Below, piece after piece: positions 1-64,000 of a stretch of DNA of 64,000 bases. Position numbers and translations under genes: made by a program. Source of the stretch: Eubacteriales bacterium (GTDB lineage: Bacteria > Bacillota > Clostridia > Lachnospirales > JAVBKL01); assembly GCA_031554055.1 (NCBI GenBank), contig JAVBKL010000008.1, positions 49 through 64,048 on the forward strand, written 5' to 3'. How positions within the stretch are numbered: position 1 is the first letter of the stretch; every line of letters begins with the position of its first letter. The notes under the pieces are model-generated. The model saw only the letters and a list, made by a program, of their open reading frames with translations, was not told the DNA's origin and did no database searches.

Positions 1-197
1 CCGCTGCCTTGCACTGACACTCTTTTGCCTTTGTAAGTACCGGTAAATCCGAGCATTCCACGAACGCTGTTGACTTGCACGATGTCCTCTAAATAATTTT
101 CTGCGATATACTTCGCTCTAAGTGGATCGCCCGGCATTAAAACTGTTTTGGCATAATCACCTTGTTGTGCTGTAATATGTGGAGTTGGAATTGACAT
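1..197 (-). CDS. deoD: purine nucleoside phosphorylase, DeoD type; N-terminal 65 codons only, gene runs off the left edge
   Basis: My own reverse-complement translation from ATG 197 gives [66 protein letters not shown]. It is collinear with the DeoD N-terminus ([28 protein letters not shown]). An AAGGGGG SD lies upstream. The ORF is absent from the track because it is truncated. Confidence 0.85.
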
Positions 198-211
198 TTA
201 AATACCCCCTT

Positions 212-892
212 CTAATAGCCCTTAACTTCTTCATTTTTTAGGATTTTTACGATGGAACTTGTGCCAAGTCTTGATGCACCCAGGTTAATAAAATCTTCTG
301 CGTCTTGCAGTGATTTGATTCCGCCGGCAGCTTTGATTTTCACATTCTCGCCAATATTTTTGGCAAACAACGCAATGTCTTCTCTTGTTGCCCCGCCTGT
401 GGAAAAACCCGTCGATGTTTTAATGTAATCTGCTGATGCATTTGTAACAGCTTCGCACATTTTAATTTTTTCTTCATCTGTAAGCAAGCACGCTTCAATG
501 ATAACTTTTAAAATCTTATCGCCAACCGCTTGTTTAATTTGTCTGATTTCATCTGTTACTTTTTCAAAGTCACCGTTTTTAACATCGCCGACATTGATTA
601 CCATATCAACTTCATCGGCACCGTTTAGGATTGCATCTTTTGCTTCATACACTTTTGACGCTGTTGTGCTGTATCCGTTCGGAAATCCGATTACGGTACA
701 TACTGCAAGTTTATCACCTACATATTCTTTTGCACGTTTCACGTATGCCGCAGGTATGCAAACAGAAGCAACCTGAAATTTGGTTCCATCGTCACAAATT
801 AATTTAATTTCTTCCCAAGTTGCCGAAACGGAAAGCAGTGTGTGGTCAACACAACTCAATATTTTTTCTTTATCCAAACTATTTTCCTCCAT
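212..892 (-). CDS. deoC: deoxyribose-phosphate aldolase
   Basis: 226-aa track ORF with [32 protein letters not shown] and KIKAAGGI, typical of DeoC. ATG 892 has no SD. An in-frame TTG at 877 sits 8 nt after GGAGG, so the real start may be 877. Confidence 0.9.
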
Positions 893-962
893 ATCGCTTT
901 TTGTTGCTAAAGCAAATTGTTAGTATTTGTTCTTGAAATAACATTTTTTTGTTAGCAATAGA

Positions 963-991
963 ATTTTATTACTAAAGCTAAGCTTTGTCAA
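963..991 (-). promoter_or_regulatory. sigma-A-like promoter for deoC-deoD
   Basis: On the minus strand: TTGACA (991-986), a 17 nt spacer, then TAAAAT (968-963), about 70 nt upstream of deoC. Confidence 0.45.
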
Positions 992-1083
992 GCGATTTTT
1001 TTCGATGATATCCGTGTTTTCGAGCCAAACAATAACCATTTTTTCACAAACCATTTGTAAACATAACTATCTTGTCAATCAAC

Positions 1084-1120
1084 AAAACCACTCATGTATA
1101 GTTTATGCATAAGTGGTTTC
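1084..1120 (-). terminator. rho-independent terminator after the RR-HD-GYP gene
   Basis: The minus strand reads GAAACCACT-loop-AGTGGTTTT followed by GTT. The stem is AAACCACT/AGTGGTTT, directly after the stop at 1145. Confidence 0.5.
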
Positions 1121-1144
1121 TGAATTTTGATAATATGAAATTAT

Positions 1145-2197
1145 TTAACGGATCGTACCTTGTTGTAGCAACCCTACAAAAACTGAAACCAAGGTCGGAT
1201 CAAAGATTGTGCCTGAAGTATTATTCATAATTTTAGCGGCGGCTTCGGGTGGCAACATTTGCCCCTGTGCGATGTTACTACTCATTAAATCGTAATAATT
1301 GCAGATGCCTAAAATTTGTGCGTCAAGTGGAATCTGTTTTCCTCTTAACCCATAAATCCCTGTGCCGTCAAATTTTTCCCAGTGATACTTAATACTTTCA
1401 ATAATTTTATCTGTATCCACCATATTTTTAATGATGTTTTCGGCCACTTCGTTTTGCTTTTTAACGATTTCTGGCTTTGAGTATAATTGCAATCCGCTAA
1501 GTTCCTTGATTTGGTCGTCCGACAAACCTATTTTTCCAATGTCATGGATTATAGCCGTATGCTCAAGTCGCTTTAAGTCAAGGTCGCTTGATTTTAGTTT
1601 CTTGCCAATCTCAACTGCATTATTTGCCACTCTTGAGGAATGCCCAGCCATTTTTGGATCACGCATATCAAGTCCCACCGTAAGTGCCTTGATTGTCTGG
1701 TCATAATTGCCTTGCAAGTCCATATATAGTTTTTCGTAGCGTTTGTATAGCGTTTCAAACCCACGTGATAAATCGGCAGATTTTTTTTCTTGTTCAAACG
1801 CTTTGATGGCTTCAATAACTGTCAGTGCCAAGTCCCTATTGTCCCAAGGTTTTGTTATGTAGCGATAAAGCCCAGCCCGATTGATTGCAGAAATGATTCC
1901 GTCAATAGACGAATACCCCGTTAGCATTATTTTTTTTATGCGTGGGTTTCTGTCTTTCACTTTTTCGAGCAACTCGTCGCCCTTCATGTTAGGCATGATG
2001 TAATCGGAGATAACTACCGAGACATCAACGCCTTCTTCTTCGCATTCATCTAAAATTGCTAATGCTTCTTCTGCACCCAAGGCTTTTTCAATCGTATAAT
2101 TCTTGCCTACCCATTCAGTAAGTTGTTCAGCCAAAATGTTTAAAAGCATTTTTTCATCATCAACGCAAATTATTGTTGAACGTGACCTATCATTCAT
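1145..2197 (-). CDS. response regulator: receiver domain plus HD-GYP-like (variant) phosphodiesterase domain
   Basis: Receiver motifs are ICVDDEK, VVISDYIMPNMKG and KKIMLTGY. The HD domain has IIHDIGKIGL, followed by KYHWEKFDGTGIYGL where HHExxDGxGYP is expected. Its start overlaps the kinase stop as ATGA. Confidence 0.85.
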   Translation of the reverse strand: MNDRSRSTIICVDDEKMLLNILAEQLTEWVGKNYTIEKALGAEEALAILDECEEEGVDVSVVISDYIMPNMKGDELLEKVKDRNPRIKKIMLTGYSSIDGIISAINRAGLYRYITKPWDNRDLALTVIEAIKAFEQEKKSADLSRGFETLYKRYEKLYMDLQGNYDQTIKALTVGLDMRDPKMAGHSSRVANNAVEIGKKLKSSDLDLKRLEHTAIIHDIGKIGLSDDQIKELSGLQLYSKPEIVKKQNEVAENIIKNMVDTDKIIESIKYHWEKFDGTGIYGLRGKQIPLDAQILGICNYYDLMSSNIAQGQMLPPEAAAKIMNNTSGTIFDPTLVSVFVGLLQQGTIR

Positions 2198-4812
2198 CGG
2201 TTACCCTCCTTTGTATTAGAATCTTCAAGTACAGGCAACCTAACAGTAAATGTTGTGCCAACACCGATACTGCTCGAAACCTCAATTGTGCCTTTATGTT
2301 TTTCGACTATCTTTTTACTAATGTCAAGCCCCAGCCCGCTGCCCTCACCCAAAGGTTTGGTTGTATAAAACGGCTCAAAAATATCTACAAGCTTACTTTC
2401 TTCAATGCCTGTTCCTGTGTCTATGACAGAAATTTTTAAGTTTCCATTTTCTTCGTGTGCCGAAACCGTGAGCGTTCCGTTGCCACCCATTGCATAAATT
2501 GCATTTTGTATCAGGTTCGTCCAAACTTGTGAAAGTTCGTCTGCATTGCCCTTGATTGTTTTTATGTTTTCATCATAATCAAGAACTATGTCTATTCCCG
2601 TTTTGATTTGATTATGATATAGAGTAAGAACGGTGTCAATAGTTTTTATCACGTCCATCTCGAGATGTTCGTCAGAAACTGTATTGTGCGAATATGATTT
2701 TAATGCAAATACAATTTTCGATACTTTTCCTGTGGCAACCATAATTGTTTCCGTGCCGACAATCAAAGTGGAAAGCCCACCGACCACACTCAAAATTTCG
2801 CATATCTTTGGATTCTTTAAAATATCGATTCGCTCTTTAATCTTTTCCATGTCACAAATTTCAAGCCTAACCAGTCCGTCTACAATCTCAGGTCCGCTTT
2901 CTAGTTCTATCTCTTCAAAATATTTTTTCAGAGCATTTTTCGCACGGCGAATGGTGACAGTCGAGTTCATTTCTCTAAGCGATACTGAAGCCAAGTTCAC
3001 GAGTTCTGTAAAAATTTCGAACTCCTCCTCGGTGAAGTTCTTGCTGTTTTTCATTGCCGCTTTTAAAGTGTTTGAAAGCGAAGCCGACATTGTTTCTGCG
3101 GAAGCTTTGATCGCACCGATTGGCGTATTGATTTCATGGGCAACACCAGAAATTAATTGTCCCAAAATAATTGACTTCTCACGCATGACCAAATTGGATT
3201 GTGCATTCTTTAATTTGTTTAGGTTATCAACCGTGTTATTATAATTCTCAATGGAGCGAACAATATAAAGTTCAACCGCCGTATACAATCCAAAGCCGAG
3301 AGCCATAACAGACGAAATCGAATAGCAAACCGCTTGGTAATCAGAAATTCCAAGAACGAGTGTCTCAATCACTGCATCTATAAATAGTATCAGGATAAAC
3401 GCAATAAAAACTTTGCGAGCTTCACTTGGTTTAAGCGAAAACAACCCTTGAATCAACGCCATGAACGTCCACAAAATTGCAATGCTCAAACCGTCTGAAT
3501 ATCCGCCGGTTAAAAGATGAACCATCACAGGTATAACGATACCCATAACAATTCCAAAGGTGGTATGCCTTCTTGTCATATTGATTGCATATCCCCCAAT
3601 TAAAAGGGTGACACCTAAAAGCAATAAAGAAATCGCTATTTTTCCAAATAACGAAACATCGCTTGCTATTGCGTACATAGCAAAAGCAAACACCGCAACG
3701 ATTCCACCAATGTGCATACCAATCGCTGCTTTGATGTTGCATTCATCAATTGGCATGAGTTGGTTGCGATATTTACGCATGATATAATTACATATAATCT
3801 CGTACGTTGGCATATTATACTTGGAATTTCTAAAGTTAAGAAAAATACAAGAAATAGCAGTTAACCCAAGAACAAAAAGAACCAAGTACGATTTATGCAA
3901 AACGCTATGGATTGGCACAAAAGTTGCAATGACCAATTCGTTGTACAATTTCTTATATGTAAGTGCAAAAGCAGCATTTTCACTTTTACCGCTAATGCAA
4001 GAAATATTCTCTATGAGCCTGTTTTTAAAATGAATCGTATCGTTCTCTTTTACAAAAACCTCATGAAACAGTTCTTTTGTAAAAGTCACATCAACGCCAG
4101 TTTCAATCATAATACTTGCTTCACTGTTAAACAAAACAGCAAACGTATCTTTTTTGTCGGCATTAATTTTTGATAACATACTATTAAAATACTTGTTATC
4201 CATTATGATTCCACAAAAGCCAATGTTCTCGCCTTTAAAAACAAACGGCCTGATGTAAATCAAAATATTTCTATCGTTGTATTTATCAGGCAAAGCAATC
4301 CACTGCGACTTAAAAAATTTTGACCGATCAAGCGTTTCTTCAAAATTCATGGAATAGCCTTGCTTAAATCCACTTTTAACTTGACTAAATTCAGTTGCTC
4401 CAAGCTGCCCAACATTTAAGTAATAGCCAATCAAGTTGTCATTATTGACAAGTTTGGATTTTAAAGAAGCATCTACAAGTTGTGTAAAATAACTCAAATC
4501 AACGCTATCAATGGTTAAGTCTTTGCTTGCCGAGCTAATTGTGTCGGCACTTGGATATATACTTTCTGTAAGCGTTGTGGTTTCAGCAAGCTCTGTTTCA
4601 ATTTCTTTTAGTCCGTTTTCAAAGTCTGTAAATTTCTGATTCGAATTATGCAAAATATTTTTTGCCATTCCAATCGAAGTGTAATTTATGATTGGTACAA
4701 TGGCAAGAACGGCAAGAATACCAATTACCGCAAACCAAAAGTTTTTCGAGTATTGCCCTAAAGTACTTTGAAACTTACCTTTTACCGACAGATCATCGTG
4801 ATTTTTCGGCAT
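2194..4812 (-). CDS. membrane sensor histidine kinase: extracytoplasmic domain, polytopic membrane block, DHp and HATPase
   Basis: H-box VAHEINTPIGAI, N-box WTNLIQNAIYAM, G-boxes DTGTGI and GSGLGLDISKKIV. There is an N-terminal TM and a multi-TM stretch at about aa 300-520. A GGGGTG SD precedes the ATG. Confidence 0.85.
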   Translation of the reverse strand: MPKNHDDLSVKGKFQSTLGQYSKNFWFAVIGILAVLAIVPIINYTSIGMAKNILHNSNQKFTDFENGLKEIETELAETTTLTESIYPSADTISSASKDLTIDSVDLSYFTQLVDASLKSKLVNNDNLIGYYLNVGQLGATEFSQVKSGFKQGYSMNFEETLDRSKFFKSQWIALPDKYNDRNILIYIRPFVFKGENIGFCGIIMDNKYFNSMLSKINADKKDTFAVLFNSEASIMIETGVDVTFTKELFHEVFVKENDTIHFKNRLIENISCISGKSENAAFALTYKKLYNELVIATFVPIHSVLHKSYLVLFVLGLTAISCIFLNFRNSKYNMPTYEIICNYIMRKYRNQLMPIDECNIKAAIGMHIGGIVAVFAFAMYAIASDVSLFGKIAISLLLLGVTLLIGGYAINMTRRHTTFGIVMGIVIPVMVHLLTGGYSDGLSIAILWTFMALIQGLFSLKPSEARKVFIAFILILFIDAVIETLVLGISDYQAVCYSISSVMALGFGLYTAVELYIVRSIENYNNTVDNLNKLKNAQSNLVMREKSIILGQLISGVAHEINTPIGAIKASAETMSASLSNTLKAAMKNSKNFTEEEFEIFTELVNLASVSLREMNSTVTIRRAKNALKKYFEEIELESGPEIVDGLVRLEICDMEKIKERIDILKNPKICEILSVVGGLSTLIVGTETIMVATGKVSKIVFALKSYSHNTVSDEHLEMDVIKTIDTVLTLYHNQIKTGIDIVLDYDENIKTIKGNADELSQVWTNLIQNAIYAMGGNGTLTVSAHEENGNLKISVIDTGTGIEESKLVDIFEPFYTTKPLGEGSGLGLDISKKIVEKHKGTIEVSSSIGVGTTFTVRLPVLEDSNTKEGNR

Positions 4813-4830
4813 ATACGCACCCCATAAAAG

Positions 4831-5232
4831 TTATTTACCTAAAACGTTTTCAAGCAAATCCTCAATTTTATCCATAAGCTCTGTTTTGTCCCAAGGCTTC
4901 GCAACATAGGCAGACAAACCGCCATTTTCACGTGCATTGTTAATCGCTTCTGGATTGGCTTGCCCTGTGAGCATAATCTTCAATGTTCCTGGGTGTTTTC
5001 GGTGAATACGAACAATCAGTTCGTCGCCTTTCATGCCACGCATAAGCCAATCAGAAATAATTAAAATCACATTGACCGAATCTCCAACCAAGTCGTCAAT
5101 AATTTCGATTGCTTCTTCGCCAGACATCGCCATCTCATAAATATATTTGTCTCCAAAGCGTTCGTAAAGCTGCTCCTCAAGACTCTTTATAATGATCTTT
5201 TCGTCATCAACACATAAAATCGCTTTTTTCAT
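4831..5232 (-). CDS. single-domain CheY-like response regulator
   Basis: MKKAILCVDDEK, ILIISDWLMRGMKG, KIMLTGQ and AYVAKPW. I chose the start at MKKAIL (5232) by homology; the track start is 5277. Confidence 0.8.
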   Translation of the reverse strand: MKKAILCVDDEKIIIKSLEEQLYERFGDKYIYEMAMSGEEAIEIIDDLVGDSVNVILIISDWLMRGMKGDELIVRIHRKHPGTLKIMLTGQANPEAINNARENGGLSAYVAKPWDKTELMDKIEDLLENVLGK

Positions 5233-5414
5233 AAAATTTAACCGCTCCCAACAAAAATTATAAAAATTATTTTTCATTTAGAGTATAACATACCAAATTG
5301 CCGAAAACAATGGAATAATTTATTGTTTGCTATTGTTAAATAGATTATTTTTTAGTATCATATTAGAGGGTTCACTTTTTTATTATGAAAGATGAAAGCA
5401 AGGGAGTAAAAACT

Positions 5415-6311
5415 ATGGTAGCAAACATACTGGTTGTTGGCGATAGCCCGACTTATATTAAATTGATGCAAAGCATACTCGAATCTGTTGGGCATACCGT
5501 AACAACGTGCTTGGACGGACGTGAGACTTTAACTATTTTATCCAAAGCCTCATATGACGTTATCTTGCTAGACGTAATTTTGAAAAACATTAGCGGTTTC
5601 GAAATTTTGAAGGACTTACAGGATCACGAAGATTATAAAGATATACCGGTAATTTTACTCACAGGCCTTGGCGACCCTGATTATGTGAAGCGTGGGCTTG
5701 ATATGGGTGCCCTTGATTGTATAAAAAAACCTTGCGAAAAAACAGAAATCATTGCCCGCGTGAACGCAGCAAGACGAGTGAAAGAAAAACATGATTTGCT
5801 GCTTGAGTATGCCATCACCGATGTTTTAACACAAGTGCGTAATCGTGCATACATTGATAGAAAACTTAAAAATTTGACCGCCAATAAACACGAATACCCC
5901 AAGGGAATTGGATTTATCATGGCAGACTGCGATTTTTTTAAAAACATAAATGATACCTATGGTCACCAAGCCGGCGACATTGTTTTAAAAGGTGTTGCAC
6001 AAGCCATCAGCCGAACTGTAAAAAACATTGACACGGTTGGTCGTTTTGGCGGCGAAGAGTTTTGTATTATCCTGCCTAACACGCATCTTGACGAAACGAT
6101 TCTTGCGGCAGACCGTATCCGTAAAAATGTTGAGCGAACCTATTTTAATTTTGACGACAACGATGTGAACATAACCATTTCTCTTGGCGTGACACACACC
6201 GTTTCTGACGATCAACTTACACCATCAGACCTCATCGCCTTAGCCGATGTTGCCCTTTATCAAGCAAAGGACAATGGCCGAAACCGAGTGGAAGTTTCAA
6301 AAACAAATTAA
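5415..6311 (+). CDS. response regulator: receiver plus GGDEF diguanylate cyclase
   Basis: Receiver motifs are ILVVGDSP, VILLDVIL and ILLTGLG. The GGDEF domain has LTQVRNRAY, MADCDFFKNINDTYGHQAGD and RFGGEEF. An AAGGGAG SD lies 8 nt before ATG 5415; the track start is 5385. Confidence 0.85.
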   Translation: MVANILVVGDSPTYIKLMQSILESVGHTVTTCLDGRETLTILSKASYDVILLDVILKNISGFEILKDLQDHEDYKDIPVILLTGLGDPDYVKRGLDMGALDCIKKPCEKTEIIARVNAARRVKEKHDLLLEYAITDVLTQVRNRAYIDRKLKNLTANKHEYPKGIGFIMADCDFFKNINDTYGHQAGDIVLKGVAQAISRTVKNIDTVGRFGGEEFCIILPNTHLDETILAADRIRKNVERTYFNFDDNDVNITISLGVTHTVSDDQLTPSDLIALADVALYQAKDNGRNRVEVSKTN

Positions 6312-6332
6312 CTTTATTCGAAAGGGTTTTGT

Positions 6333-7109
6333 ATGCAGAATTTTTCGTTTATTTTACTTTGTTTGGTTTTGCCGTATGCCTCAACCGTGCTCGGCGTTTT
6401 TGTTGCTACCTTTTTCAAAAATCCATCAAAGAGAACAGAAGAAACCATGCTGGGTTTTGCTGCCGGCGTCATGCTTGCCGCTTCCATCTGGGGACTGCTT
6501 CTTCCGTCCTTTGAAGCGGCGGCACACGATAAGTTTCAACTCGTATATGTGAGCTTGGGTTTTGTTTCTGGAATTTTATCCATTTTAGCCATCGACTTAA
6601 TCCTTCCTCATGTTCATGCAAACAACCAAGTGGAGGGCATGAAAACCAAACTGCCACGCTCTTTTTTGCTTGTGTTCGCTGTTGCCATTCACAATCTGCC
6701 CGAAGGTCTTGCTATGGGTGTTGTTCTTGGTGCGGCGATGTTTGGCGATAACGCCATTTCCATTGGTTCTGTACTTGCCCTAAGCATCGGTCTTGCTCTG
6801 CAAAACTTTCCAGAGGGTATTGCCGTTACTTTTCCCCTCATAAAAGAAGGCTTCTCCCGAAAGAAAAGCTTTTTAATCGGCCAATTTTCAAGCATCGCCG
6901 AGCCGATATGTGCGGTACTTGGTATTTTTCTTGCTGTGTCTCTACAGAACATTTTGCCGGCTCTGTTGAGCTTTGCCGCTGGTGCTATGTTCTTTGTTAT
7001 CGTTGAGGAGTTGATTCCCCAGTCGCAAACAGGCGAGAGCCATGCCGGAACATATGGGTTGCTTACAGGCTTTTGGCTCATGGCAATTATGGCGGTTGCA
7101 CTTGGGTAA
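6333..7109 (+). CDS. zupT: ZIP family divalent metal (zinc) transporter
   Basis: 258 aa and polytopic, with AIHNLPEGLAMG and LQNFPEGIAV, the ZIP signature helices. Confidence 0.75.
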   Translation: MQNFSFILLCLVLPYASTVLGVFVATFFKNPSKRTEETMLGFAAGVMLAASIWGLLLPSFEAAAHDKFQLVYVSLGFVSGILSILAIDLILPHVHANNQVEGMKTKLPRSFLLVFAVAIHNLPEGLAMGVVLGAAMFGDNAISIGSVLALSIGLALQNFPEGIAVTFPLIKEGFSRKKSFLIGQFSSIAEPICAVLGIFLAVSLQNILPALLSFAAGAMFFVIVEELIPQSQTGESHAGTYGLLTGFWLMAIMAVALG

Positions 7110-7110
7110 A

Positions 7111-7935
7111 TTAATTTTCTATGAGTGAGTATGCCCATAAATTTCGCACTTGCGATTCTATCTGTTCTAAATCCCATTCCATGTTGCTCCGCTCAATACT
7201 GTTCGGATCGTTGACTAAAATTTTGACGTCTGATGTAATTCGCCCGAGCACTATAAAATGCCCTGTGGTGGTAAAATCACCCTTTTGCACACTGACGATG
7301 ATGGGGTTTCCATTTTTTAAATGTTTAATAATTGTTGAAGAGTCCAAGTTTAGTTCAGTGGCTTGCAATCCAAAATGTTCCGCACCCTCCGACATGAGCG
7401 TCCAACTCGTAGATCCAGTTTCTTCATCCAAATAACCTTGCTCCGCACTGAACTCCGCAACCATTCGAGGATTAAAAGAAGTATTCCCCGTTAACCCTAC
7501 TGCCACCATAGACAGGCATGTAGGACCACACCCATTAAGTGCCATCATCTCGTCCCCATACGAATCATATCCCCAGCGTTTGTCCCATTGCAAAAATAAT
7601 GGAATCTCACCTGCTGTATCGTAGCTTGATAATTCTATTTCCTTTTTAGTTTCTCTTTCGGGATAACCCAATACAAAATCAATCGTTTCAGCATTTCTTA
7701 ATAATAAATCCAAAATATCAGTCGGATACTCGATGATGTTCACAATTATATTTTTTACTTTTGGTTCTGATCTTTTCATTTGTTCAAGCGGCTCAATATA
7801 TTCTTGGTTAACGTCTGTGTTTTTATTAACCGCAACATTTGAACAACCATAAAGAATTGACGACAGAAAAACAAATATAAAAAGCAATGCAAAAACAGTG
7901 ATGACCATTAAAAATAAGTTGTTGGTTTTTTTCAT
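7111..7935 (-). CDS. membrane-anchored peptidase C39-like (C39_2-type) domain protein
   Basis: An N-terminal TM, then LFLQWDKRWGY, NGCGPTCLSMVAVG and GHFIVL...VNDPNS, which supply the catalytic Cys and His context. An AAGGAG SD lies 8 nt before ATG 7935; the track used GTG 7944. Confidence 0.75.
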   Translation of the reverse strand: MKKTNNLFLMVITVFALLFIFVFLSSILYGCSNVAVNKNTDVNQEYIEPLEQMKRSEPKVKNIIVNIIEYPTDILDLLLRNAETIDFVLGYPERETKKEIELSSYDTAGEIPLFLQWDKRWGYDSYGDEMMALNGCGPTCLSMVAVGLTGNTSFNPRMVAEFSAEQGYLDEETGSTSWTLMSEGAEHFGLQATELNLDSSTIIKHLKNGNPIIVSVQKGDFTTTGHFIVLGRITSDVKILVNDPNSIERSNMEWDLEQIESQVRNLWAYSLIEN

Positions 7936-8021
7936 ATTGAACACTCCTTAAGTTTTATAAAAAAAAGAGTATCACAATCCATTTTACAGTTGTTGATTTT
8001 GGCTTGGGTTGCAAATGGGTT

Positions 8022-8075
8022 GCCCCAAACGTGTGGCACGAAATGACGTTTGGGGCATACTTTTTACGTTTGGGA
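8022..8075 (+). promoter_or_regulatory. triple ACGTTTGGG repeat, candidate LytTR operator
   Basis: GCCCCAAACGT (8022-8032) is the inverted copy. ACGTTTGGGGC (8046-8056) and ACGTTTGGGA (8066-8075) are direct copies with 20 nt periodicity, 55-85 nt upstream of the LytTR regulator start. Confidence 0.4.
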
Positions 8076-8130
8076 TTTTTTTAGGTTTTTTGAAATCTTT
8101 TGTGCTAAAATAAAAAAGGGAGTGATGAGT

Positions 8131-8895
8131 ATGCTTGGAATAATCATTTGTGATGATGATAAATTTACGCTTGCGTTATCCACTAAGATGGCGAAGCAGT
8201 GTATAAACGAGAACGGATTTTCGGCTGATGTGGTTTGTATGAGTACAAGCTTTAAAGAGATCATCAGTTTTCTTAATCGAAACAAAGGCCTCTATCTTTA
8301 TTTTTTGGACATCGACTTTGGAAAAGGCGAACTAAACGGAATTGATATGGCAAAATTAATTAAAGAGCACGAGCCACTTTCAAAAATTGTATTTGTGACT
8401 AGCCACGCCGATATGGGGATGAACGTTTTAAAAAGCGGTGTCGAAGCCTTCGGTTTTATCGAGAAAACAATGGAAGAACACAAAATGATTGCTGGCTATA
8501 AAAAATACATCGCCTTGGCGATAGAACGCACTGCTTCTTTTCTCCAAGAAAAGCCAAAGGACGAACAAAGTATACAGCTCATGGTTGGGATTGACGAATT
8601 TATTTCCTTGCCTATTTCCCAAATTCTTTATGTGGAGTCGGCAAAAACGGTTTCTCATTTTGTTTGTTATCATACTGTGGACGGCTCTTCCATTTCTGTA
8701 AGGGATACCATCGAGAACGTTCTCACTCATTTGGGCGATGGCTTCATAAAAAGTCACCGCTCGGTGGTGATCAACATAAGCCATGTGCTGTCCGTATCTG
8801 ACGGCGTAGTAAATTTTGTGGGAGGCGAAACAGCGTCGTGCTCGTTTCGACTGAAAAACGAAATTATTAGAAAATGCAAGGTGGGACGTGTATGA
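8131..8895 (+). CDS. LytTR/AgrA-family response regulator
   Basis: Receiver motifs are IIICDDD, YFLDIDF and IVFVTSH. The C-terminal LytTR domain has ILYVES...HTVDGS...SHRSVVINISHV. A GGGAG SD lies 8 nt before ATG 8131. Confidence 0.85.
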   Translation: MLGIIICDDDKFTLALSTKMAKQCINENGFSADVVCMSTSFKEIISFLNRNKGLYLYFLDIDFGKGELNGIDMAKLIKEHEPLSKIVFVTSHADMGMNVLKSGVEAFGFIEKTMEEHKMIAGYKKYIALAIERTASFLQEKPKDEQSIQLMVGIDEFISLPISQILYVESAKTVSHFVCYHTVDGSSISVRDTIENVLTHLGDGFIKSHRSVVINISHVLSVSDGVVNFVGGETASCSFRLKNEIIRKCKVGRV

Positions 8896-10457
8896 CACAA
8901 AGGTATATGGAACTCTACGATCGGGCGTTGCATTTTTTGGATACGCACAGGCTTCTTGTGATTGACCAAACATTGCTTTTTATTGGTTTTCTTGCAATCC
9001 TTCTTACTCTTCTGCTCAGTAAAAAGCTAAACAACAGAATATTTGACTTCCTTGCTTCTGCCTCTGTGCTTGCAGTCAGTTTCATTGTTCAGTTTGATCT
9101 GCTAGACGGTGCCGTTTCACGTGGCAGTGTTCTGATGATTGGCTTTGCCCTTGCGTTTGTTATGACTGTCACCATTTTTATTTTGGGTTTTATCAAACTC
9201 AAAGTGCTTGATTATATTTTGCTGTTTGCGGCGTTCCTTTTAATTGACCGCTATGCAACCATTCAATACTCTTTTGGAAACGCCTATTACAACCTGTTAA
9301 TTTTTTTCGCAATCCTAGCCATTAGCAATAGTAGGCTTGGAAAAACTCGGGGGAGCCTTTTTCATATTTGGTTTTCGTTTATCATTACCGATATTCTTGG
9401 TTTTGTTTTCAACATTATCTATGACAGGGTGGTAAGACAAATTGGGTACTCTTTTGATTCCAACATTGACAAGCTTTTGTTTTGGGGTGTTTCAACCGCC
9501 GCCATCGTATCGGTTTGTCTGTTGCTTGTATATCTTCTTAAAACCACCTTCAAAAAATATTTTCATGAAATTAATCAAATGGGGCAGAATTACCCTCATA
9601 TCGAAAAATATTTTGTAACAAACACAATCATTATCTTTGTGACTTTCATTGTGGTGCACCTCGTTTACACACAAAGATTCGGTTACTCTTTGAATATTTC
9701 TTATTTGATCACTGCATTTTCCATGTTTGCGTTATTATTTCAATTGTCGTTTTTAACACAGCTTTTTCGGGTCGCTTATTTAAAAGATAATTTGCAAAGC
9801 AAGATACAAGAAAATCAAACGCTTGCGCTCTATTCCTCAAACCTTGAAAAAAACTTGCATGACATGAGAGACATCAAGCATGACATTAAAAATATTTTTT
9901 TTACAATGGGCAACTACGTGGAGCAAAGCGACAACGAAGATTTAAAAGCGTATTACCAATCCAAGATCAAACCATTTGCAAACGATGAGATTTATAAAAA
10001 CGATTTATACAGCAGACTCACGGCGATTGACAACGAGCAACTGAAAGCGTTCTTGTATTACAAAATAACGCAAGCGGTAGAAAGAAAAGTAATTGTCTCG
10101 CTTGAAATTTCGCAAAGCTACTCCACAATCAACGAGAAAATGGATTTTATTGACTTAATTCGTGTATTGGGTATTTTGCTTGACAACGCCATTGAAGAAT
10201 GCATGACGCTTGTCGACGCCAAAATTCATATTAAAATCTCGAAAAACGAAAACCTAATTTCATACATCATTAAAAACACCGTTGACCCAACAAAAAAAGA
10301 AACAGGCATAAAAAAAGGCGTTTCCACAAAAGGCAGCGAGCGTGGCAGCGGACTCATTATTGTTCAAAACATCGTGGAGAAATATGATTTCTTGACACTG
10401 AACTCCTACTTTCAAGACGAGTTTTTTGTGCAGTGCTTAAATGAACACGGCGAATAA
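8892..10457 (+). CDS. AgrC-like GHKL sensor histidine kinase with a large polytopic N-terminus
   Basis: About 9-10 predicted TM helices, then DIKHDIKNIFF (phospho-His), LGILLDNAIEE (N-box) and GSERGSGLIIVQNIVEKY (G-box). ATG 8892 overlaps the regulator stop as ATGA. Confidence 0.8.
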   Translation: MTQRYMELYDRALHFLDTHRLLVIDQTLLFIGFLAILLTLLLSKKLNNRIFDFLASASVLAVSFIVQFDLLDGAVSRGSVLMIGFALAFVMTVTIFILGFIKLKVLDYILLFAAFLLIDRYATIQYSFGNAYYNLLIFFAILAISNSRLGKTRGSLFHIWFSFIITDILGFVFNIIYDRVVRQIGYSFDSNIDKLLFWGVSTAAIVSVCLLLVYLLKTTFKKYFHEINQMGQNYPHIEKYFVTNTIIIFVTFIVVHLVYTQRFGYSLNISYLITAFSMFALLFQLSFLTQLFRVAYLKDNLQSKIQENQTLALYSSNLEKNLHDMRDIKHDIKNIFFTMGNYVEQSDNEDLKAYYQSKIKPFANDEIYKNDLYSRLTAIDNEQLKAFLYYKITQAVERKVIVSLEISQSYSTINEKMDFIDLIRVLGILLDNAIEECMTLVDAKIHIKISKNENLISYIIKNTVDPTKKETGIKKGVSTKGSERGSGLIIVQNIVEKYDFLTLNSYFQDEFFVQCLNEHGE

Positions 10458-10609
10458 ATCATTTCAGAAGTCAGAAAAACCATGTTTCTAGTCTGATTAT
10501 TCTATACCTCTATTGTGAATTAGTATAAAAAATACTTTAATGATTGCAGCAAAGGGCCTTGCCAATCAAGCATTCAACCAAAACCAAAATAACGATAGGG
10601 GAAAAATAT

Positions 10610-11992
10610 ATGAGAAGCAAATTAATAACAGGTTTATCAGCAACCACTTTAATCAGTATGCTCATGGGGTCTTGGATGATTTTCAATCGTGTCTCCACCC
10701 CTACTCCTTCTAGCAAAAACTTTACGCTCAATGATTTACAGGGCAATGCCGTTTCACTTTCTGATTTTTAGGGCAAAACTGTGTATATCAAATTTTGGGC
10801 AACATGGTGTCCGAGTTGCCTAGGCGGACTGGAAGATTTTAAAGAATTGTCAAACCAATACAAAGATTCAGAAGATGTGGCAATTTTGTCCATGGTCGGC
10901 ACGATGGGCTATGTCATGCTCGCACCCAATATGGGGAGTTCGAACAAAGTCGTTTTAGGAGATGATAAAATGAACGAAACACCACCCAGTCTACCGAAAA
11001 ATCCAAACAAAAACATTTCATTTGATACAAGCAACCTACAGGATATTTATTTTGCTGGCGGCTGTTTCTGGGGTACAGAGGCCTATCTTGCAAGAGTCCC
11101 AGGCGTGTACGATGCAACTGTGGGTTATGCAAACGGCAACACCAAAAATCCAACGTATGAAGACGTGTGTACACGCAATACAGGCCATGCCGAAACCGTT
11201 CATGTACTGTACGACCCAGAAATAATCAGCTTAGAAAAACTAACCGAGCAATTTTTTAAGACGATCAACCCCACCAGTGTAAACAGACAAGGAAACGATA
11301 TGGGCAGCCAATACAGATCTGGCATTTACTATGTAAATGAAACGGATAAAGACATCATCGCATCTGTCGTACAAGAGGAACAAACGAAATATGAGAAAGC
11401 AATTGTGACAGAGGTACTTCCACTAGAAAATTATTATCTGGCAGAAGAATACCATCAGGATTATCTGGAAAAAAATCCAGATGGTTACTGCCATGTCAGT
11501 TTTGATAGCTTAAATGATCACAGAACAGAAGACGTAACCGTTGACCCATCCCTATACACCAAACCGTCTGACGATGAACTTCATAAAAAACTATCGCCTG
11601 AAGAATATAACGTAACGCAAAATGCAGCAACCGAGCGTTCTTTCACGGGTAAATTTTGGGATAACACAGAAGTTGGACTGTATGTTGATGTTGCCACAGG
11701 AGAACCTTTGTTTACTCCCACTGACAAATTCGATTCGGGTTGCGGTTGGCCAAGCTTTACCAAACCGATTGATGATGAAGTGATTGTTGAGGAAAGTGAT
11801 GAGAGCTTTGGCATGACAAGAACAGAAGTGAGAAGCAGAGTCGGCGATTCCCATTTGGGTCATGTGTTTGAAGATGGCCCCATTGACAAAGGCGGTTTGC
11901 GATATTGCATTAACAGTGCTTCACTTAAATTTATCCCTTATGCGGATATGGAAAAAGAAGGCTATGCCGAGTTTATAAAACTAATAAAATAA
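10610..11992 (+). pseudogene. msrAB: membrane-anchored thioredoxin-like/MsrA/MsrB fusion, interrupted by an in-frame TAG at 10769-10771
   Basis: ORFs 10544-10771 and 10781-11992 share one frame. The read-through is ...[23 protein letters not shown], which contains a TlpA-like CxxC. MsrA is marked by [10 protein letters not shown] and MsrB by RYCINSASL. The Trx part also looks shortened. The MsrAB part (10781-11992) may still be expressed from an internal start. Confidence 0.7.
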
Positions 11993-12001
11993 TGGCACTC
12001 C

Positions 12002-12409
12002 ATGCCGGAGCGTGATTATTTCGAATACGCAAGAGAAGCGTTGCGGCTTGGGGTGGACGATTACGGTCTCAAGCCGATTTCAAAAAATGAAATTGAACAA
12101 ATTTTAAAGACCGCCATCGAAAAATTAAAAGAGCAAACCAAAAGCAAAGAACTCCAAAAAGCCGTTGGGTTTGTTTGTCCAGATAATTATTTTTTGCCAA
12201 CGGAACCCATGCTAAAAGGCGAGACGCTTAACCCCGAGAAAGAAACTTCCAGTAACAAAAAAAATTCCAGTGGCGTTGGCTTAAAAAATGTTGCCATGCG
12301 TGTGCATTTGTTTGGCTGTGAAAATTGTGGCATCGTCATAAACAGTTCTCTCTACGTTGGAACAAATGTAAAACTGATTTTCCCTAATCAAACTTTTAAA
12401 GTTGTCTAA
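12002..12409 (+). pseudogene. chimeric remnant: C-terminal part of a YesN-like receiver fused to the C-terminal tip of a YesM-like histidine kinase
   Basis: The N-terminal half, FEYAREALRLGVDDYGLKPISKNEIEQIL, corresponds to alpha4-beta5-alpha5 of a receiver and lacks the phospho-Asp part. The C-terminal half, SGVGLKNVAMRVHLFG...IVINSSLYVGTNVKLIFP, is only the G2 box and tail of a HATPase. Confidence 0.6.
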
Positions 12410-12458
12410 TATAAACTTTGAAGTTTGATTTTTTTTGTTTAAAATTAAAAATAAGTCC

Positions 12459-12487
12459 TTGCAATTCATTTTTACTTATGGTAATAT
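12459..12487 (+). promoter_or_regulatory. sigma-A-like promoter of the ABC/GH43 operon
   Basis: TTGCAA (12459-12464), a 17 nt spacer, then TAATAT (12482-12487). Confidence 0.5.
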
Positions 12488-12502
12488 TCATCTTACAGAC
12501 AC

Positions 12503-12516
12503 GGAAATCGATTTCC
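12503..12516. promoter_or_regulatory. LacI-family-type operator palindrome
   Basis: A perfect 14-bp palindrome, GGAAATCGATTTCC, with a central CG. It lies 16 nt downstream of the -10, and a LacI-family regulator is encoded at the end of the same operon. Confidence 0.55.
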
Positions 12517-12561
12517 ATATCTGAATCTATGTGCAACTCTTATAATTGAAAGGGGTATGTT

Positions 12562-14013
12562 ATGAAGAAATTTATTGCAACAATCTTAACAGCAGCTATG
12601 GCTGTCTCCGCACTCACCGGTTGTTCCGCTCCGGCTCCAAAAGAAACATCTGCTGCGGCTCCTGCACCCGCTGCCGAAGCTCCAGTTGCTCCGGTTGCTG
12701 AAGCTCCCGCTCCAAAAGAAGCTACCGCTGACCAACTCGAAGGAACACTTAACATCTGGTCGTTCACAAATGAAGTTCAAGTTTTCTCGCTTGCCTTCCG
12801 TGAGAAATATCCAAAAGTAAATGTGCAGTACACAATGATTCCTATGACAGACGGTGAGTACCAAACAAAAATTAAATCCGCAATCCAAGCGGGCGATGTT
12901 CCTGATGTTATCGTTCTTGAAGCAACTTTCGTTAAAGAGTATGTTGAAAGTGATATGCTGATGGATTTAAACGAGCTTCTTCCGCTGGCAAAAGAGAACG
13001 AGACTTACCAAGGCGTTCTTGACGTGGGAACAAGCAATGGCGTTGTAAAAGCATACAGCTATCAATCCACTCCGGGTGCAGTTTTCTACAGAAGAAGCCT
13101 TGCCAAAGAATATTTTGGCACAGACGAACCAGCGAAAATACAAGAACTTTTATCTGACATGAGTAAGTTTGAAGCTGCTGCAAAAGTGGTAAAAGAAAAA
13201 TCAAACGGAAATACATACATGGTTTCATCAACAGGCGATTTTACAAACCCAGTATTTAACGTAAGAAGCAAACCTTGGGTTGTTGATGAAAAACTCGTGA
13301 TTGATGACAAAGTGTTAGAACTTATGGACACTTGCAAAAACTTTAGACAAAACGGTTATGAAGCACAAGCTACACAGTGGCAAGAAGGCTGGTTCGCTGG
13401 CATGAAAGACACATTAACAGATGCTTCTGGTGCTCCTAAAAAAGTATTTAGCTATTTCTTACCAACATGGGGACTTCCTTATGTTCTGATGCAAAACGGC
13501 CCTGAAACTGCTGGCGACTGGGCTTGCATCGACGGTCCTGTTCCTTATAGCTGGGGCGGTACTTGGCTTGGTGCAATGAAAGATGCTAAAAATGCTGACA
13601 TGGCAAAAGAGTTTGTTCGTTTCTCAGCTCTTAACCAAGATACACTTAAAAATTGGGCACTTGGCAAATATACAAACGAGTACCTCAAGAAAATTGACCC
13701 ATCCATCGGCGACACATTGGCTCAAGGCCCTGGCGACTTCGTTTCTAGCCGCAAAGTTGTAAACGAAATCATTGGCGAGTTCGATAATTCAGAGACAACA
13801 AAATACTTGGCTGGACAAAATTCTTACCGTGGTTTTGCTGCTGCTGCTGAAAAAGTAAATCTTACTCTTATGCAAGGCACAGACGATGCAATCCAAAGAG
13901 CACTGGCAGATCCACTTAACGCTTACGCTTCTGGCAAAGCAACAAAAGAAGAAGCTTTAAATCAATTTAAAGATGCTGTAAGAGCAGCTGTTCCAGATAT
14001 TATTGTAGAATAA
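12562..14013 (+). CDS. sugar ABC transporter substrate-binding lipoprotein (family 1) with a Pro/Ala-rich tether
   Basis: Lipobox LTGCS, then linker APAPKETSAAAPAPAAEAPVAPVAEAPAPKE, then the solute-binding fold. It is followed by two permease genes. Confidence 0.85.
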   Translation: MKKFIATILTAAMAVSALTGCSAPAPKETSAAAPAPAAEAPVAPVAEAPAPKEATADQLEGTLNIWSFTNEVQVFSLAFREKYPKVNVQYTMIPMTDGEYQTKIKSAIQAGDVPDVIVLEATFVKEYVESDMLMDLNELLPLAKENETYQGVLDVGTSNGVVKAYSYQSTPGAVFYRRSLAKEYFGTDEPAKIQELLSDMSKFEAAAKVVKEKSNGNTYMVSSTGDFTNPVFNVRSKPWVVDEKLVIDDKVLELMDTCKNFRQNGYEAQATQWQEGWFAGMKDTLTDASGAPKKVFSYFLPTWGLPYVLMQNGPETAGDWACIDGPVPYSWGGTWLGAMKDAKNADMAKEFVRFSALNQDTLKNWALGKYTNEYLKKIDPSIGDTLAQGPGDFVSSRKVVNEIIGEFDNSETTKYLAGQNSYRGFAAAAEKVNLTLMQGTDDAIQRALADPLNAYASGKATKEEALNQFKDAVRAAVPDIIVE

Positions 14014-14020
14014 TGCATTC

Positions 14021-14054
14021 GGGGCGTTGCAAAATTTTAATTTTGCAACGCCCC
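14021..14054 (+). terminator. intra-operon hairpin (attenuating terminator or mRNA stabiliser) after the binding-protein gene
   Basis: A perfect stem, GGGGCGTTGCAAAAT / ATTTTGCAACGCCCC, followed by TTTAAAAA, which is a weak U-tract. Confidence 0.55.
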
Positions 14055-14081
14055 TTTAAAAATGTGGTCGGAGGGAAGTAA

Positions 14082-15020
14082 ATGAAAAAGACTCTTGGCG
14101 GTATCGAAAAAAATCACTACGGATATTTATTTGTTGCACCGTTCGTTTTAGGTATTTTGATTTTCACGCTTTACCCTGTTTTTTACACGTTATACCTTGG
14201 CTTTACCAACACAACCATCATGACCAAGACAAACGATTTTGTCGGGATTGATAACTATAAAAAATTGTTTTCTGATAAAGTATTTTTAAATTCAATTATT
14301 ACCACTTGGAAACTTTGGCTCTTAAACTTTATTCCACAAATTGGAATCGCTCTGCTGTTTTCAGTTTGGTTTACATCAACACGCTTACGATTGAAATTAG
14401 TCGGCTTCTGGCGAACATTATTTTATTTGCCCAACCTTTTAATGCCAGCCACCATCGCCGTTTTATTTAACACGTTTATCAGTTATTACGGACCTGTAAA
14501 CCAGTTTCTTGTTCGCACTGGTTTATCCTCCGAAGCAATTGATTTCTTGCGTTTTGCCCCTTTTATGCAAGGCACAGTAATTTATATCCAGTGGTGGATG
14601 TGGTTTGGCTCAACAATCATCATCTTAACCGCTGGCATGACATCCATATCACCTTCATTATATGAGTCTGCTATGGTTGACGGCGCATCATCTGGACAAA
14701 TGTTTTCAAAAATCACTTTGCCGCTGCTCAAACCCATTTTGCTTTATACGCTCGTGACTTCACTCGTCGGCGGTATGCAAATGTTTGATATTCCGTTTAT
14801 GCTGACAGACGGACGTGGTTCACCAAACTTCTCGCTCATGACCATGAACGTAAATATGTATTCGAGATTTGCTTCCTCCAAAGGGCATATCGGTATGGCG
14901 GCTTCCGTTGGCGTTTGTATCTTTGTCATCACGACAGTCGTTGCTCTGATTATCTTCCGTGTTCTTCGCACGAAAGACGAGAACGAGGTCAAAAAAACTA
15001 AGAAAGCGAGGGCGTTATAA
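14082..15020 (+). CDS. carbohydrate ABC transporter permease (MalF/LacF-like)
   Basis: 312 aa with 6 TM helices. The EAA-type loop is YESAMVDGASSGQMFSKITLPLLKP. Confidence 0.85.
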   Translation: MKKTLGGIEKNHYGYLFVAPFVLGILIFTLYPVFYTLYLGFTNTTIMTKTNDFVGIDNYKKLFSDKVFLNSIITTWKLWLLNFIPQIGIALLFSVWFTSTRLRLKLVGFWRTLFYLPNLLMPATIAVLFNTFISYYGPVNQFLVRTGLSSEAIDFLRFAPFMQGTVIYIQWWMWFGSTIIILTAGMTSISPSLYESAMVDGASSGQMFSKITLPLLKPILLYTLVTSLVGGMQMFDIPFMLTDGRGSPNFSLMTMNVNMYSRFASSKGHIGMAASVGVCIFVITTVVALIIFRVLRTKDENEVKKTKKARAL

Positions 15021-15859
15021 TGAATTATACTACTCGAACCAATATTTTGCGGTTTATATGTTATACCGCACTCGTCATTGTTTTGATTCTTTGCATCGTT
15101 CCAGTTTGGTTGCTGTTTGTCAACGCAACTCGTTCCACACCAGAAATTCAAAGCGGCATCAGTCTTCTGCCTTCGACGCATCTCGCTGAAAACTGGTCGA
15201 TTCTTACCAATCGTGGCTTTAGCATTTTTAGAGGGTTATCAAACTCGGCGATTATTGCAGTTGGCTCTACTGTTTTAACAGTTTATTTCTCACTGATGAC
15301 CGCTTACGCCATTGAAGTGTACAACTTTAAGTTTAAGCATATTATTTATTCACTTGTTCTTGTACTTGTTATGCTTCCGATGCAAGTTGCCATCATAGGT
15401 TTTTATCAATATATGTCGATATTGAAATTGTTAAATACTTATATTCCACTTATTCTTCCAGCAATTGCCGCACCTTCTACTGTGTTTTTTGCGAAACAAT
15501 ATTTAGAAGGTTGTGTAATCAAAGAACTGATCCACGCTGGGCGTATCGACGGCTGTTCAGAACTTGGCATCTTCCACAAAATTATGTTGCCAATTGCTGC
15601 GCCCGGTGCATTCACCATGGGAATCTTTGCCTTTGTTGGTTCTTGGAACAACTTCTTCACACCATTTATGATAATTTCAAAAATGGAAAAGTTTACGTTG
15701 CCAATGCTCATAAAAACACTTCGGGGTGACGTGTATCGCACCGAGTACGGCAGTATTTATTTGGGCCTTGCCTTATCTGTTGTTCCTGTTATTTTCGTAT
15801 ATATTTGCTTCTCAAAATATATCGTAAGCGGCATGGCAATGGGTGCAGTAAAAGAATAG
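15020..15859 (+). CDS. carbohydrate ABC transporter permease (MalG/LacG-like)
   Basis: 279 aa. The EAA-type loop is IHAGRIDGCSELGIFHKIMLPIAAP. Its start overlaps the upstream stop (TAATG). Confidence 0.85.
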   Translation: MNYTTRTNILRFICYTALVIVLILCIVPVWLLFVNATRSTPEIQSGISLLPSTHLAENWSILTNRGFSIFRGLSNSAIIAVGSTVLTVYFSLMTAYAIEVYNFKFKHIIYSLVLVLVMLPMQVAIIGFYQYMSILKLLNTYIPLILPAIAAPSTVFFAKQYLEGCVIKELIHAGRIDGCSELGIFHKIMLPIAAPGAFTMGIFAFVGSWNNFFTPFMIISKMEKFTLPMLIKTLRGDVYRTEYGSIYLGLALSVVPVIFVYICFSKYIVSGMAMGAVKE

Positions 15860-15892
15860 TCATATTAATTCGAAACCGAAAGGGCTGTTATC

Positions 15893-17443
15893 ATGATTAA
15901 AAATCCTGTTTTGTCTGGCTTTCATGCCGACCCTTCACTTCTTTATGTCGATGGAACTTTTTATATAGCCAACTCAACTTTTGAGTATTTTCCTGGTGTA
16001 AAAATTTCAAAATCGACTGACCTCGCCAATTGGGAAACTGTGTGTTATCCGCTTGACCGTGACAGCCTCCTCAACATGGAGGGCAACCCCAGAAGCTGTG
16101 GCATTTGGGCACCTTGCTTAACGTTTGACAACGGAATGTTCTATCTTGTTTATACCGATGTAAAGAGTTGGGCAGACGGCCCATTTAAAGATACACCAAA
16201 CTATATTACCACCGCCAAAAATATTGAAGGCCCGTGGTCTGACCCTGTTTATATAAACTGCTCGGGATTTGACCCATCATTGTTCCACGACACAGATGGA
16301 CGAAAATATTTTGTTAGCATGGAATGGGATTACAGAAAAACCGGTGCGGAGCAATTCTCTGGCATTTTAGTTACAGAGCTTGATCCAGTTTCTCTAAAAC
16401 CTATTAAAGAACCTGTGAAAGTATTTTTGGGTTCGGAACGTGGACTTGTGGAAGGCCCTCATATGTATAGAATCGGTGAATATTATTATTTGTTCACAGC
16501 AGAGGGCGGAACTACTTACGAACACGCCGAAACCGTTGCTCGGTCTAAAAATTTGTTTGGCCCGTATGAGATGCACCCGAACACACATTTGGTTTGTACG
16601 GAAGATTTCCCAAATGCACCAATCCAAAAAACAGGGCATGGCGCCATGGTGCAGTCTAGCGACGGACGTTTTTGGTTTGCTTGCCTTTGTGGTCGTCCAA
16701 TCGGGGAACACAGACGTTGTCCACTGGGAAGAGAAACTTCTATCAACGAAGTGATTTGGGAAAACGATTGGCCATACCTTAAAAATAAAACCACGCTCGT
16801 TGATTTAGAATTCGAAGGATACGGCGAGAAAATTGCTTACACAGGAACAGACTACAAGTTTACGGATAAGAATTTTTGGCTTGATTTCCAATCTGTAAGA
16901 AGCAAATCAAAAGCAGAAGTGACAGGCGGCGGTGCTCTTAGAATTTTTGGTGGCAACGCACCAACAAGCAACTTTGAACAGAACTTACTTGTTCGCCGCC
17001 AAACGGATTTTAATTTTACCGCAACAACCTCGTTTCAATTGTACGGCAAGAGCTTTCAAAAAATGGCGGGGCTTGTGTACCGTTATGACGAGTACACCAA
17101 TTATTTCTTGCGTGTGGCTTACGATGAAGAGAAACAACAGAACTGCTTAGGACTTCTTAGCTTTATTAAATCCGAGTTTTCCATGCCGATTTCTGAAATT
17201 CCTGTGGGCAATGGAACCGTTTATTTAAAACTCACTGTAAAAGCCAGCACAGGCACTTTTGCGTATTCACTTGACGGCGAAACCTACACTGATATACAAT
17301 ACACGGTAGACGCAACCACTTTATCTGACGAGTTCGCAACACCACTTGGGTTTACAGGTGCATTTGTTGGCATGAACTGCGTGGATATTTGCGATAAAAC
17401 TGCTTATGCGGATTTCTATAGTTTTTCGTATAGAGTAGACTAA
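15893..17443 (+). CDS. GH43 beta-xylosidase/alpha-L-arabinofuranosidase with a C-terminal beta-sandwich
   Basis: NPVLSGFHADPS (catalytic Asp), WAPCLTFDNGMFYLVYTD, DPSLFHD and LVEGPHMYRIGEYYYL (catalytic Glu). Confidence 0.85.
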   Translation: MIKNPVLSGFHADPSLLYVDGTFYIANSTFEYFPGVKISKSTDLANWETVCYPLDRDSLLNMEGNPRSCGIWAPCLTFDNGMFYLVYTDVKSWADGPFKDTPNYITTAKNIEGPWSDPVYINCSGFDPSLFHDTDGRKYFVSMEWDYRKTGAEQFSGILVTELDPVSLKPIKEPVKVFLGSERGLVEGPHMYRIGEYYYLFTAEGGTTYEHAETVARSKNLFGPYEMHPNTHLVCTEDFPNAPIQKTGHGAMVQSSDGRFWFACLCGRPIGEHRRCPLGRETSINEVIWENDWPYLKNKTTLVDLEFEGYGEKIAYTGTDYKFTDKNFWLDFQSVRSKSKAEVTGGGALRIFGGNAPTSNFEQNLLVRRQTDFNFTATTSFQLYGKSFQKMAGLVYRYDEYTNYFLRVAYDEEKQQNCLGLLSFIKSEFSMPISEIPVGNGTVYLKLTVKASTGTFAYSLDGETYTDIQYTVDATTLSDEFATPLGFTGAFVGMNCVDICDKTAYADFYSFSYRVD

Positions 17444-17458
17444 GGTGTGAACTATCAA

Positions 17459-18493
17459 ATGGCAGTAACCATATATGACGTGGCAAAGCGGGCGGGTGTC
17501 GCCCCTGCCACTGTTTCAAAAGCACTCAATAATTATGCGGGCGTGAGTAAAAAAACGTATCAGCATGTCATGGAAACAGCAAAAGCCATGGACTTTACGC
17601 CAAACAGCACGGCACGAGCACTTATTACCAAAAAGTCTTGGTTGGTTGGTATGCTTTTTTCTGAAGAGCTTGCAACAGGCATCAAACATCCCCACTTCTC
17701 AAGTATCTTGAGCAGTGCTCAAATTCAGCTTTCAAAGGCTGGGTATGACGTGGTTTTTATTACCAACTCACTTGGTGGCGAAAAAATGACTTACTCGGAG
17801 CATTGCAAGTATCGAGGGGTTGACGGCGTTTTAATTGCTGCAAGTTGGGAATTTATTGAGGACGTGCAGTGTATTCTTGATTCGGACATCAACTGCGTTT
17901 CGGTTGAAATGCCGTACGAGAATAAATTTTCTGTACTCTCGGATAATTACGGCGGAACAACTGCCGCCATGGAATATTTATACGACATGGGGCATAGAAA
18001 AATTGCACACATCGCCGCACCGATAAAAAGCTTGGCTGGTGGTGAACGTTACCAAGGCTATGTTGATTTCTTAAAGCATAAAGGTTTAGCACATCACGAA
18101 AACTGGATTGTTGAATGTGAAGATTTCTCACCGCAAGCAGGTGTTGTTGCCGCACGAAAATTAACAGCACAATGGGGCGATGATTTGCCCACAGCAATTT
18201 GCTCGGCATACGATGAATACACCCTAGCTGCCATGAGCCATTTTTCGTCCATAGGCATAAAAATACCCGACGATATTTCTATCATCGGGTTTGACGATTT
18301 ACCAAGTGCAAAACTCGCCAACTTAACCACAATCAGACAAGAGCGTGATAAAATCGGCTGTACCGCCGCAGACTTGCTCATCGCTCAAATGAAGAAAGAG
18401 CCAATCAACGAGTCGTTCGATGTTCGAATCAAAACAGAACTCATCGAGCGAGGTACCGTTATAAAAATTAATTCGTGTCAAACAAATAAGTAA
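17459..18493 (+). CDS. LacI-family transcriptional regulator
   Basis: The HTH is MAVTIYDVAKRAGVAPATVSKALNN, followed by a periplasmic-binding-like core (IIGFDD). I chose ATG 17459; the track used GTG 17447. Confidence 0.85.
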   Translation: MAVTIYDVAKRAGVAPATVSKALNNYAGVSKKTYQHVMETAKAMDFTPNSTARALITKKSWLVGMLFSEELATGIKHPHFSSILSSAQIQLSKAGYDVVFITNSLGGEKMTYSEHCKYRGVDGVLIAASWEFIEDVQCILDSDINCVSVEMPYENKFSVLSDNYGGTTAAMEYLYDMGHRKIAHIAAPIKSLAGGERYQGYVDFLKHKGLAHHENWIVECEDFSPQAGVVAARKLTAQWGDDLPTAICSAYDEYTLAAMSHFSSIGIKIPDDISIIGFDDLPSAKLANLTTIRQERDKIGCTAADLLIAQMKKEPINESFDVRIKTELIERGTVIKINSCQTNK

Positions 18494-19010
18494 TGCTCGA
18501 TACAACATCGTTCTCAATCAAAAATTGGAGCGATGTTTTTCCTTTTTTGTAAGTGTATAAGCCCATATCGTCTTTTACATCGTCACCATACATTTCCTTG
18601 ACCGCTGCAAGTGGAGTTCCGATGGAAATTCCCTCTGGGGTTTGGCTGCTGTCGTCCACAAGTGCAACCGATAAAATATAATCGTCGCTACCCTGTGGAT
18701 AGGTGTAAACTTCAAATCCATTGTAGTAGTAGGTTTTATCAAGCCCCTCAAAGGCACAGCTCGCCGCTTCAAAATATTCTGTTGGCTCACCCAAGGCTTT
18801 TATGATTTCGTCGGCACGCGCGCCAAGCTTAATATCCACACCTTTTGCTGTGTACACAAACCCATCATAACTTGGCTCGGCCTGTGCTGTTTTGTTTTGT
18901 TCTTCTGCCACTTTTTGTGGCTCTGGTGCAGACGTTTGCTCCGCTGGTTTTTCCGCCGCACAACCCACGAGCATAAATGCCGCCACTAAACTTACTATTG
19001 TTTTTTTCAT
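18468..19010 (-). CDS. hypothetical lipoprotein, last gene of the Dlt-like operon
   Basis: Lipobox MLVGCAAEK. I recognise no domain. It starts 10 nt downstream of the SGNH-like gene. Confidence 0.6.
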   Translation of the reverse strand: MKKTIVSLVAAFMLVGCAAEKPAEQTSAPEPQKVAEEQNKTAQAEPSYDGFVYTAKGVDIKLGARADEIIKALGEPTEYFEAASCAFEGLDKTYYYNGFEVYTYPQGSDDYILSVALVDDSSQTPEGISIGTPLAAVKEMYGDDVKDDMGLYTYKKGKTSLQFLIENDVVSSITYLFDTN

Positions 19011-19020
19011 TTCAACCGCC

Positions 19021-20115
19021 CTATTCTATATTTTTAACAAAGAAAGTGAGAACTTTTCCTTTTACATCAATTTCTGCGAGCTGTGCTTCTCTCATATTAT
19101 CATATGATTTTTCTTTTTTTGCCCAAGCTTCGCTTGTTGCAGTGTCACTACGCATATCTTTGAGTTTGAAATTCTCCACAAGCTCACGTCCCAAATACTC
19201 GGACATTTTTTCTGCCCCTGTTACGTTCAAGTGAAGCCCAGCATCGTATGTGTCCACACTTAAATCGATGCCGATGCTCTCCATGTTTTCTAATGTGTTT
19301 AAATATAACAAGTCATTCTTTTTTGCGTAATCCACCATTTGTTCTTCCCATTCTGGATACCAGTATGGGTAAATGCTCGGTGCTTTTAACAACACCAGTG
19401 GAATGTCATTGGCTTTGCACAGTGCGGTGATCTTATCGAGATAGGCATAGCTGTTCTCGCCAAACTGATAGTTGTTTAGTTTTTTGCCAACAGGAATTTT
19501 TCCCACTGGTTTAATATCGTTTCGCATCATAAACCCGTTATGGGATATTTTTTCCTTCTGAAAATAATACGTGAAGTCGTCGGAGCTGATTTCTCTCCAC
19601 CTGTCATGATAACGCAGAATCGGAAATAAATATGAAATTAGCGTTTCCTCTTCGGTCATGGACGCAAGAATCGAGCCGACCTTTGAGCCAGACCACTTCA
19701 TGCCGTCAATACTCATTCGGTTGTACGCTTCGTTTTGCGGCTCGTTGTATTTCATGGCAAGCACACTAAACACCACGACTTCTGGTTTTTCATACCGCAA
19801 TGCGTCCTCCAAAAGATAATACGACTGCCAAATGAGCTGTTGTGCCGAACCTCTTATGTATGACGTTATGCCGTAGTCTTGCCAAAGTTTTACAGGCGAA
19901 ATATTTTCATACACTTCGCAGTCTCCAACAAACAAAACTTGGTGTTTGTTTTTCTTGACATCTGCATAATATTCCTCAATCAGCGAACCCTCATACACGC
20001 CAGCCATATATTTTGGCATGAACAGTTGCTGTAATGCAAACAGTGAGAGAACGCCTATTAGTATTGCCGCAACTTGAGAACCTCGCATCAAAAAATTCCT
20101 TTCCAAAAAACTCAT
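19021..20115 (-). CDS. membrane-anchored SGNH/DltD-like protein (putative acyl/aminoacyl transferase-esterase)
   Basis: An N-terminal TM, a block-I-like VLFVGDCEVY (Cys where Ser is usual) and a distal YDAGLHLN. Its start overlaps the MBOAT stop (TAATG). Confidence 0.65.
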   Translation of the reverse strand: MSFLERNFLMRGSQVAAILIGVLSLFALQQLFMPKYMAGVYEGSLIEEYYADVKKNKHQVLFVGDCEVYENISPVKLWQDYGITSYIRGSAQQLIWQSYYLLEDALRYEKPEVVVFSVLAMKYNEPQNEAYNRMSIDGMKWSGSKVGSILASMTEEETLISYLFPILRYHDRWREISSDDFTYYFQKEKISHNGFMMRNDIKPVGKIPVGKKLNNYQFGENSYAYLDKITALCKANDIPLVLLKAPSIYPYWYPEWEEQMVDYAKKNDLLYLNTLENMESIGIDLSVDTYDAGLHLNVTGAEKMSEYLGRELVENFKLKDMRSDTATSEAWAKKEKSYDNMREAQLAEIDVKGKVLTFFVKNIE

Positions 20116-21716
20116 TAGAACTGGTTGTAAATAAACTGGCTCGAGTCATACCCGATTCCATACACGCCAAACACGATAATAAATAAAACCAAAGCAGTGA
20201 TGATGCTATACCTTACAAGCGACGGAAGCTTTGCCAAATAATCCCTTGCACCACAAATGTTATCGCCATGATGTTGCAAGTACGAAACCACAAACGTCAA
20301 GCAAATTGCAAAAATGAGAACGGCATAGTCAAGTGTTGAAAGTCCAAGGTTTGTGACACCCTCAGCAATAAACTGGTCAAAACTAAAATTTGTGAGAATC
20401 GACAAATGTGCCGTTACGGTTGTTTTTACACTGGCATAACAATCAAAACTTCTAATGAAGCACATGAGCCAAAACGTTTTAAAAATTTGAACACAGCCCC
20501 AAGCAAATGTTTGGGTGAATTTTAATTTTCCAAATTTGTTAAACAGAGGTTCAAATTCTTGGCTAAGAATAATAAACACGCCGTTTGCCAAACCCCAAAC
20601 GATAAAGTTCCAGCTTGCCCCATGCCAAAATCCTGTGGAAAACCACACGACTAACGTGCAGAGGTACACGGTTGCCCGCTTGCCGATATAATCGCCGCAA
20701 TATTTTCTTGAAAGTGTTGCGAGTTTCAACATCGGTCTACAAACTGAAAGCGGATAAAACAAATATTCTCTAAACCACGCACCCATGGTGATGTGCCATC
20801 TTCTCCAATACTCCATGATGGATTTTGAATAAAATGGGTGGTTGAAGTTTTCTTTTACTTTGATTCCCAGTGCTTCTGAAATACCAATTGTGATGTCGAT
20901 GCCGCCAGTAAAATCCGCATACAGCGTAACCGCATAAAAAAACATGGCGAGTAAAACATAAATGCCTTGGTATTCCGCTGGGTTTGAAACCAGTTCACGA
21001 GTGGCAATGAGCAATCTATCTGCAATGACAAGTTTTTTAAATACACCCCAAATAATTCTTTGCACACCATAAGAAAAAGTTTTTGTTTCAAAATTATGCG
21101 GTGTACAAAGCGTTTCGTTTAAATCATCAAATCGACTGATTGGCCCTTGAATAATTTGTGGAAAAAACGACGTGAACAACGCAAACTTAAATACATTTGG
21201 CTCGGCTTTGTACTTGCCCCTGTACACATCAATGATATAGCTCATGGTTTTAAATGTGTAAAATGAGATGCCGAGCGGAAGCAAAAAGTTTAAGAGTTGT
21301 AACTCGCCTGTTTTTCCAAAAAAATCAAGCACGGAGTTGACATTGCCAATAAAAAAGTCAGTGTATTTCACAACACCAAGGATTCCAAAATTTATAAATA
21401 AGCAAAGCAGCAAGTATTTCCATCTCTCCGATTTAACGGTTGCCTTGTAACTCTTTTTTTCTTCCTTGGACAGTGTTTCTTTGTTTTGTTTCAGATATTC
21501 TTCTTGTCTATCATGGATCGAACTGATTTTTCGTCCGATTGCGTATGTACTCACAATGGTTAAGCCGATGTAAATCAAGTTGCTCACGCCCGAAAGTGCA
21601 TAGAAAATAAAACTCGCAAGAAGCAAAAGCTTCCATTGATACGCTTTGGGGATTGTGTAATACAAAACAAAAGTTACGACCAAAAACAGGGTAAAGCTAA
21701 ACGATGTAAAGAGCAT
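20115..21716 (-). CDS. MBOAT family membrane O-acyltransferase (DltB/AlgI-like)
   Basis: 533 aa and polytopic, with FYSKSIMEYWRRWHITMGAWFREYLFYPL and WFSTGFWHGASWNF, which give the conserved His context. Confidence 0.85.
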   Translation of the reverse strand: MLFTSFSFTLFLVVTFVLYYTIPKAYQWKLLLLASFIFYALSGVSNLIYIGLTIVSTYAIGRKISSIHDRQEEYLKQNKETLSKEEKKSYKATVKSERWKYLLLCLFINFGILGVVKYTDFFIGNVNSVLDFFGKTGELQLLNFLLPLGISFYTFKTMSYIIDVYRGKYKAEPNVFKFALFTSFFPQIIQGPISRFDDLNETLCTPHNFETKTFSYGVQRIIWGVFKKLVIADRLLIATRELVSNPAEYQGIYVLLAMFFYAVTLYADFTGGIDITIGISEALGIKVKENFNHPFYSKSIMEYWRRWHITMGAWFREYLFYPLSVCRPMLKLATLSRKYCGDYIGKRATVYLCTLVVWFSTGFWHGASWNFIVWGLANGVFIILSQEFEPLFNKFGKLKFTQTFAWGCVQIFKTFWLMCFIRSFDCYASVKTTVTAHLSILTNFSFDQFIAEGVTNLGLSTLDYAVLIFAICLTFVVSYLQHHGDNICGARDYLAKLPSLVRYSIITALVLFIIVFGVYGIGYDSSQFIYNQF

Positions 21717-21724
21717 AATTCACC

Positions 21725-21952
21725 TTATTCGTCCGACAACTTTTCGATTAATGCATGAAGGGCTTTTGCGGAATTAAAGTTTACTGGAATAATTTGTTCG
21801 GCTGGAATCTGCACGTCCATTTCCTCGCTGATTTCTGCAATGATCGAAATAATGTCAAACGAATCTAGGATACCATCGTCTATTAAATGCTCATGGTTAT
21901 GAAAGTCAACATCAGGGTGCAAGTCAGATAAAATCTTAATCAATTCGTCCAT
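21725..21952 (-). CDS. DltC-like carrier protein
   Basis: 75 aa and acidic. GILDSFDIISII is a phosphopantetheine-Ser motif. Confidence 0.8.
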   Translation of the reverse strand: MDELIKILSDLHPDVDFHNHEHLIDDGILDSFDIISIIAEISEEMDVQIPAEQIIPVNFNSAKALHALIEKLSDE

Positions 21953-21971
21953 AAATTTTCTCCCTTTGGTT

Positions 21972-23477
21972 TTAGCTCAAACCTTGCTTGAGCAAATTGC
22001 GGTCTATTTTTCCGTTTGGTGTAAGCGGCATATTTTCTAGTTTAAAAATTTGGTTTGGAATCATATAACGTGGCAGCTTTTCTTTTAAGTATGTAGTGAC
22101 CTCGGGTTTTTCGCAATCCCCCACGTAATACAATATGATTTTCTTGCTCGCATTATCAAAAATACAGCAAGTGGAGCTGATTCCATCTTTCATGTTTAGA
22201 GCCAGCTCGATTTCACCAAGCTCAATGCGATGCCCCATGTGTTTGATTTGGTAATCCTTGCGTGATACAAAAACAAGTTCGCCCAGTTCGTTAAACCGTC
22301 CCAAGTCACCTGTTAAATAAATCAGTTCTGGATACGCTGTCACAAGTGGATTTTGTATAAAGCTCTCACTTGTTTTCTCGGCATTGTTGTAATAGCCAAG
22401 GGTTAAGGCTGTTCCCCTTATACAAATTTCGCCGACACCATTTGCTTCTGTTACTCGCTTGTTGTCCTCAATTAAAATAATTTCTGTATTGCAAAACGGT
22501 CTGCCAATCGGAATCACTTCATCAAGTGCGAAATCCCTGTTAACTTCAAAGTAACAAGACATTCCTGTTGCTTCTGTCGGGCCGTATAAATTGATAAACC
22601 TCGTCTGTGGCAAATGCTCACGCCAAAGTTGTAGTTGCTTAATTGGGAACACTTCACTGCCAAACGCAATTGTCCGCAGATACTTTGGAACAATGGATTT
22701 GAATGTGCCAAAGCTCGACACAAGTGTTAAGGCAGAAGCCACCCAACAAATTGTATTAATTTTATTTTCGTTTAAAAACTCCAAAAGCTTAACTGGAAAC
22801 ATAAACAATTCTTTGGGGACAAAGTAAGTGGTTGCCCCAAATTTAAAAGTCGGGAACAGTTCTTTTAAGCAAGCGTCCACATAAAGCGGTGCTTGGTTTC
22901 CAAAAATCGTATCGCTGTCAATTTTTAAAACAGAGGAAAGCTGTTCAATATAATCAATGACCGAACGGTGACAAGCCACAACGCCCTTGGGTACTCCTGT
23001 TGAACCAGACGTAAATACAACATAAATCGGGTCAATATCAATGGCTAGATCTCTAATTTTTAAAAGTCGTACATCATCAATTTCGGTTTCATAAATTTCT
23101 TCGTATTGAAAAAGTTCGCCAGAAAAATCTAGCCCATCAATTGACTTGACCGAATCCGCATCACAGATCACCGCACGGGGGTTTAAGCTTTTAAAAATAA
23201 GTTCGATTCGGTGGCGTGGCATTTCATCATCAAGTGGGACATAAAAATTTCCGCTGTTGATAACGCCAAAAAAAGCCGCAACTGTCTGTGGCTTTTTGCT
23301 CATAAAGACAACAATCGGTTCTTTGTAAAAGTTCCGTTTGGCAAGAAACGTGCCAATGCTTCTGGCATTCGTATGGATTTGCTTAAAGGTAAGTGCAACG
23401 CCGCTTCCAACAAACGCTGGTTTATCGGGGCAAGTATTTACAATTTCGTCAACATAACTCATTACATTTATTTGCAT
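21972..23477 (-). CDS. stand-alone amino-acid adenylation enzyme (DltA/NRPS A-domain-like carrier-protein ligase)
   Basis: FTSGSTGVPKG, NLYGPTEAT, GEICIRGTALTLGYY, YLTGDLG, QIKHMGHRIELGEIE and PNGKIDR. ATG 23477 has an AGGTG SD 9 nt upstream and overlaps the racemase 3' end by 10 nt. Confidence 0.85.
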   Translation of the reverse strand: MQINVMSYVDEIVNTCPDKPAFVGSGVALTFKQIHTNARSIGTFLAKRNFYKEPIVVFMSKKPQTVAAFFGVINSGNFYVPLDDEMPRHRIELIFKSLNPRAVICDADSVKSIDGLDFSGELFQYEEIYETEIDDVRLLKIRDLAIDIDPIYVVFTSGSTGVPKGVVACHRSVIDYIEQLSSVLKIDSDTIFGNQAPLYVDACLKELFPTFKFGATTYFVPKELFMFPVKLLEFLNENKINTICWVASALTLVSSFGTFKSIVPKYLRTIAFGSEVFPIKQLQLWREHLPQTRFINLYGPTEATGMSCYFEVNRDFALDEVIPIGRPFCNTEIILIEDNKRVTEANGVGEICIRGTALTLGYYNNAEKTSESFIQNPLVTAYPELIYLTGDLGRFNELGELVFVSRKDYQIKHMGHRIELGEIELALNMKDGISSTCCIFDNASKKIILYYVGDCEKPEVTTYLKEKLPRYMIPNQIFKLENMPLTPNGKIDRNLLKQGLS

Positions 23478-24157
23478 TTTACACCGCACCTCTCAAGTGA
23501 TTTCGCCGCAAGAACTTCTAGTGCGTCTATATAGGTTTCGTTTAAATGATGTTCCTTGTTGATAATCGAAAGCTCTGTACAGCCAAGAATTATTTTTTCT
23601 GCCCCGCTTTTACTCAAGCTTTCCGCAACAGCCGAAAAATCGAATAAACAAATGGGTTCATCGGCTTTTATATTATAGATCGTTTCCATCACTTTATTCT
23701 GCATGGGTACATCAGGAACAATCGTTTTGATGCCGCATTCAGAAAGCTTTGTCTGCAAAAAACCACTTCGTATCGTGCCTGTGGTTGCGAGGATTCCCAC
23801 GCTTTTAATATTTTGGTTTTGCAAATGCTCGCACAAAGCGTCCACCATATTGATAATCGGTAGGCTTGTACTCGCTTGCAGCTCATCAAAAAAATAATGA
23901 GCCGTCACGCAAGGCATAGAAACAAATTCCATTCCAGCATTTTCTAAAACCTTGATTGCATTTTTAATCGGCACAAGCGGACTTACATCGCTTTCGCCAA
24001 GCATAAACGCCGTCCTATCTGGCGTATCAGGCACAGAGTACAACAAAAGCTCAATGTGTTCTTGATCCTTTTGTGCGTCTGTCATTTTTGTGAGCAGTTC
24101 GTAAAAGTACGCACTAGCCAGCGGCCCAAGACCTCCTACTATGCCTAGCTTTTTCAT
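23468..24157 (-). CDS. Asp/Glu/hydantoin racemase family protein (aspartate-racemase-like)
   Basis: LGIVGGLGPLAS plus the two catalytic-Cys motifs SMPCVTAH and ILGCTELS. A GGAGG SD is present. Confidence 0.85.
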   Translation of the reverse strand: MKKLGIVGGLGPLASAYFYELLTKMTDAQKDQEHIELLLYSVPDTPDRTAFMLGESDVSPLVPIKNAIKVLENAGMEFVSMPCVTAHYFFDELQASTSLPIINMVDALCEHLQNQNIKSVGILATTGTIRSGFLQTKLSECGIKTIVPDVPMQNKVMETIYNIKADEPICLFDFSAVAESLSKSGAEKIILGCTELSIINKEHHLNETYIDALEVLAAKSLERCGVKCK

Positions 24158-24186
24158 TTTAATTCCTCCAGATATTGATCTGCCGT

Positions 24187-25833
24187 CTACTGTTCAACTG
24201 AAAACGAATAGAGCGTTTTATCATAAACATAATAATTGTCTCGTCTTTCAGCAGTGTACTTCTCCGCTTGTGATTCTGTAAACATACAACCGTTAAACAC
24301 AGTTCTGTATGGGGTTGAATCATAGTGATACCAACCTTCGCCCAGATTGACAAGGCTCCAGAAATGCCTTGCACGCCCACCCATGCGGGTCACCGGAATA
24401 TTTTCGATTCCCACTCGGTTCATGAGTAGTTCGGACACCGCATAAAAAGTGTAGCAGTCACCCTTATGTATTTTAAACGCACGATAAGCACCCAGTATCA
24501 CAGAGTCTTTACTTCCCGCCGAAACATAACTGACATGTCCACGCACCCAAGCGTAAATCGCACGTAGTTTTTCTTCTTGGCTCATGCCTTCGTTTACAAT
24601 TTTTGATAGAACTTCATCAGCCATTGCATAAATGGCATCATCTTCTGGATTTGTCACTGTGATTGAACCTTTGCTGCTTGTCTTGTTTCCCGCAAGGTCT
24701 GTTGCCGAATAACTTACTTCATACTTACCCGCTGTGGATAAATCCACTTGGGAGCTGTCCACTTGTAGTGCAATCGGCTCGCCACTGTTATCACGAACCG
24801 TCACGCCTTCTTTGTAAGAAACCGAGGAGTTAATGTGACAAGTTTTATCCAAGTCTCCTGTAATTAGTGGGGCTTCTGTGTCGTCATTCACTTTGAGAAG
24901 TGAAGTCACTTTGTTTTTGTTGTTCGCACTGTCGGTTAAAACGATGTCAACACCATGCTCGCCCACTTGCATAAAGTTCGGCTCCACATCAAATGTGATG
25001 GCCACTTCCGATTGGTCGAACACAGCTTTTACAAAGTCTGCCGCTTTTAATTTTTTGCCTTTATAAACCATTTGGCTTACCGCTTCTGCGGTGGGTGCTG
25101 TTGTGTCCACCACCCTAAATTCTGTTTGACCTTGATTTTTGCTTTCGTCGGCGATTTCAATGATGACTGGGATTGTATTTACTTTTGTAAAATCGAATTT
25201 TACTCGATTAGCAAAATGAAGCGTTATGCCGTCCGACCCTTCAAAACTTTCGATAAAGTCACGTGGCATAACCTCATAACTTCCGCTTCCGGCTTCAACA
25301 GATAGAAAAGGCTTGAGAATTATGACCGATAAATTTGCTTTTAACTTGGTTTCGTTTCCGCCTTGGTCTGTGAGCGAAAGTTCAACTTCTTGCGTTCCCG
25401 CTTTGTTAAAATCGGGTGGTGTTACAAATTCTGTCGAAACGTCCGTACCATCCACAATGTTTTTTACAAAGGTATTTGCAATCAATGCAGTGCCTGCAAA
25501 TATTGTTTGGTTAACCGCTTCTGCAGTCGGCGAAACAGTATCTTCAATTATCAATAGAGAACTGTATTTTTTTCTGTCGGCTAGCAACTCAACTTGTGTT
25601 TCGCCAACTTTATTCATATCAATCGTACTTATATCTGCTGCGTACTTATAAACGACTTTGCTATTTTTTTCGGTATGAAAAAACTCGGATGCCTCGGGAA
25701 GTTTTGTCCCCACTTCGACAGTTAAATCTTTTTTGGGCGTTCCACCTCTCGACCATAAAAAAAACGCTAAAGCCCCAAGGACGAGTAACGCTAAAACGGA
25801 TAGTATAACCATGTAAATGTGCTTCTTCTGCAT
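24187..25833 (-). CDS. membrane-anchored surface protein with Ig-like repeats and a C-terminal transglutaminase-like cysteine protease core
   Basis: An N-terminal TM and the repeated motif D-T-x-x-P-T-AEAV-x-Q. The C-terminus has KGDCYTFYAV...ARHFWSLV...WYHYDSTP, which is a Cys-His-Asp core. Confidence 0.75.
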   Translation of the reverse strand: MQKKHIYMVILSVLALLVLGALAFFLWSRGGTPKKDLTVEVGTKLPEASEFFHTEKNSKVVYKYAADISTIDMNKVGETQVELLADRKKYSSLLIIEDTVSPTAEAVNQTIFAGTALIANTFVKNIVDGTDVSTEFVTPPDFNKAGTQEVELSLTDQGGNETKLKANLSVIILKPFLSVEAGSGSYEVMPRDFIESFEGSDGITLHFANRVKFDFTKVNTIPVIIEIADESKNQGQTEFRVVDTTAPTAEAVSQMVYKGKKLKAADFVKAVFDQSEVAITFDVEPNFMQVGEHGVDIVLTDSANNKNKVTSLLKVNDDTEAPLITGDLDKTCHINSSVSYKEGVTVRDNSGEPIALQVDSSQVDLSTAGKYEVSYSATDLAGNKTSSKGSITVTNPEDDAIYAMADEVLSKIVNEGMSQEEKLRAIYAWVRGHVSYVSAGSKDSVILGAYRAFKIHKGDCYTFYAVSELLMNRVGIENIPVTRMGGRARHFWSLVNLGEGWYHYDSTPYRTVFNGCMFTESQAEKYTAERRDNYYVYDKTLYSFSVEQ

Positions 25834-25969
25834 ACAATCTCACTGACCCTTTTCTGTTTAAAAATGAATTGCTTTTACACAAAAGTGATTATATCAATCC
25901 AAATTCGCATTGTCAAATTTTGTTGCAAGATTTTAAAAAAATACTCGATTTATTTTCTTTCTTGGCATA

Positions 25970-25998
25970 TTGTAATTTGATTTTGGCTGTGCTACAAT
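25970..25998 (+). promoter_or_regulatory. sigma-A-like promoter (extended -10) of the uracil permease gene
   Basis: TTGTAA (25970-25975), a 17 nt spacer ending in TGC, then TACAAT (25993-25998). Confidence 0.45.
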
Positions 25999-26025
25999 GT
26001 TACGAATTTTGAGAGGAGAGAGACT

Positions 26026-27249
26026 ATGCTTACTTTTTTAAAAAATGATCCAGAGTTTCAAATGCCAGCTTATAAGAAAATTATTCTCGGTGTTCAACAC
26101 ACATTTACAATGTTCGGAGCCACTGTACTCGTGCCTATTTTAACTGGTATGAATATTTCAGTGGCTTTATTTATGGCCGGAGCATCTACGCTTATTTTTC
26201 ACCTCTTGACAAAGGGCAAGGTTCCCGCTTTCATGGGCTCGTCATTTGCTTTTATTGCTCCGACGCTTGTGGTTTCTGCCATGCCAAATTACGGACTGCC
26301 CTACGCCCAAGGCGGAATTTTTGTCGCTGGTATTATTTATTTGATATTTGCCCTTCTCATTCACTTCTTCGGTGTTCAAAAAATACTTGATTTCTTCCCA
26401 CCTGTTGTCAACGGTTCCATTATTGTCATCATCGGCCTTATGCTTGCCCCCACCGCCATTAACATGGCAAAAACCAACTGGATGCTCGCACTTGTAAGTT
26501 TTTCAGTTGTTGCCGCCGTCAGCGTCTTTGGGCGTGGATTTCTCCAAATTATACCAGTCATTCTCGGCTTGCTTGCTGGATACTTTGTTGCCGTCTTAAC
26601 CGGCAACGTGGATTTTACTCGGGTAATCGTTGCCGATTGGTTTGGGTTACCAAAGTTTACAATTGCAAAGTTTGATTTAACCACAATTATGATTATCGCT
26701 CCTGTTGCCATCGCCACCATTGTTGAGCACATCGGCGGCATCATGGCAATCAGTGCTACGTGCAACAAGGATTTTGCAAACGAGCCAGGGTTGCACCGCA
26801 CAACGTTTGGCGATGGAATTGCCATTTGTGTTTCTTCTGCCTTTGGCGGCCCAGCCGCAACAACCTATGCAGAAAACACAGGCGTCTTGGCACTCACAAA
26901 AGTATTTAACCCCCAAGTCATGCGAATCGCCGCAGTCATTGCCATTTGCTTGGGTGTTTTGCCAAAGCTCGGTGCTCTGATTCAAACCATTCCAGAAGGG
27001 GTTGTGGGCGGTATCTCCATCATCTTATTTGGAATGATTGCCTCCATCGGTACTCGAACCTTCGTAGAAAACAAAGTTGATTTTACAAAATCGAGAAATT
27101 TAATTGTTGCTGCTGTCATTTTCGTTTTAGGACTTGGTGGTGCCGTTGTTCCTGTTAGTATCGGAGAAATAAATTTCACCATTCAAGGAATTGCATTGGC
27201 AGCAATTGCTGGTATCTTCCTTAATAAGGTCTTGCCACAAGATAGATAA
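26026..27249 (+). CDS. uraA: uracil permease (NCS2 family)
   Basis: 407 aa and polytopic, with ILGVQHTFTMFGATVLVPILTG, PAFMGSSFAFIAP and ENTGVLALT. Confidence 0.85.
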   Translation: MLTFLKNDPEFQMPAYKKIILGVQHTFTMFGATVLVPILTGMNISVALFMAGASTLIFHLLTKGKVPAFMGSSFAFIAPTLVVSAMPNYGLPYAQGGIFVAGIIYLIFALLIHFFGVQKILDFFPPVVNGSIIVIIGLMLAPTAINMAKTNWMLALVSFSVVAAVSVFGRGFLQIIPVILGLLAGYFVAVLTGNVDFTRVIVADWFGLPKFTIAKFDLTTIMIIAPVAIATIVEHIGGIMAISATCNKDFANEPGLHRTTFGDGIAICVSSAFGGPAATTYAENTGVLALTKVFNPQVMRIAAVIAICLGVLPKLGALIQTIPEGVVGGISIILFGMIASIGTRTFVENKVDFTKSRNLIVAAVIFVLGLGGAVVPVSIGEINFTIQGIALAAIAGIFLNKVLPQDR

Positions 27250-27274
27250 TCGCTTGATTTCCTTGTAACTTATG

Positions 27275-27309
27275 AGATGCTATGTTAAAATCATGGCATC
27301 TGTTTTTTT
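27275..27309 (+). terminator. rho-independent terminator after the uracil permease gene
   Basis: Stem AGATGCTATG / CATGGCATCT with one G-U pair, followed by GTTTTTTT. Confidence 0.7.
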
Positions 27310-27335
27310 ATTGTTTGCTTTATGGAGGAGTTCGA

Positions 27336-28769
27336 ATGAAAAAAATTATTGGAGCAGTTTTGGCAGTCACCATGTTGTCCGCCTCGGTGCTCGGGGCTCA
27401 ATCAAAAGATATATACCTTTACACAGGAATGAAAAATGATGGGGACTTTAAAAACGCACTTTACTCGCAATCAGGAATCTTTGTTGCAAATGAAAAAATA
27501 TTTGTTGCCGACACGTACAACGACGCTTTGCATATTTTAGAAGGAACCGATTCAAAAATAATTGGTAAATCCGGCTCAAGTTTAATCTCTTACGAGTTAT
27601 CCGGCGGTTTTTTAGATGGAAGTGAAACCACGGCAGAATTTCGCAAGCCCACCGATGTTGCCGTAAGCCAAGGCGGAGATGTGTATGTTTGTGATTCTGG
27701 AAACAACGTCATTCGCAAACTCTCAAAAGGAGTTGTGTATACAGTTTCTGGAAGTGGAAAAGCCGGCTATAAAAATGGAAAAGAAAGTTCCGTTATGTTC
27801 AATGCACCATATTCACTGGCGATTGCCCCTGATGGAAAAATATATGTGTCCGATACTCTAAACCACTGTATCCGTGTGATTGAAACTTCGGGCGAAGTTA
27901 AACTTTTTGCGGGTAAACCTGAAACAAGCGGCTTTGCCGACGGAGATTTACTTTCTGCACAGTTTTTTGAACCATGCGGGATAACAATTGGAAACGACGG
28001 TGCTATTTATGTTGCGGACTCGGCTAACCACGCCATTCGAAAAATTTTAAATAACAAAGTCACAACCGTTTGTGGAAAGCCCCAGAACCTAGATTCTGAA
28101 AGCGGATACTATGACGGCGGATATGTGGACGGTGCTGCTGCCAGTTTTAATTTTCCTAAAGACCTAGCCGTTACAGACAGCGGAGACATTTATGTTGCCG
28201 ACACATTAAACCATGCTGTACGCCTCATTAAAAACGGAGCAACCAAAACCATAGTTGGAAACGGCGAGCCCGATAAATTTTACTTAAATACCGAAAACAT
28301 GAAGCTCTCAAGACCCAGTGGAATTTTTGTGACAGGCGATAAGCTTTATGTTTCTGATACTGTAAACAATACTGTCGTTCAGTTGAAAATCACAGATGAA
28401 CTCTTAAAAGGTCGAAACTCCAGAGAATCCATGCTAAACCGTACAGGCGTTACAGAGTTTGGCGAGCTTAAAGTTTTTGTGGATGGCACGCAAATTGATT
28501 TCTCTGCATTAAATCCTTGGAACGACCCCGACAATGTTTTTTTGCCAGTGCGTGGAATTTTAGAGGCGATGGGTTATGCCGTCCAGTGGAACGACACAGG
28601 CAAAAGTGTAACTGCAACAAAAGCTGATGCGAGCATTATTTTAAGCACAGACCAGTTTGAACTGAAAAACGGACGTACCGTTATCACATTGTCTGAATTT
28701 TTAAAATTATTTAAGGCAACTTACGAATGGTTTGCCGAACAGAATATTGTCGCTATCGAAACGAAATAA
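27336..28769 (+). CDS. secreted NHL-repeat protein with a C-terminal copper-amine-oxidase-N-like (stalk) domain
   Basis: A signal peptide and six NHL-type repeats (VADTYNDALHIL, VCDSGNNVIRKL, VSDTLNHCIRVI, VADSANHAIRKI, VADTLNHAVRLI, VSDTVNNTVVQL). The tail is VFLPVRGILEAMGYAVQWND. Confidence 0.8.
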   Translation: MKKIIGAVLAVTMLSASVLGAQSKDIYLYTGMKNDGDFKNALYSQSGIFVANEKIFVADTYNDALHILEGTDSKIIGKSGSSLISYELSGGFLDGSETTAEFRKPTDVAVSQGGDVYVCDSGNNVIRKLSKGVVYTVSGSGKAGYKNGKESSVMFNAPYSLAIAPDGKIYVSDTLNHCIRVIETSGEVKLFAGKPETSGFADGDLLSAQFFEPCGITIGNDGAIYVADSANHAIRKILNNKVTTVCGKPQNLDSESGYYDGGYVDGAAASFNFPKDLAVTDSGDIYVADTLNHAVRLIKNGATKTIVGNGEPDKFYLNTENMKLSRPSGIFVTGDKLYVSDTVNNTVVQLKITDELLKGRNSRESMLNRTGVTEFGELKVFVDGTQIDFSALNPWNDPDNVFLPVRGILEAMGYAVQWNDTGKSVTATKADASIILSTDQFELKNGRTVITLSEFLKLFKATYEWFAEQNIVAIETK

Positions 28770-28789
28770 AATTAAATGGGGTTGACTGT

Positions 28790-30598
28790 ATGTTAAGTAG
28801 TAAGAAAAATTTCATATACCGAATGGTATCCTTGATTCTTGTTTTTACGCTTTGTATTTCTTTGTCGGTGGTTTCTTATGCCGCTGATAAAACACTCAAT
28901 GTGTCCTATGTAAAGGGAACCGTAACCGTTTTCAAAAGCGGCGGTTCCAAAGAGTTTTCTGCTTATAAAAATATGAAACTAAAAAAGGGCGACAAAATAA
29001 AAACAGGTGTTAACTCAACCGCCACCCTCGTTCTCGATGACCGTGAAATGATTGTGGGCTCTAACGCAGTCGTTGTTGTCGATAAAGCAACCGGTAGCGG
29101 CAAGGTAGAAACACTTGCACTCTCCATCATTGAGGGCAGTGTAAAAAACAAAGTAAGTTCACCGCTTACCACAAACTCAACCAACACAATCAAAACAACC
29201 AACACGGTTGCGGGTGTTCGTGGCACGGAGTTTGTAACCAGTTATTCCAAAGACCAGCAAACCAAAATTGTAACGTTTGAAGGCAATGTAAAAATGGATT
29301 TTATCGAACCAGACGGCAACAAACAAGACACCAATGTTTATGTAAACCGTGACGGCGTTGTTGGTGTGCCACCACAAAACTTTGACTTGCCAATGAACTT
29401 GAAAGATATGGATGTTGGAATTTTAGACTCACTTGCAGAAAATCTTGCAATCATTCAGTCTCACCCTGACTTCTTCAAAGGAATCGAGGTTGTTTTAGAA
29501 GCCAAGCACCAAGAAGCAGAAAAAATGGTCATAGAAGCAAAACATATGCAAGAAACAAAAGAGAATCTTCCACCACCTAAATACGATTCAAAACCGCAAG
29601 ACGCACCACAGCCGTCGGCTCCACCTACAAATGATCGTGACACAAGCGAGCATACGCCAGCACCGATACCGACTTCAACTACAATCACCGACCCAACCCC
29701 AACACCAGTCGCAACTCCCATACCAACCGAATCACCCACTGACATAGAAGTTGATTGGGAGTCTGGAAACAATTCTCATGGTGGTGGAACAATAAAAGGA
29801 ACCATGCTAGCTACTGATTTGGAATATGGGCAAACTTTATCAGAGAGCGAGCTCTCGGGCACGTTGGTACAAAGACTCACAGGTTGGGGGTTTTTTGACG
29901 GAACCTTTAGCTGGAAAACGCCAAGCAAAGTCCCAGAATCTGGAAACGAATTGCAAACCGTAAAGTTTACTCCTAGATGGTCTTGGTTTATGAAATCATT
30001 TTCTGTTGACATTCGTGTCCTTGTATCGCCAAGAGCAATCGAAGTAACAGGACTTACAGCACTTAATAAATCTCTTGACGGAACAAACTGTGCAACAATC
30101 GCAACAGGTTCTGCTGTATTTGACAGAGTGGCCACAGGTGATTCGTTGTATATTGCAACTTGTGAAGCTTTTTTTGATGATAGCAATGCCGGAACAAATA
30201 AACCTGTAAGCTTTTCGAGCATTACCCTTGGTGGAGAAAGAGCTTCAAACTACGCTTTGAACACACCATCGGGCTTAACTGCAAATATTTTTACAACCCC
30301 AGCCGCCCGCTGCGAAAAACTTGTTATTGATAACATCCGTCATACCGCTACCTTTGAAATATCTTTTGCAAAGCCGCATAATTTATTGTCGGACTTTACT
30401 ATAAGCGAAGACTTAGCCCCCTATGGTGTATCCGCCTATCCACACCATTGTGTCTCAGACACTACAACAGGTGGGACAATACTGACAATTGAGTTGACAC
30501 TTGATTCCACTAAAGACGAATTTTATGGGGACTACATTATTAGTGATGGTCATGAATCTTTTTGGTTTAGCGTCGCCGAATTATTAGCGACGAATTAG
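28790..30598 (+). CDS. secreted FecR-domain protein with a Pro/Thr linker and a YDG-type domain
   Basis: The FecR-like part is VKGTVTVFKSGGSKEF...LKKGDKIKTGVNSTATLVLDD. The linker is PAPIPTSTTITDPTPTPVATPIPTESP. The YDG-like part is VTGLTALNKSLDGTNCA...FFDDSNAGTNKPV...GGERASNYAL. Confidence 0.65.
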   Translation: MLSSKKNFIYRMVSLILVFTLCISLSVVSYAADKTLNVSYVKGTVTVFKSGGSKEFSAYKNMKLKKGDKIKTGVNSTATLVLDDREMIVGSNAVVVVDKATGSGKVETLALSIIEGSVKNKVSSPLTTNSTNTIKTTNTVAGVRGTEFVTSYSKDQQTKIVTFEGNVKMDFIEPDGNKQDTNVYVNRDGVVGVPPQNFDLPMNLKDMDVGILDSLAENLAIIQSHPDFFKGIEVVLEAKHQEAEKMVIEAKHMQETKENLPPPKYDSKPQDAPQPSAPPTNDRDTSEHTPAPIPTSTTITDPTPTPVATPIPTESPTDIEVDWESGNNSHGGGTIKGTMLATDLEYGQTLSESELSGTLVQRLTGWGFFDGTFSWKTPSKVPESGNELQTVKFTPRWSWFMKSFSVDIRVLVSPRAIEVTGLTALNKSLDGTNCATIATGSAVFDRVATGDSLYIATCEAFFDDSNAGTNKPVSFSSITLGGERASNYALNTPSGLTANIFTTPAARCEKLVIDNIRHTATFEISFAKPHNLLSDFTISEDLAPYGVSAYPHHCVSDTTTGGTILTIELTLDSTKDEFYGDYIISDGHESFWFSVAELLATN

Positions 30599-30614
30599 TC
30601 TTTGGAGGTTTATT

Positions 30615-31094
30615 TTGAAAATAACTGTTTTATGTGTAGGAAAACTAAAAGAAAAGTATTGGCAAGATGCCGTATTGGAATATTCAAAACGGCTTTCGGC
30701 TTTTTGCAAATTAGAAATCATCGAAGTTCCCGATGAAAAAACGCCAGACAACGCTTCACCCCAAGAAGAATTAAACATCAAACAAAAAGAAGGTACACGC
30801 CTACTTGCAAAAATATCGGAGAGAGATTTTGTGGTTGCGCTTGATTTGCAAGGGACACACCTAACCTCCGAAGGTCTGTCTTCGTACCTTGATAAACAAA
30901 TGGTTGGTGGTGTCAGTTCCTTTGTGTTTTTAATCGGTGGAAGCCTCGGCCTGTCACAAGATGTACTCGCTCGGGCAAACTACAGATTTTGCGCCTCCAA
31001 ACTTACTTTTCCACATCAGCTCATGCGAGTAATTTTTGTTGAGCAAATTTACCGTTCGTTTAAAATTATGCAAGGCGGTTCGTATCACAAGTAA
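30615..31094 (+). CDS. rlmH: 23S rRNA (pseudouridine1915-N3)-methyltransferase
   Basis: 159 aa, (TTG)KITVLCVGKLKEKYW...FLIGGSLGL...LTFPHQLMRVIFVEQIYRSF. A GGAGG SD lies upstream. Confidence 0.9.
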   Translation: MKITVLCVGKLKEKYWQDAVLEYSKRLSAFCKLEIIEVPDEKTPDNASPQEELNIKQKEGTRLLAKISERDFVVALDLQGTHLTSEGLSSYLDKQMVGGVSSFVFLIGGSLGLSQDVLARANYRFCASKLTFPHQLMRVIFVEQIYRSFKIMQGGSYHK

Positions 31095-31127
31095 GACTGT
31101 ATATAGATCGGTGAAAGAGGGCGTAAC

Positions 31128-32264
31128 ATGGATCATATAAACTCTAAAAACTTCGAATTAAAAATAATATCAAACGAGCTTCTAGCGGAAAATTATGATA
31201 AGGCTCAAGAATTAATTGTGCGTGCACTTGAAAAGTTTCCCGATGACATAGAGCTTTTGTTTAAGCTGGGATTCACTTGCGTCAAAAAGGGCGAACTGTT
31301 GCAAGCAGCAAGGCGACTTGTTTCACTTGCCAATCACTGTTTGGAAAAGAATGAATTTCAATTTTTCAGTGCTATCGAATACTACATGGAATTCTTAGAT
31401 TTGGTGCTAAATAATAATGATATTAGTGCTATGCCCCAATATTCTAGTGTTTCACAAGAAATTTTAAATTTCTATTACTGTCAAGTTTTCAGTGAGATTC
31501 CAGATAGTATTTTAACTGCGCTTAAATATTTGGAATGCCATGGCGAACGCGCCTATCCATATGTGGAAATACATAATTCGTATGCTTTTGCACAAGCAGA
31601 TTTTCAACTTGATCCAATCAGGCAATGTGGTTATTTCATCCACAATGGAAAAAAACTTTATTATATGGCAAGTTTTGATAAGCAGAAAAGTATGCACATA
31701 TATAAATGCGCTTGCATGGAACAAAGCGAAACATCTCCACACCGATACTTAACCGATACATTTAATGTTTCGGCAGGAGATATTGTTATGGACATTGGGG
31801 CTGCTGAAGCCAATTTCACTTTGGACGTTATTGAACGTTGTAAAAAAGCGTATGTATTTGAGCCAGATCCGTTATGGATAGAACCACTTACCTATACGTT
31901 TGAACCTTGGGCAGAAAAAGTGACCATTATCAATAAATTTGTATCTGATGCCCCAAATGAAAATACTGTGACAATCGATGAAGTTCTAAATGGCGAGACG
32001 GTAAATTTCATGAAGATAGATATAGAAGGCTTTGAACTAAAATGCCTGCAAGGAGCAATTCAAACTCTCAAAAACAGCACAGATATAAAGATTGTCATAT
32101 GCACCTATCACCGTGCAAATGATGCTGAAATACTTAAACAGTTTTTGGAGGATCTTGGTTTTACTATTGAGTTTTCAGATAACTATATGTTGTTTTTGTA
32201 CGATACGCTCACGCCTCCGTACTTTAGAAAAGGTCTTATTCGAGCAACAAAAAAAAGCCTATAG
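31128..32264 (+). CDS. FkbM-family methyltransferase with an N-terminal TPR-like region
   Basis: VMDIGAAEANFTL...AYVFEPDP...NFMKIDIEGFELKCLQGA. Confidence 0.75.
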   Translation: MDHINSKNFELKIISNELLAENYDKAQELIVRALEKFPDDIELLFKLGFTCVKKGELLQAARRLVSLANHCLEKNEFQFFSAIEYYMEFLDLVLNNNDISAMPQYSSVSQEILNFYYCQVFSEIPDSILTALKYLECHGERAYPYVEIHNSYAFAQADFQLDPIRQCGYFIHNGKKLYYMASFDKQKSMHIYKCACMEQSETSPHRYLTDTFNVSAGDIVMDIGAAEANFTLDVIERCKKAYVFEPDPLWIEPLTYTFEPWAEKVTIINKFVSDAPNENTVTIDEVLNGETVNFMKIDIEGFELKCLQGAIQTLKNSTDIKIVICTYHRANDAEILKQFLEDLGFTIEFSDNYMLFLYDTLTPPYFRKGLIRATKKSL

Positions 32265-32338
32265 TGGCTTGCGTTACTTATTCGATTGCAAACTTTTTTA
32301 GGCCTTTCTCCGTTTATAGAATATAGGGAGGTGAGCAA

Positions 32339-33085
32339 ATGGATCAAGATCGACATGAATACAAAAAAGGCTTGTTATATTTTTGCTGTTTGGCTTTTTG
32401 CTTCTGTGCATTTTTTACAACCCCTGATGGGGATACCTTGTTCTATAAACTAATCGGTTTGTTTGGCATAAGCCCTGGCATTTCAGTTGGGGTTGGCTCG
32501 ACGCTGTACATTTATATGCTCTTACCACTGATAGGCGGCATCATCTCTATTAAGAGAATTTTTAAATACTGGTGGCATTATGGGCAAAGGTTTGCGTCCT
32601 ACAATTTTTTTCTGCGGAAAGCACCCTTTTTTGTTTTCGCTCTTGGGTTTTTATTGTCTGCAAATCTTGATAATATATTTTATGCGGCAATCGGACAAAA
32701 ATCTGGTTTGCAATCAGTTGTAAGTTATGATACGAAAAAAAATGAATTGAATTATAAGTTTGAAGACAATTCCATAACCTACTCCTACGATTTAACTTTT
32801 AGAAATTTAAGTGAAGATATGATTTCATTTGAAGTTAAACTGATAGACGATAGTAATCATGTTCGAAATCCTTTGCCTGAAATCCTAATCAAAGATGATT
32901 ATGGGCAAGCAAAAACATTTACTTTGCATCCCAAAGAATTTATAACTTTTGATGGTGAAGTTACTGAAACCATAGAAACAGAATCCTACAGCGGAAGCGG
33001 AAGTCGTAGCAAGCCCAAAGTCGTTTTGATTCATGGAAACGAACAACACACTCCCATGATGTTAAAGAAAGAGCCAATCAACTAA
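32339..33085 (+). CDS. hypothetical membrane protein
   Basis: 248 aa with about 4 N-terminal TM helices and a soluble C-terminal half. A GGGAGGTG SD is present. I recognise no domain. Confidence 0.6.
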   Translation: MDQDRHEYKKGLLYFCCLAFCFCAFFTTPDGDTLFYKLIGLFGISPGISVGVGSTLYIYMLLPLIGGIISIKRIFKYWWHYGQRFASYNFFLRKAPFFVFALGFLLSANLDNIFYAAIGQKSGLQSVVSYDTKKNELNYKFEDNSITYSYDLTFRNLSEDMISFEVKLIDDSNHVRNPLPEILIKDDYGQAKTFTLHPKEFITFDGEVTETIETESYSGSGSRSKPKVVLIHGNEQHTPMMLKKEPIN

Positions 33086-33111
33086 GTTCACGTTGATAGA
33101 CTCTTTTTTTT
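33071..33111. terminator. terminator between convergent genes
   Basis: Stem GAGCCAATCAAC / GTTGATAGACTC (10 of 12 paired), followed by T8 on the plus strand. Confidence 0.55.
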
Positions 33112-33118
33112 GTGCAAG

Positions 33119-34306
33119 CTATTCAGTAAAAATTCTTTCGTGGATATGGTTTGCAATAAAAGAAGCTTGGTTGTTATCCACAATTAAGGAAAGTGCAATC
33201 TCCGAGCAACTGATACAAATCGGAATCACAGAAATATCTCTAAGTGCTTGAAAAAGTTTTGATACAATCGCCCTGTTTGAAGTAATACCAGTTCCCACAA
33301 TAGAAATCTTGCACACGTCTTCATGTGCATAAATCTCCGTTGCGTTAATCTCTGCCTTATACTCATCTAAAATCTGCATGACTTCTTTTAAACTCTCTTT
33401 CGTAATCACAAATCCTATGTTGCTCTGCTCCCCATCGTTTAAAAAAGAAACCATATCAAAAGCAATTTTCCCAAACGATAAAACTGAAATCAATCGGCTA
33501 AACCTCAAGCTGCCCTTTACAAATATCACTGCAATGCTTGAGTTTAACGCAACGCCACTGATGTCTTGCTTTTCAAAACTGGAATTATCAACAAAGGTTC
33601 CCTCGTTGTTATTAAAGCTTGAGCGAATAACTAGCTTTACATTGTATTTTTGAGCAAGCGATACCGAACGATTGTGAAGAACCTTTGCCCCTTGGGACGA
33701 AAGCTCCAGCATATTGTTATAATTGATGCTTTCAAGCTTTGACGCACCAGAAATCAACCGAGGGTCTGCGGTATAAACGCCGTCAACATCGGTGTAAATT
33801 TCGCAAACCTCTGCCCCAAGTGCCGCCGCAAGTGCCACCGCCGTTGTGTCAGAACCACCACGCCCAAGCGTTGTAATATTGTTTTCGGCGTCGATTCCTT
33901 GAAATCCTGTAATGATTACAATTTGATTTTTCTCGAGTTCTCTAAGTATTCTTTCTGTATTGATCGACTCAATCCTTGAGTTGGAATGATTTGAGTCCGT
34001 TAAAATTCCGGCTTGGTAGCTGTTGAGTGATATAGACTGCACGCCAAACTTTTGTATCGCCATTGCCAAAAAAGATGCCGACTGTTGTTCCCCTGTAGAA
34101 ATAAGCATATCGAGTTCCCTTTTGCTCACGTTCTCATCAATTTCTTTTGCCATGTTAATCAAATCATCTGTCGTGTCGCCTTTTGCAGAAAGAACCACAA
34201 CCACTTGGTCGCCCCTGTTATGGTTTTCAATTACCTTTTTGGCGATATTGATAATTCTTTCTGTCGTGGCAACCGAAGCTCCACCATACTTCTGCACAAT
34301 TAACAT
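33119..34306 (-). CDS. aspartate kinase (monofunctional)
   Basis: MLIVQKYGGASV, VVVLSAKGDTTD and TLGRGGSDTTAVALAAAL, with C-terminal ACT-like repeats. Confidence 0.9.
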   Translation of the reverse strand: MLIVQKYGGASVATTERIINIAKKVIENHNRGDQVVVVLSAKGDTTDDLINMAKEIDENVSKRELDMLISTGEQQSASFLAMAIQKFGVQSISLNSYQAGILTDSNHSNSRIESINTERILRELEKNQIVIITGFQGIDAENNITTLGRGGSDTTAVALAAALGAEVCEIYTDVDGVYTADPRLISGASKLESINYNNMLELSSQGAKVLHNRSVSLAQKYNVKLVIRSSFNNNEGTFVDNSSFEKQDISGVALNSSIAVIFVKGSLRFSRLISVLSFGKIAFDMVSFLNDGEQSNIGFVITKESLKEVMQILDEYKAEINATEIYAHEDVCKISIVGTGITSNRAIVSKLFQALRDISVIPICISCSEIALSLIVDNNQASFIANHIHERIFTE

Positions 34307-34455
34307 TTCATCACCACATTATTCAGTATCATACTAGCATATCGCTTGAGCCAAAAAAATGTGTACAAATAAAATATTTGTCCTAGGGACAGGCAATCAA
34401 TAGAGACAAATTAATATAGTAACTGTATAGATTAGTAAAAGCATGAGGTGCATGT

Positions 34456-35298
34456 ATGAAAAAAACTACAACAGGCTTTGTTATCATCGGCGGCGACAAA
34501 CGTCAAAAATTTTTAGCCAAGAACTTGCAAAAAGAAAATTACAACTTGCTAACCTATGCCGAATGGACGAAATCCCCCGGTGCCGAGGTCGTGATTGGCC
34601 CTGTTCCCTGTTCTGTTGACGGCATTCATTTTTATAATGAAAATCCAGACGAAAAAATTGTTATGCAAGACGTGTTCAAAAAAATATCGGACTCGAAAAA
34701 TAAAATATTTATCGCTGGTGCCATTTCCAAAAAAGCAAGGGCTGATGCAGAGCAGCTCGGTGTCACCGTAATCGACCTCATGGAGATGGACGAAGTTGCC
34801 ATAAAAAATGCTATTCCAACCGCCGAGGGCGTGGTTAAGGTTGCCATTGAAAACAGCGACATCACTTTAATGAACAGCGAAGTTTTGGTTCTTGGTTACG
34901 GACGCTGCGGAAAAGTTTTGGCCAATATGCTAAGCGGCATGGGAGCCAAGGTTACTGTGACCCATCGAAACGGTTCTGCCATGATTGAAGCCTTTGGTTT
35001 AAACGCAGTTCACTTAAACGATTTTGAAAAAGAAATTCAGAAATACGATTTTATCATCAACACCATACCGACTTTATTAATCACAAGTGATACCCTCAAT
35101 AAAATGAAGAAAGAAACACTCATCATTGATATTGCCACGTCCCCCGGCGGTGTTGATTTTGAATATGCCAAAGAGAAAAACATAAAAGCACTGCTGTGTC
35201 CGGGACTACCCGGCAAGGTTGCTCCAAGAACTGCCGCTCATACTTTGTTCTTTGCGATTCAAAATTTTTTGGAAGAATATTTTAACAGCATTCAATGA
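34456..35298 (+). CDS. dpaA: dipicolinate synthase subunit A
   Basis: 280 aa, FVIIGGDKRQ...VLVLGYGRCGK (Rossmann fold). It directly precedes the flavoprotein-like subunit B. A GAGGTG SD is present. Confidence 0.85.
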   Translation: MKKTTTGFVIIGGDKRQKFLAKNLQKENYNLLTYAEWTKSPGAEVVIGPVPCSVDGIHFYNENPDEKIVMQDVFKKISDSKNKIFIAGAISKKARADAEQLGVTVIDLMEMDEVAIKNAIPTAEGVVKVAIENSDITLMNSEVLVLGYGRCGKVLANMLSGMGAKVTVTHRNGSAMIEAFGLNAVHLNDFEKEIQKYDFIINTIPTLLITSDTLNKMKKETLIIDIATSPGGVDFEYAKEKNIKALLCPGLPGKVAPRTAAHTLFFAIQNFLEEYFNSIQ

Positions 35299-35315
35299 TA
35301 ACGAGGAGAGATGAT

Positions 35316-35894
35316 ATGAATCTTGAAGGGAAAAAAATAGGGTTGGTTATTTGTGGCTCGTTCTGTACATTTGATTCCATAATAAAACAGATCACGAGCA
35401 TTTTAGAGACCGGAGCAGAAATTCTGCCAATCATGTCAGAAAACGCTTTTAACATGGACACCCGCTTTGGCAAAGCAGAGGCTTTTCAAAATCAAATTGA
35501 AGCGTTAACAGGCAAAAAAATAATCTCCACCATCGTTGACGCAGAAAAAATCGGCCCAAACAATTTGACAGACCTTTTGTTGGTTGCACCTTGCACTGGC
35601 AACACCTTGGCAAAACTCTGCCAAGGCATCACCGACACGGCGGCACTCATGGCAATCAAAAGCCATATCCGCAACAACAAACCTGTATGCGTTTCCATTT
35701 CTACAAACGATGCACTCGGGTTTAATCTGGAAAACATCGGCAAACTCTTAAATGCTAAAAACTTTTATTTCGTTCCGTTTAAACAAGATAATTTTTCGGC
35801 AAAACCAAAGTCTATGGTGTATAAACCAGAGCTCATCATCGACACCATGAAACTTGCGTTGGACAACGAGCAGATTCAACCGATTTTGGCTTAA
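35316..35894 (+). CDS. dpaB: dipicolinate synthase subunit B
   Basis: MNLEGKKIGLVICGSFCTF...LLVAPCTGNTLAKL (flavoprotein fold). A GAGGAGAG SD lies before ATG 35316; the track start is 35295. Confidence 0.85.
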   Translation: MNLEGKKIGLVICGSFCTFDSIIKQITSILETGAEILPIMSENAFNMDTRFGKAEAFQNQIEALTGKKIISTIVDAEKIGPNNLTDLLLVAPCTGNTLAKLCQGITDTAALMAIKSHIRNNKPVCVSISTNDALGFNLENIGKLLNAKNFYFVPFKQDNFSAKPKSMVYKPELIIDTMKLALDNEQIQPILA

Positions 35895-35898
35895 CTTT

Positions 35899-35938
35899 AA
35901 AAGGAGATTAAAACCCAAGCGGTCTTAATCTCCTTTTT
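35899..35938. terminator. bidirectional terminator (dpaB / CHASE-GGDEF)
   Basis: AAAAGGAGATTAA-loop-TTAATCTCCTTTT, with an A-run before and a T-run after. Confidence 0.75.
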
Positions 35939-35940
35939 AT

Positions 35941-37317
35941 TTACCTAAATTCTACTCTGTTTCGTCCAGTTCGTTTTGCATAAAACATGGCTTGATCGGC
36001 ACGGTCAATTGCTAATGCAAAATCAGCCTCGCTTTCAACTTTCGAAACACCAAAGCTTGCCGTGATTGTAACTTTACAATCGCCGTTTTCAAGCGAACTT
36101 GCGTAAATACTTTCCCTAAGTGATTCTGCCATGGCAAGTGCCTCTTCCTTGTTTTCACAGCGAACCAGCATCACAAATTCTTCTCCGCCATATCTGGCAA
36201 AAATATTATCGGCTACCATCGAATCTTGCACTTTGCTCGCAACCATTTTTAACACGAGGTCGCCTGTAAAATGCCCATGCGTATCATTTACATCTTTAAA
36301 CTTGTCAAGGTCAAAGAGAAAAACATAGCACTCACTTTTTTCTCGCAGGAACTTTCTTATCAGTTTCGTGCCAACCTCAATGAAATAACGTCTGTTAAAT
36401 ACCCCTGTTAAATAATCCCGATTGGCAACACCTTCGAGTTCTGTTTTCATTGTTTTCAAATCCTTATTGTTCTGAACCACAAACGCAACGAGTAAACTGA
36501 TGAAAAGCCCCGATGCAATAAGAAACCATGTTTCCGAATAGCTATACCACATTTTTACAGGTGCAACCCGAATGTACCACTCTGCATTTAAAATTTCCAC
36601 TCGTTTTTCAATATAACGAGCACCTTCACTTGCATTTAAAGTGCTCTTAAATATAATCTGTCGCTCGTTGGTATCGGGATTATGCCGCCAAATTTCGTAA
36701 GTAAAACCTTGTGCTTCAAGTGTTGCAAGCCCGACGCCATCTAGTGCTTGTGGAAATTTAAGCGTCACAGAAACCAAACCCCAAAAACTGTGTTTTCTTT
36801 CTTCTGTATCAACAAAAACAGGCAACCGACCGACCAAAGCCTGACCGCCTTGAATCAGCTCAAACGGCCCACCAAAAATTAATTTTTCTGATTTTCTTGC
36901 CATTGTGGCTTCTTTGTTACCCGCACCTTCTGCATAAAAATTTAATCCAAGAACGGCGTCGTTCCCTTTCAGTGGGTACACCTCTTTTACAACACCGTCT
37001 GGTGCAATCAGGACGTTTAAGATGGCTGGGTCATCCGCAATGGTTGATGCCACACGTTCAAAATTTTCAACCTTGCCATCACTTTGCAACACCAGTGCAG
37101 ACAGTGCCTCCGTTTTATACAGAAGTCTTGAAATGACCTCGTTAATTTTCACGCTTTTTTCAATGATAAGTTGTTCCATTCTCAATTCTTCTACATTACT
37201 GCGGTTAATAACTGTAATCGTAATCACAACCGCACAAAAAACCAACGTGATTAAAAAACCAAAAAAACTTGACATGTGCCATTTATTTTTGTACCTATGT
37301 TTGTTTGTTTTATTCAC
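35941..37317 (-). CDS. CHASE-domain membrane diguanylate cyclase (GGDEF)
   Basis: A TM helix, then an extracytoplasmic CHASE-like block (LGLNFYAEG...ELIQGGQALVGRLPVF), a second TM, then YLTGVFNRRYF, FDLDKFKDVNDTHGH and RYGGEEF. GTG 37317 lies 4 nt after AGGGGGAG; the track start is 37401. Confidence 0.8.
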   Translation of the reverse strand: MNKTNKHRYKNKWHMSSFFGFLITLVFCAVVITITVINRSNVEELRMEQLIIEKSVKINEVISRLLYKTEALSALVLQSDGKVENFERVASTIADDPAILNVLIAPDGVVKEVYPLKGNDAVLGLNFYAEGAGNKEATMARKSEKLIFGGPFELIQGGQALVGRLPVFVDTEERKHSFWGLVSVTLKFPQALDGVGLATLEAQGFTYEIWRHNPDTNERQIIFKSTLNASEGARYIEKRVEILNAEWYIRVAPVKMWYSYSETWFLIASGLFISLLVAFVVQNNKDLKTMKTELEGVANRDYLTGVFNRRYFIEVGTKLIRKFLREKSECYVFLFDLDKFKDVNDTHGHFTGDLVLKMVASKVQDSMVADNIFARYGGEEFVMLVRCENKEEALAMAESLRESIYASSLENGDCKVTITASFGVSKVESEADFALAIDRADQAMFYAKRTGRNRVEFR

Positions 37318-37392
37318 ACTTCTCCCCCTGTCTTTGAGCTTCCAAAAAGTTAACCAATTTCTCAAAACGAGTCTAACATATAACTTGTGTTG

Positions 37393-37421
37393 TTGCAACA
37401 AAACTTTATCTATGCTAGAAT
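37393..37421 (+). promoter_or_regulatory. sigma-A-like promoter (extended -10) of the MATE gene
   Basis: TTGCAA (37393-37398), a 17 nt spacer ending in TGC, then TAGAAT (37416-37421). Confidence 0.5.
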
Positions 37422-37469
37422 AGCGAGTTATATTAATTAAATCAGTATTATGATGAAAAGAGGAGTAAC

Positions 37470-38831
37470 ATGAAACCAGATAAATTTAATTTGTCAGAGG
37501 GAAGCATTATTGATAAGCTTTTGTTTATTGCCCTACCGATTATGGGCACGCAGTTTATGCAAATGGCGTACAATCTTATCAATATGTTTTGGCTTGGAAG
37601 GGTTGGCAGTGAAGAAGTTGCCGCTTCCGGAACCGCCGGCATGTACCTTTGGCTTGCCATGGGCTTTGCTTTGTTTGGGCGAATGGGCGCCGAAATTGGC
37701 GTATCCCAAAACGTTGGGCGGGGTGACCGCAATGAAGCAATGAAATATTCCGAAACCGCCATTTTGATGGCGATGGTACTTGGCACAATTTTTGCAGCCG
37801 CCATGATTATTTTCAAAGAACCACTCATCGGGTACTTTAACATTAGGGAAGAATCCGTCAGGCTTATGTCAGAAAATTATTTGATGGTTGTGAGCTTGGG
37901 CATTCCGCTGTCGTTTGCTGTCTTTGCCGTCACAGGAAGTTTTAATGCCGCCGGAAACGCTAAGGTGCCGTTTTTAATCAATAGCGTTGGGCTCGTTCTC
38001 AATATCGTACTTGACCCGCTTCTCATTTTTGTTTTGGATTATGGCATTCAAGGTGCTGCTTGGGCAACTGTTATTTCGCAGTCAGTGGTATTCGCTTTGT
38101 CAATGTATGCAATAAGATATGCCAAACAACGTCCGTTTGATCACTTTAGAATTTTCACTATGGTATACATAGCCCGCATCAAACAAATTATTACATGGGC
38201 TTCGCCTATTTGCGTCGAAAGCTTGTTGTTTACATTTTTGAGCATGATCATCTCAAGGCATATTGCAGACTGGGGTGCCGATGCCCTTGCTGTTTCTCGT
38301 GTCGGCTCTCAAATCGAATCGCTTTCGTGGCTCATTTGCGGTGGTTTTGCAACTGCCGTTACCGCTTTTGTTGGGCAAAACTACGGAGCCAAAAAATGGG
38401 GACGCATCCACCGCTGTTTTAATTTGAGCTTGCTCTCCATGGGTGTTTGGGGTGTTTTGGTTACGCTCACCATGTATTTCGGTGCGGAACCGCTGTTTGC
38501 CGCATTCTTACCCGAAGAAAGCGTTGTGGCTCTCGGCGGAGATTACATGCGAATCCTTGCTACGGCACAACTCTTTATGTGTATCGAGTTTACCGTTGCT
38601 GGCTCGTTTAGGGGCATGGGTAAAACTTTGCCGCCGTCCATTGCAAGTGTTGTGTCAAACGCAATCCGTGTTGGAATCGTCTATTACTTGAGTTCGACAG
38701 ACCTTGGGTTAAACGGAATTTGGTGGGGCATTACCATCGGCTGTTATATGCGTGGCGTTTGGATACTGGTTTGGTACTTACTGCACATAAGAAAAATCCC
38801 AAAAGAGGACGAAGTAATTGTGAACGTGTAA
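37470..38831 (+). CDS. MATE family efflux transporter
   Basis: 453 aa with 12 TM helices. LPIMGTQFMQMAYNLINMFWLGRVG is a typical MATE N-terminus. Confidence 0.85.
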   Translation: MKPDKFNLSEGSIIDKLLFIALPIMGTQFMQMAYNLINMFWLGRVGSEEVAASGTAGMYLWLAMGFALFGRMGAEIGVSQNVGRGDRNEAMKYSETAILMAMVLGTIFAAAMIIFKEPLIGYFNIREESVRLMSENYLMVVSLGIPLSFAVFAVTGSFNAAGNAKVPFLINSVGLVLNIVLDPLLIFVLDYGIQGAAWATVISQSVVFALSMYAIRYAKQRPFDHFRIFTMVYIARIKQIITWASPICVESLLFTFLSMIISRHIADWGADALAVSRVGSQIESLSWLICGGFATAVTAFVGQNYGAKKWGRIHRCFNLSLLSMGVWGVLVTLTMYFGAEPLFAAFLPEESVVALGGDYMRILATAQLFMCIEFTVAGSFRGMGKTLPPSIASVVSNAIRVGIVYYLSSTDLGLNGIWWGITIGCYMRGVWILVWYLLHIRKIPKEDEVIVNV

Positions 38832-38844
38832 AGATATACATATC

Positions 38845-38885
38845 AAAGGACTGCGACAAATTTACCTGTCGCAGTCCTTTTTTTA
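38845..38885. terminator. bidirectional terminator (MATE / aldolase)
   Basis: A perfect 14-bp stem, AAAGGACTGCGACA / TGTCGCAGTCCTTT, followed by TTTTT. Confidence 0.8.
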
Positions 38886-39740
38886 GTATCTATTATTGGA
38901 TTTAAAAAGTTCCATCTTGCGAATGGTTGTATACTCAACTGCACTTACGATGGACGGAATCAATTCCGTAAACCCTTTGTCAACCGACGAACAATTGTCA
39001 ATCGCTGCTCTTGCTGCCGCAACATTGATGTCCGTAAAAATATTTACTTTGCTGATTCCGCATTCGATTGCTCTTGAAAAATCTGTGTCCGATAACCCCG
39101 AACCGCCGTGTAACACAAGCGGAATATTGATCAACTCTGAAATTATTTTAATTCGTTCGAAGTCGAGCTTTGGCGGAAGCTTATACGCTCCGTGTGCCGA
39201 ACCGACTGCAATTGCCAGTGCGTCAACGCCTGTTTTGTCAACAAAGTCTTTGGCTTGCTTTGGGTCTGTATAAAACTGCGTTGGGTCAGATAAATGGCTA
39301 CTTCCCTCGTGCGAGCCTTCGTTGTCGCCTACGTGACCTAGTTCCGCCTCAATGGTCGCCCCAAACGAATGTGCAATGTCTGCCATCTCTTTTGCTTTTC
39401 TCACGTTTTCTTCATATGAGTCGGTTGAGCAGTCATACATGATGGACGTAAACCCAAGTTCTAATGCTTTTAAGCAAGTCTCTTTTTTTAAACCATGATC
39501 CAAGTGCAATACAATCGGCACACTTGCTTTTTTTGCCATTGGCAATAAAAAGTATGATAGTTCCTCAAGTGGCCCAACAGGAAGTAACACTTCGGCACTG
39601 CCTAAAATTACCGCAGACTTTGCTTTTTCTGCTGCAGCAATTACGCCCCTTGCAAATTCTAAGTTTACCGTGTTAAAAAGTCCCACTGCATATTTATTTT
39701 TACGTGCGGGTAAAAGCACTTCGTTCATATTCACCAACAT
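38883..39740 (-). CDS. class II ketose-bisphosphate aldolase (fructose/tagatose-1,6-bisphosphate aldolase family)
   Basis: YAVGLFN, PIVLHLDHG, AELGHVG, GSAHGAYK and LVLHGGSG. An AGGTGA SD lies before ATG 39740; the track start is 39776. Confidence 0.85.
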   Translation of the reverse strand: MLVNMNEVLLPARKNKYAVGLFNTVNLEFARGVIAAAEKAKSAVILGSAEVLLPVGPLEELSYFLLPMAKKASVPIVLHLDHGLKKETCLKALELGFTSIMYDCSTDSYEENVRKAKEMADIAHSFGATIEAELGHVGDNEGSHEGSSHLSDPTQFYTDPKQAKDFVDKTGVDALAIAVGSAHGAYKLPPKLDFERIKIISELINIPLVLHGGSGLSDTDFSRAIECGISKVNIFTDINVAAARAAIDNCSSVDKGFTELIPSIVSAVEYTTIRKMELFKSNNRY

Positions 39741-39760
39741 AGTATCACCTGTCCCTTTTT

Positions 39761-40831
39761 CTATTGTTTTTTCCATCCACTGTCAATTTTTTGTTTCAGC
39801 TCTTCAAGCGAAATCAATCCGCTTAATGCGTCATATGCCGCTACGCATAATGCACCTGTTCCCGTTGAAAGTTTCATGCTGTCTGCAAGTGAATAGCCTT
39901 TGATTGCTGCACTCAAAAAAGCCGCAATGCTTGTGTCACCAGCCCCTGTTGCCGATAAAACTTTTTCGGGAACATAGCTTGGCTCAAAACCTTCTTGGTC
40001 ACACCACTCGTCCAAACGGATTCCTAAACTTGCTTCCAGTTCCACCAATTTATTTTTACTTGCTGTTCTGTAATAAATACCTTTTGCTCCGCATTTGATG
40101 AGCATTACCTTTACGCCAAGCTCCAAGCAAAAATCAGAAATCGGCTGCAAATCTTTTTCAAAGTCAACAGGTTCTGTTTGGTTTAACATAAAGAGAAGTT
40201 CTTCCAGACTCGGCACAAATATATCGACATGCGGCAGCACAAGTTTTAAAATGCTTTTCCAATCCGCTTGGCCTGCTTCAGAATTGGCATCCACTGACGA
40301 TAAATCAAGAGAGGTAATCGCTCTCGACTCTTTCACTTTTTTGAATAGCTTTACAAGTTCTTGACCCGAATGCTCGTACATCTTTTTCATGACAGGTGGA
40401 TAACCAAAATGAAACAAGCTTGTGTTGTTTAACATTTCTTGAGAAACGTCGTCTGCTGAAAAACTGTCGTTTGCCCCCGAGTTATGCAAAAAAATCCGAT
40501 CAAAGCTTGGCACAGCCACAACAACCGTGTATGACGTTGACTCTTTATCTGACACAATCAAGTCACCGCCTGCACCCTGCTCCGCCAAAATTTTTTCAAC
40601 CATTCCGCCGAAAGCGTCGTTCCCTATTTTCCCCACAAGAGAAACGTCTATGCCAAATTTCTTCATGGCAAGCCCTGTGTTTGCAACTGCACCACCTGTA
40701 TGCACAGAAGCCGCACCAATTTTTATGAGTTTGCTTGGCACCAGTAATTCGCCTATGTTTGTTATTTTTTGCTCTGGGAAAATCGGCGTTATGTCAATAC
40801 AAATATGCCCCGCTACAATTACTTTTTTCAT
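39761..40831 (-). CDS. PfkB-family carbohydrate kinase
   Basis: VAGHICIDI, GGAVANTG and the C-terminal TGAGDTSIAAF anion-hole motif. Confidence 0.8.
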   Translation of the reverse strand: MKKVIVAGHICIDITPIFPEQKITNIGELLVPSKLIKIGAASVHTGGAVANTGLAMKKFGIDVSLVGKIGNDAFGGMVEKILAEQGAGGDLIVSDKESTSYTVVVAVPSFDRIFLHNSGANDSFSADDVSQEMLNNTSLFHFGYPPVMKKMYEHSGQELVKLFKKVKESRAITSLDLSSVDANSEAGQADWKSILKLVLPHVDIFVPSLEELLFMLNQTEPVDFEKDLQPISDFCLELGVKVMLIKCGAKGIYYRTASKNKLVELEASLGIRLDEWCDQEGFEPSYVPEKVLSATGAGDTSIAAFLSAAIKGYSLADSMKLSTGTGALCVAAYDALSGLISLEELKQKIDSGWKKQ

Positions 40832-41029
40832 ACCAACCCTCATTTCTTACTTTTTCTTTGAACCACTCCCCTTCATTCATTATACCCAAAGAAAATCTGA
40901 TATTCAATATCTGGCAACCGATTTCAAAAAAAATAAAAAGGCACTAGCATATATCAATTAAGTTGTAGTATAATTGTGTGACTTGAACACAAAGCTAAAT
41001 AAAAAACACAAAAAAGAGGATGAGAGCGC

Positions 41030-41935
41030 ATGAAAAAAGCATTATTGATTTTAGCAGCAACGGTAACTCTGGTACTGAGTGGTTGTGCAAAAGACAAGGA
41101 AAGCTCCGTGATAAGAATAGGCGTTATGCCAGACGTTGCAACCATGCCGTATTGCTTGGCACTTGAGAACGGCTATTTCAAAGAAGAAGGCATCGACGTG
41201 CAAATTCAATATTTTAAAAGTGCGCAAGACCGAGAAAGTGCTCTCCAAGCAAACCAACTTGATGGAATTTCTTCTGACCTCGTCAATCTTTTTTTGCTCA
41301 AGAAAAATGGAATGGATTATAGGGCTTTAAGCACCACCTACGGCATGTTTAAAATAGTTGGAAACCAAGATGTTTCTGGCATCGAAGGACTTAGCGGCAA
41401 AAAAATTGGCTTGTCCACAAACACAATGATGGAATACATCGTTGACAGCGTGCTCGAAGAAAAAGGCGTACCCGGCGTTGAAAAAGTAAACATTCCAGCC
41501 ATCCCTGCAAGACTTGAAATGATTAACTCCAATCAAATTGATGCGGCCATTATGCCAGAGCCTTTTGCAACAACAGCAATCAATGCGGCTCAAAAAGAGT
41601 TGCTTGACATGACAGACACAGATCTTCGCTCGACCATATTTTTGTTCTCAAACGAGTTTGCACAATCACACAAAGACGAGCTAAAGAAATTTAGCAAAGC
41701 GGTTGATCGTGCCATTGATTATATCAATGAAACCGACAAAAGCGTATATGTTGACATTATCACAGAAAAAGTTGGCGTTCAAAAAGAGGGACTTCTTGCA
41801 ACCGACCTTGGCACATTTCCAAAACCACAATTGCCTGACCGTGCAAACGTTGAACGTGCAAACGCTTGGCTTATATCAAAAGGGAACATTGACAAAACAA
41901 TTCCATATGAAGAAACCATTTTGGATTTAAAGTAA
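41030..41935 (+). CDS. NMT1/THI5-SsuA-like substrate-binding lipoprotein with no adjacent permease or ATPase
   Basis: Lipobox LSGCAKD, then IRIGVMPDVATMPYCLALENGYFKEEGIDV and DAAIMPEPFAT. Confidence 0.7.
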   Translation: MKKALLILAATVTLVLSGCAKDKESSVIRIGVMPDVATMPYCLALENGYFKEEGIDVQIQYFKSAQDRESALQANQLDGISSDLVNLFLLKKNGMDYRALSTTYGMFKIVGNQDVSGIEGLSGKKIGLSTNTMMEYIVDSVLEEKGVPGVEKVNIPAIPARLEMINSNQIDAAIMPEPFATTAINAAQKELLDMTDTDLRSTIFLFSNEFAQSHKDELKKFSKAVDRAIDYINETDKSVYVDIITEKVGVQKEGLLATDLGTFPKPQLPDRANVERANAWLISKGNIDKTIPYEETILDLK

Positions 41936-41960
41936 AATGCTTGCATGAAAGCGGGATATT

Positions 41961-43790
41961 ATGAGATATTTTAACGAGAAAAAAGTCGAGCTTTTGGCAC
42001 CTTGCGGAACATTTGATATTTTTAAAAATTTGCTTGATAGCGGTGCCGACGCTTTTTATTTGGGTGGAAAAATTCTCAACATGAGATTACACCGCAAAGA
42101 TTATAATTTTACAAACGAAGAGCTCAAAGAATCTGTTTCGCTTGCACATGAGCATGATAAATTAATTTATGTAACCGTCAACAATTTATTTAATCATAAT
42201 GATGTTGCCATGGCTCACGAGTTTTTGCAGTTCTTAGACGAAATAAAAGTCGATGCCATTTTAATTCAGGACTTTAGCGTGTTTGAAATTGTAAAAAAGC
42301 TTGGGCTTACCATGCCGCTTCACTCCTCTGTTATGATGAATGTGCATAATGCCGATACGATTCGAGTTTTACAAGAACTTGGCATCAGTCGAGTTGTTGC
42401 TTCTCGTGAAATGTCACTTTCAGAAATTGCAAGACTCCATGCCGAGACGAACATGGAGTTTGAATATTTTGCTCATGGGGATATGTGTGTGGCTCATGGT
42501 TCGCAGTGCAATTATAGCGGCATGATATTTGGAAAAAGCAGCAACCGTGGCATGTGCATGAAGCCTTGCCGCTGGAACTTCTCCATTTTGCAAAACGATA
42601 AGTTGTACCCCACAAGCTATCCTTTGGCAGTCAAAGATATGTGTATGTACTCCTATATTCCCGAAATGATTGAGTCACACGTGACTTCCTTTAAAATTGA
42701 GGGGCGTATGCGTGACACCGAATATTTAAAACGCTTAATCGGACAATACGCAACACAAATCGAGAGCTATATAAACGAGCCGCAAAGTTTTGACAGGCTT
42801 GATGGCTATGACGATATTTTCGAAAACAGAAAACGTGATTTATCAAGCGGCTATGCCTTTGGACGACCAGGGCTTAGCAACATCAATCAGCGTTTTGAAG
42901 GCACAGGCGTTTTTTATTCTACAGGAAAAGTATTTAGCAATCCGATAGAAGAAATCGAAGCCACACCCGAAAGATATGCGGAAATCAAAACATTGGTGAA
43001 CCGTCCCTCCACTGATACAAAAATCAGTGTGGCGGTTAACAACCTCGAGCAAGCCAAAATTGCAATGGATGAAAACGTTGACGCAATTTATTTAAGTGGC
43101 GAAGTTTTTTTACCAGATCTTCCTTTTAAAATTGACCAAATAAAGCAACTGATTCAAACCAAAAACAACTCAAAGATTTATTTAAGAACGCCACGTATGA
43201 TGTTCGGAATTGATTTTAGCGAGTTTCACCACATACTAAAAACTTTAGCAGACGACCTAGACGGACTTGTTGTTTCAAACCTTGGCGCTGTTCATGCTTT
43301 TGGCAAATATAATCTTGAACTTATCGGCGATTACAGTTTAAACATTTATAATTCGCTTGCGGCGAGTTTTTATGCCAGCAAGAATGTAAAACGTTTGACC
43401 ATCTCGCCTGAGCTTAGTGCCAATGACGCCGCTTTGCTCATACAAAACACGCCAACAGAACTTGAAATCATTGTTCATGGCAGACCTGTGGTGATGTATC
43501 TTGAACATGATTTATTTGAGAACATCGAAAATAAAAACGAGCCGATTAAGCTCATAGATGACAAAGGTAACGCACACCCTGTTTATAGAGATTTTCGTGG
43601 ACGCAACCATTTGACACTCACAAAAGAAATATGTCTGTTGCCGATTGCTTCCCATCTTGGGGTTTCCCACTTGCGAATCGAGGGGCAGACCTATGGCAAT
43701 TTAGAACTAAAAAATATTATTCGTGCCTACCAAGGAAAAGAAAAGCTTGACAAAGAAGACGGTTTTACTCTTGGTGGATTACAGTTTTAG
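41961..43790 (+). CDS. peptidase U32 family protein (long form) with a 4-Cys Fe-S-type motif
   Basis: VELLAPCG...DAFYLGG...IYVTVNN...AILIQD, then HGDMCVAHGSQCNYSGMIFGKSSNRGMCMKPCRW, which is C-x6-C-x15-C-x3-C. Confidence 0.8.
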   Translation: MRYFNEKKVELLAPCGTFDIFKNLLDSGADAFYLGGKILNMRLHRKDYNFTNEELKESVSLAHEHDKLIYVTVNNLFNHNDVAMAHEFLQFLDEIKVDAILIQDFSVFEIVKKLGLTMPLHSSVMMNVHNADTIRVLQELGISRVVASREMSLSEIARLHAETNMEFEYFAHGDMCVAHGSQCNYSGMIFGKSSNRGMCMKPCRWNFSILQNDKLYPTSYPLAVKDMCMYSYIPEMIESHVTSFKIEGRMRDTEYLKRLIGQYATQIESYINEPQSFDRLDGYDDIFENRKRDLSSGYAFGRPGLSNINQRFEGTGVFYSTGKVFSNPIEEIEATPERYAEIKTLVNRPSTDTKISVAVNNLEQAKIAMDENVDAIYLSGEVFLPDLPFKIDQIKQLIQTKNNSKIYLRTPRMMFGIDFSEFHHILKTLADDLDGLVVSNLGAVHAFGKYNLELIGDYSLNIYNSLAASFYASKNVKRLTISPELSANDAALLIQNTPTELEIIVHGRPVVMYLEHDLFENIENKNEPIKLIDDKGNAHPVYRDFRGRNHLTLTKEICLLPIASHLGVSHLRIEGQTYGNLELKNIIRAYQGKEKLDKEDGFTLGGLQF

Positions 43791-43817
43791 GGGTTTGTTA
43801 AAGAAAGAAGGGTTCTT

Positions 43818-45035
43818 ATGTACTTGGGTGCATCTGAGATAATTGATAAAAAGAGAGCGTATATGATTCCATGCTCTTATCATTTTTATAAAAATCCGCC
43901 GCAACTTGTAAAAGGCGAAATGCAATTTTTGTTTGACTCAACAGGCAAGAAATATCTGGATTTTTTTGCCGGTGTTTCTGTCATGAGCTGCGGTCACGCA
44001 AACCCAGCGATTATAGAAAAAACAATTGAACAGTTAAAAACTTTACAACACACCACTTCCATTTATTTAACTGAACCAATTGTGTTGCTCGCCGAGAAAC
44101 TTGCTGGTTTTTTCCCCGAGGGAATCTGCCGCAGCTTTTTCTGCAACTCTGGCTCGGAGGCAAATGAAGGTGCCATTTTAACTGCTAGACTTTATACCAA
44201 AAGAAGTGGTATAATCGGATTAAAGAACGGCTTGCATGGACGCACCCATCTTACCATGGGTGTTACAGGAATTGAGATGTGGCGAACTTCGCCCACTCCC
44301 TGTGAGGATACCTATATCGTTGAAAATTACTTTCCAAACGAAGAACAGTGTTTATCAGAAATTGAGCAATTCATTCTTAAAGGAAATATTGCCGCCGTGA
44401 TCGCTGAACCGATGCAAGGCAATGGCGGAATGATTGTTCCAAGCGTGGACTTCTTTAAAAAACTGGTAGCAATACTCAAACCACACGGCGTTTTACTGAT
44501 TGCCGATGAAATTCAGACAGGGTTTGGCCGAACTGGAAAAATGTTTGCAATTGAGCATTTTGGTGTAACGCCAGATATTATTACCACCGCAAAAGCTCTT
44601 GGCAATGGTATGCCCATTTCATGCTTTGCAACAACCGACGCAATCGGCAAAGTTTTTACAAACCCATCTGCTTCAACCTTTGGTGGAAACCCTGTTTCTT
44701 CTGTTACTGCACTTGCAGTTTTGCAGTTTATTCAAGAAAACAATTTGATTGTGCGTGCGAACACGCTTGGTACCTACTTGCGTGAGCGACTTATGGATTT
44801 AAAAAATAAAACCGAACAAATCGTATCACTGCGTGGGCTTGGGCTTATGCAAGGCATTGAGCTGAAATCGCCTGAAATAACGGATATTGTACTGGAAGAA
44901 ATGATGGAACGAGGAATCATCGTTGGCAAAAACGGCATTACCCGAAATGTACTTGCTATGCAACCGCCGCTTATCATTGAAAAGAGCGACATTGATTTTT
45001 TTGTTGATAATTTGGAGCAAGTGATTTGTAAGTAG
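43818..45035 (+). CDS. class III (omega-type) PLP aminotransferase
   Basis: FCNSGSEANEGA, LIADEIQTGFGRTG, ITTAKALGNG (Schiff-base Lys) and STFGGNP. Confidence 0.85.
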   Translation: MYLGASEIIDKKRAYMIPCSYHFYKNPPQLVKGEMQFLFDSTGKKYLDFFAGVSVMSCGHANPAIIEKTIEQLKTLQHTTSIYLTEPIVLLAEKLAGFFPEGICRSFFCNSGSEANEGAILTARLYTKRSGIIGLKNGLHGRTHLTMGVTGIEMWRTSPTPCEDTYIVENYFPNEEQCLSEIEQFILKGNIAAVIAEPMQGNGGMIVPSVDFFKKLVAILKPHGVLLIADEIQTGFGRTGKMFAIEHFGVTPDIITTAKALGNGMPISCFATTDAIGKVFTNPSASTFGGNPVSSVTALAVLQFIQENNLIVRANTLGTYLRERLMDLKNKTEQIVSLRGLGLMQGIELKSPEITDIVLEEMMERGIIVGKNGITRNVLAMQPPLIIEKSDIDFFVDNLEQVICK

Positions 45036-45058
45036 CTATCGCTGTAAGGAGGGATAAC

Positions 45059-47836
45059 TTGAAAAAAACAAAGGCGTTCGCTTTGTTATATGAGAAGCTT
45101 GATATTTTTAATAAAGTTGTGCTCTCTTTAATTGCAATTTCAATCGTCATACTTTTGTCTCTTTATTTTTTGTTTATGAAACCAAACCTTGAGCAACTGG
45201 AGTTTAACGAGACCGAGGAGCAAGCTTGGAGTTGTATTCAACTCGGGAGATTGCTCATTGCGTCGCAAAACTATATGCCGGGCGTTACCAAAGACTGGTC
45301 GGTTTGGGACGATACGTACCAATTTGTGGTCGGCGAGAACCCTACGTATGAAAAAGAAAACTTTGCTGTCTCACCGCTTTCTTTGTTTGACCAAAGTTTT
45401 TTATTTATTTCCGACAACAATGACAAGATTGTGAGCCAGACCTACCGTGATATAAATAGCGGTGAGTTTACTGACCCTCCTGTTGATTTCTTACCGCTCA
45501 TTAAAAGACTTCGAACTTTTATGTCAGAAAATACGAACCATGAATTTGTAAAAAGTGGTTTTATTGAATATAATGGTACTTTTTATTTTATAAGTTCTGC
45601 GCCCATATTAAAGTCGGACGAAACTGGCCCGACTGTGGGTATGCTTACTTTTGGAAAAGAAATTACACCCCAAAGCTTGATGGAACTTGCTAACAAATAC
45701 AACATTGAATGTATTGAACTCAAAGCCACCACACTTGAGAGCTTGACATTGAACCCAAGTGAACTAGAAACACTCAAAGAAGCTAATATTTTTGTTAAAC
45801 TTGATGAAACAAACAAGCATGGTTTGGCTTATCGGCTTGCTGCCGATATTTTTGGAAACCATAAAATAGTTCTTACCGCAACCAATCAGATAAACGATTA
45901 CCTAGATGTGAAACATCGGTATAACACATTGTTTGTTATGGGAATCATGGCTACGTTGTTTGCTTTTTTCGTGCTATACTTAGGTGTTCGCCAAATTGTT
46001 TTGTTGCCTGTAAGAAAATTAACCAAACAAGTGGAGCAAGTTCATTTAAAAGAACAAGACGGTATCCGTGCAGACGATTTTAGCGGTAAGGAGTTTCATT
46101 ACCTCGCCGAGTCCATATCAAACCTACTGGAGACAATTGAAAAGAATAACAATAAAATTATGCAATCCAATAATTCATTGAGAGTTTATTCACAGGCGGT
46201 TGAGTCTGCTAATAACGAAATTATAATTATGTCATCGGAAGGTATTGTGGAGTATGTCAACTCCATTACCGACAGGCGTTCTCCCTTTGGTGTTGGTTCA
46301 TACATCGGTAAACACGCCTCGGAGTGTATCTCCCCAGTTTATGGAGACCAACTTTCGCAAGCATTAGTTGTTTTACAGGCAGGCGAACCTTATCGTGCAG
46401 AAATCGTGTTGCCTAGAAAAGGTGGATATAGTACCATCTGTGAAGTTTCACTTTCGGCAATCAAAAGCAGTACTGGTAAATATGAACACTTTGTTGCCAT
46501 TGTCCGTGACATAGACGAGCAGAAAAAGTTTGAAGAAAAGCTTTTGAATACCACTCGTCATGACTTACTTACCAATCTTCCAAACCGAGGATATTTTGCC
46601 GAGCTTTTTGCCGAGCGAGTTTTATCCTTACAGCCAGAAACTCCTTACTTATGCGTATTGTTTATTGACGTGGATGATTTTAAATATGTGAACGATTCGT
46701 ATGGCCACGACTCTGGTGACATACTCATTTGTGAAATTGCAAGTCGTATGCAAAATAGGTTGCCCGAAAACTGTGTTGTATCAAGGGCAAGCGGTGATGA
46801 GTTTTATGTTTTGGCAGACATGCGAGATGCTGAAGCCGTACAAGAGATTGCTTCTTTGATGTTTGAACTTTTTGAAGAACCATTTGCTGTGAACAATCAT
46901 TTATTAACCGTGAGTGTGTCCATTGGCTCAAGCGTTTATCCAACCGATTCAACCGACCTTCGTGCATTACTCAAGAACGCTGATATGGCAATGTATGTTG
47001 CAAAATCTTTAAGCCATTCAAATGGGTATTGTGCATTCACAAGCCAGATTGAACACGACTTAATGAAACGCCTTTCAATGGTAAACAAACTGCGGGATTC
47101 AATCGCTCAATGCATGGACGAATTTGTTGCAAACTATCAACCAAAACTCGACCCGCTAACAAATGAAGTGGTGGGTTGCGAAGCTCTTTTGCGGTGGCAT
47201 TCCCCTGATGGAAATGTTTCGCCTGTGGAATTTATTCCTGTTGCAGAATCAAATGGACTCATTTGGGAACTTAGCCGCCATATCCTCATGCGATCCACTA
47301 AATTTCAAAAAGAACTTGAGAGCCTTGGCTTTTGCATGAAGATGTCCGTAAATATGTCTCCTCAAGTTATGCTTCGTTCAGATTTTATGAACATGATTGA
47401 TGAAGCCATAAGAGAATCAAACATAAATTCCTCCATGCTTGACATTGAAATTACAGAAGAGACTCTCGCAAGCGATGTTGTTCGTCTTGAGAAAGTGATA
47501 AAAGAACTGCACGCAAGAAAAATCACTGTAACGATTGATGATTTTGGAACTGGCTATTCTTCCATTGGATATTTTAAGCAGTTTAAATTAAACGGGCTTA
47601 AAATTGACAAGAAATTTATAGACCACTTGCCGCAAAACTTAGATTCAGTTGCAATTGTTGATGCGGTTTGGGCGATGGCTCGTGCCATGAATTTGACCGT
47701 GACCGCTGAGGGTGTCGAGACAAAAGAGCAGTTTGATTATTTAAAAGAAATGAAAATACAAGAAATTCAAGGCTATTATGTAAGCAAGCCTTTATCTACC
47801 AATGATTTTATTGAGTTTATGAAGAAGCAATCCTAA
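45059..47836 (+). CDS. CHASE4-PAS-GGDEF-EAL membrane signalling protein
   Basis: The CHASE4-like part is TKDWSVWDDTYQFV. A TM and a PAS domain follow. The GGDEF domain has SGDEF at the A-site (LPNRGYF, IDVDDFKYVNDSYGH). The EAL domain has CEALLRW, DDFGTGYSS, KIDKKF and EGVET. The start is TTG 45059 after TAAGGAGG. Confidence 0.85.
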   Translation: MKKTKAFALLYEKLDIFNKVVLSLIAISIVILLSLYFLFMKPNLEQLEFNETEEQAWSCIQLGRLLIASQNYMPGVTKDWSVWDDTYQFVVGENPTYEKENFAVSPLSLFDQSFLFISDNNDKIVSQTYRDINSGEFTDPPVDFLPLIKRLRTFMSENTNHEFVKSGFIEYNGTFYFISSAPILKSDETGPTVGMLTFGKEITPQSLMELANKYNIECIELKATTLESLTLNPSELETLKEANIFVKLDETNKHGLAYRLAADIFGNHKIVLTATNQINDYLDVKHRYNTLFVMGIMATLFAFFVLYLGVRQIVLLPVRKLTKQVEQVHLKEQDGIRADDFSGKEFHYLAESISNLLETIEKNNNKIMQSNNSLRVYSQAVESANNEIIIMSSEGIVEYVNSITDRRSPFGVGSYIGKHASECISPVYGDQLSQALVVLQAGEPYRAEIVLPRKGGYSTICEVSLSAIKSSTGKYEHFVAIVRDIDEQKKFEEKLLNTTRHDLLTNLPNRGYFAELFAERVLSLQPETPYLCVLFIDVDDFKYVNDSYGHDSGDILICEIASRMQNRLPENCVVSRASGDEFYVLADMRDAEAVQEIASLMFELFEEPFAVNNHLLTVSVSIGSSVYPTDSTDLRALLKNADMAMYVAKSLSHSNGYCAFTSQIEHDLMKRLSMVNKLRDSIAQCMDEFVANYQPKLDPLTNEVVGCEALLRWHSPDGNVSPVEFIPVAESNGLIWELSRHILMRSTKFQKELESLGFCMKMSVNMSPQVMLRSDFMNMIDEAIRESNINSSMLDIEITEETLASDVVRLEKVIKELHARKITVTIDDFGTGYSSIGYFKQFKLNGLKIDKKFIDHLPQNLDSVAIVDAVWAMARAMNLTVTAEGVETKEQFDYLKEMKIQEIQGYYVSKPLSTNDFIEFMKKQS

Positions 47837-47876
47837 AAAAACGCCGATTTGCATTTACTGCATAGTCGGCGTTTTT
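47836..47876. terminator. bidirectional terminator (CHASE4 gene / kinase gene)
   Basis: AAAAACGCCGA-loop-TCGGCGTTTTT. Confidence 0.75.
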
Positions 47877-47883
47877 AGTTTAT

Positions 47884-50247
47884 TTAATTAAGATTTGACG
47901 ACACTGACGACGGAACAGGATATTTTAACCCATCGGGAAAAACCCAAGCGTCGGGTGTCTCGCTTCGTTCATTGAGTATTGTCAACAATTTTTGTTCACC
48001 GAGTTCTTGTTCCGTTACATTCACGAGCCCAATCACCGCACCACTTCTTGAAACATTGCCGCCAATATTTGCAGAACTGTCCAAATAATAACTGTATGTG
48101 AGTGACTGTCCACCACTTACAATTTGTGCAATACCACCTGTGCCAAACGTGCCAAAAAAAATTGGGCCATCAACAAGACCTACGTTGACACACTGGGTCA
48201 CTACCCCGCCAAAGTTTGCGGCTGTGATTCCCCCTGTTAAATACGCCCCGATTATTTTACCGGCATTGGTACAGCGAAGTACTGCCGAATCCCCTTCCAT
48301 ATATCCGCAAATTCCACCTACCATATTTTCAAGTGTTCCAATTTGAATATAACCAAATGTGGAGACTTCTGCCGTGTTGTAACAGCCCTCCATATATCCA
48401 CGGTTGATTCCCACCAGTCCGCCAAGCCCCGAATCATATTCAACATTACCGGTAATCGTTCCGCCTAGTACAGAACAGTCCTTTACAAGGCTGTTGTCAA
48501 GTATGCCAACCAATGCCGAAATCCCTGCCATAGCATCCGTTCTTACTTGGACATGTGGGTTTTTTATTGTCACACCCATGATCTGTGCATTTCTGGCACA
48601 TCCAAAAATCCCAAAGCCATATCCATCTGATTTATCTATGACAAGCCCCGAAATGCTGTGACCATTTCCGTCAAATATTCCTGTAAACGGCGTATCAAGT
48701 TTTGTCCCAATCGGCTCAAACGGTGCTGATTTTAAATCAATGTCACTGGTAAGAATGTAGTGTCCACCCAAGTTGTTTCGTATTTGATCAAGTGCCTCTC
48801 GGGAGTTAATTTCAATTGGTTCGGTTTCGGCTTTAACAAATAAATTCACCACAGAAACAGCTGTACCCTTTTCATTTTTTGCTGTGAGTATGAACGAATA
48901 AAACCCTGCGGTTTGCCCTGTATCCGATAGCAGCAGAGAAAACGCATCCGAAGTTTTTTCTACACTCACAAAACTCGGTGCCTTGCCAAGCGTTACACTT
49001 TCTGCATTGGTAACGCCAAGTTCAAACTTCTGGGCCATGCCAAAGTCCATCGTAAACTCATAAAATTCTTCTGTGTTTGGAGCTTCCGCAATATCTAACC
49101 GAATCGGTGATTGACCGCTTTCAATTGCAAGTTCTTCTGCTCGTATACGATTCTTATACGCCGCCGAAAAAGTTCGAAGCCCTGCGTACACAGAAAGCTC
49201 CGCCTTGCCGTCGCTTCTTGGCGTAAACCAGTGATGGCTATCTGCCGATACGGCTGTGTCCTTCATATCCACGCCAGCGAGCACCGCAACAACAGGCACC
49301 TCAAGCGACTGAAAACTTTCTGTCGCATCGGCAGTAATCGGAACTGCCGTCTGCTTTGGTATATCATTTTCATTTTGCTTCATTAAAAAAACAAAAGCCA
49401 CTAAACACACCAGAGCAAAACAAGCTCCATATGCCGCCGGTGCCCATCTCTTGATCCGTCTGGTTGGGTCTAGGCTATCCATAATATGTTCAATTGTTTT
49501 GGGGCGTTTATCAGGCGAGAGCTGAACGCATTTTTCAATAATTTTCCGCATTCGTTGTGGTATACGTTCGTCCTCTATACTTCCAAGATAAGGGTTTCCT
49601 GTAAAAAGATAAATCATTAAAATGCCAACCGAATAAACATCCGAACGCAAGTCGATTTTGGAAAAACCAAATTGCTCAGGTGCGGCATATTCTTGGCTAC
49701 CGATAAACTCCGTGTCAAACTTTTTATCTCTCATAAATACTTTTGAGATACCAAAATCAATTAACGACACGTTCCCATTTTTCATGTTCATAATAATGTT
49801 CTGCGGCTTTAAGTCACGGTAAATAATCGGTGGGTTCTGCTTTTGTAAATACGCAAGGATTGTACAAATTTTTAAAGTAAGTTTGACCGCTTCGGCTTCT
49901 CCGAGTGGTTCTCCATCCTCAATCCAATCCGAAAGCGTCGTTCCCTCTTTGTATTCTCTTAGCAAATAACAAAACCCATTTTCCTCAAAATAATCATACG
50001 CTTTGGGAATCGAATCATAGTTGATTGCTTGTAACATTTCGTATTCACGCTTTGCACTATCAGAACTTGCCTCTGATGTAATCTTTAAGACAAACTTCTT
50101 CTGTGTTTTGTTTTCTAAAACAAGGTACACACTCCTGTCCTCATGACTTGATAGGCTTTTGGAAAATGTATAATCTTTTTGAATCGCCGTTGGCAATGTG
50201 TGTGTTTGAGACTCAAATATATTTTTAAATTCATCCGACAATTTCAT
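47884..50247 (-). CDS. Hanks-type Ser/Thr protein kinase with a single TM and a large GLUG-repeat ectodomain
   Basis: The kinase part has FVLKI, YRDLKPQNIIM, DFGISK and YAAPEQ. The TM is WAPAAYGACFALVCLVAFVFLM. The ectodomain has FTGIFDGNGHSISGL and repeated GGLVG/GGICG/GGITA GLUG-type motifs. Confidence 0.85.
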   Translation of the reverse strand: MKLSDEFKNIFESQTHTLPTAIQKDYTFSKSLSSHEDRSVYLVLENKTQKKFVLKITSEASSDSAKREYEMLQAINYDSIPKAYDYFEENGFCYLLREYKEGTTLSDWIEDGEPLGEAEAVKLTLKICTILAYLQKQNPPIIYRDLKPQNIIMNMKNGNVSLIDFGISKVFMRDKKFDTEFIGSQEYAAPEQFGFSKIDLRSDVYSVGILMIYLFTGNPYLGSIEDERIPQRMRKIIEKCVQLSPDKRPKTIEHIMDSLDPTRRIKRWAPAAYGACFALVCLVAFVFLMKQNENDIPKQTAVPITADATESFQSLEVPVVAVLAGVDMKDTAVSADSHHWFTPRSDGKAELSVYAGLRTFSAAYKNRIRAEELAIESGQSPIRLDIAEAPNTEEFYEFTMDFGMAQKFELGVTNAESVTLGKAPSFVSVEKTSDAFSLLLSDTGQTAGFYSFILTAKNEKGTAVSVVNLFVKAETEPIEINSREALDQIRNNLGGHYILTSDIDLKSAPFEPIGTKLDTPFTGIFDGNGHSISGLVIDKSDGYGFGIFGCARNAQIMGVTIKNPHVQVRTDAMAGISALVGILDNSLVKDCSVLGGTITGNVEYDSGLGGLVGINRGYMEGCYNTAEVSTFGYIQIGTLENMVGGICGYMEGDSAVLRCTNAGKIIGAYLTGGITAANFGGVVTQCVNVGLVDGPIFFGTFGTGGIAQIVSGGQSLTYSYYLDSSANIGGNVSRSGAVIGLVNVTEQELGEQKLLTILNERSETPDAWVFPDGLKYPVPSSVSSNLN

Positions 50248-50257
50248 AAGTCACCGC

Positions 50258-51997
50258 CTATCGATAAGTGTGTTGTACAATATCGCTATCCATAAAACCA
50301 CTTTTGGATGCAAATACTTGCAAGGTTTCTGATTTTTTTAAAGCTATTTTGGCAGAGGCTACGCCTTCACTTTTTTGATAAGGGTCGGTTCCATCTACCG
50401 TATACGAATACAACACACCGTCAATCGGTAACAAACTCACAATATTTGAATCCCCAGAAACTAGAATCGGCGTTGGTGCTTTCTGTTTGAAAATTTTTGT
50501 GGGAACCGGATACCAACTGTCCTGCGAAGCAAATCCCCAACCAGACTTGTCGTCATTTGTATAACCAATCAACGCAAGCTTAGTGCGATCTCTGTAATCT
50601 AGTTTGTCAAAGATTGAAACATTTGTAAAAATTCCGTCATTGTTATCAAAAACACCGCCAGCGTGAATGGCAGACCCTCGCTCATAACAACTTCGGCTTA
50701 CAATCGCCTTGCCCATTGTATTAAGGAGTCCGCCGGGGTGAAACTGCCCGAGAAATGCTTGCCCACGAACTTCGCCTGAGCTATAACATTGCGTCATGAT
50801 TCCGCCATTCAATAATCCTGTGATTCCACCAATTAAATACTTGCCGCTTATTTTGCCTGTGTTTCCACAATTCAAATAAAGTCCGTTGCTTAGCCCTGTC
50901 ATACTGCCGTTGTTGGCGTATGATCTTTCGCAATCAAAATCAACAGATGAAAAACAATTGATGGTTGCGTTATCCGATCCTCCGCCTGTCATCACTCCCA
51001 CCGCTCCGATATTGCCGTGATACGTAATGATTCCGCCAAATACCCCAATGTTTTCAAACAAGGAAGCACTACTAGCGGTGGCAACAACGCCTGCACTAAC
51101 ATCATCTGAGCTTTTGATTTGTGGCTCTCGTATCACCAAGTTTTTTATAACAGAATTGCTTGTCCAACCAAACAAAGATACCTCGCCCTCTTGGTCAAAG
51201 TTTATTCCTGTTAAGCTATGCCCGCCACCGTCAAACACACCTGTAAACGGAAAATCCTGTGTACCTATGGAAATCCATTCATGGGTTTCGGTAAAATCCA
51301 AATCCGATGCCAGTACGTAGTTTCCACCTAAATCTTTTTTAATATTACGAAAATCGTCCACGCTTTTAATAAGCTTAACCGCCTTGTCCGGCTGAACAAC
51401 CAACGTAACAATGCTTCTTGCTGTGGCGTTCTCATTTTTGGATTCAAGATAAAACAGATAAAACCCCACGCCACTTTGTTTTGTGTTTATGTCAAGAACA
51501 AAGTCCTCGCCGCTTCTTTTTAGTGTCACACCATTTGGATTATTTTCCATCACAACCTCGCTTGCATTTTTTATGCCAAGCGAATAGCTCATTTGCTCGC
51601 CCTTTTTTATTTCATACCGAAAAACCTCTGCCACAATGGGGGCGGCATCAAAATCAAAATTAATTTCTGTTTCCTTGGCGTCTACAGACAAATCCACATT
51701 CACTTGTTGATTGCCCCTTGCCGCTTGCGCGTGATAGTTGCCATTTTTTAATTCCAGTGAAACTTTGCCCGATTCCGAGCTGTACCAACGATACCAGTCT
51801 GGCGTAAACGACCAATCCGCCAAGAGATTTTTTCCGCCAAGCGTTGCCTTTGCTGTGGCTTTAAACGTTTCTGCCACCACTGGGCTTATCCCATGGGCCG
51901 ACACCACCGCTTGCGGTTTGAGCATATACCAAACCACTGCCATTAAAATAACAAATACAAAAGATTTTGCCGCAAGTAGAAAAGCTTTTTTCGACAT
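50258..51997 (-). CDS. signal-anchored GLUG-repeat protein, paralogous to the kinase ectodomain, with a chitobiase/hexosaminidase-C-like tail
   Basis: FTGVFDGGGHSLTGI and GLUG-type repeats. It is collinear with the kinase ectodomain (GFYLFYLESKNENATARSIVTLVV versus GFYSFILTAKNEKGTAVSVVNLFV). The tail is YSYTVDGTDP...LQVFASKSGFMDSDIV. Confidence 0.75.
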   Translation of the reverse strand: MSKKAFLLAAKSFVFVILMAVVWYMLKPQAVVSAHGISPVVAETFKATAKATLGGKNLLADWSFTPDWYRWYSSESGKVSLELKNGNYHAQAARGNQQVNVDLSVDAKETEINFDFDAAPIVAEVFRYEIKKGEQMSYSLGIKNASEVVMENNPNGVTLKRSGEDFVLDINTKQSGVGFYLFYLESKNENATARSIVTLVVQPDKAVKLIKSVDDFRNIKKDLGGNYVLASDLDFTETHEWISIGTQDFPFTGVFDGGGHSLTGINFDQEGEVSLFGWTSNSVIKNLVIREPQIKSSDDVSAGVVATASSASLFENIGVFGGIITYHGNIGAVGVMTGGGSDNATINCFSSVDFDCERSYANNGSMTGLSNGLYLNCGNTGKISGKYLIGGITGLLNGGIMTQCYSSGEVRGQAFLGQFHPGGLLNTMGKAIVSRSCYERGSAIHAGGVFDNNDGIFTNVSIFDKLDYRDRTKLALIGYTNDDKSGWGFASQDSWYPVPTKIFKQKAPTPILVSGDSNIVSLLPIDGVLYSYTVDGTDPYQKSEGVASAKIALKKSETLQVFASKSGFMDSDIVQHTYR

Positions 51998-52074
51998 TTT
52001 ATTTTAGCCCCTTTAGTAAAAATTAGAACTTGCCGATGTTACATTTATTCAATTGTGATGAAGGTGGTGTACAT

Positions 52075-52545
52075 ATGTTTACAACAACAGGGTCAACCGG
52101 AAATCTTTTTGTTAAGCTAAGATCATCAAAAAATTTTAAGACCTTTATTTTGCGTGAGAAAAATAAATTTATAACCGAACCTTTTTATTTATGCCTTAAA
52201 CCTATTCTTGAAGAGAAAAAAATCAAGAAAACTCAGCTCTTCGACCAAAGTGGGATCGAGCATGCCTTTGGATTTCAATTGTTGCGTGGCACCAGAAAAC
52301 CCGGGCGAGATACCGTAGTTCAACTTGCCATTGGACTTGCATTAACCGTTGAGGAAACACAAAAACTCTTGGCACTTGCCGGTCATGCAAGGCTGTACCC
52401 ACGGTTTGAACGTGACGCTGCCATTATTTTTTCAATAGAACGCAATTTAAGTTTTGTGGATCTACAACTTTTGCTTGAGGAAGTCGGCGTACCCGCCTTG
52501 GGTGACGGCAAGAAAAAACAAAAAAAGCAACCAAATGTCAATTAA
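52075..52545 (+). CDS. small XRE-like helix-turn-helix protein
   Basis: KKTQLFDQSGIEHAFGFQLLRGTRKPGRDTVVQLAIGLALTVEETQKLL. A GAAGGTGG SD lies before ATG 52075; the track start is 52030. Confidence 0.6.
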   Translation: MFTTTGSTGNLFVKLRSSKNFKTFILREKNKFITEPFYLCLKPILEEKKIKKTQLFDQSGIEHAFGFQLLRGTRKPGRDTVVQLAIGLALTVEETQKLLALAGHARLYPRFERDAAIIFSIERNLSFVDLQLLLEEVGVPALGDGKKKQKKQPNVN

Positions 52546-52616
52546 ACAGATAATAGTAGAAAATTAATCTCTAGTCAATTACATTTTTGTGAATTATATA
52601 ATAATTTTTTTAAATA

Positions 52617-52650
52617 GTGAGCCGTGTGCTCACCTTTTTTTTGTTTTTTT
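52617..52650 (+). terminator. rho-independent terminator after the HTH gene
   Basis: GTGAGC-CGTGT-GCTCAC followed by CTTTTTTTTGTTTTTTTT. Confidence 0.6.
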
Positions 52651-52704
52651 TCAGTATTATAGATTTAGCTTTGTATAAAAAAAATATTCTAAGGGGGAAT
52701 GATT

Positions 52705-55700
52705 ATGTTCAAAATGAAAAAAATCACAGCATTTGTTCTAGCGGTTTGTATGTTGGCAACAGTTTCGCTCTTTCCGCAAATGGTAAGTGGCGAGGAAGAG
52801 CCACTCACTGAAGATCCTATCGAAATGTGGAAGGATGGTGGTGATTCTGCTCCTTATCTAAACCTTGCAGAAGCACTTGGGGCAATGAATGACCCAAGTG
52901 GCGGTTATTCGGTTAAATTTGTTTCTGACTATCCAGTTGAGGTTGGCATTGCCTTGCCGAATGTTGAATGGATTCGATTTGAAGTACCAGAGAACGTCAA
53001 TCTCGACTTATCCAATCCGCTTGGTGCCCCGCAAAAAAATGCTGGCTTTGAGATTAGAGGTGGTACAATAACAGAAAGTGGTGGCTCAAATTTTATAATA
53101 CCTGACGGTGGTATTGCTCTCTCGACTCCCCATTATGCTTGGTTTGATTGGAACGGCGACAAGTGGGAACAATCATTGGTTCATGCAAACTACCGCTCAA
53201 ACGAGAATACGCTAGAATTGCAGTTTTATAAATCTTTTAATTTAACCACGGAAGAAGCACTTGCTGTATTTAATCCAAGTGAGAATATCAAAGATATCGA
53301 ATTCATGAGCGACAATTACGTCATGAAACTAACATTTGAATCTACACCCGATGAAGGCGATACTTTGGTCTATGGGGACTATAAATTTAAGTTTTACTCT
53401 GATTGGTGCGAGTTTATTGATCCTAACAAAAAAGTAGAAATGTGGCGTGACGAAGACAACTCAATCCACAGTTTTTACCCCACGCTTGAAGCAGCCGTTG
53501 AGGCAGTAAAGGCTGACATAGATGATAATCCAAATGACAATAGCTATTCCATTGAATTGAGACAAGACACTACCTTGTCAGATAATATTTCATTGCCAGA
53601 CAACAACCACACACGAATTTGCATCGACAATGATCTAACGTTCGATTTTGACAACTTCACAATAAGCGGTGGTGAAGCTGGTGCAAGATTTGAAATACGA
53701 AATGCTACTGTTAAGAATTTTCCCGATAATTTTAAATTTGCAAAAGAAACTAGCTCTCGAAGCAACATCAATCTCGATTGGGACACGTTAGACGATGTAT
53801 GGAAACAACAGCTCCTTGGCGTTGAAACAAATGAAGATGACGATACATACTTAAAAATCAGCCTTGTTGAACAACTTAATTCAATAGGTGATGATGTAGA
53901 CGTAATCAGTAGCTTTAGCCCAAATGACAATATTGAATCTGCATTAACTACTGATGGCGGAACTGCGGTAGCAATTAAATTCAAAGACCAACCTTATAAT
54001 GATTTCAGGTTGAGATTTAATTATGAATCAGGCAATTACAAATATTATACACGTCCGATTTTTATGGAGTACCACTCCGTTCACAACAGTTGGAGCGTAC
54101 CGTCTCCAGACAATGTCATTGAAATGAGAATTAATTTTGAAGGCTCTGAACAAACAAAATATTTTAAAACATTTGAAGAAGCCATTACAGCAGCAGCAAG
54201 CTATGATGGTGATGTAGGTATTACAGTAAAGAATGATTACCAATTACAAGAAGATATTCTCACACCTGCTAGAGCTATCAATATTGATATAAACGACGGT
54301 GTAATTTTTGACTTTAACGGCAAAAAAATAACGTCTGGTGATTCGGGTTGTGGAATCGTCGTACGCAATGCAACCGTGATAAACGCTAGTGCGATGCCTT
54401 TTGTGAATGCAAAGCCAGACACCCATTCAACCTTTGGCTATAAACATTCCGAATATCAATGGGATCACTTCAACAATAAGTTTGTGCAACATCTGGTTAT
54501 TCCTTGGTTAGATGAGGTAAGTAAGCATCTACTCATCTCTCTTTGTGAAGAACTTAAAGGTGCTGACAGCAATCCATTAAGTTCTGGAGCAGATATTAAA
54601 AGCTCTTTTACAAAAGTGAAAGGTGACCTTACAATTAACTCCGCCACATATATGAAGAGCGGCAACGGATTGCCTTATGTTGATATTGACTTTGGTAACA
54701 CTCCATATTCAAATGGCAGCGTTATCAAATTTGAGTACACCAATGTCTCATACACCTACAATCCAACGCCAGAGTATGTGATTGGTTTTACTTTTAATGA
54801 AAAAGACAAACGTTGGGATATGGCAACACAAGGCGAAATACTGAACAAACCTGTTATCCTTTACCCAGACGGAAGAGATATTTTGGAGCGAGGCACTTGG
54901 TTTGACACGTTAGAAGAAGCACTGGTGTCTTATGCAGAACTAACGCCTGACCCTGATATTTACGATGAGTATGGCGGCCCAAGCCTCCATGTTTATGGCG
55001 AGATAACCTTAACAAAAGATGCTGACTTGTCTGGCTTGTACGTTTCTTTAAGAAGTGGTTCCAAAATCAATTTAGGTAACTACAAATTTTTTGTTGTGCC
55101 AGACGCAGGTGGATTTATAGACACAGAAGATAATGTGACCATAACAACAACAAACGATGGCGCAAACTTAAACTTTTCAAATGCCTTTGACAAAGGTAAG
55201 TTTCCAATCGACTGTGCTATTTATGAATGGAGCCAACGCAACGGAGGAATTTGGCTTCAAGCGCCTTTCCAACCTTTCGTTAATCACTTCGACGACGATG
55301 GCATTGGTACGTTTAACATCAATTGTGCATTTGTTTTACAAGACGACGATGGCAAGCAATACTCAACTGGTGGTGCTCTGACTCCTATTGAGTCACAATT
55401 TAAGAGCAGCATTAACACAGATATTATAGATACAGCAAATTTCAATATGCACGGCTATGTTCCTAACATCATAATCAAATTTAAAGAAAAACCGCAAGAC
55501 GGCGAAATACTTACGTTTACAAATAAAGCTCTTGGCGAACAACGTGCTTCTTTTAAATTCAGCACAGTGGCCACCTTTGACGAGGGCTGGTGGAAACCAG
55601 TTGTGGGTGCAATTGATATGGACTTGGACAACTGGACAGATTATGCATGGGCAAAAGACGCTGTACAACAACTTTCGGCTGTGGGCATTGTTAAAAGCGG

Positions 55701-56982
55701 AGACGGAAAATTCAAACCAGGCGATACACATCAAAGAAACATGATGGGCAAATGGCTGCGTGATGCTGAATTTGTAAAAGACCAAGCGGCGGCACAGCAA
55801 AAATATTTTAATACCAGTGAAAACGATACCTCACCTGTAACCCGTGGAGATATGGCTTTTATTTTGGCTGACCTCATGAATTTAAAATGGGATTCTACCA
55901 CCGACACAATCATCGAATTTAGCGACTATGGTGCTTTGGACGCTGACCACCAACAAGCGATAACCATGTGTGTAAACGCTGGGTTAATGCCTGGCTATGG
56001 CAACGGTGCGTTTGGCTGTGCCGTGCCAGTCAAAAATGCAGAGGTTGCCGTTTTGTTAAAACGTGCCGTTGATGCAAACGGCGGCATGGGTTGCAAGCAA
56101 TTTGCAAAAATGAAGCCAGGCGACTGGTATTTTACTTCCTTGCTTGCCTGCCATATGGGTGGTGCATTTAAGTATAACGAATCAGGTGAATATAAAAAAA
56201 TAATCGAAAGCAGAGATACCGATCCAATGGATGTTATGTCTGAAGCAACTTATAACAAAATCATTGGTAAAGACAGAATGGTTACAACACCAGAAGCTGA
56301 GGACATCCATCAAGCTCCTATTACATTTAGAGTGTATAACGATGATGCAACCTTCAAGAATTATGACCAACTTACTGACAAGACCATTGCTGGTATCGCG
56401 GTTGAGCTTGCACCAAAGCTTTTAGGCGGCCGTGTAGCAGGACAACTGTATCGTGACGTTACAAAGGATGACTGGTTCTACGACGGCGTAACTTATGTTG
56501 CAGTTAATGAAATTGATTTTGGGCCACTGAGGTACCAGTACCAAGATTATCAACCTAACAGCAAACCAACCGTTGTTGGCTTCAATGATATTTTTAAAGA
56601 GAGCTTGGGTAATTATGTTACAGACGGCACTTTGCCAGACGAATCAGACCCTACTCGCTCTGTTACCCGTGAGGAACTTGCATTTGTCGTGGCAAACTTC
56701 TTTGATGACTTTAAAGACAGTATGAATCTTTCGATACTTGATAAGTTCAACGATAAAAATGACATTGGCAAACAATCACCTAGCAAAGCACAGGGTTATA
56801 AAGCAGCGATGGCATACCTCGTTTCTGCTGGAATCTTAAACGGAACCGCCGATGGCAAATTAAATCCACAAGGCGAAGTAACAAGAGCCGAGGTGGCTGT
56901 GTGCATCGCACGTGCATTAATCGGAATCGACGAAACCAAAATGTTTGATTACGGCGTAGCAGTTAAAAAATTGTCGGAGTAA
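52705..56982 (+). CDS. very large secreted cell-surface protein: four novel tandem modules plus a C-terminal SLH-type anchoring region
   Basis: Signal peptide MFKMKKITAFVLAVCMLATVSLF. The SLH-like segments are WAKDAVQQLSAVGIVKSGDGKFKPGD and YKAAMAYLVSAGILNGTADGKLNPQGEVTRAEVAV. An AAGGGGG SD lies about 8 nt before ATG 52705. Confidence 0.8.
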   Translation: MFKMKKITAFVLAVCMLATVSLFPQMVSGEEEPLTEDPIEMWKDGGDSAPYLNLAEALGAMNDPSGGYSVKFVSDYPVEVGIALPNVEWIRFEVPENVNLDLSNPLGAPQKNAGFEIRGGTITESGGSNFIIPDGGIALSTPHYAWFDWNGDKWEQSLVHANYRSNENTLELQFYKSFNLTTEEALAVFNPSENIKDIEFMSDNYVMKLTFESTPDEGDTLVYGDYKFKFYSDWCEFIDPNKKVEMWRDEDNSIHSFYPTLEAAVEAVKADIDDNPNDNSYSIELRQDTTLSDNISLPDNNHTRICIDNDLTFDFDNFTISGGEAGARFEIRNATVKNFPDNFKFAKETSSRSNINLDWDTLDDVWKQQLLGVETNEDDDTYLKISLVEQLNSIGDDVDVISSFSPNDNIESALTTDGGTAVAIKFKDQPYNDFRLRFNYESGNYKYYTRPIFMEYHSVHNSWSVPSPDNVIEMRINFEGSEQTKYFKTFEEAITAAASYDGDVGITVKNDYQLQEDILTPARAINIDINDGVIFDFNGKKITSGDSGCGIVVRNATVINASAMPFVNAKPDTHSTFGYKHSEYQWDHFNNKFVQHLVIPWLDEVSKHLLISLCEELKGADSNPLSSGADIKSSFTKVKGDLTINSATYMKSGNGLPYVDIDFGNTPYSNGSVIKFEYTNVSYTYNPTPEYVIGFTFNEKDKRWDMATQGEILNKPVILYPDGRDILERGTWFDTLEEALVSYAELTPDPDIYDEYGGPSLHVYGEITLTKDADLSGLYVSLRSGSKINLGNYKFFVVPDAGGFIDTEDNVTITTTNDGANLNFSNAFDKGKFPIDCAIYEWSQRNGGIWLQAPFQPFVNHFDDDGIGTFNINCAFVLQDDDGKQYSTGGALTPIESQFKSSINTDIIDTANFNMHGYVPNIIIKFKEKPQDGEILTFTNKALGEQRASFKFSTVATFDEGWWKPVVGAIDMDLDNWTDYAWAKDAVQQLSAVGIVKSGDGKFKPGDTHQRNMMGKWLRDAEFVKDQAAAQQKYFNTSENDTSPVTRGDMAFILADLMNLKWDSTTDTIIEFSDYGALDADHQQAITMCVNAGLMPGYGNGAFGCAVPVKNAEVAVLLKRAVDANGGMGCKQFAKMKPGDWYFTSLLACHMGGAFKYNESGEYKKIIESRDTDPMDVMSEATYNKIIGKDRMVTTPEAEDIHQAPITFRVYNDDATFKNYDQLTDKTIAGIAVELAPKLLGGRVAGQLYRDVTKDDWFYDGVTYVAVNEIDFGPLRYQYQDYQPNSKPTVVGFNDIFKESLGNYVTDGTLPDESDPTRSVTREELAFVVANFFDDFKDSMNLSILDKFNDKNDIGKQSPSKAQGYKAAMAYLVSAGILNGTADGKLNPQGEVTRAEVAVCIARALIGIDETKMFDYGVAVKKLSE
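52819..55610 (+). repeat. four divergent tandem protein modules of about 205-253 aa
   Basis: Module starts are near 52819, 53434, 54115 and 54853. The first three open with (I/V)EM(W/R) and the fourth with VILYPDG. All then carry (F/Y/L)xxLEEA-type, FEIRxxT(V/I)/IVVRNATV, W-x-W-x-Q and (K/E)F(K/E)(F/Y)-type motifs in the same order. Confidence 0.6.
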
Positions 56983-57014
56983 CTCCATGATACGAACAAG
57001 AAGGAGAGTGTAAC

Positions 57015-58853
57015 ATGCTAAAAAGAATATTCTCAGTTTTCCTTGGTGTTGCCTTGATAGGTACTTTATCCACACAAACCGCTTTCGCAACCACAACAGA
57101 AAAGACCATGACGCTTGATGAAAACTGGCGGCTCTCAAGTGTGCTTGATTTAAGCGTAGACACCATAGTGACAATCGACGGCAAAGGTCAGTTCGAGATT
57201 TTTGAAATGACTGATGCCGCGAAGTTTACAAACACAGGTCTTGGAAAAGTCACACTCAAAGACACCAATCTGTATTCTTTCAATATTCCCTCGGCAAATT
57301 CGCTGGGGGAGCTTTCAGAAAAATTTAGGGCAGCGGCTTTGGCACTCGGCACTGTTTCTGTAACAGGGGAAACCGCTTTTGCCAAAACATATCTGCTCAC
57401 AAAAGCGACGCAAGCCGTGAATAGCAGCAGTTACGCCGTTGAGATTTCAACTTTCGTATATGATGCAACAACAAAGGTGTGGAGCGGTCAACTGGAAGTT
57501 ACTCATAACGGCAACAAAGCAATAAAGACCAACGCAACTGGTAGTTTAACCATCACGCCTCCTACAGTGGTTGTTGGCGGTGGCGGTGGCGGCGGTGGAG
57601 GTGGCAATACGCCCACTCCAACTGCGGCACCAACACCATCTTCTGCCCCAAGCACCGCTGCAGTCAATTCTCATGTGGCTGTGATTGAAACCAAAGTGGT
57701 TACGGAAGTAAAGGACGGCATCGCCACCGCAAACGTGAAGCCTGCAGACGTGGCACAAGCAATTACTGCTGCACAAGAAACCTTAGCAAAAGACAGCACA
57801 CAGGTCATTGCCATCGAACTTTCAGTAAATGTTCCAGAGACAGCAAAATCCTCTGAAATATCTGTCGGTGCAGAAGTGCTTGCGTCCATTGATAAGTTGC
57901 CGCACACAGAAATTATTTTCAATTTAGGCACAACAGGAACCTTTACCATTGATAAAGATATAATCAATACGCTAACCCATGCTGCAAATGATTCGGGTTT
58001 GCCAATTAAGCTTGTATCCGAAAAAATCGAAACTACAACGCTTTCGCAAACGGTACGTGAAGCGGTCGGCGACTCCCCTGTTTTTGATTTTGGCATAACA
58101 GTTGGCAACAAATCTATTTCTGAACTGGGTGGCAAAATAAATATTTCGATTCCATTTAATTTGGGACAAAAAAATCCTGATGCGATGTCCGTGTTTTATA
58201 TTTCGCCAAACGGAAAACTTTCTTACGTAATGGGAAAATATTCGGCTACAGAAAAAGCAATGAAAATGGAGACTTCGCATTTCTCGCAATACGCTTTGCG
58301 TTATAATCCACAAACCTTTAACGATATGGGTGCGAGCTATGCCAAACCTGCCGTCGATTTTCTTTCGGCAAGAGAAATTACAACAGGTGTGGGAGACAGA
58401 AACTTTGCCCCAACGTCAAAAATTAAGCGTGCGGAATTTTTGGTTATGCTCATGCGTGCGTATGCCATTGATGTAAGCGCGGCTCCTACTGATAATTTTG
58501 CTGATTCGCTCAACAGTTATTATTCGCCTTACTTGGCTGTTGCCAAACAAATGGGACTCTCAACTGGCGTGGATGGTGTAAACTTTAATCCACAGCAAGA
58601 AATATCTCGTGAACAAATGTTTACGCTTGTTTACAGGGTTCTTGATAAATTGGGAAAACTTCCAAAGGCACCAGCGGCATCACCGAGCTTTGCAAGCTTT
58701 GCGGATTCCCAAAAAGTTGGTGCGACTTATCAAAACGAAATTAAAACCCTTGTGGAGCGTGGCGTTGTGCAAGGAAGCGGCGGATATATTTATCCAAAAG
58801 ATTCCGCACAAAGGCAAGAGATGGCACAAATTATTTATAACCTGTTAAAATAA
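57015..58853 (+). CDS. secreted SLH-domain cell-surface protein with a Gly/Pro-Thr linker
   Basis: A signal peptide, the linker VVVGGGGGGGGG..NTPTPTAAPTPSSAPS and three C-terminal SLH repeats (AKPAVDFLSAREITTGVGDRNFAP, YLAVAKQMGLSTGVDGVNFNP, EIKTLVERGVVQGSGG). Confidence 0.8.
   Translation: MLKRIFSVFLGVALIGTLSTQTAFATTTEKTMTLDENWRLSSVLDLSVDTIVTIDGKGQFEIFEMTDAAKFTNTGLGKVTLKDTNLYSFNIPSANSLGELSEKFRAAALALGTVSVTGETAFAKTYLLTKATQAVNSSSYAVEISTFVYDATTKVWSGQLEVTHNGNKAIKTNATGSLTITPPTVVVGGGGGGGGGGNTPTPTAAPTPSSAPSTAAVNSHVAVIETKVVTEVKDGIATANVKPADVAQAITAAQETLAKDSTQVIAIELSVNVPETAKSSEISVGAEVLASIDKLPHTEIIFNLGTTGTFTIDKDIINTLTHAANDSGLPIKLVSEKIETTTLSQTVREAVGDSPVFDFGITVGNKSISELGGKINISIPFNLGQKNPDAMSVFYISPNGKLSYVMGKYSATEKAMKMETSHFSQYALRYNPQTFNDMGASYAKPAVDFLSAREITTGVGDRNFAPTSKIKRAEFLVMLMRAYAIDVSAAPTDNFADSLNSYYSPYLAVAKQMGLSTGVDGVNFNPQQEISREQMFTLVYRVLDKLGKLPKAPAASPSFASFADSQKVGATYQNEIKTLVERGVVQGSGGYIYPKDSAQRQEMAQIIYNLLK
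57576..57605 (+). repeat. run of about 10 GGN glycine codons
   Basis: ggc ggt ggc ggt ggc ggc ggt gga ggt ggc, read directly from the sequence. Confidence 0.8.
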
Positions 58854-58971
58854 CACTTGTACTATATACACAAAAACGCACCTCTCGTTTTGTGGATAAT
58901 ATACATTTGCGTCTGGTAACAAATGGTGTACAATTAGCAGTAAGATACCAATATCGTATACTTAAATTTTG

Positions 58972-59005
58972 CGACTTACAAAGTATAACTTTGTAAGTCG
59001 TTTTT
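58972..59005 (+). terminator. rho-independent terminator downstream of the SLH genes
   Basis: CGACTTACAAAG-TATAA-CTTTGTAAGTCG followed by TTTTT. Confidence 0.75.
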
Positions 59006-59041
59006 ACAATCTTGACATCGAAAGAAAACGAGGTGTTTTCC

Positions 59042-61084
59042 TTGCTCTTAATTGCTCATGCACTGATTAATTGTATTGTTATGGCAACCATGGCTTTTTT
59101 GATATACAAATCACGGAAGCGACCCGACGTAACGGCGAGCAAAGAACTGTCCCTTCTGTTATTGGCGGGGCTTGTTGCGGAATTCTTTAGCACGTTGTGC
59201 TTGGTTCAAGGCAGCCCGCCCCTCAAATTTTATTTAAACGAGGCTCGTTTCTTTGGCCTCGCATTTATTGCCCCCGCGACTCTTTTGTTTACGCTTCGGT
59301 TGCTCGGCAAAAAATTTGGAGACAGCAAGAGAAATGTTGCTTTCATTCTTGTCATACCAGTGGCATGCCTGATCGCAATCTGGACAAATCCATTTTTTCA
59401 TTTGTTCCGAAAAGGGATGCATCTAAATTATTTTCACGGCATTTCCTATGTATACGGCGATCAAGCTCCTTTTTTTTGGGTTGAAATGCTATACAACTAT
59501 ATTTTGATTGTTTGTTCGGTTTGCATTATGTTCTTTGAACAGTATAAAAAACCAGCCATGTATCGTGGTCAAATTAATGTCCTGATTTTTAGTATGCTCC
59601 TCACGATGCTCTTTAATGTGTTTATTATTCTTCGCATTATTCCGGATTATGCGGACTTTTCAACCAGTGCATTTGTCTTTGCTGCCTTTTGTTTATACTG
59701 GGGATTGTTCCACTACAAGCCTGTGAGCATGACCAATCAGGCGAAGGACTTAGCACTTTCCTCCATTGACAATGTAATCTTAATATTTGATTACAAAGGC
59801 ATTTTAATCGAACACAATAACAGTGCAAAACAATTGTTTTCACTTGGCGAGCATCTTAATAATAAAGTCACGGTGGACGACTTCTTGCAAAACATACTAC
59901 ACACGACAAAAACTTCTACAGAAAATTTAAGCGGCATACAAGTTCAGTTTCAAAAAAATTATTACGACGTAGACGATAAAAGTATTTATGATAAAAACGG
60001 AAAATTTGCGGGACGTGTGCTTGTGTTTAACGACATAACCAAACTGAAAAGCTCGCTGTTTGCTATAGAGGCGATCGCCAACAACGATTATTTAACAGGG
60101 CTAAAAAATCGTCACTCGTTTTATGCCAAGCTTCGTGAGATGGACAAATCAGAACGAGTTCCGCTTGTGATTGCCTATGGAAATGTTCGCAACATGAAAG
60201 TACTCAATGAAGTTTTTGGCACTGTCTTTGGCGATGAAGTTCTCAAGAAAATTGCGGTTAAGCTACGAGAAGTCTGCGGCAGTTCCGATATTTGTGCTAG
60301 AATCAACGGCGATGAATTTGCTCTTGTTTTCGATTCTAAAACAGAAAATGACGTGCATATTTTGTTAAGCCGAGTTGTATGCGAACTCGAAAACCCAAGC
60401 CAGCACGACACCCACGCAGAACAGAGCGTTCCGATTAAATTTGTATACGGAACCGCTTCAAAATTACAGGCACGTGAAAACATTGATGCTGTCTTGCAAA
60501 ATGCAAGTGACGAGATGAACAAAAATAGGCTGCTCGATGAAAAAAGCACCACAAGCACAAGCGTTTTACATATTAAGCGAATCATGGAGAGCCGTGGCGT
60601 TTATTCTGGTGCCAACGAAGACGAAATCAATGATTTATGTATTCGCCTTGCCAAAGCTTGTGGCTTAACATCTGACACTGAATATGAAAGAATTAAAATT
60701 TTTACCATGATGCACAATGTAGGCAACTTGTCCGTGCCTGAAAATATTTCTAAAAAGACTGGCAGCCTCACAAACAACGAGTGGGAAATTATGAAGTTGC
60801 ATACCGTAAAGGGATACAGGATTGCTCTGTCTATGCCTGTTCTTGGAACAATTGCCAATGAAATTTTGTGCCACCATGAACGTTATGACGGCTTTGGTTA
60901 TCCAAACCGTATGAAAGGCGATGAGATTCCTATTCTTGTGCGAATCTTTACGATTGTGGAGTATTACGTGCGGCACAAAGACCGTGAAAGTGCTCTTGTT
61001 GAGATGCAAGGTTTGGCGAATGCACAGTTTGACCCTAAATTGATGGAGAAGTTTTTAGAGATTATCTTTGCATCAACAATTTGA
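59042..61084 (+). CDS. 7TM-PAS signalling protein with degenerate GGDEF and degenerate HD-GYP domains
   Basis: There is an N-terminal 7-TM block. The GGDEF-like domain has YLTGLKNRHSF, but IAYGNVRNMKVLNEVFGT replaces DxDxFKxxNDxxGH, and the A-site reads NGDEF. The HD-GYP-like domain has MMHNVGNL (HD changed to HN) with an intact HHERYDGFGYP. The start is probably TTG 59042, 6 nt after GAGGTG; the track start is 59012. Confidence 0.75.
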   Translation: MLLIAHALINCIVMATMAFLIYKSRKRPDVTASKELSLLLLAGLVAEFFSTLCLVQGSPPLKFYLNEARFFGLAFIAPATLLFTLRLLGKKFGDSKRNVAFILVIPVACLIAIWTNPFFHLFRKGMHLNYFHGISYVYGDQAPFFWVEMLYNYILIVCSVCIMFFEQYKKPAMYRGQINVLIFSMLLTMLFNVFIILRIIPDYADFSTSAFVFAAFCLYWGLFHYKPVSMTNQAKDLALSSIDNVILIFDYKGILIEHNNSAKQLFSLGEHLNNKVTVDDFLQNILHTTKTSTENLSGIQVQFQKNYYDVDDKSIYDKNGKFAGRVLVFNDITKLKSSLFAIEAIANNDYLTGLKNRHSFYAKLREMDKSERVPLVIAYGNVRNMKVLNEVFGTVFGDEVLKKIAVKLREVCGSSDICARINGDEFALVFDSKTENDVHILLSRVVCELENPSQHDTHAEQSVPIKFVYGTASKLQARENIDAVLQNASDEMNKNRLLDEKSTTSTSVLHIKRIMESRGVYSGANEDEINDLCIRLAKACGLTSDTEYERIKIFTMMHNVGNLSVPENISKKTGSLTNNEWEIMKLHTVKGYRIALSMPVLGTIANEILCHHERYDGFGYPNRMKGDEIPILVRIFTIVEYYVRHKDRESALVEMQGLANAQFDPKLMEKFLEIIFASTI

Positions 61085-61129
61085 TTTTCTGGCATACACT
61101 CTATAGACGCAAAATTGAGGGTGATTTTT

Positions 61130-61527
61130 ATGTCCGACAAAGCCGCCTTATACCTTAGGTTATCCAAGGAAGATGAAAATTCTGGCTCAAATGAATCCGA
61201 GAGTATCCAAAACCAAAAGCTTCTCCTTGTGGACTATGCCATTGCACAGGGCTGGCAAATTTACAAAATATATTCCGACGACGACTATTCGGGGCTTGAT
61301 GCAAATCGCCCCGAATTTTTAAAAATGATTAACGATGCCTCGCTTGGCAAGTTTAACGTGATTTTATGCAAGACTATTTCACGCTTCACAAGGGACATGG
61401 AACTTGTAGAAAAATATATTCATGGCAAGTTTGTGGAATGGGGCATTCGGTTTATCGGCGTTGTTGATAACACCGACACAAATATTCGTGGCGGAAAAAA
61501 AGCCCGACAGATTTATGGTCTAGTCAA
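61130..61527 (+). pseudogene. large serine recombinase, 5' fragment (catalytic resolvase domain), split by an insertion
   Basis: MSDKAALYLRLSKED (catalytic Ser), DDDYSGLDANRPEF, ISRFTRD and KKARQIYGLV. After 61527 the reading frame leaves recombinase-like sequence and stops at 61541-61543. Confidence 0.8.
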
Positions 61528-63070
61528 GAGTAGCTTTTATTAAGGAAGGGTGCTCCATTTTAAACGTAATTTTTATTTGGCGAATGGTTTGACCTTCTCG
61601 GGTCGTGCGTTCGCCAATTTCTATTTGTTTCACAAGTGAAATGAAATCAGCCATTTGGAATACAAACTCTGGGTGCATTTTATTTTCTAAATTTTTTGCC
61701 AGTTTGATTGCAAGTTCCTGACAAGTTTTTTCAGTTTCCATTTGCTTGGTTGCATACTGTTCAAGTAACCCCCTAAACAAATTTTCTGGAAGCAACTGAT
61801 TGTGGTAGTCCTCATAAATTTTAGGAACCATCTTTTTTATTTTTTGCAATTTTAAATTTGCATTTTCCAATTGAAATTGATAGGACGCTTGAAGCCTATT
61901 GTGATCCTCTCCAAGTCTTTGGTTTATTCTATTTTTGTCTAACCTTACCTTTTTGGTTTCCACCTGCAAAGTTTCAGTCACAATTTTTAGCAGTGCATTC
62001 TCATAAATAATATGAGGGCTACAAAAAGCTTTTCCCTGCTTGCTATACCCCGAACAAATAAAAGACGAGTACCTATAAGCCTCGCCACTTTTTAAAACAC
62101 CGTTTTCAGTTTGGTTTCTCATGGTTCGCCCACAACTTCCGCATTTTAGTAAACCCGAAAATAAACTGACTTCTCCATTTTTTTTCTTGCGTGTTCGCAA
62201 CTTGCTGTCCGCAATTTCTTGCACCCTTTTCCATAGCTCTTCGCTGATAATCGGTTCGTGCGTGTTCAGGACTCTTACCCATTCACTCACTGGCTTTTTT
62301 GTGAGCTTGCGTGTCTTATAAGTTTTTGTTCCCTTTTTCATTTGAACCATGTTGCCCCGATAAACTTCATTTTTAAGCATTTGACTGATCGTGCTTACGT
62401 TCCACTCGGTCTCAATATTTGACTTTCTTTTGGTTTGATAATAATAGCTTCTGGGCGAAATAATTTTTTGTTCATTTAAACAATTTGCAATCTCGGTGTA
62501 GCTTGCTCCGCTTGCTCGCAGCTCAAATATTTTTATGACAACACCTTTTGTTTGCTCGTCGATGATTAATTTATATTTATCACTTGAGCTTTTTTTGTAG
62601 CCATACGCCGCATATGTCCCTAAGAACTTTCCGCTTGTAGCCAGCATTTTCTTTACCGCTTTTACCTTTTTACTCGTTTCCCTTGAGTAATGTTCATTAA
62701 ACCAGTTTCGAAACGCCAAGAGATCATCTATTTGCTCCGTTATGGAAATTAACTTGCAGCCATGTGACGGAAAAAATACTTCGGCGAGGTTTCCCACTTC
62801 TAAATAATTTCGCCCAAGTCGTGATAAGTCTTTTACCAACACAATATTGATTTTTCCGCTTACCACATCTGCAAGCATCTGTTTGAGTGCGGGGCGGTCT
62901 TGGTTTGTCCCCGAGAAGCCATCGTCTATGTATGTGTGAACTACGGAGAATTCATGCTCACTTGCATATTGATGCAATAGATTTTTTTGGTTGGTAATGC
63001 TCTCTGATTCAAGATTTATGCTGCCGTCGTCTTTGGATAATCGCACGTAAATTGCGGCTTTGTGTTCCAT
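61520..63070 (-). CDS. large serine recombinase (intact) of the inserted element
   Basis: 516 aa with AAIYVRLSKDD (catalytic Ser), DDGFSGTNQDRPAL, DLSRLGR, a recombinase domain, the zinc ribbon CGSCGRTM...FICSGY...FCSPH and a coiled-coil tail. The last codon and the stop (61520-61525) lie in host flank sequence. Confidence 0.85.
   Translation of the reverse strand: MEHKAAIYVRLSKDDGSINLESESITNQKNLLHQYASEHEFSVVHTYIDDGFSGTNQDRPALKQMLADVVSGKINIVLVKDLSRLGRNYLEVGNLAEVFFPSHGCKLISITEQIDDLLAFRNWFNEHYSRETSKKVKAVKKMLATSGKFLGTYAAYGYKKSSSDKYKLIIDEQTKGVVIKIFELRASGASYTEIANCLNEQKIISPRSYYYQTKRKSNIETEWNVSTISQMLKNEVYRGNMVQMKKGTKTYKTRKLTKKPVSEWVRVLNTHEPIISEELWKRVQEIADSKLRTRKKKNGEVSLFSGLLKCGSCGRTMRNQTENGVLKSGEAYRYSSFICSGYSKQGKAFCSPHIIYENALLKIVTETLQVETKKVRLDKNRINQRLGEDHNRLQASYQFQLENANLKLQKIKKMVPKIYEDYHNQLLPENLFRGLLEQYATKQMETEKTCQELAIKLAKNLENKMHPEFVFQMADFISLVKQIEIGERTTREGQTIRQIKITFKMEHPSLIKATLD
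61540..61552. repeat. left terminal inverted repeat of the mini-element (P' arm)
   Basis: TTAAGGAAGGGTG. The reverse complement of the right repeat is TTAAAGAAGGGTG, a 12 of 13 match. Confidence 0.65.
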
Positions 63071-63085
63071 GTACGCACCCCTACC

Positions 63086-63259
63086 CTAGCTGTTGCCCTT
63101 TGTTTCTGCGATCGCCTTTCGCACGGCAAGTTCTTCGATTGCCTCGCTTAAAGAAATTTCGTTCAAGTACACGCTCGTGACCTCATAAGTCGTCTTCCCA
63201 ATTTTTATTTCTTTTGTTACTTCGAATGGTAATTCCTTCGAACTCATTCTTTGCTCCAT
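63086..63259 (-). CDS. 57-aa hypothetical protein upstream of the element recombinase (possible accessory or directionality factor)
   Basis: My own translation is MEQRMSSKELPFEVTKEIKIGKTTYEVTSVYLNEISLSEAIEELAVRKAIAETKGNS. A GAGGTGAG SD lies upstream. Its stop is 15 nt before the recombinase ATG. It falls below the track size cut-off. Confidence 0.5.
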   Translation of the reverse strand: MEQRMSSKELPFEVTKEIKIGKTTYEVTSVYLNEISLSEAIEELAVRKAIAETKGNS

Positions 63260-63370
63260 ACACTCACCTCAAAATATTGTATGAGCCGCAAAATTTTTAT
63301 ATGACTTCTGACATTTATGGAACTTTTCACTTTTTTTAACGTTTATTTAAATAGTAACACTCCTCTTCTA

Positions 63371-63403
63371 AGAGATGAACGCAATTGGTTCGTCTCTTTT
63401 TTT
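63371..63403 (+). terminator. outward-facing terminator-like hairpin at the right end of the mini-element
   Basis: AGAGATGAAC-GCAATTG-GTTCGTCTCT with one G-U pair, followed by TTTTTT on the plus strand. The element's own genes are on the minus strand. Confidence 0.45.
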
Positions 63404-63413
63404 GTGGCAAATC

Positions 63414-63426
63414 CACCCTTCTTTAA
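63414..63426. repeat. right terminal inverted repeat of the mini-element (P arm)
   Basis: CACCCTTCTTTAA, 12 nt from the flanking AA, mirroring the left repeat. Confidence 0.65.
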
Positions 63427-63438
63427 ATTTTGCTTATC

Positions 63439-64000
63439 AATGAATGGTATTGTGAGGATTTATCAAACAACATTTGTGCCGTTTTTAAAAAGAAAATGGA
63501 AGACGGACAATTCATTGGCTCTTTTGCGGCATATGGCTATAAAAAATCTTTGCACGACAAGCATAAACTTGAGATTGACAGGGATGCAGCCATGGTTGTT
63601 CGGCAAATATTTGCACTGTGTGCCGAGGGAATTGGGAGCACCGAGATTGCAAAAGCCCTTACCAGTCAAAACATCCCCACTCCGACACTTCACAAACAAA
63701 ACAACGGCTTAAATTTTAAAAACCCGAGTGCAGAAAAATATGGCACTTGGTCTGGCAACACGATTAAAAAGATTTTGCGAAACAAAATATATATTGGGGA
63801 GCTTGCACAAGGGAAAGAGCATAAATTAAGTTACAAGAGTTCAAAAATTTTGAAGATACCTGAATCAGAATGGATTGTCATAAAAAATAATCATGAGCCG
63901 ATTATCGATGAACAGCTTTTTATTCTTGCGTCGGAAAAAATGACGGCAAGGCGAAAGCTCAAAACCCCAAGCGCTTCGCCAAAGAAAATTTACCCCTTGT
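63439..64000 (+). pseudogene. large serine recombinase, 3' fragment (recombinase domain), continuing beyond the right edge
   Basis: My own translation is NEWYCEDLSNNICAVFKKKMEDGQFIGSFAAYGYKK...DRDAAMVVRQIFALCAEGIGSTEIAKALTSQNIPTP...WSGNTIKKILRNKIYIGEL...NNHEPIIDEQLF. It is in frame with the 5' fragment once the element is removed. Confidence 0.8.

Follow-up and report, generated by a model that had tools for sequence, protein, structure and literature searches.

How far does a gene cluster that resembles the Dlt system, yet carries its own racemase, depart from D-alanylation, and which amino acid does it handle? The question is raised by a locus in a 64,000-nucleotide stretch of DNA (the window) from a Eubacteriales bacterium (contig JAVBKL010000008.1). 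An earlier note, made from the letters alone, proposed that six co-directional genes here form a non-canonical Dlt-like operon for esterifying the envelope with a D-amino acid other than D-alanine. All six are present as minus-strand open reading frames where that note had placed them (Table 1). The proposed operon was drawn too short, however, because a seventh co-directional gene and a promoter-like sequence were overlooked. Gene 1 lies upstream of the racemase gene at a distance of 29 nt, and the putative promoter matches the consensus at 12 of 12 positions, the sole perfect site within 18000-26300.

Tight junctions and this single perfect promoter sequence upstream of gene 1 unite the cluster, and one seven-gene operon is, on balance, the likely best explanation of the region as a whole. 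Junctions of -10, +19, +8 and +10 nt had been given correctly. The -1 junction between the MBOAT and SGNH genes is true of the longest open reading frame only; a junction of +26 is more likely, because homologue N-termini and a Shine-Dalgarno sequence (GGAAAGGA) 8 nt upstream favor the ATG at 20088. At the racemase stop codon and the ligase ATG, the two genes share a 10-nt overlap (ATGCAAATAA).

Table 1. Coordinates of the cluster and of elements associated with it, as positions in the window.
Feature	Position	Strand	Remarks
Putative promoter, sigma-70 type	25888-25916	(-)	TTGACA-17-TATAAT with TG extension; distance to gene 1 about 50 nt; promoter function presumed
Gene 1, predicted transglutaminase-core protein	24187-25833	(-)	548 aa
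Gene 2, predicted racemase	23468-24157	(-)	229 aa
Gene 3, predicted adenylation enzyme (ligase)	21972-23477	(-)	501 aa
Gene 4, predicted carrier protein	21725-21952	(-)	75 aa
Gene 5, MBOAT	20115-21716	(-)	533 aa
FIYNQF codons	20118-20135	(-)	C-terminus of MBOAT; candidate FxYxxF 'acyl shuttle' hexapeptide
Gene 6, TM-anchored SGNH-fold protein	19021-20088	(-)	355 aa from ATG; longest ORF to 20115
Gene 7, lipoprotein	18468-19010	(-)	180 aa

The module is conserved in Clostridia, where no fewer than 598 genome stretches carry the ligase signature. All seven genes are found in 42 of the 46 loci having enough flank, and no eighth recurring gene appears across the species loci examined. Genomic surroundings differ between loci while the seven-gene module stays constant. 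The genes of the cluster thus form a strongly co-conserved unit, as the earlier note had implied. Of 78 species loci, 71 contain the racemase gene (91% linkage), and 63-65 have it directly upstream of the ligase gene on the same strand, in species that span Lachnospiraceae, Oscillospiraceae and Acutalibacteraceae. In the split loci L051, L054, L059 and L075 it accompanies the ligase, not the MBOAT. Relatives of AspR found elsewhere (≤40% identity) include none that adjoins such a ligase.

These arrangements bear on whether the racemase could be an unrelated neighbor that serves, for example, peptidoglycan cross-bridges of D-Asp, which occur in some Firmicutes. It is missing from seven of the 78 loci, where the ligase code is unchanged, and is therefore dispensable in cis. 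However, its fixed position and strand in three families, its stop/start overlap with the ligase gene, its loyalty to the ligase in split clusters and the constancy of the module amid varying surroundings make a fortuitous association exceedingly improbable. Synteny largely refutes it.

The predicted product of gene 2 is an amino acid racemase that works without PLP, has two catalytic cysteines and is of the same type as aspartate racemase. It scores 133.7 bits with Asp_Glu_race and 201.6 bits with TIGR00035 (cut-off 93.1), and its best PDB match is 1JFL, the aspartate racemase of Pyrococcus horikoshii (148 bits). The two catalytic cysteine motifs recognized previously, MPCVTAH and LGCTELS, align with Cys82 and Cys194 of this enzyme. 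Equivalents of its Arg48 and Lys164, residues with a presumed role in that enzyme, are kept and are conserved among relatives. D-Asp would call for a racemase of its own, unlike D-Ala and D-Glu, which the housekeeping enzymes Alr and MurI already provide.

The same machinery might nonetheless process a different D-amino acid, such as D-Glu, D-cysteate or cysteine sulfinate, D-Asn, D-Ser or D-homoserine. MurI serves all peptidoglycan-making bacteria and would render a dedicated racemase for D-Glu redundant. The Asp/Glu superfamily also includes cysteate racemase, and the gene 2 product scores just above the cut-off of the model for the cysteate racemase CuyB (196.1 bits; cut-off 190). The superfamily has broad-specificity members as well, among them RacX and YgeA (PMC12838360). 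Against these options, the match to aspartate racemases is far better than that to glutamate racemase (31.6 bits) or to YgeA-type models (53 bits; cut-off 417). The defining neighbors of CuyB are CuyA and an SDF transporter (PMC11193023), and both are absent from all loci examined, which argues against cysteate.

Gene 3 appears to encode a stand-alone amino acid adenylation enzyme (AMP-binding, 198.9 bits; AA-adenyl-dom, 300.3 bits). The view that it is not a canonical DltA is upheld by a score of 254.7 bits with the DltA equivalog model, below the cut-off of 559.85, and NRPS A domains score equal to or above DltA against it. Aligned by MAFFT to the verified 1AMU PheA sequence, the ligase has the specificity code DAKCAGLGMK. 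A previous hand alignment had assigned positions 235, 236, 239, 278, 322, 330 and 331 properly, but was off by one at 299 and 301, where the residues are A271 and G273 instead of Ile and Phe. Across 84 relatives the code varies at three of its ten positions, 299, 301 and 331, which are 93-95% conserved; the other seven, K205 (PheA position 239) among them, are invariant.

Among 861 NRPS A domains surveyed, Lys239 is rare: 21 carry it, and 11 of these 21 have codes of the Glu type DAKD[IL]GVVDK. This supports the reading of Lys239 as a feature of Glu codes and speaks for the relay preferred below. Because such lysines mark Glu rather than Asp codes, and because the small residues at 299, 301 and 330 could admit a longer side chain, the pocket lends some weight to substrates other than D-Asp. 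The closest NRPS codes agree with that of the ligase at only five of ten positions, and similarity therefore does not assign the substrate. Taken with the racemase evidence, use of one of the alternative D-amino acids listed above is a possible but secondary reading.

The activated amino acid would be passed to the product of gene 4, a predicted phosphopantetheine carrier protein with its attachment serine in LDSFD. This protein exceeds the PP-binding cut-off (21.8 bits versus 20.8) and falls short of DltC models (30.3 bits, cut-off 68; 19.6 bits, cut-off 52.35); its motif is conserved as iLDSfDI in 77 relatives. The gene 5 product matches MBOAT (45.8 bits) and scores 154.6 bits with the DltB model, below the cut-off of 375. 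DltB is nevertheless its sole sequence relative in the PDB (97 bits), and the catalytic His (RWHIT) aligns. The protein has two extra C-terminal TM segments, hydrophobic at residues 459-477 and 504-522, and a C-terminal FIYNQF that is conserved as sqFIYnqF in 75 relatives. No other open reading frame in the window has an FxYxxF ending. Such motifs have been shown experimentally to act as acyl-Tyr shuttles in DltX and PatA (PMC12148441). FIYNQF is probably an acyl-shuttle tyrosine motif too, here fused to the MBOAT, whereas Dlt has it on DltX, a microprotein of its own.

Two extra C-terminal TM helices ending in FxYxxF, together with a TM-anchored SGNH-fold partner, are also features of MBOAT-SGNH O-acetyltransferases (PatA/PatB, AlgI/AlgJ/AlgX, WssH/WssI); the FIYANF of Neisseria gonorrhoeae PatA is the same motif as FIYNQF. 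These enzymes use acetyl-CoA and are described without a carrier protein (PMC12148441). In contrast, the operon codes for an adenylation enzyme and a carrier between racemase and MBOAT, and its SGNH partner has Cys where theirs have Ser.

This partner, the gene 6 product, has an N-terminal TM anchor and an SGNH fold in its AlphaFold (AF2) model (pLDDT 88.6). The best Foldseek matches are GDSL/SGNH hydrolases, with PatB (7TJB) and DltD (6PFX) also found (E 2e-3 to 6e-3). Pfam and NCBIfam returned no DltD match and no support for the SGNH call, although Lipase_GDSL_2 is matched at its block V end by homologues. G55, D56, C57, E58 and H286, the block V His, are invariant among relatives; the acid of block V stands one residue further from the His (D-x-x-x-H) than in the canonical D-x-x-H. 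The former description 'SGNH/DltD-like' is thus apt for the fold, as modeling and Foldseek indicate, but not for the DltD family: there is no family match, and the invariant Cys of GDCE is predicted to occupy the position of the serine nucleophile. Ser is universal at this position in 30 representative SGNH structures (PMC10792757).

The remaining two proteins also appear to be extracytoplasmic. Gene 1 probably encodes a membrane-anchored extracellular protein with Ig-like repeats (Bact_surface_Ig-like, 35 bits) and a C-terminal transglutaminase-core domain of the Cys-His-Asp type (Transglut_core, 34.3 bits). A PDB sequence search with this core gave no relative; its motifs GDC, H.W and WyH.D are conserved in 67 relatives. 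Gene 1 is the most constant partner, occurring in 76 of 80 species loci and as a tandem duplicate in L018. The lipoprotein gene closes the cluster in most loci. Its product has a lipobox (LVGC), a disordered linker and a tandem alpha-beta repeat domain with a SCAF motif (AF2 pLDDT 83.7), and C17 and S84-C85-A86-F87 are invariant among relatives. The model suggests a BLIP/DUF4309-like fold, with best Foldseek matches to 4IFA, the DUF4309 protein YjgB (4YGT), YfeY (2QZB) and a BLIP-like protein (3D4E).

With a Cys nucleophile and a conserved transglutaminase-like partner, the operon could form either an ester or an amide. For an amide, an amine would resolve the thioester on the SGNH Cys, or a second thioester on the Cys of the transglutaminase-core protein, yielding N-aminoacylation or a cross-link in place of a labile ester. 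This amine could belong to a surface protein, to an amino sugar or to the side chain of a peptidoglycan stem peptide. N-acyltransferases and transamidases typically work through thioester acyl-enzymes, a chemistry that suits this outcome, as do the replacement of an otherwise universal Ser and the near-constant presence of an intact Cys-His-Asp protein. Acceptor-synthesis genes linked to the module are absent among the loci surveyed, a sign that the acceptor is universal, as peptidoglycan would be. However, the argument is one from residue chemistry, Cys nucleophiles are also able to serve O-acyl transfer, and characterized MBOAT-SGNH pairs all make O-esters (PMC12148441). An amide end product is accordingly rather unlikely.

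A search for a published description of this operon found none. Among known systems, Dlt (DltA, DltC, DltB, DltX and DltD), which D-alanylates teichoic acids in Bacillota, has the same logic: a D-amino acid is adenylated and loaded on a small phosphopantetheinyl carrier, an MBOAT that has the conserved His brings the acyl group over the membrane, and the transfer is finished by way of an FxYxxF tyrosine shuttle and an SGNH-fold protein with a TM anchor. This shared logic, the DltB relationship and the labeling of one homologue (P0081) as 'D-alanine--poly(phosphoribitol) ligase subunit 1' by one source would fit a divergent D-alanylation system of Clostridia, whose ligase loads D-Ala and whose racemase supplies D-Ala or is incidental.

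Many differences make this quite improbable. No operon protein reaches the DltA, DltB, DltC or DltD equivalog cut-offs, and all four models fail widely. The ligase pocket is entirely different: at each of the eight variable positions its code departs from that of DltA (DLMT[M/L]CTVAK in verified B. subtilis and B. cereus sequences). DltA Cys268/269, which sets D-Ala selectivity, is replaced by Gly, and the invariant pocket Lys has no role for alanine. Because Alr supplies D-Ala, frequent linkage to an Asp-type racemase would be left unexplained. The operon also differs from Dlt in its gene order (ligase, carrier, MBOAT, SGNH), its fused shuttle motif, its Cys in place of the Ser nucleophile and its additional racemase, transglutaminase-core protein and BLIP-like lipoprotein.

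The reading that we prefer is a Tyr-to-Cys acyl relay that probably delivers a non-alanine, likely acidic, D-amino acid, although we infer every chemical step and the acceptor. The Asp-type racemase would convert a cytoplasmic L-amino acid, most likely L-aspartate, to its D form. The adenylation enzyme would activate this at the alpha-carboxyl, in a pocket that has Lys239 and is lined by small residues at positions 299, 301 and 330, and load it as a thioester onto the carrier. At the cytoplasmic face the MBOAT would then unload the carrier and pass the aminoacyl group to its own FIYNQF tyrosine at the outer face, from which the block I Cys of the SGNH-fold protein would accept the group as a thioester for transfer to the final acceptor. 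The transglutaminase-core protein and lipoprotein would be obligate accessory components that might recognize the acceptor, transfer the group further, trim the product or regulate the pathway. No T-box or other regulatory RNA naming the amino acid was found. The chance that it is D-Asp is about even, another acidic or polar D-amino acid is a smaller but real prospect, and D-Ala is most doubtful.

Two other systems offer partial parallels. In Racfm/Aslfm of Enterococcus faecium and RacD/AslA of Lactococcus, a PLP-independent aspartate racemase gene likewise adjoins that of a D-amino-acid-activating enzyme for the cell envelope, in this case for peptidoglycan cross-bridges. Aslfm and AslA are ATP-grasp enzymes that activate the beta-carboxyl of D-Asp in the cytoplasm and act on UDP-MurNAc-pentapeptide, whereas the operon would pair an ANL-superfamily adenylation enzyme with a carrier protein and pass the group on through a transmembrane relay. 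In the AlmEFG system of Vibrio cholerae, the DltA-like AlmE has an altered pocket and loads a non-alanine amino acid on AlmF, and glycine or diglycine is added to lipid A. AlmEFG occurs in Gram-negative bacteria and, unlike the operon, lacks an MBOAT, an SGNH protein and a racemase; AlmG is a lysophospholipid-acyltransferase-family enzyme at the cytoplasmic face.

AlmEFG provides a precedent for the retargeting of Dlt-like ligase/carrier pairs to other amino acids. The seven-gene operon is, with somewhat more confidence than doubt, a pathway that uses a carrier protein to attach an amino acid outside the membrane, mechanistically analogous to Dlt and built from different family members. Its product would not have the charge effect opposite to D-alanylation that was once foreseen. 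Because the alpha-amino group stays free, an ester of D-Asp or D-Glu would be zwitterionic, with a net charge of about 0.

All six minus-strand ORFs that an earlier note had assembled into a Dlt-like operon are present in the window, in the order racemase, ligase, carrier, MBOAT, SGNH-fold protein and lipoprotein (see the table). The racemase stop codon and the ligase ATG share a 10-nt overlap (ATGCAAATAA), and gaps of +19, +8 and +10 nt separate the ligase and carrier, carrier and MBOAT, and SGNH and lipoprotein genes, all as that note had described. Its -1 junction between the MBOAT and SGNH genes is valid for the longest ORF only. The N-termini of homologues and a ribosome-binding site (GGAAAGGA) 8 nt 5' of the ATG at 20088 favor that ATG as the start of the SGNH gene, leaving a gap of 26 nt. 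The cluster gains a co-directional gene at its 5' end and a promoter upstream of it, and is therefore a seven-gene operon.

Features of the seven-gene cluster and of other genes noted in the window
Feature	Coordinates	Strand	Remark
Promoter TTGACA-17-TATAAT	25916-25888	minus	12/12 consensus, just 5' of gene 1
Gene 1, transglutaminase/Ig protein	24187-25833	minus	co-directional, 29 nt upstream of racemase
Gene 2, racemase	23468-24157	minus	
Gene 3, ligase	21972-23477	minus	
Gene 4, carrier	21725-21952	minus	
Gene 5, MBOAT	20115-21716	minus	
Gene 6, SGNH-fold protein	19021-20088	minus	
Gene 7, lipoprotein	18468-19010	minus	
Terminator-like hairpin	18290-18265	minus	
LacI-family regulator gene	17447-18493	plus	convergent with lipoprotein gene
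Two secreted or anchored proteins	27282-30598		downstream of xanthine/uracil permease
CHASE4-PAS-GGDEF-EAL protein	45059-47836		cyclic-di-GMP signaling
Ser/Thr protein kinase	47884-50247		
SLH-domain protein	52699-56982		1427 aa, SLH domain C-terminal
7TM-GGDEF-HD protein	59012-61084		cyclic-di-GMP signaling

Rfam searches found no structured RNA in the window, and no T-box or riboswitch upstream of the cluster either in the window or in 14 related loci. Regulation of the operon therefore gives no clue to the amino acid. Three related loci carry RNA elements in their flanks, unassociated with the cluster: three tandem Gut-1 RNA copies in L049 (20985-21273), a cobalamin riboswitch in L053 (10254-10465) and a TwoAYGGAY RNA in L076 (5137-5302). 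At the other end of the operon, the 3' ends of the lipoprotein and LacI-family genes overlap by 26 nt (18468-18493), and the sole terminator-like hairpin for the operon lies within the regulator coding sequence. PADLOC detected no link to a defense system.

Relatives of the cluster are numerous. When one genome per species was scanned for proteins bearing the signatures Y[VF]DACLKE or QIKHMGHR, at least 598 stretches encoding such relatives were recovered, and the best 80 of these loci were searched with the seven window proteins. These 80 come from Lachnospiraceae, Oscillospiraceae, Acutalibacteraceae, Faecousia, Flavonifractor, Agathobacter, Mediterraneibacter, Acetatifactor and others, and gene order is near-constant across them. 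A neighborhood count bears out the proposed association of racemase and ligase: in the 78 loci that extend far enough upstream, the racemase gene directly precedes the ligase gene in 63, is elsewhere in the locus in 6 and is absent in 7 (loci L072 and L082, where it was scored as elsewhere solely through the calling of ORF extents, are counted beside the 63/78). All seven genes are found in 42 of the 46 loci with enough flank. The transglutaminase-core and lipoprotein genes are constant members of the module. Herbinix luporum and two further lineages, looked up independently, have the same seven genes.

Where the module is split, as in loci L051, L054, L075 and L059, the racemase gene stays with those for the ligase, transglutaminase and lipoprotein, and the carrier, MBOAT and SGNH genes travel as a group. 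Rearranged modules occur in these four loci and also in L047, L076 and L085, with either the carrier/MBOAT/SGNH group several kb from the other four genes or the lipoprotein gene between racemase and ligase. Unbiased clustering of the remaining ORFs in the best 80 loci revealed no eighth recurrent gene, and the ORFs that did recur were all antisense shadows. The module is self-contained, without linked genes for synthesis of an acceptor. Complete Clostridia-type modules are also present in two metagenome-assembled genomes labeled Anaerolineaceae and Bacilli (L010, SHOH01000095.1, and L022). These labels probably reflect binning or taxonomy errors rather than a true distribution outside the Clostridia.

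The racemase has the two catalytic cysteines originally claimed for it: the cysteines in MPCVTAH and LGCTELS correspond to C82 and C194 when aligned with the Pyrococcus horikoshii aspartate racemase (1JFL), its closest solved structure (148 bits). It matches the aspartate racemase model TIGR00035 with 201.6 bits (cut-off 93.1), and its PDR and IKA motifs supply residues that align to R48 and K164 of 1JFL, with conservation of at least 95% across 76 relatives. We take Arg48 and Lys164 of the P. horikoshii enzyme to be the binders of the side-chain carboxylate. Gene 2 is thus predicted to encode a PLP-independent two-Cys racemase of the aspartate type. The protein also scores marginally over the cut-off of the CuyB cysteate racemase model NF052483 (196.1 versus 190 bits). 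CuyB is defined also by its genomic neighbors, the CuyA sulfo-lyase and a transporter (PMC11193023), and both are absent from the window and from the 80 related loci. 'Cysteate racemase' is probably a wrong name for this family. A metagenome scan recovered 21 distant AspR relatives (30-50% identity), none of which, those at 40% identity or less included, lies beside such a ligase, a weak negative given its over-specific patterns.

The ligase is by its sequence matches a stand-alone amino acid adenylation enzyme of the ANL superfamily, of the NRPS A-domain type. It matches AMP-binding PF00501 (198.9 bits), falls slightly below the cut-off of the amino acid adenylation model TIGR01733 (300.3 versus 317.4 bits) and misses the DltA equivalog models TIGR01734 (254.7 versus 559.85 bits) and NF003417 (266.5 versus 476). 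NRPS A domains score about as high as DltA against it (212 bits for GrsA-PheA, 170-180 bits for DltA). Its specificity pocket was defined by aligning 84 family members with PheA (1AMU) and with B. subtilis and B. cereus DltA, the sequences being checked against the PDB. The resulting codes are DAKCAGLGMK for the window ligase, DLMT(M/L)CTVAK for DltA and DAWTIAAICK for PheA. The pocket aligned by hand in the earlier note had the correct residues at positions 235, 236, 239, 278, 322, 330 and 331 (PheA numbering) and was shifted by one at 299 and 301, which are A271 and G273 and not Ile and Phe.

All 84 relatives agree at Asp235, Ala236, Lys239, Cys278, Leu322, Gly330 and Lys517, among which Asp235 (for the alpha-amino group) is D201 of the window ligase and Lys517 is its K490; at positions 299, 301 and 331 the agreement is 93-95%. 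The window code differs from that of DltA at all eight variable positions. Glycine at position 301, for example, stands in place of Cys268/269. The pocket is predicted to be larger than that of DltA, with Ala, Gly and Gly replacing Met/Leu, Cys and Val, and with a lysine added. Lys239 occurs in only 21 of 861 NRPS A domains surveyed (those among the best 150 matches to the ligase, all from multi-module NRPSs ranked by summed domain scores, a set with no view of sister clades), and 11 of the 21 have DAKD[IL]GVVDK-type codes, the classical Glu code. Assigning a substrate by the nearest code was rejected, since the best agreement among the 861 domains is 5/10 positions. The pocket thus speaks for an anionic side chain, and cannot say which.

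D-Asp is the most likely substrate, because an aspartate-type racemase is dedicated to the module and an invariant lysine is part of the ligase's enlarged pocket. A dedicated racemase is required to supply D-Asp, and is not required for D-Ala or D-Glu. Another polar D-amino acid, such as D-Glu or D-cysteate, is a possible substrate.

The 75-aa carrier with its LDSFD motif was recognized as such by the generic PP-binding model (21.8 versus 20.8 bits), and the serine of this motif is conserved among relatives. The protein misses the DltC equivalog models (30.3 bits versus 68, and 19.6 versus 52.35). The MBOAT assignment likewise holds (PF03062, 45.8 bits; cut-off 27). Its sole solved sequence relative is DltB (97 bits), with the catalytic His aligned and RWHIT, conserved in 75 relatives, corresponding to RWHMS; the DltB model TIGR04091 is missed (154.6 versus 375 bits). 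The DltA, DltB and DltC cut-offs are thus all missed, and there is no DltD match in Pfam or NCBIfam.

The MBOAT, at 533 aa, has extra hydrophobic segments (459-477 and 504-522) followed by a terminal QFIYNQF, of which FIYNQF is conserved in 75 relatives. This sequence corresponds to the FXYXXF acyl shuttle motif, with acylation of its tyrosine putative. PMC12148441 describes this tyrosine as transiently acylated and places it, in Dlt, on the microprotein DltX. PatA and other acetyl-CoA-dependent MBOATs carry FXYXXF fused at their C-termini and are described as using no carrier protein (PMC12148441). No separate DltX-like ORF is present in the window. The module resembles the PatA/AlgI class in its fused shuttle, and differs from it in having its own ligase and carrier. 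It shares the relay logic of Dlt, yet its proteins belong to no Dlt protein family and its shuttle is fused to the MBOAT instead of residing on a separate DltX.

The gene 6 protein had been called SGNH/DltD-like. Its fold supports the first half of this name; membership in the DltD family does not hold, and a cysteine occupies the nucleophile position. Pfam and NCBIfam searches gave no family match to the protein itself, and none to DltD even at E values up to 10. An AlphaFold (AF2) model (pLDDT 88.6) has GDSL/SGNH proteins as its best Foldseek matches (probability 1.00), with DltD (6PFX) at rank 33 (E 4e-3, TM 0.39) and PatB also further down. Among homologues there are weak matches to the block V end of Lipase_GDSL_2 (PF13472) and DUF1574. 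In the model, GDC directly follows beta-strand 1. G80, N123 and H286 are invariant. The protein is thus predicted to have an SGNH/GDSL hydrolase fold, of the flavodoxin-like alpha/beta type with blocks I, II, III and V. The block I Cys (GDCE) is present in 40/40 rows of the SGNH-protein alignment, and of 68 relatives taken from the loci at least 95% have it. Among SGNH structures, Ser occupies block I in 29 of 30 representatives, and the exception is the non-enzymatic Oskar domain (PMC10792757). A natural cysteine nucleophile, as predicted here, would make an unusual active site for an SGNH protein.

Gene 1 encodes a protein with a membrane anchor at its N-terminus, Ig-like repeats and a transglutaminase-core domain whose Cys, His and Asp motifs are conserved among relatives; in a PDB sequence search, only the Ig-like repeats were matched. 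The gene is duplicated in tandem in locus L018 (5676-9151), giving two 558-aa paralogues upstream of the racemase, and the same duplication is apparent from coordinates in L020 and L028. The lipoprotein model (pLDDT 83.7) resembles tandem BLIP-like/DUF4309 modules (4YGT, 2QZB, 3D4E). Its SCAF motif (residues 84-87) is invariant and adds Cys85 to the lipobox Cys17. An invariant Cys is thus found in three of the module's extracytoplasmic proteins: the SGNH, transglutaminase-core and lipoprotein members.

By analogy with Dlt and PatAB, from which every chemical step is drawn, the observed anatomy suggests a relay. The racemase would make the D-amino acid, which the ligase would adenylate and load onto the carrier. 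The MBOAT would then take the aminoacyl group off the phosphopantetheine thioester and place it on the tyrosine in its own tail, and the SGNH cysteine would receive it as a thioester. Hand-over to an envelope acceptor would complete the pathway, with some accessory role for the transglutaminase-like protein and for the lipoprotein.

The earlier note expected a charge effect opposite to that of D-alanylation, which does not follow. A D-Asp alpha-ester adds a zwitterion of net charge near zero and no negative charge, because its amino group stays free. The contrast with D-alanylation is a lost +1 charge and no charge reversal. The SGNH cysteine nucleophile and the transglutaminase-like partner would also be compatible with an amide in place of an ester as the end product. 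An extended version of the amide proposal, which we consider improbable, is that these gut and biogas Clostridia practice a new envelope chemistry. A self-made acidic D-amino acid (D-Asp) would cross the membrane by leaving the carrier thioester for a tyrosyl ester in the MBOAT tail and then for a cysteinyl thioester on the atypical SGNH protein. With help from the transglutaminase-like partner, it would be attached to peptidoglycan or a surface protein as an amide or cross-link rather than as a labile teichoic-acid ester.

An SLH-domain protein is encoded elsewhere in the window, so a secondary cell wall polymer that binds SLH domains is probably present in the organism, and this polymer is one conceivable acceptor of the modification. 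Other genes noted in the window encode two cyclic-di-GMP signaling proteins, a Ser/Thr protein kinase and a pair of secreted or anchored proteins, one with NHL repeats and a Cu_amine_oxidN1 domain and the other with FecR and YDG domains.

In full-text literature searches, neither a racemase/ligase/carrier/MBOAT/SGNH cluster nor any D-aspartyl ester on a polymer of Clostridia was found described. Source records label the proteins 'amino acid adenylation domain-containing protein', 'SGNH/GDSL hydrolase family protein', 'hypothetical protein' and, once, DltA: a JGI record of a ligase homologue (P0081) reads 'D-alanine--poly(phosphoribitol) ligase subunit 1', which is probably wrong for this family. 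Labels such as DltA, DltB or 'cysteate racemase', likely produced by pipelines, would hide the system.

The module is widespread and uncharacterized, and combines two mechanistically unusual features, a fused shuttle together with a carrier and a predicted Cys nucleophile. As currently described, MBOAT-SGNH systems fall into two classes: one depends on a carrier protein and has DltX as a separate protein, the other depends on acyl-CoA and carries a fused shuttle. The presence of a carrier protein and a fused shuttle in one module would bridge these classes. The distribution extends to about 600 or more Clostridia species, including the human and animal gut genera Agathobacter, Mediterraneibacter, Acetatifactor, Flavonifractor and Faecousia. 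The textbook case of envelope aminoacylation is D-alanylation by Dlt, which contributes to cationic-peptide resistance and host interaction. If the reading proposed here is true, these bacteria would have rebuilt the relay logic of Dlt for a different, probably acidic, D-amino acid.
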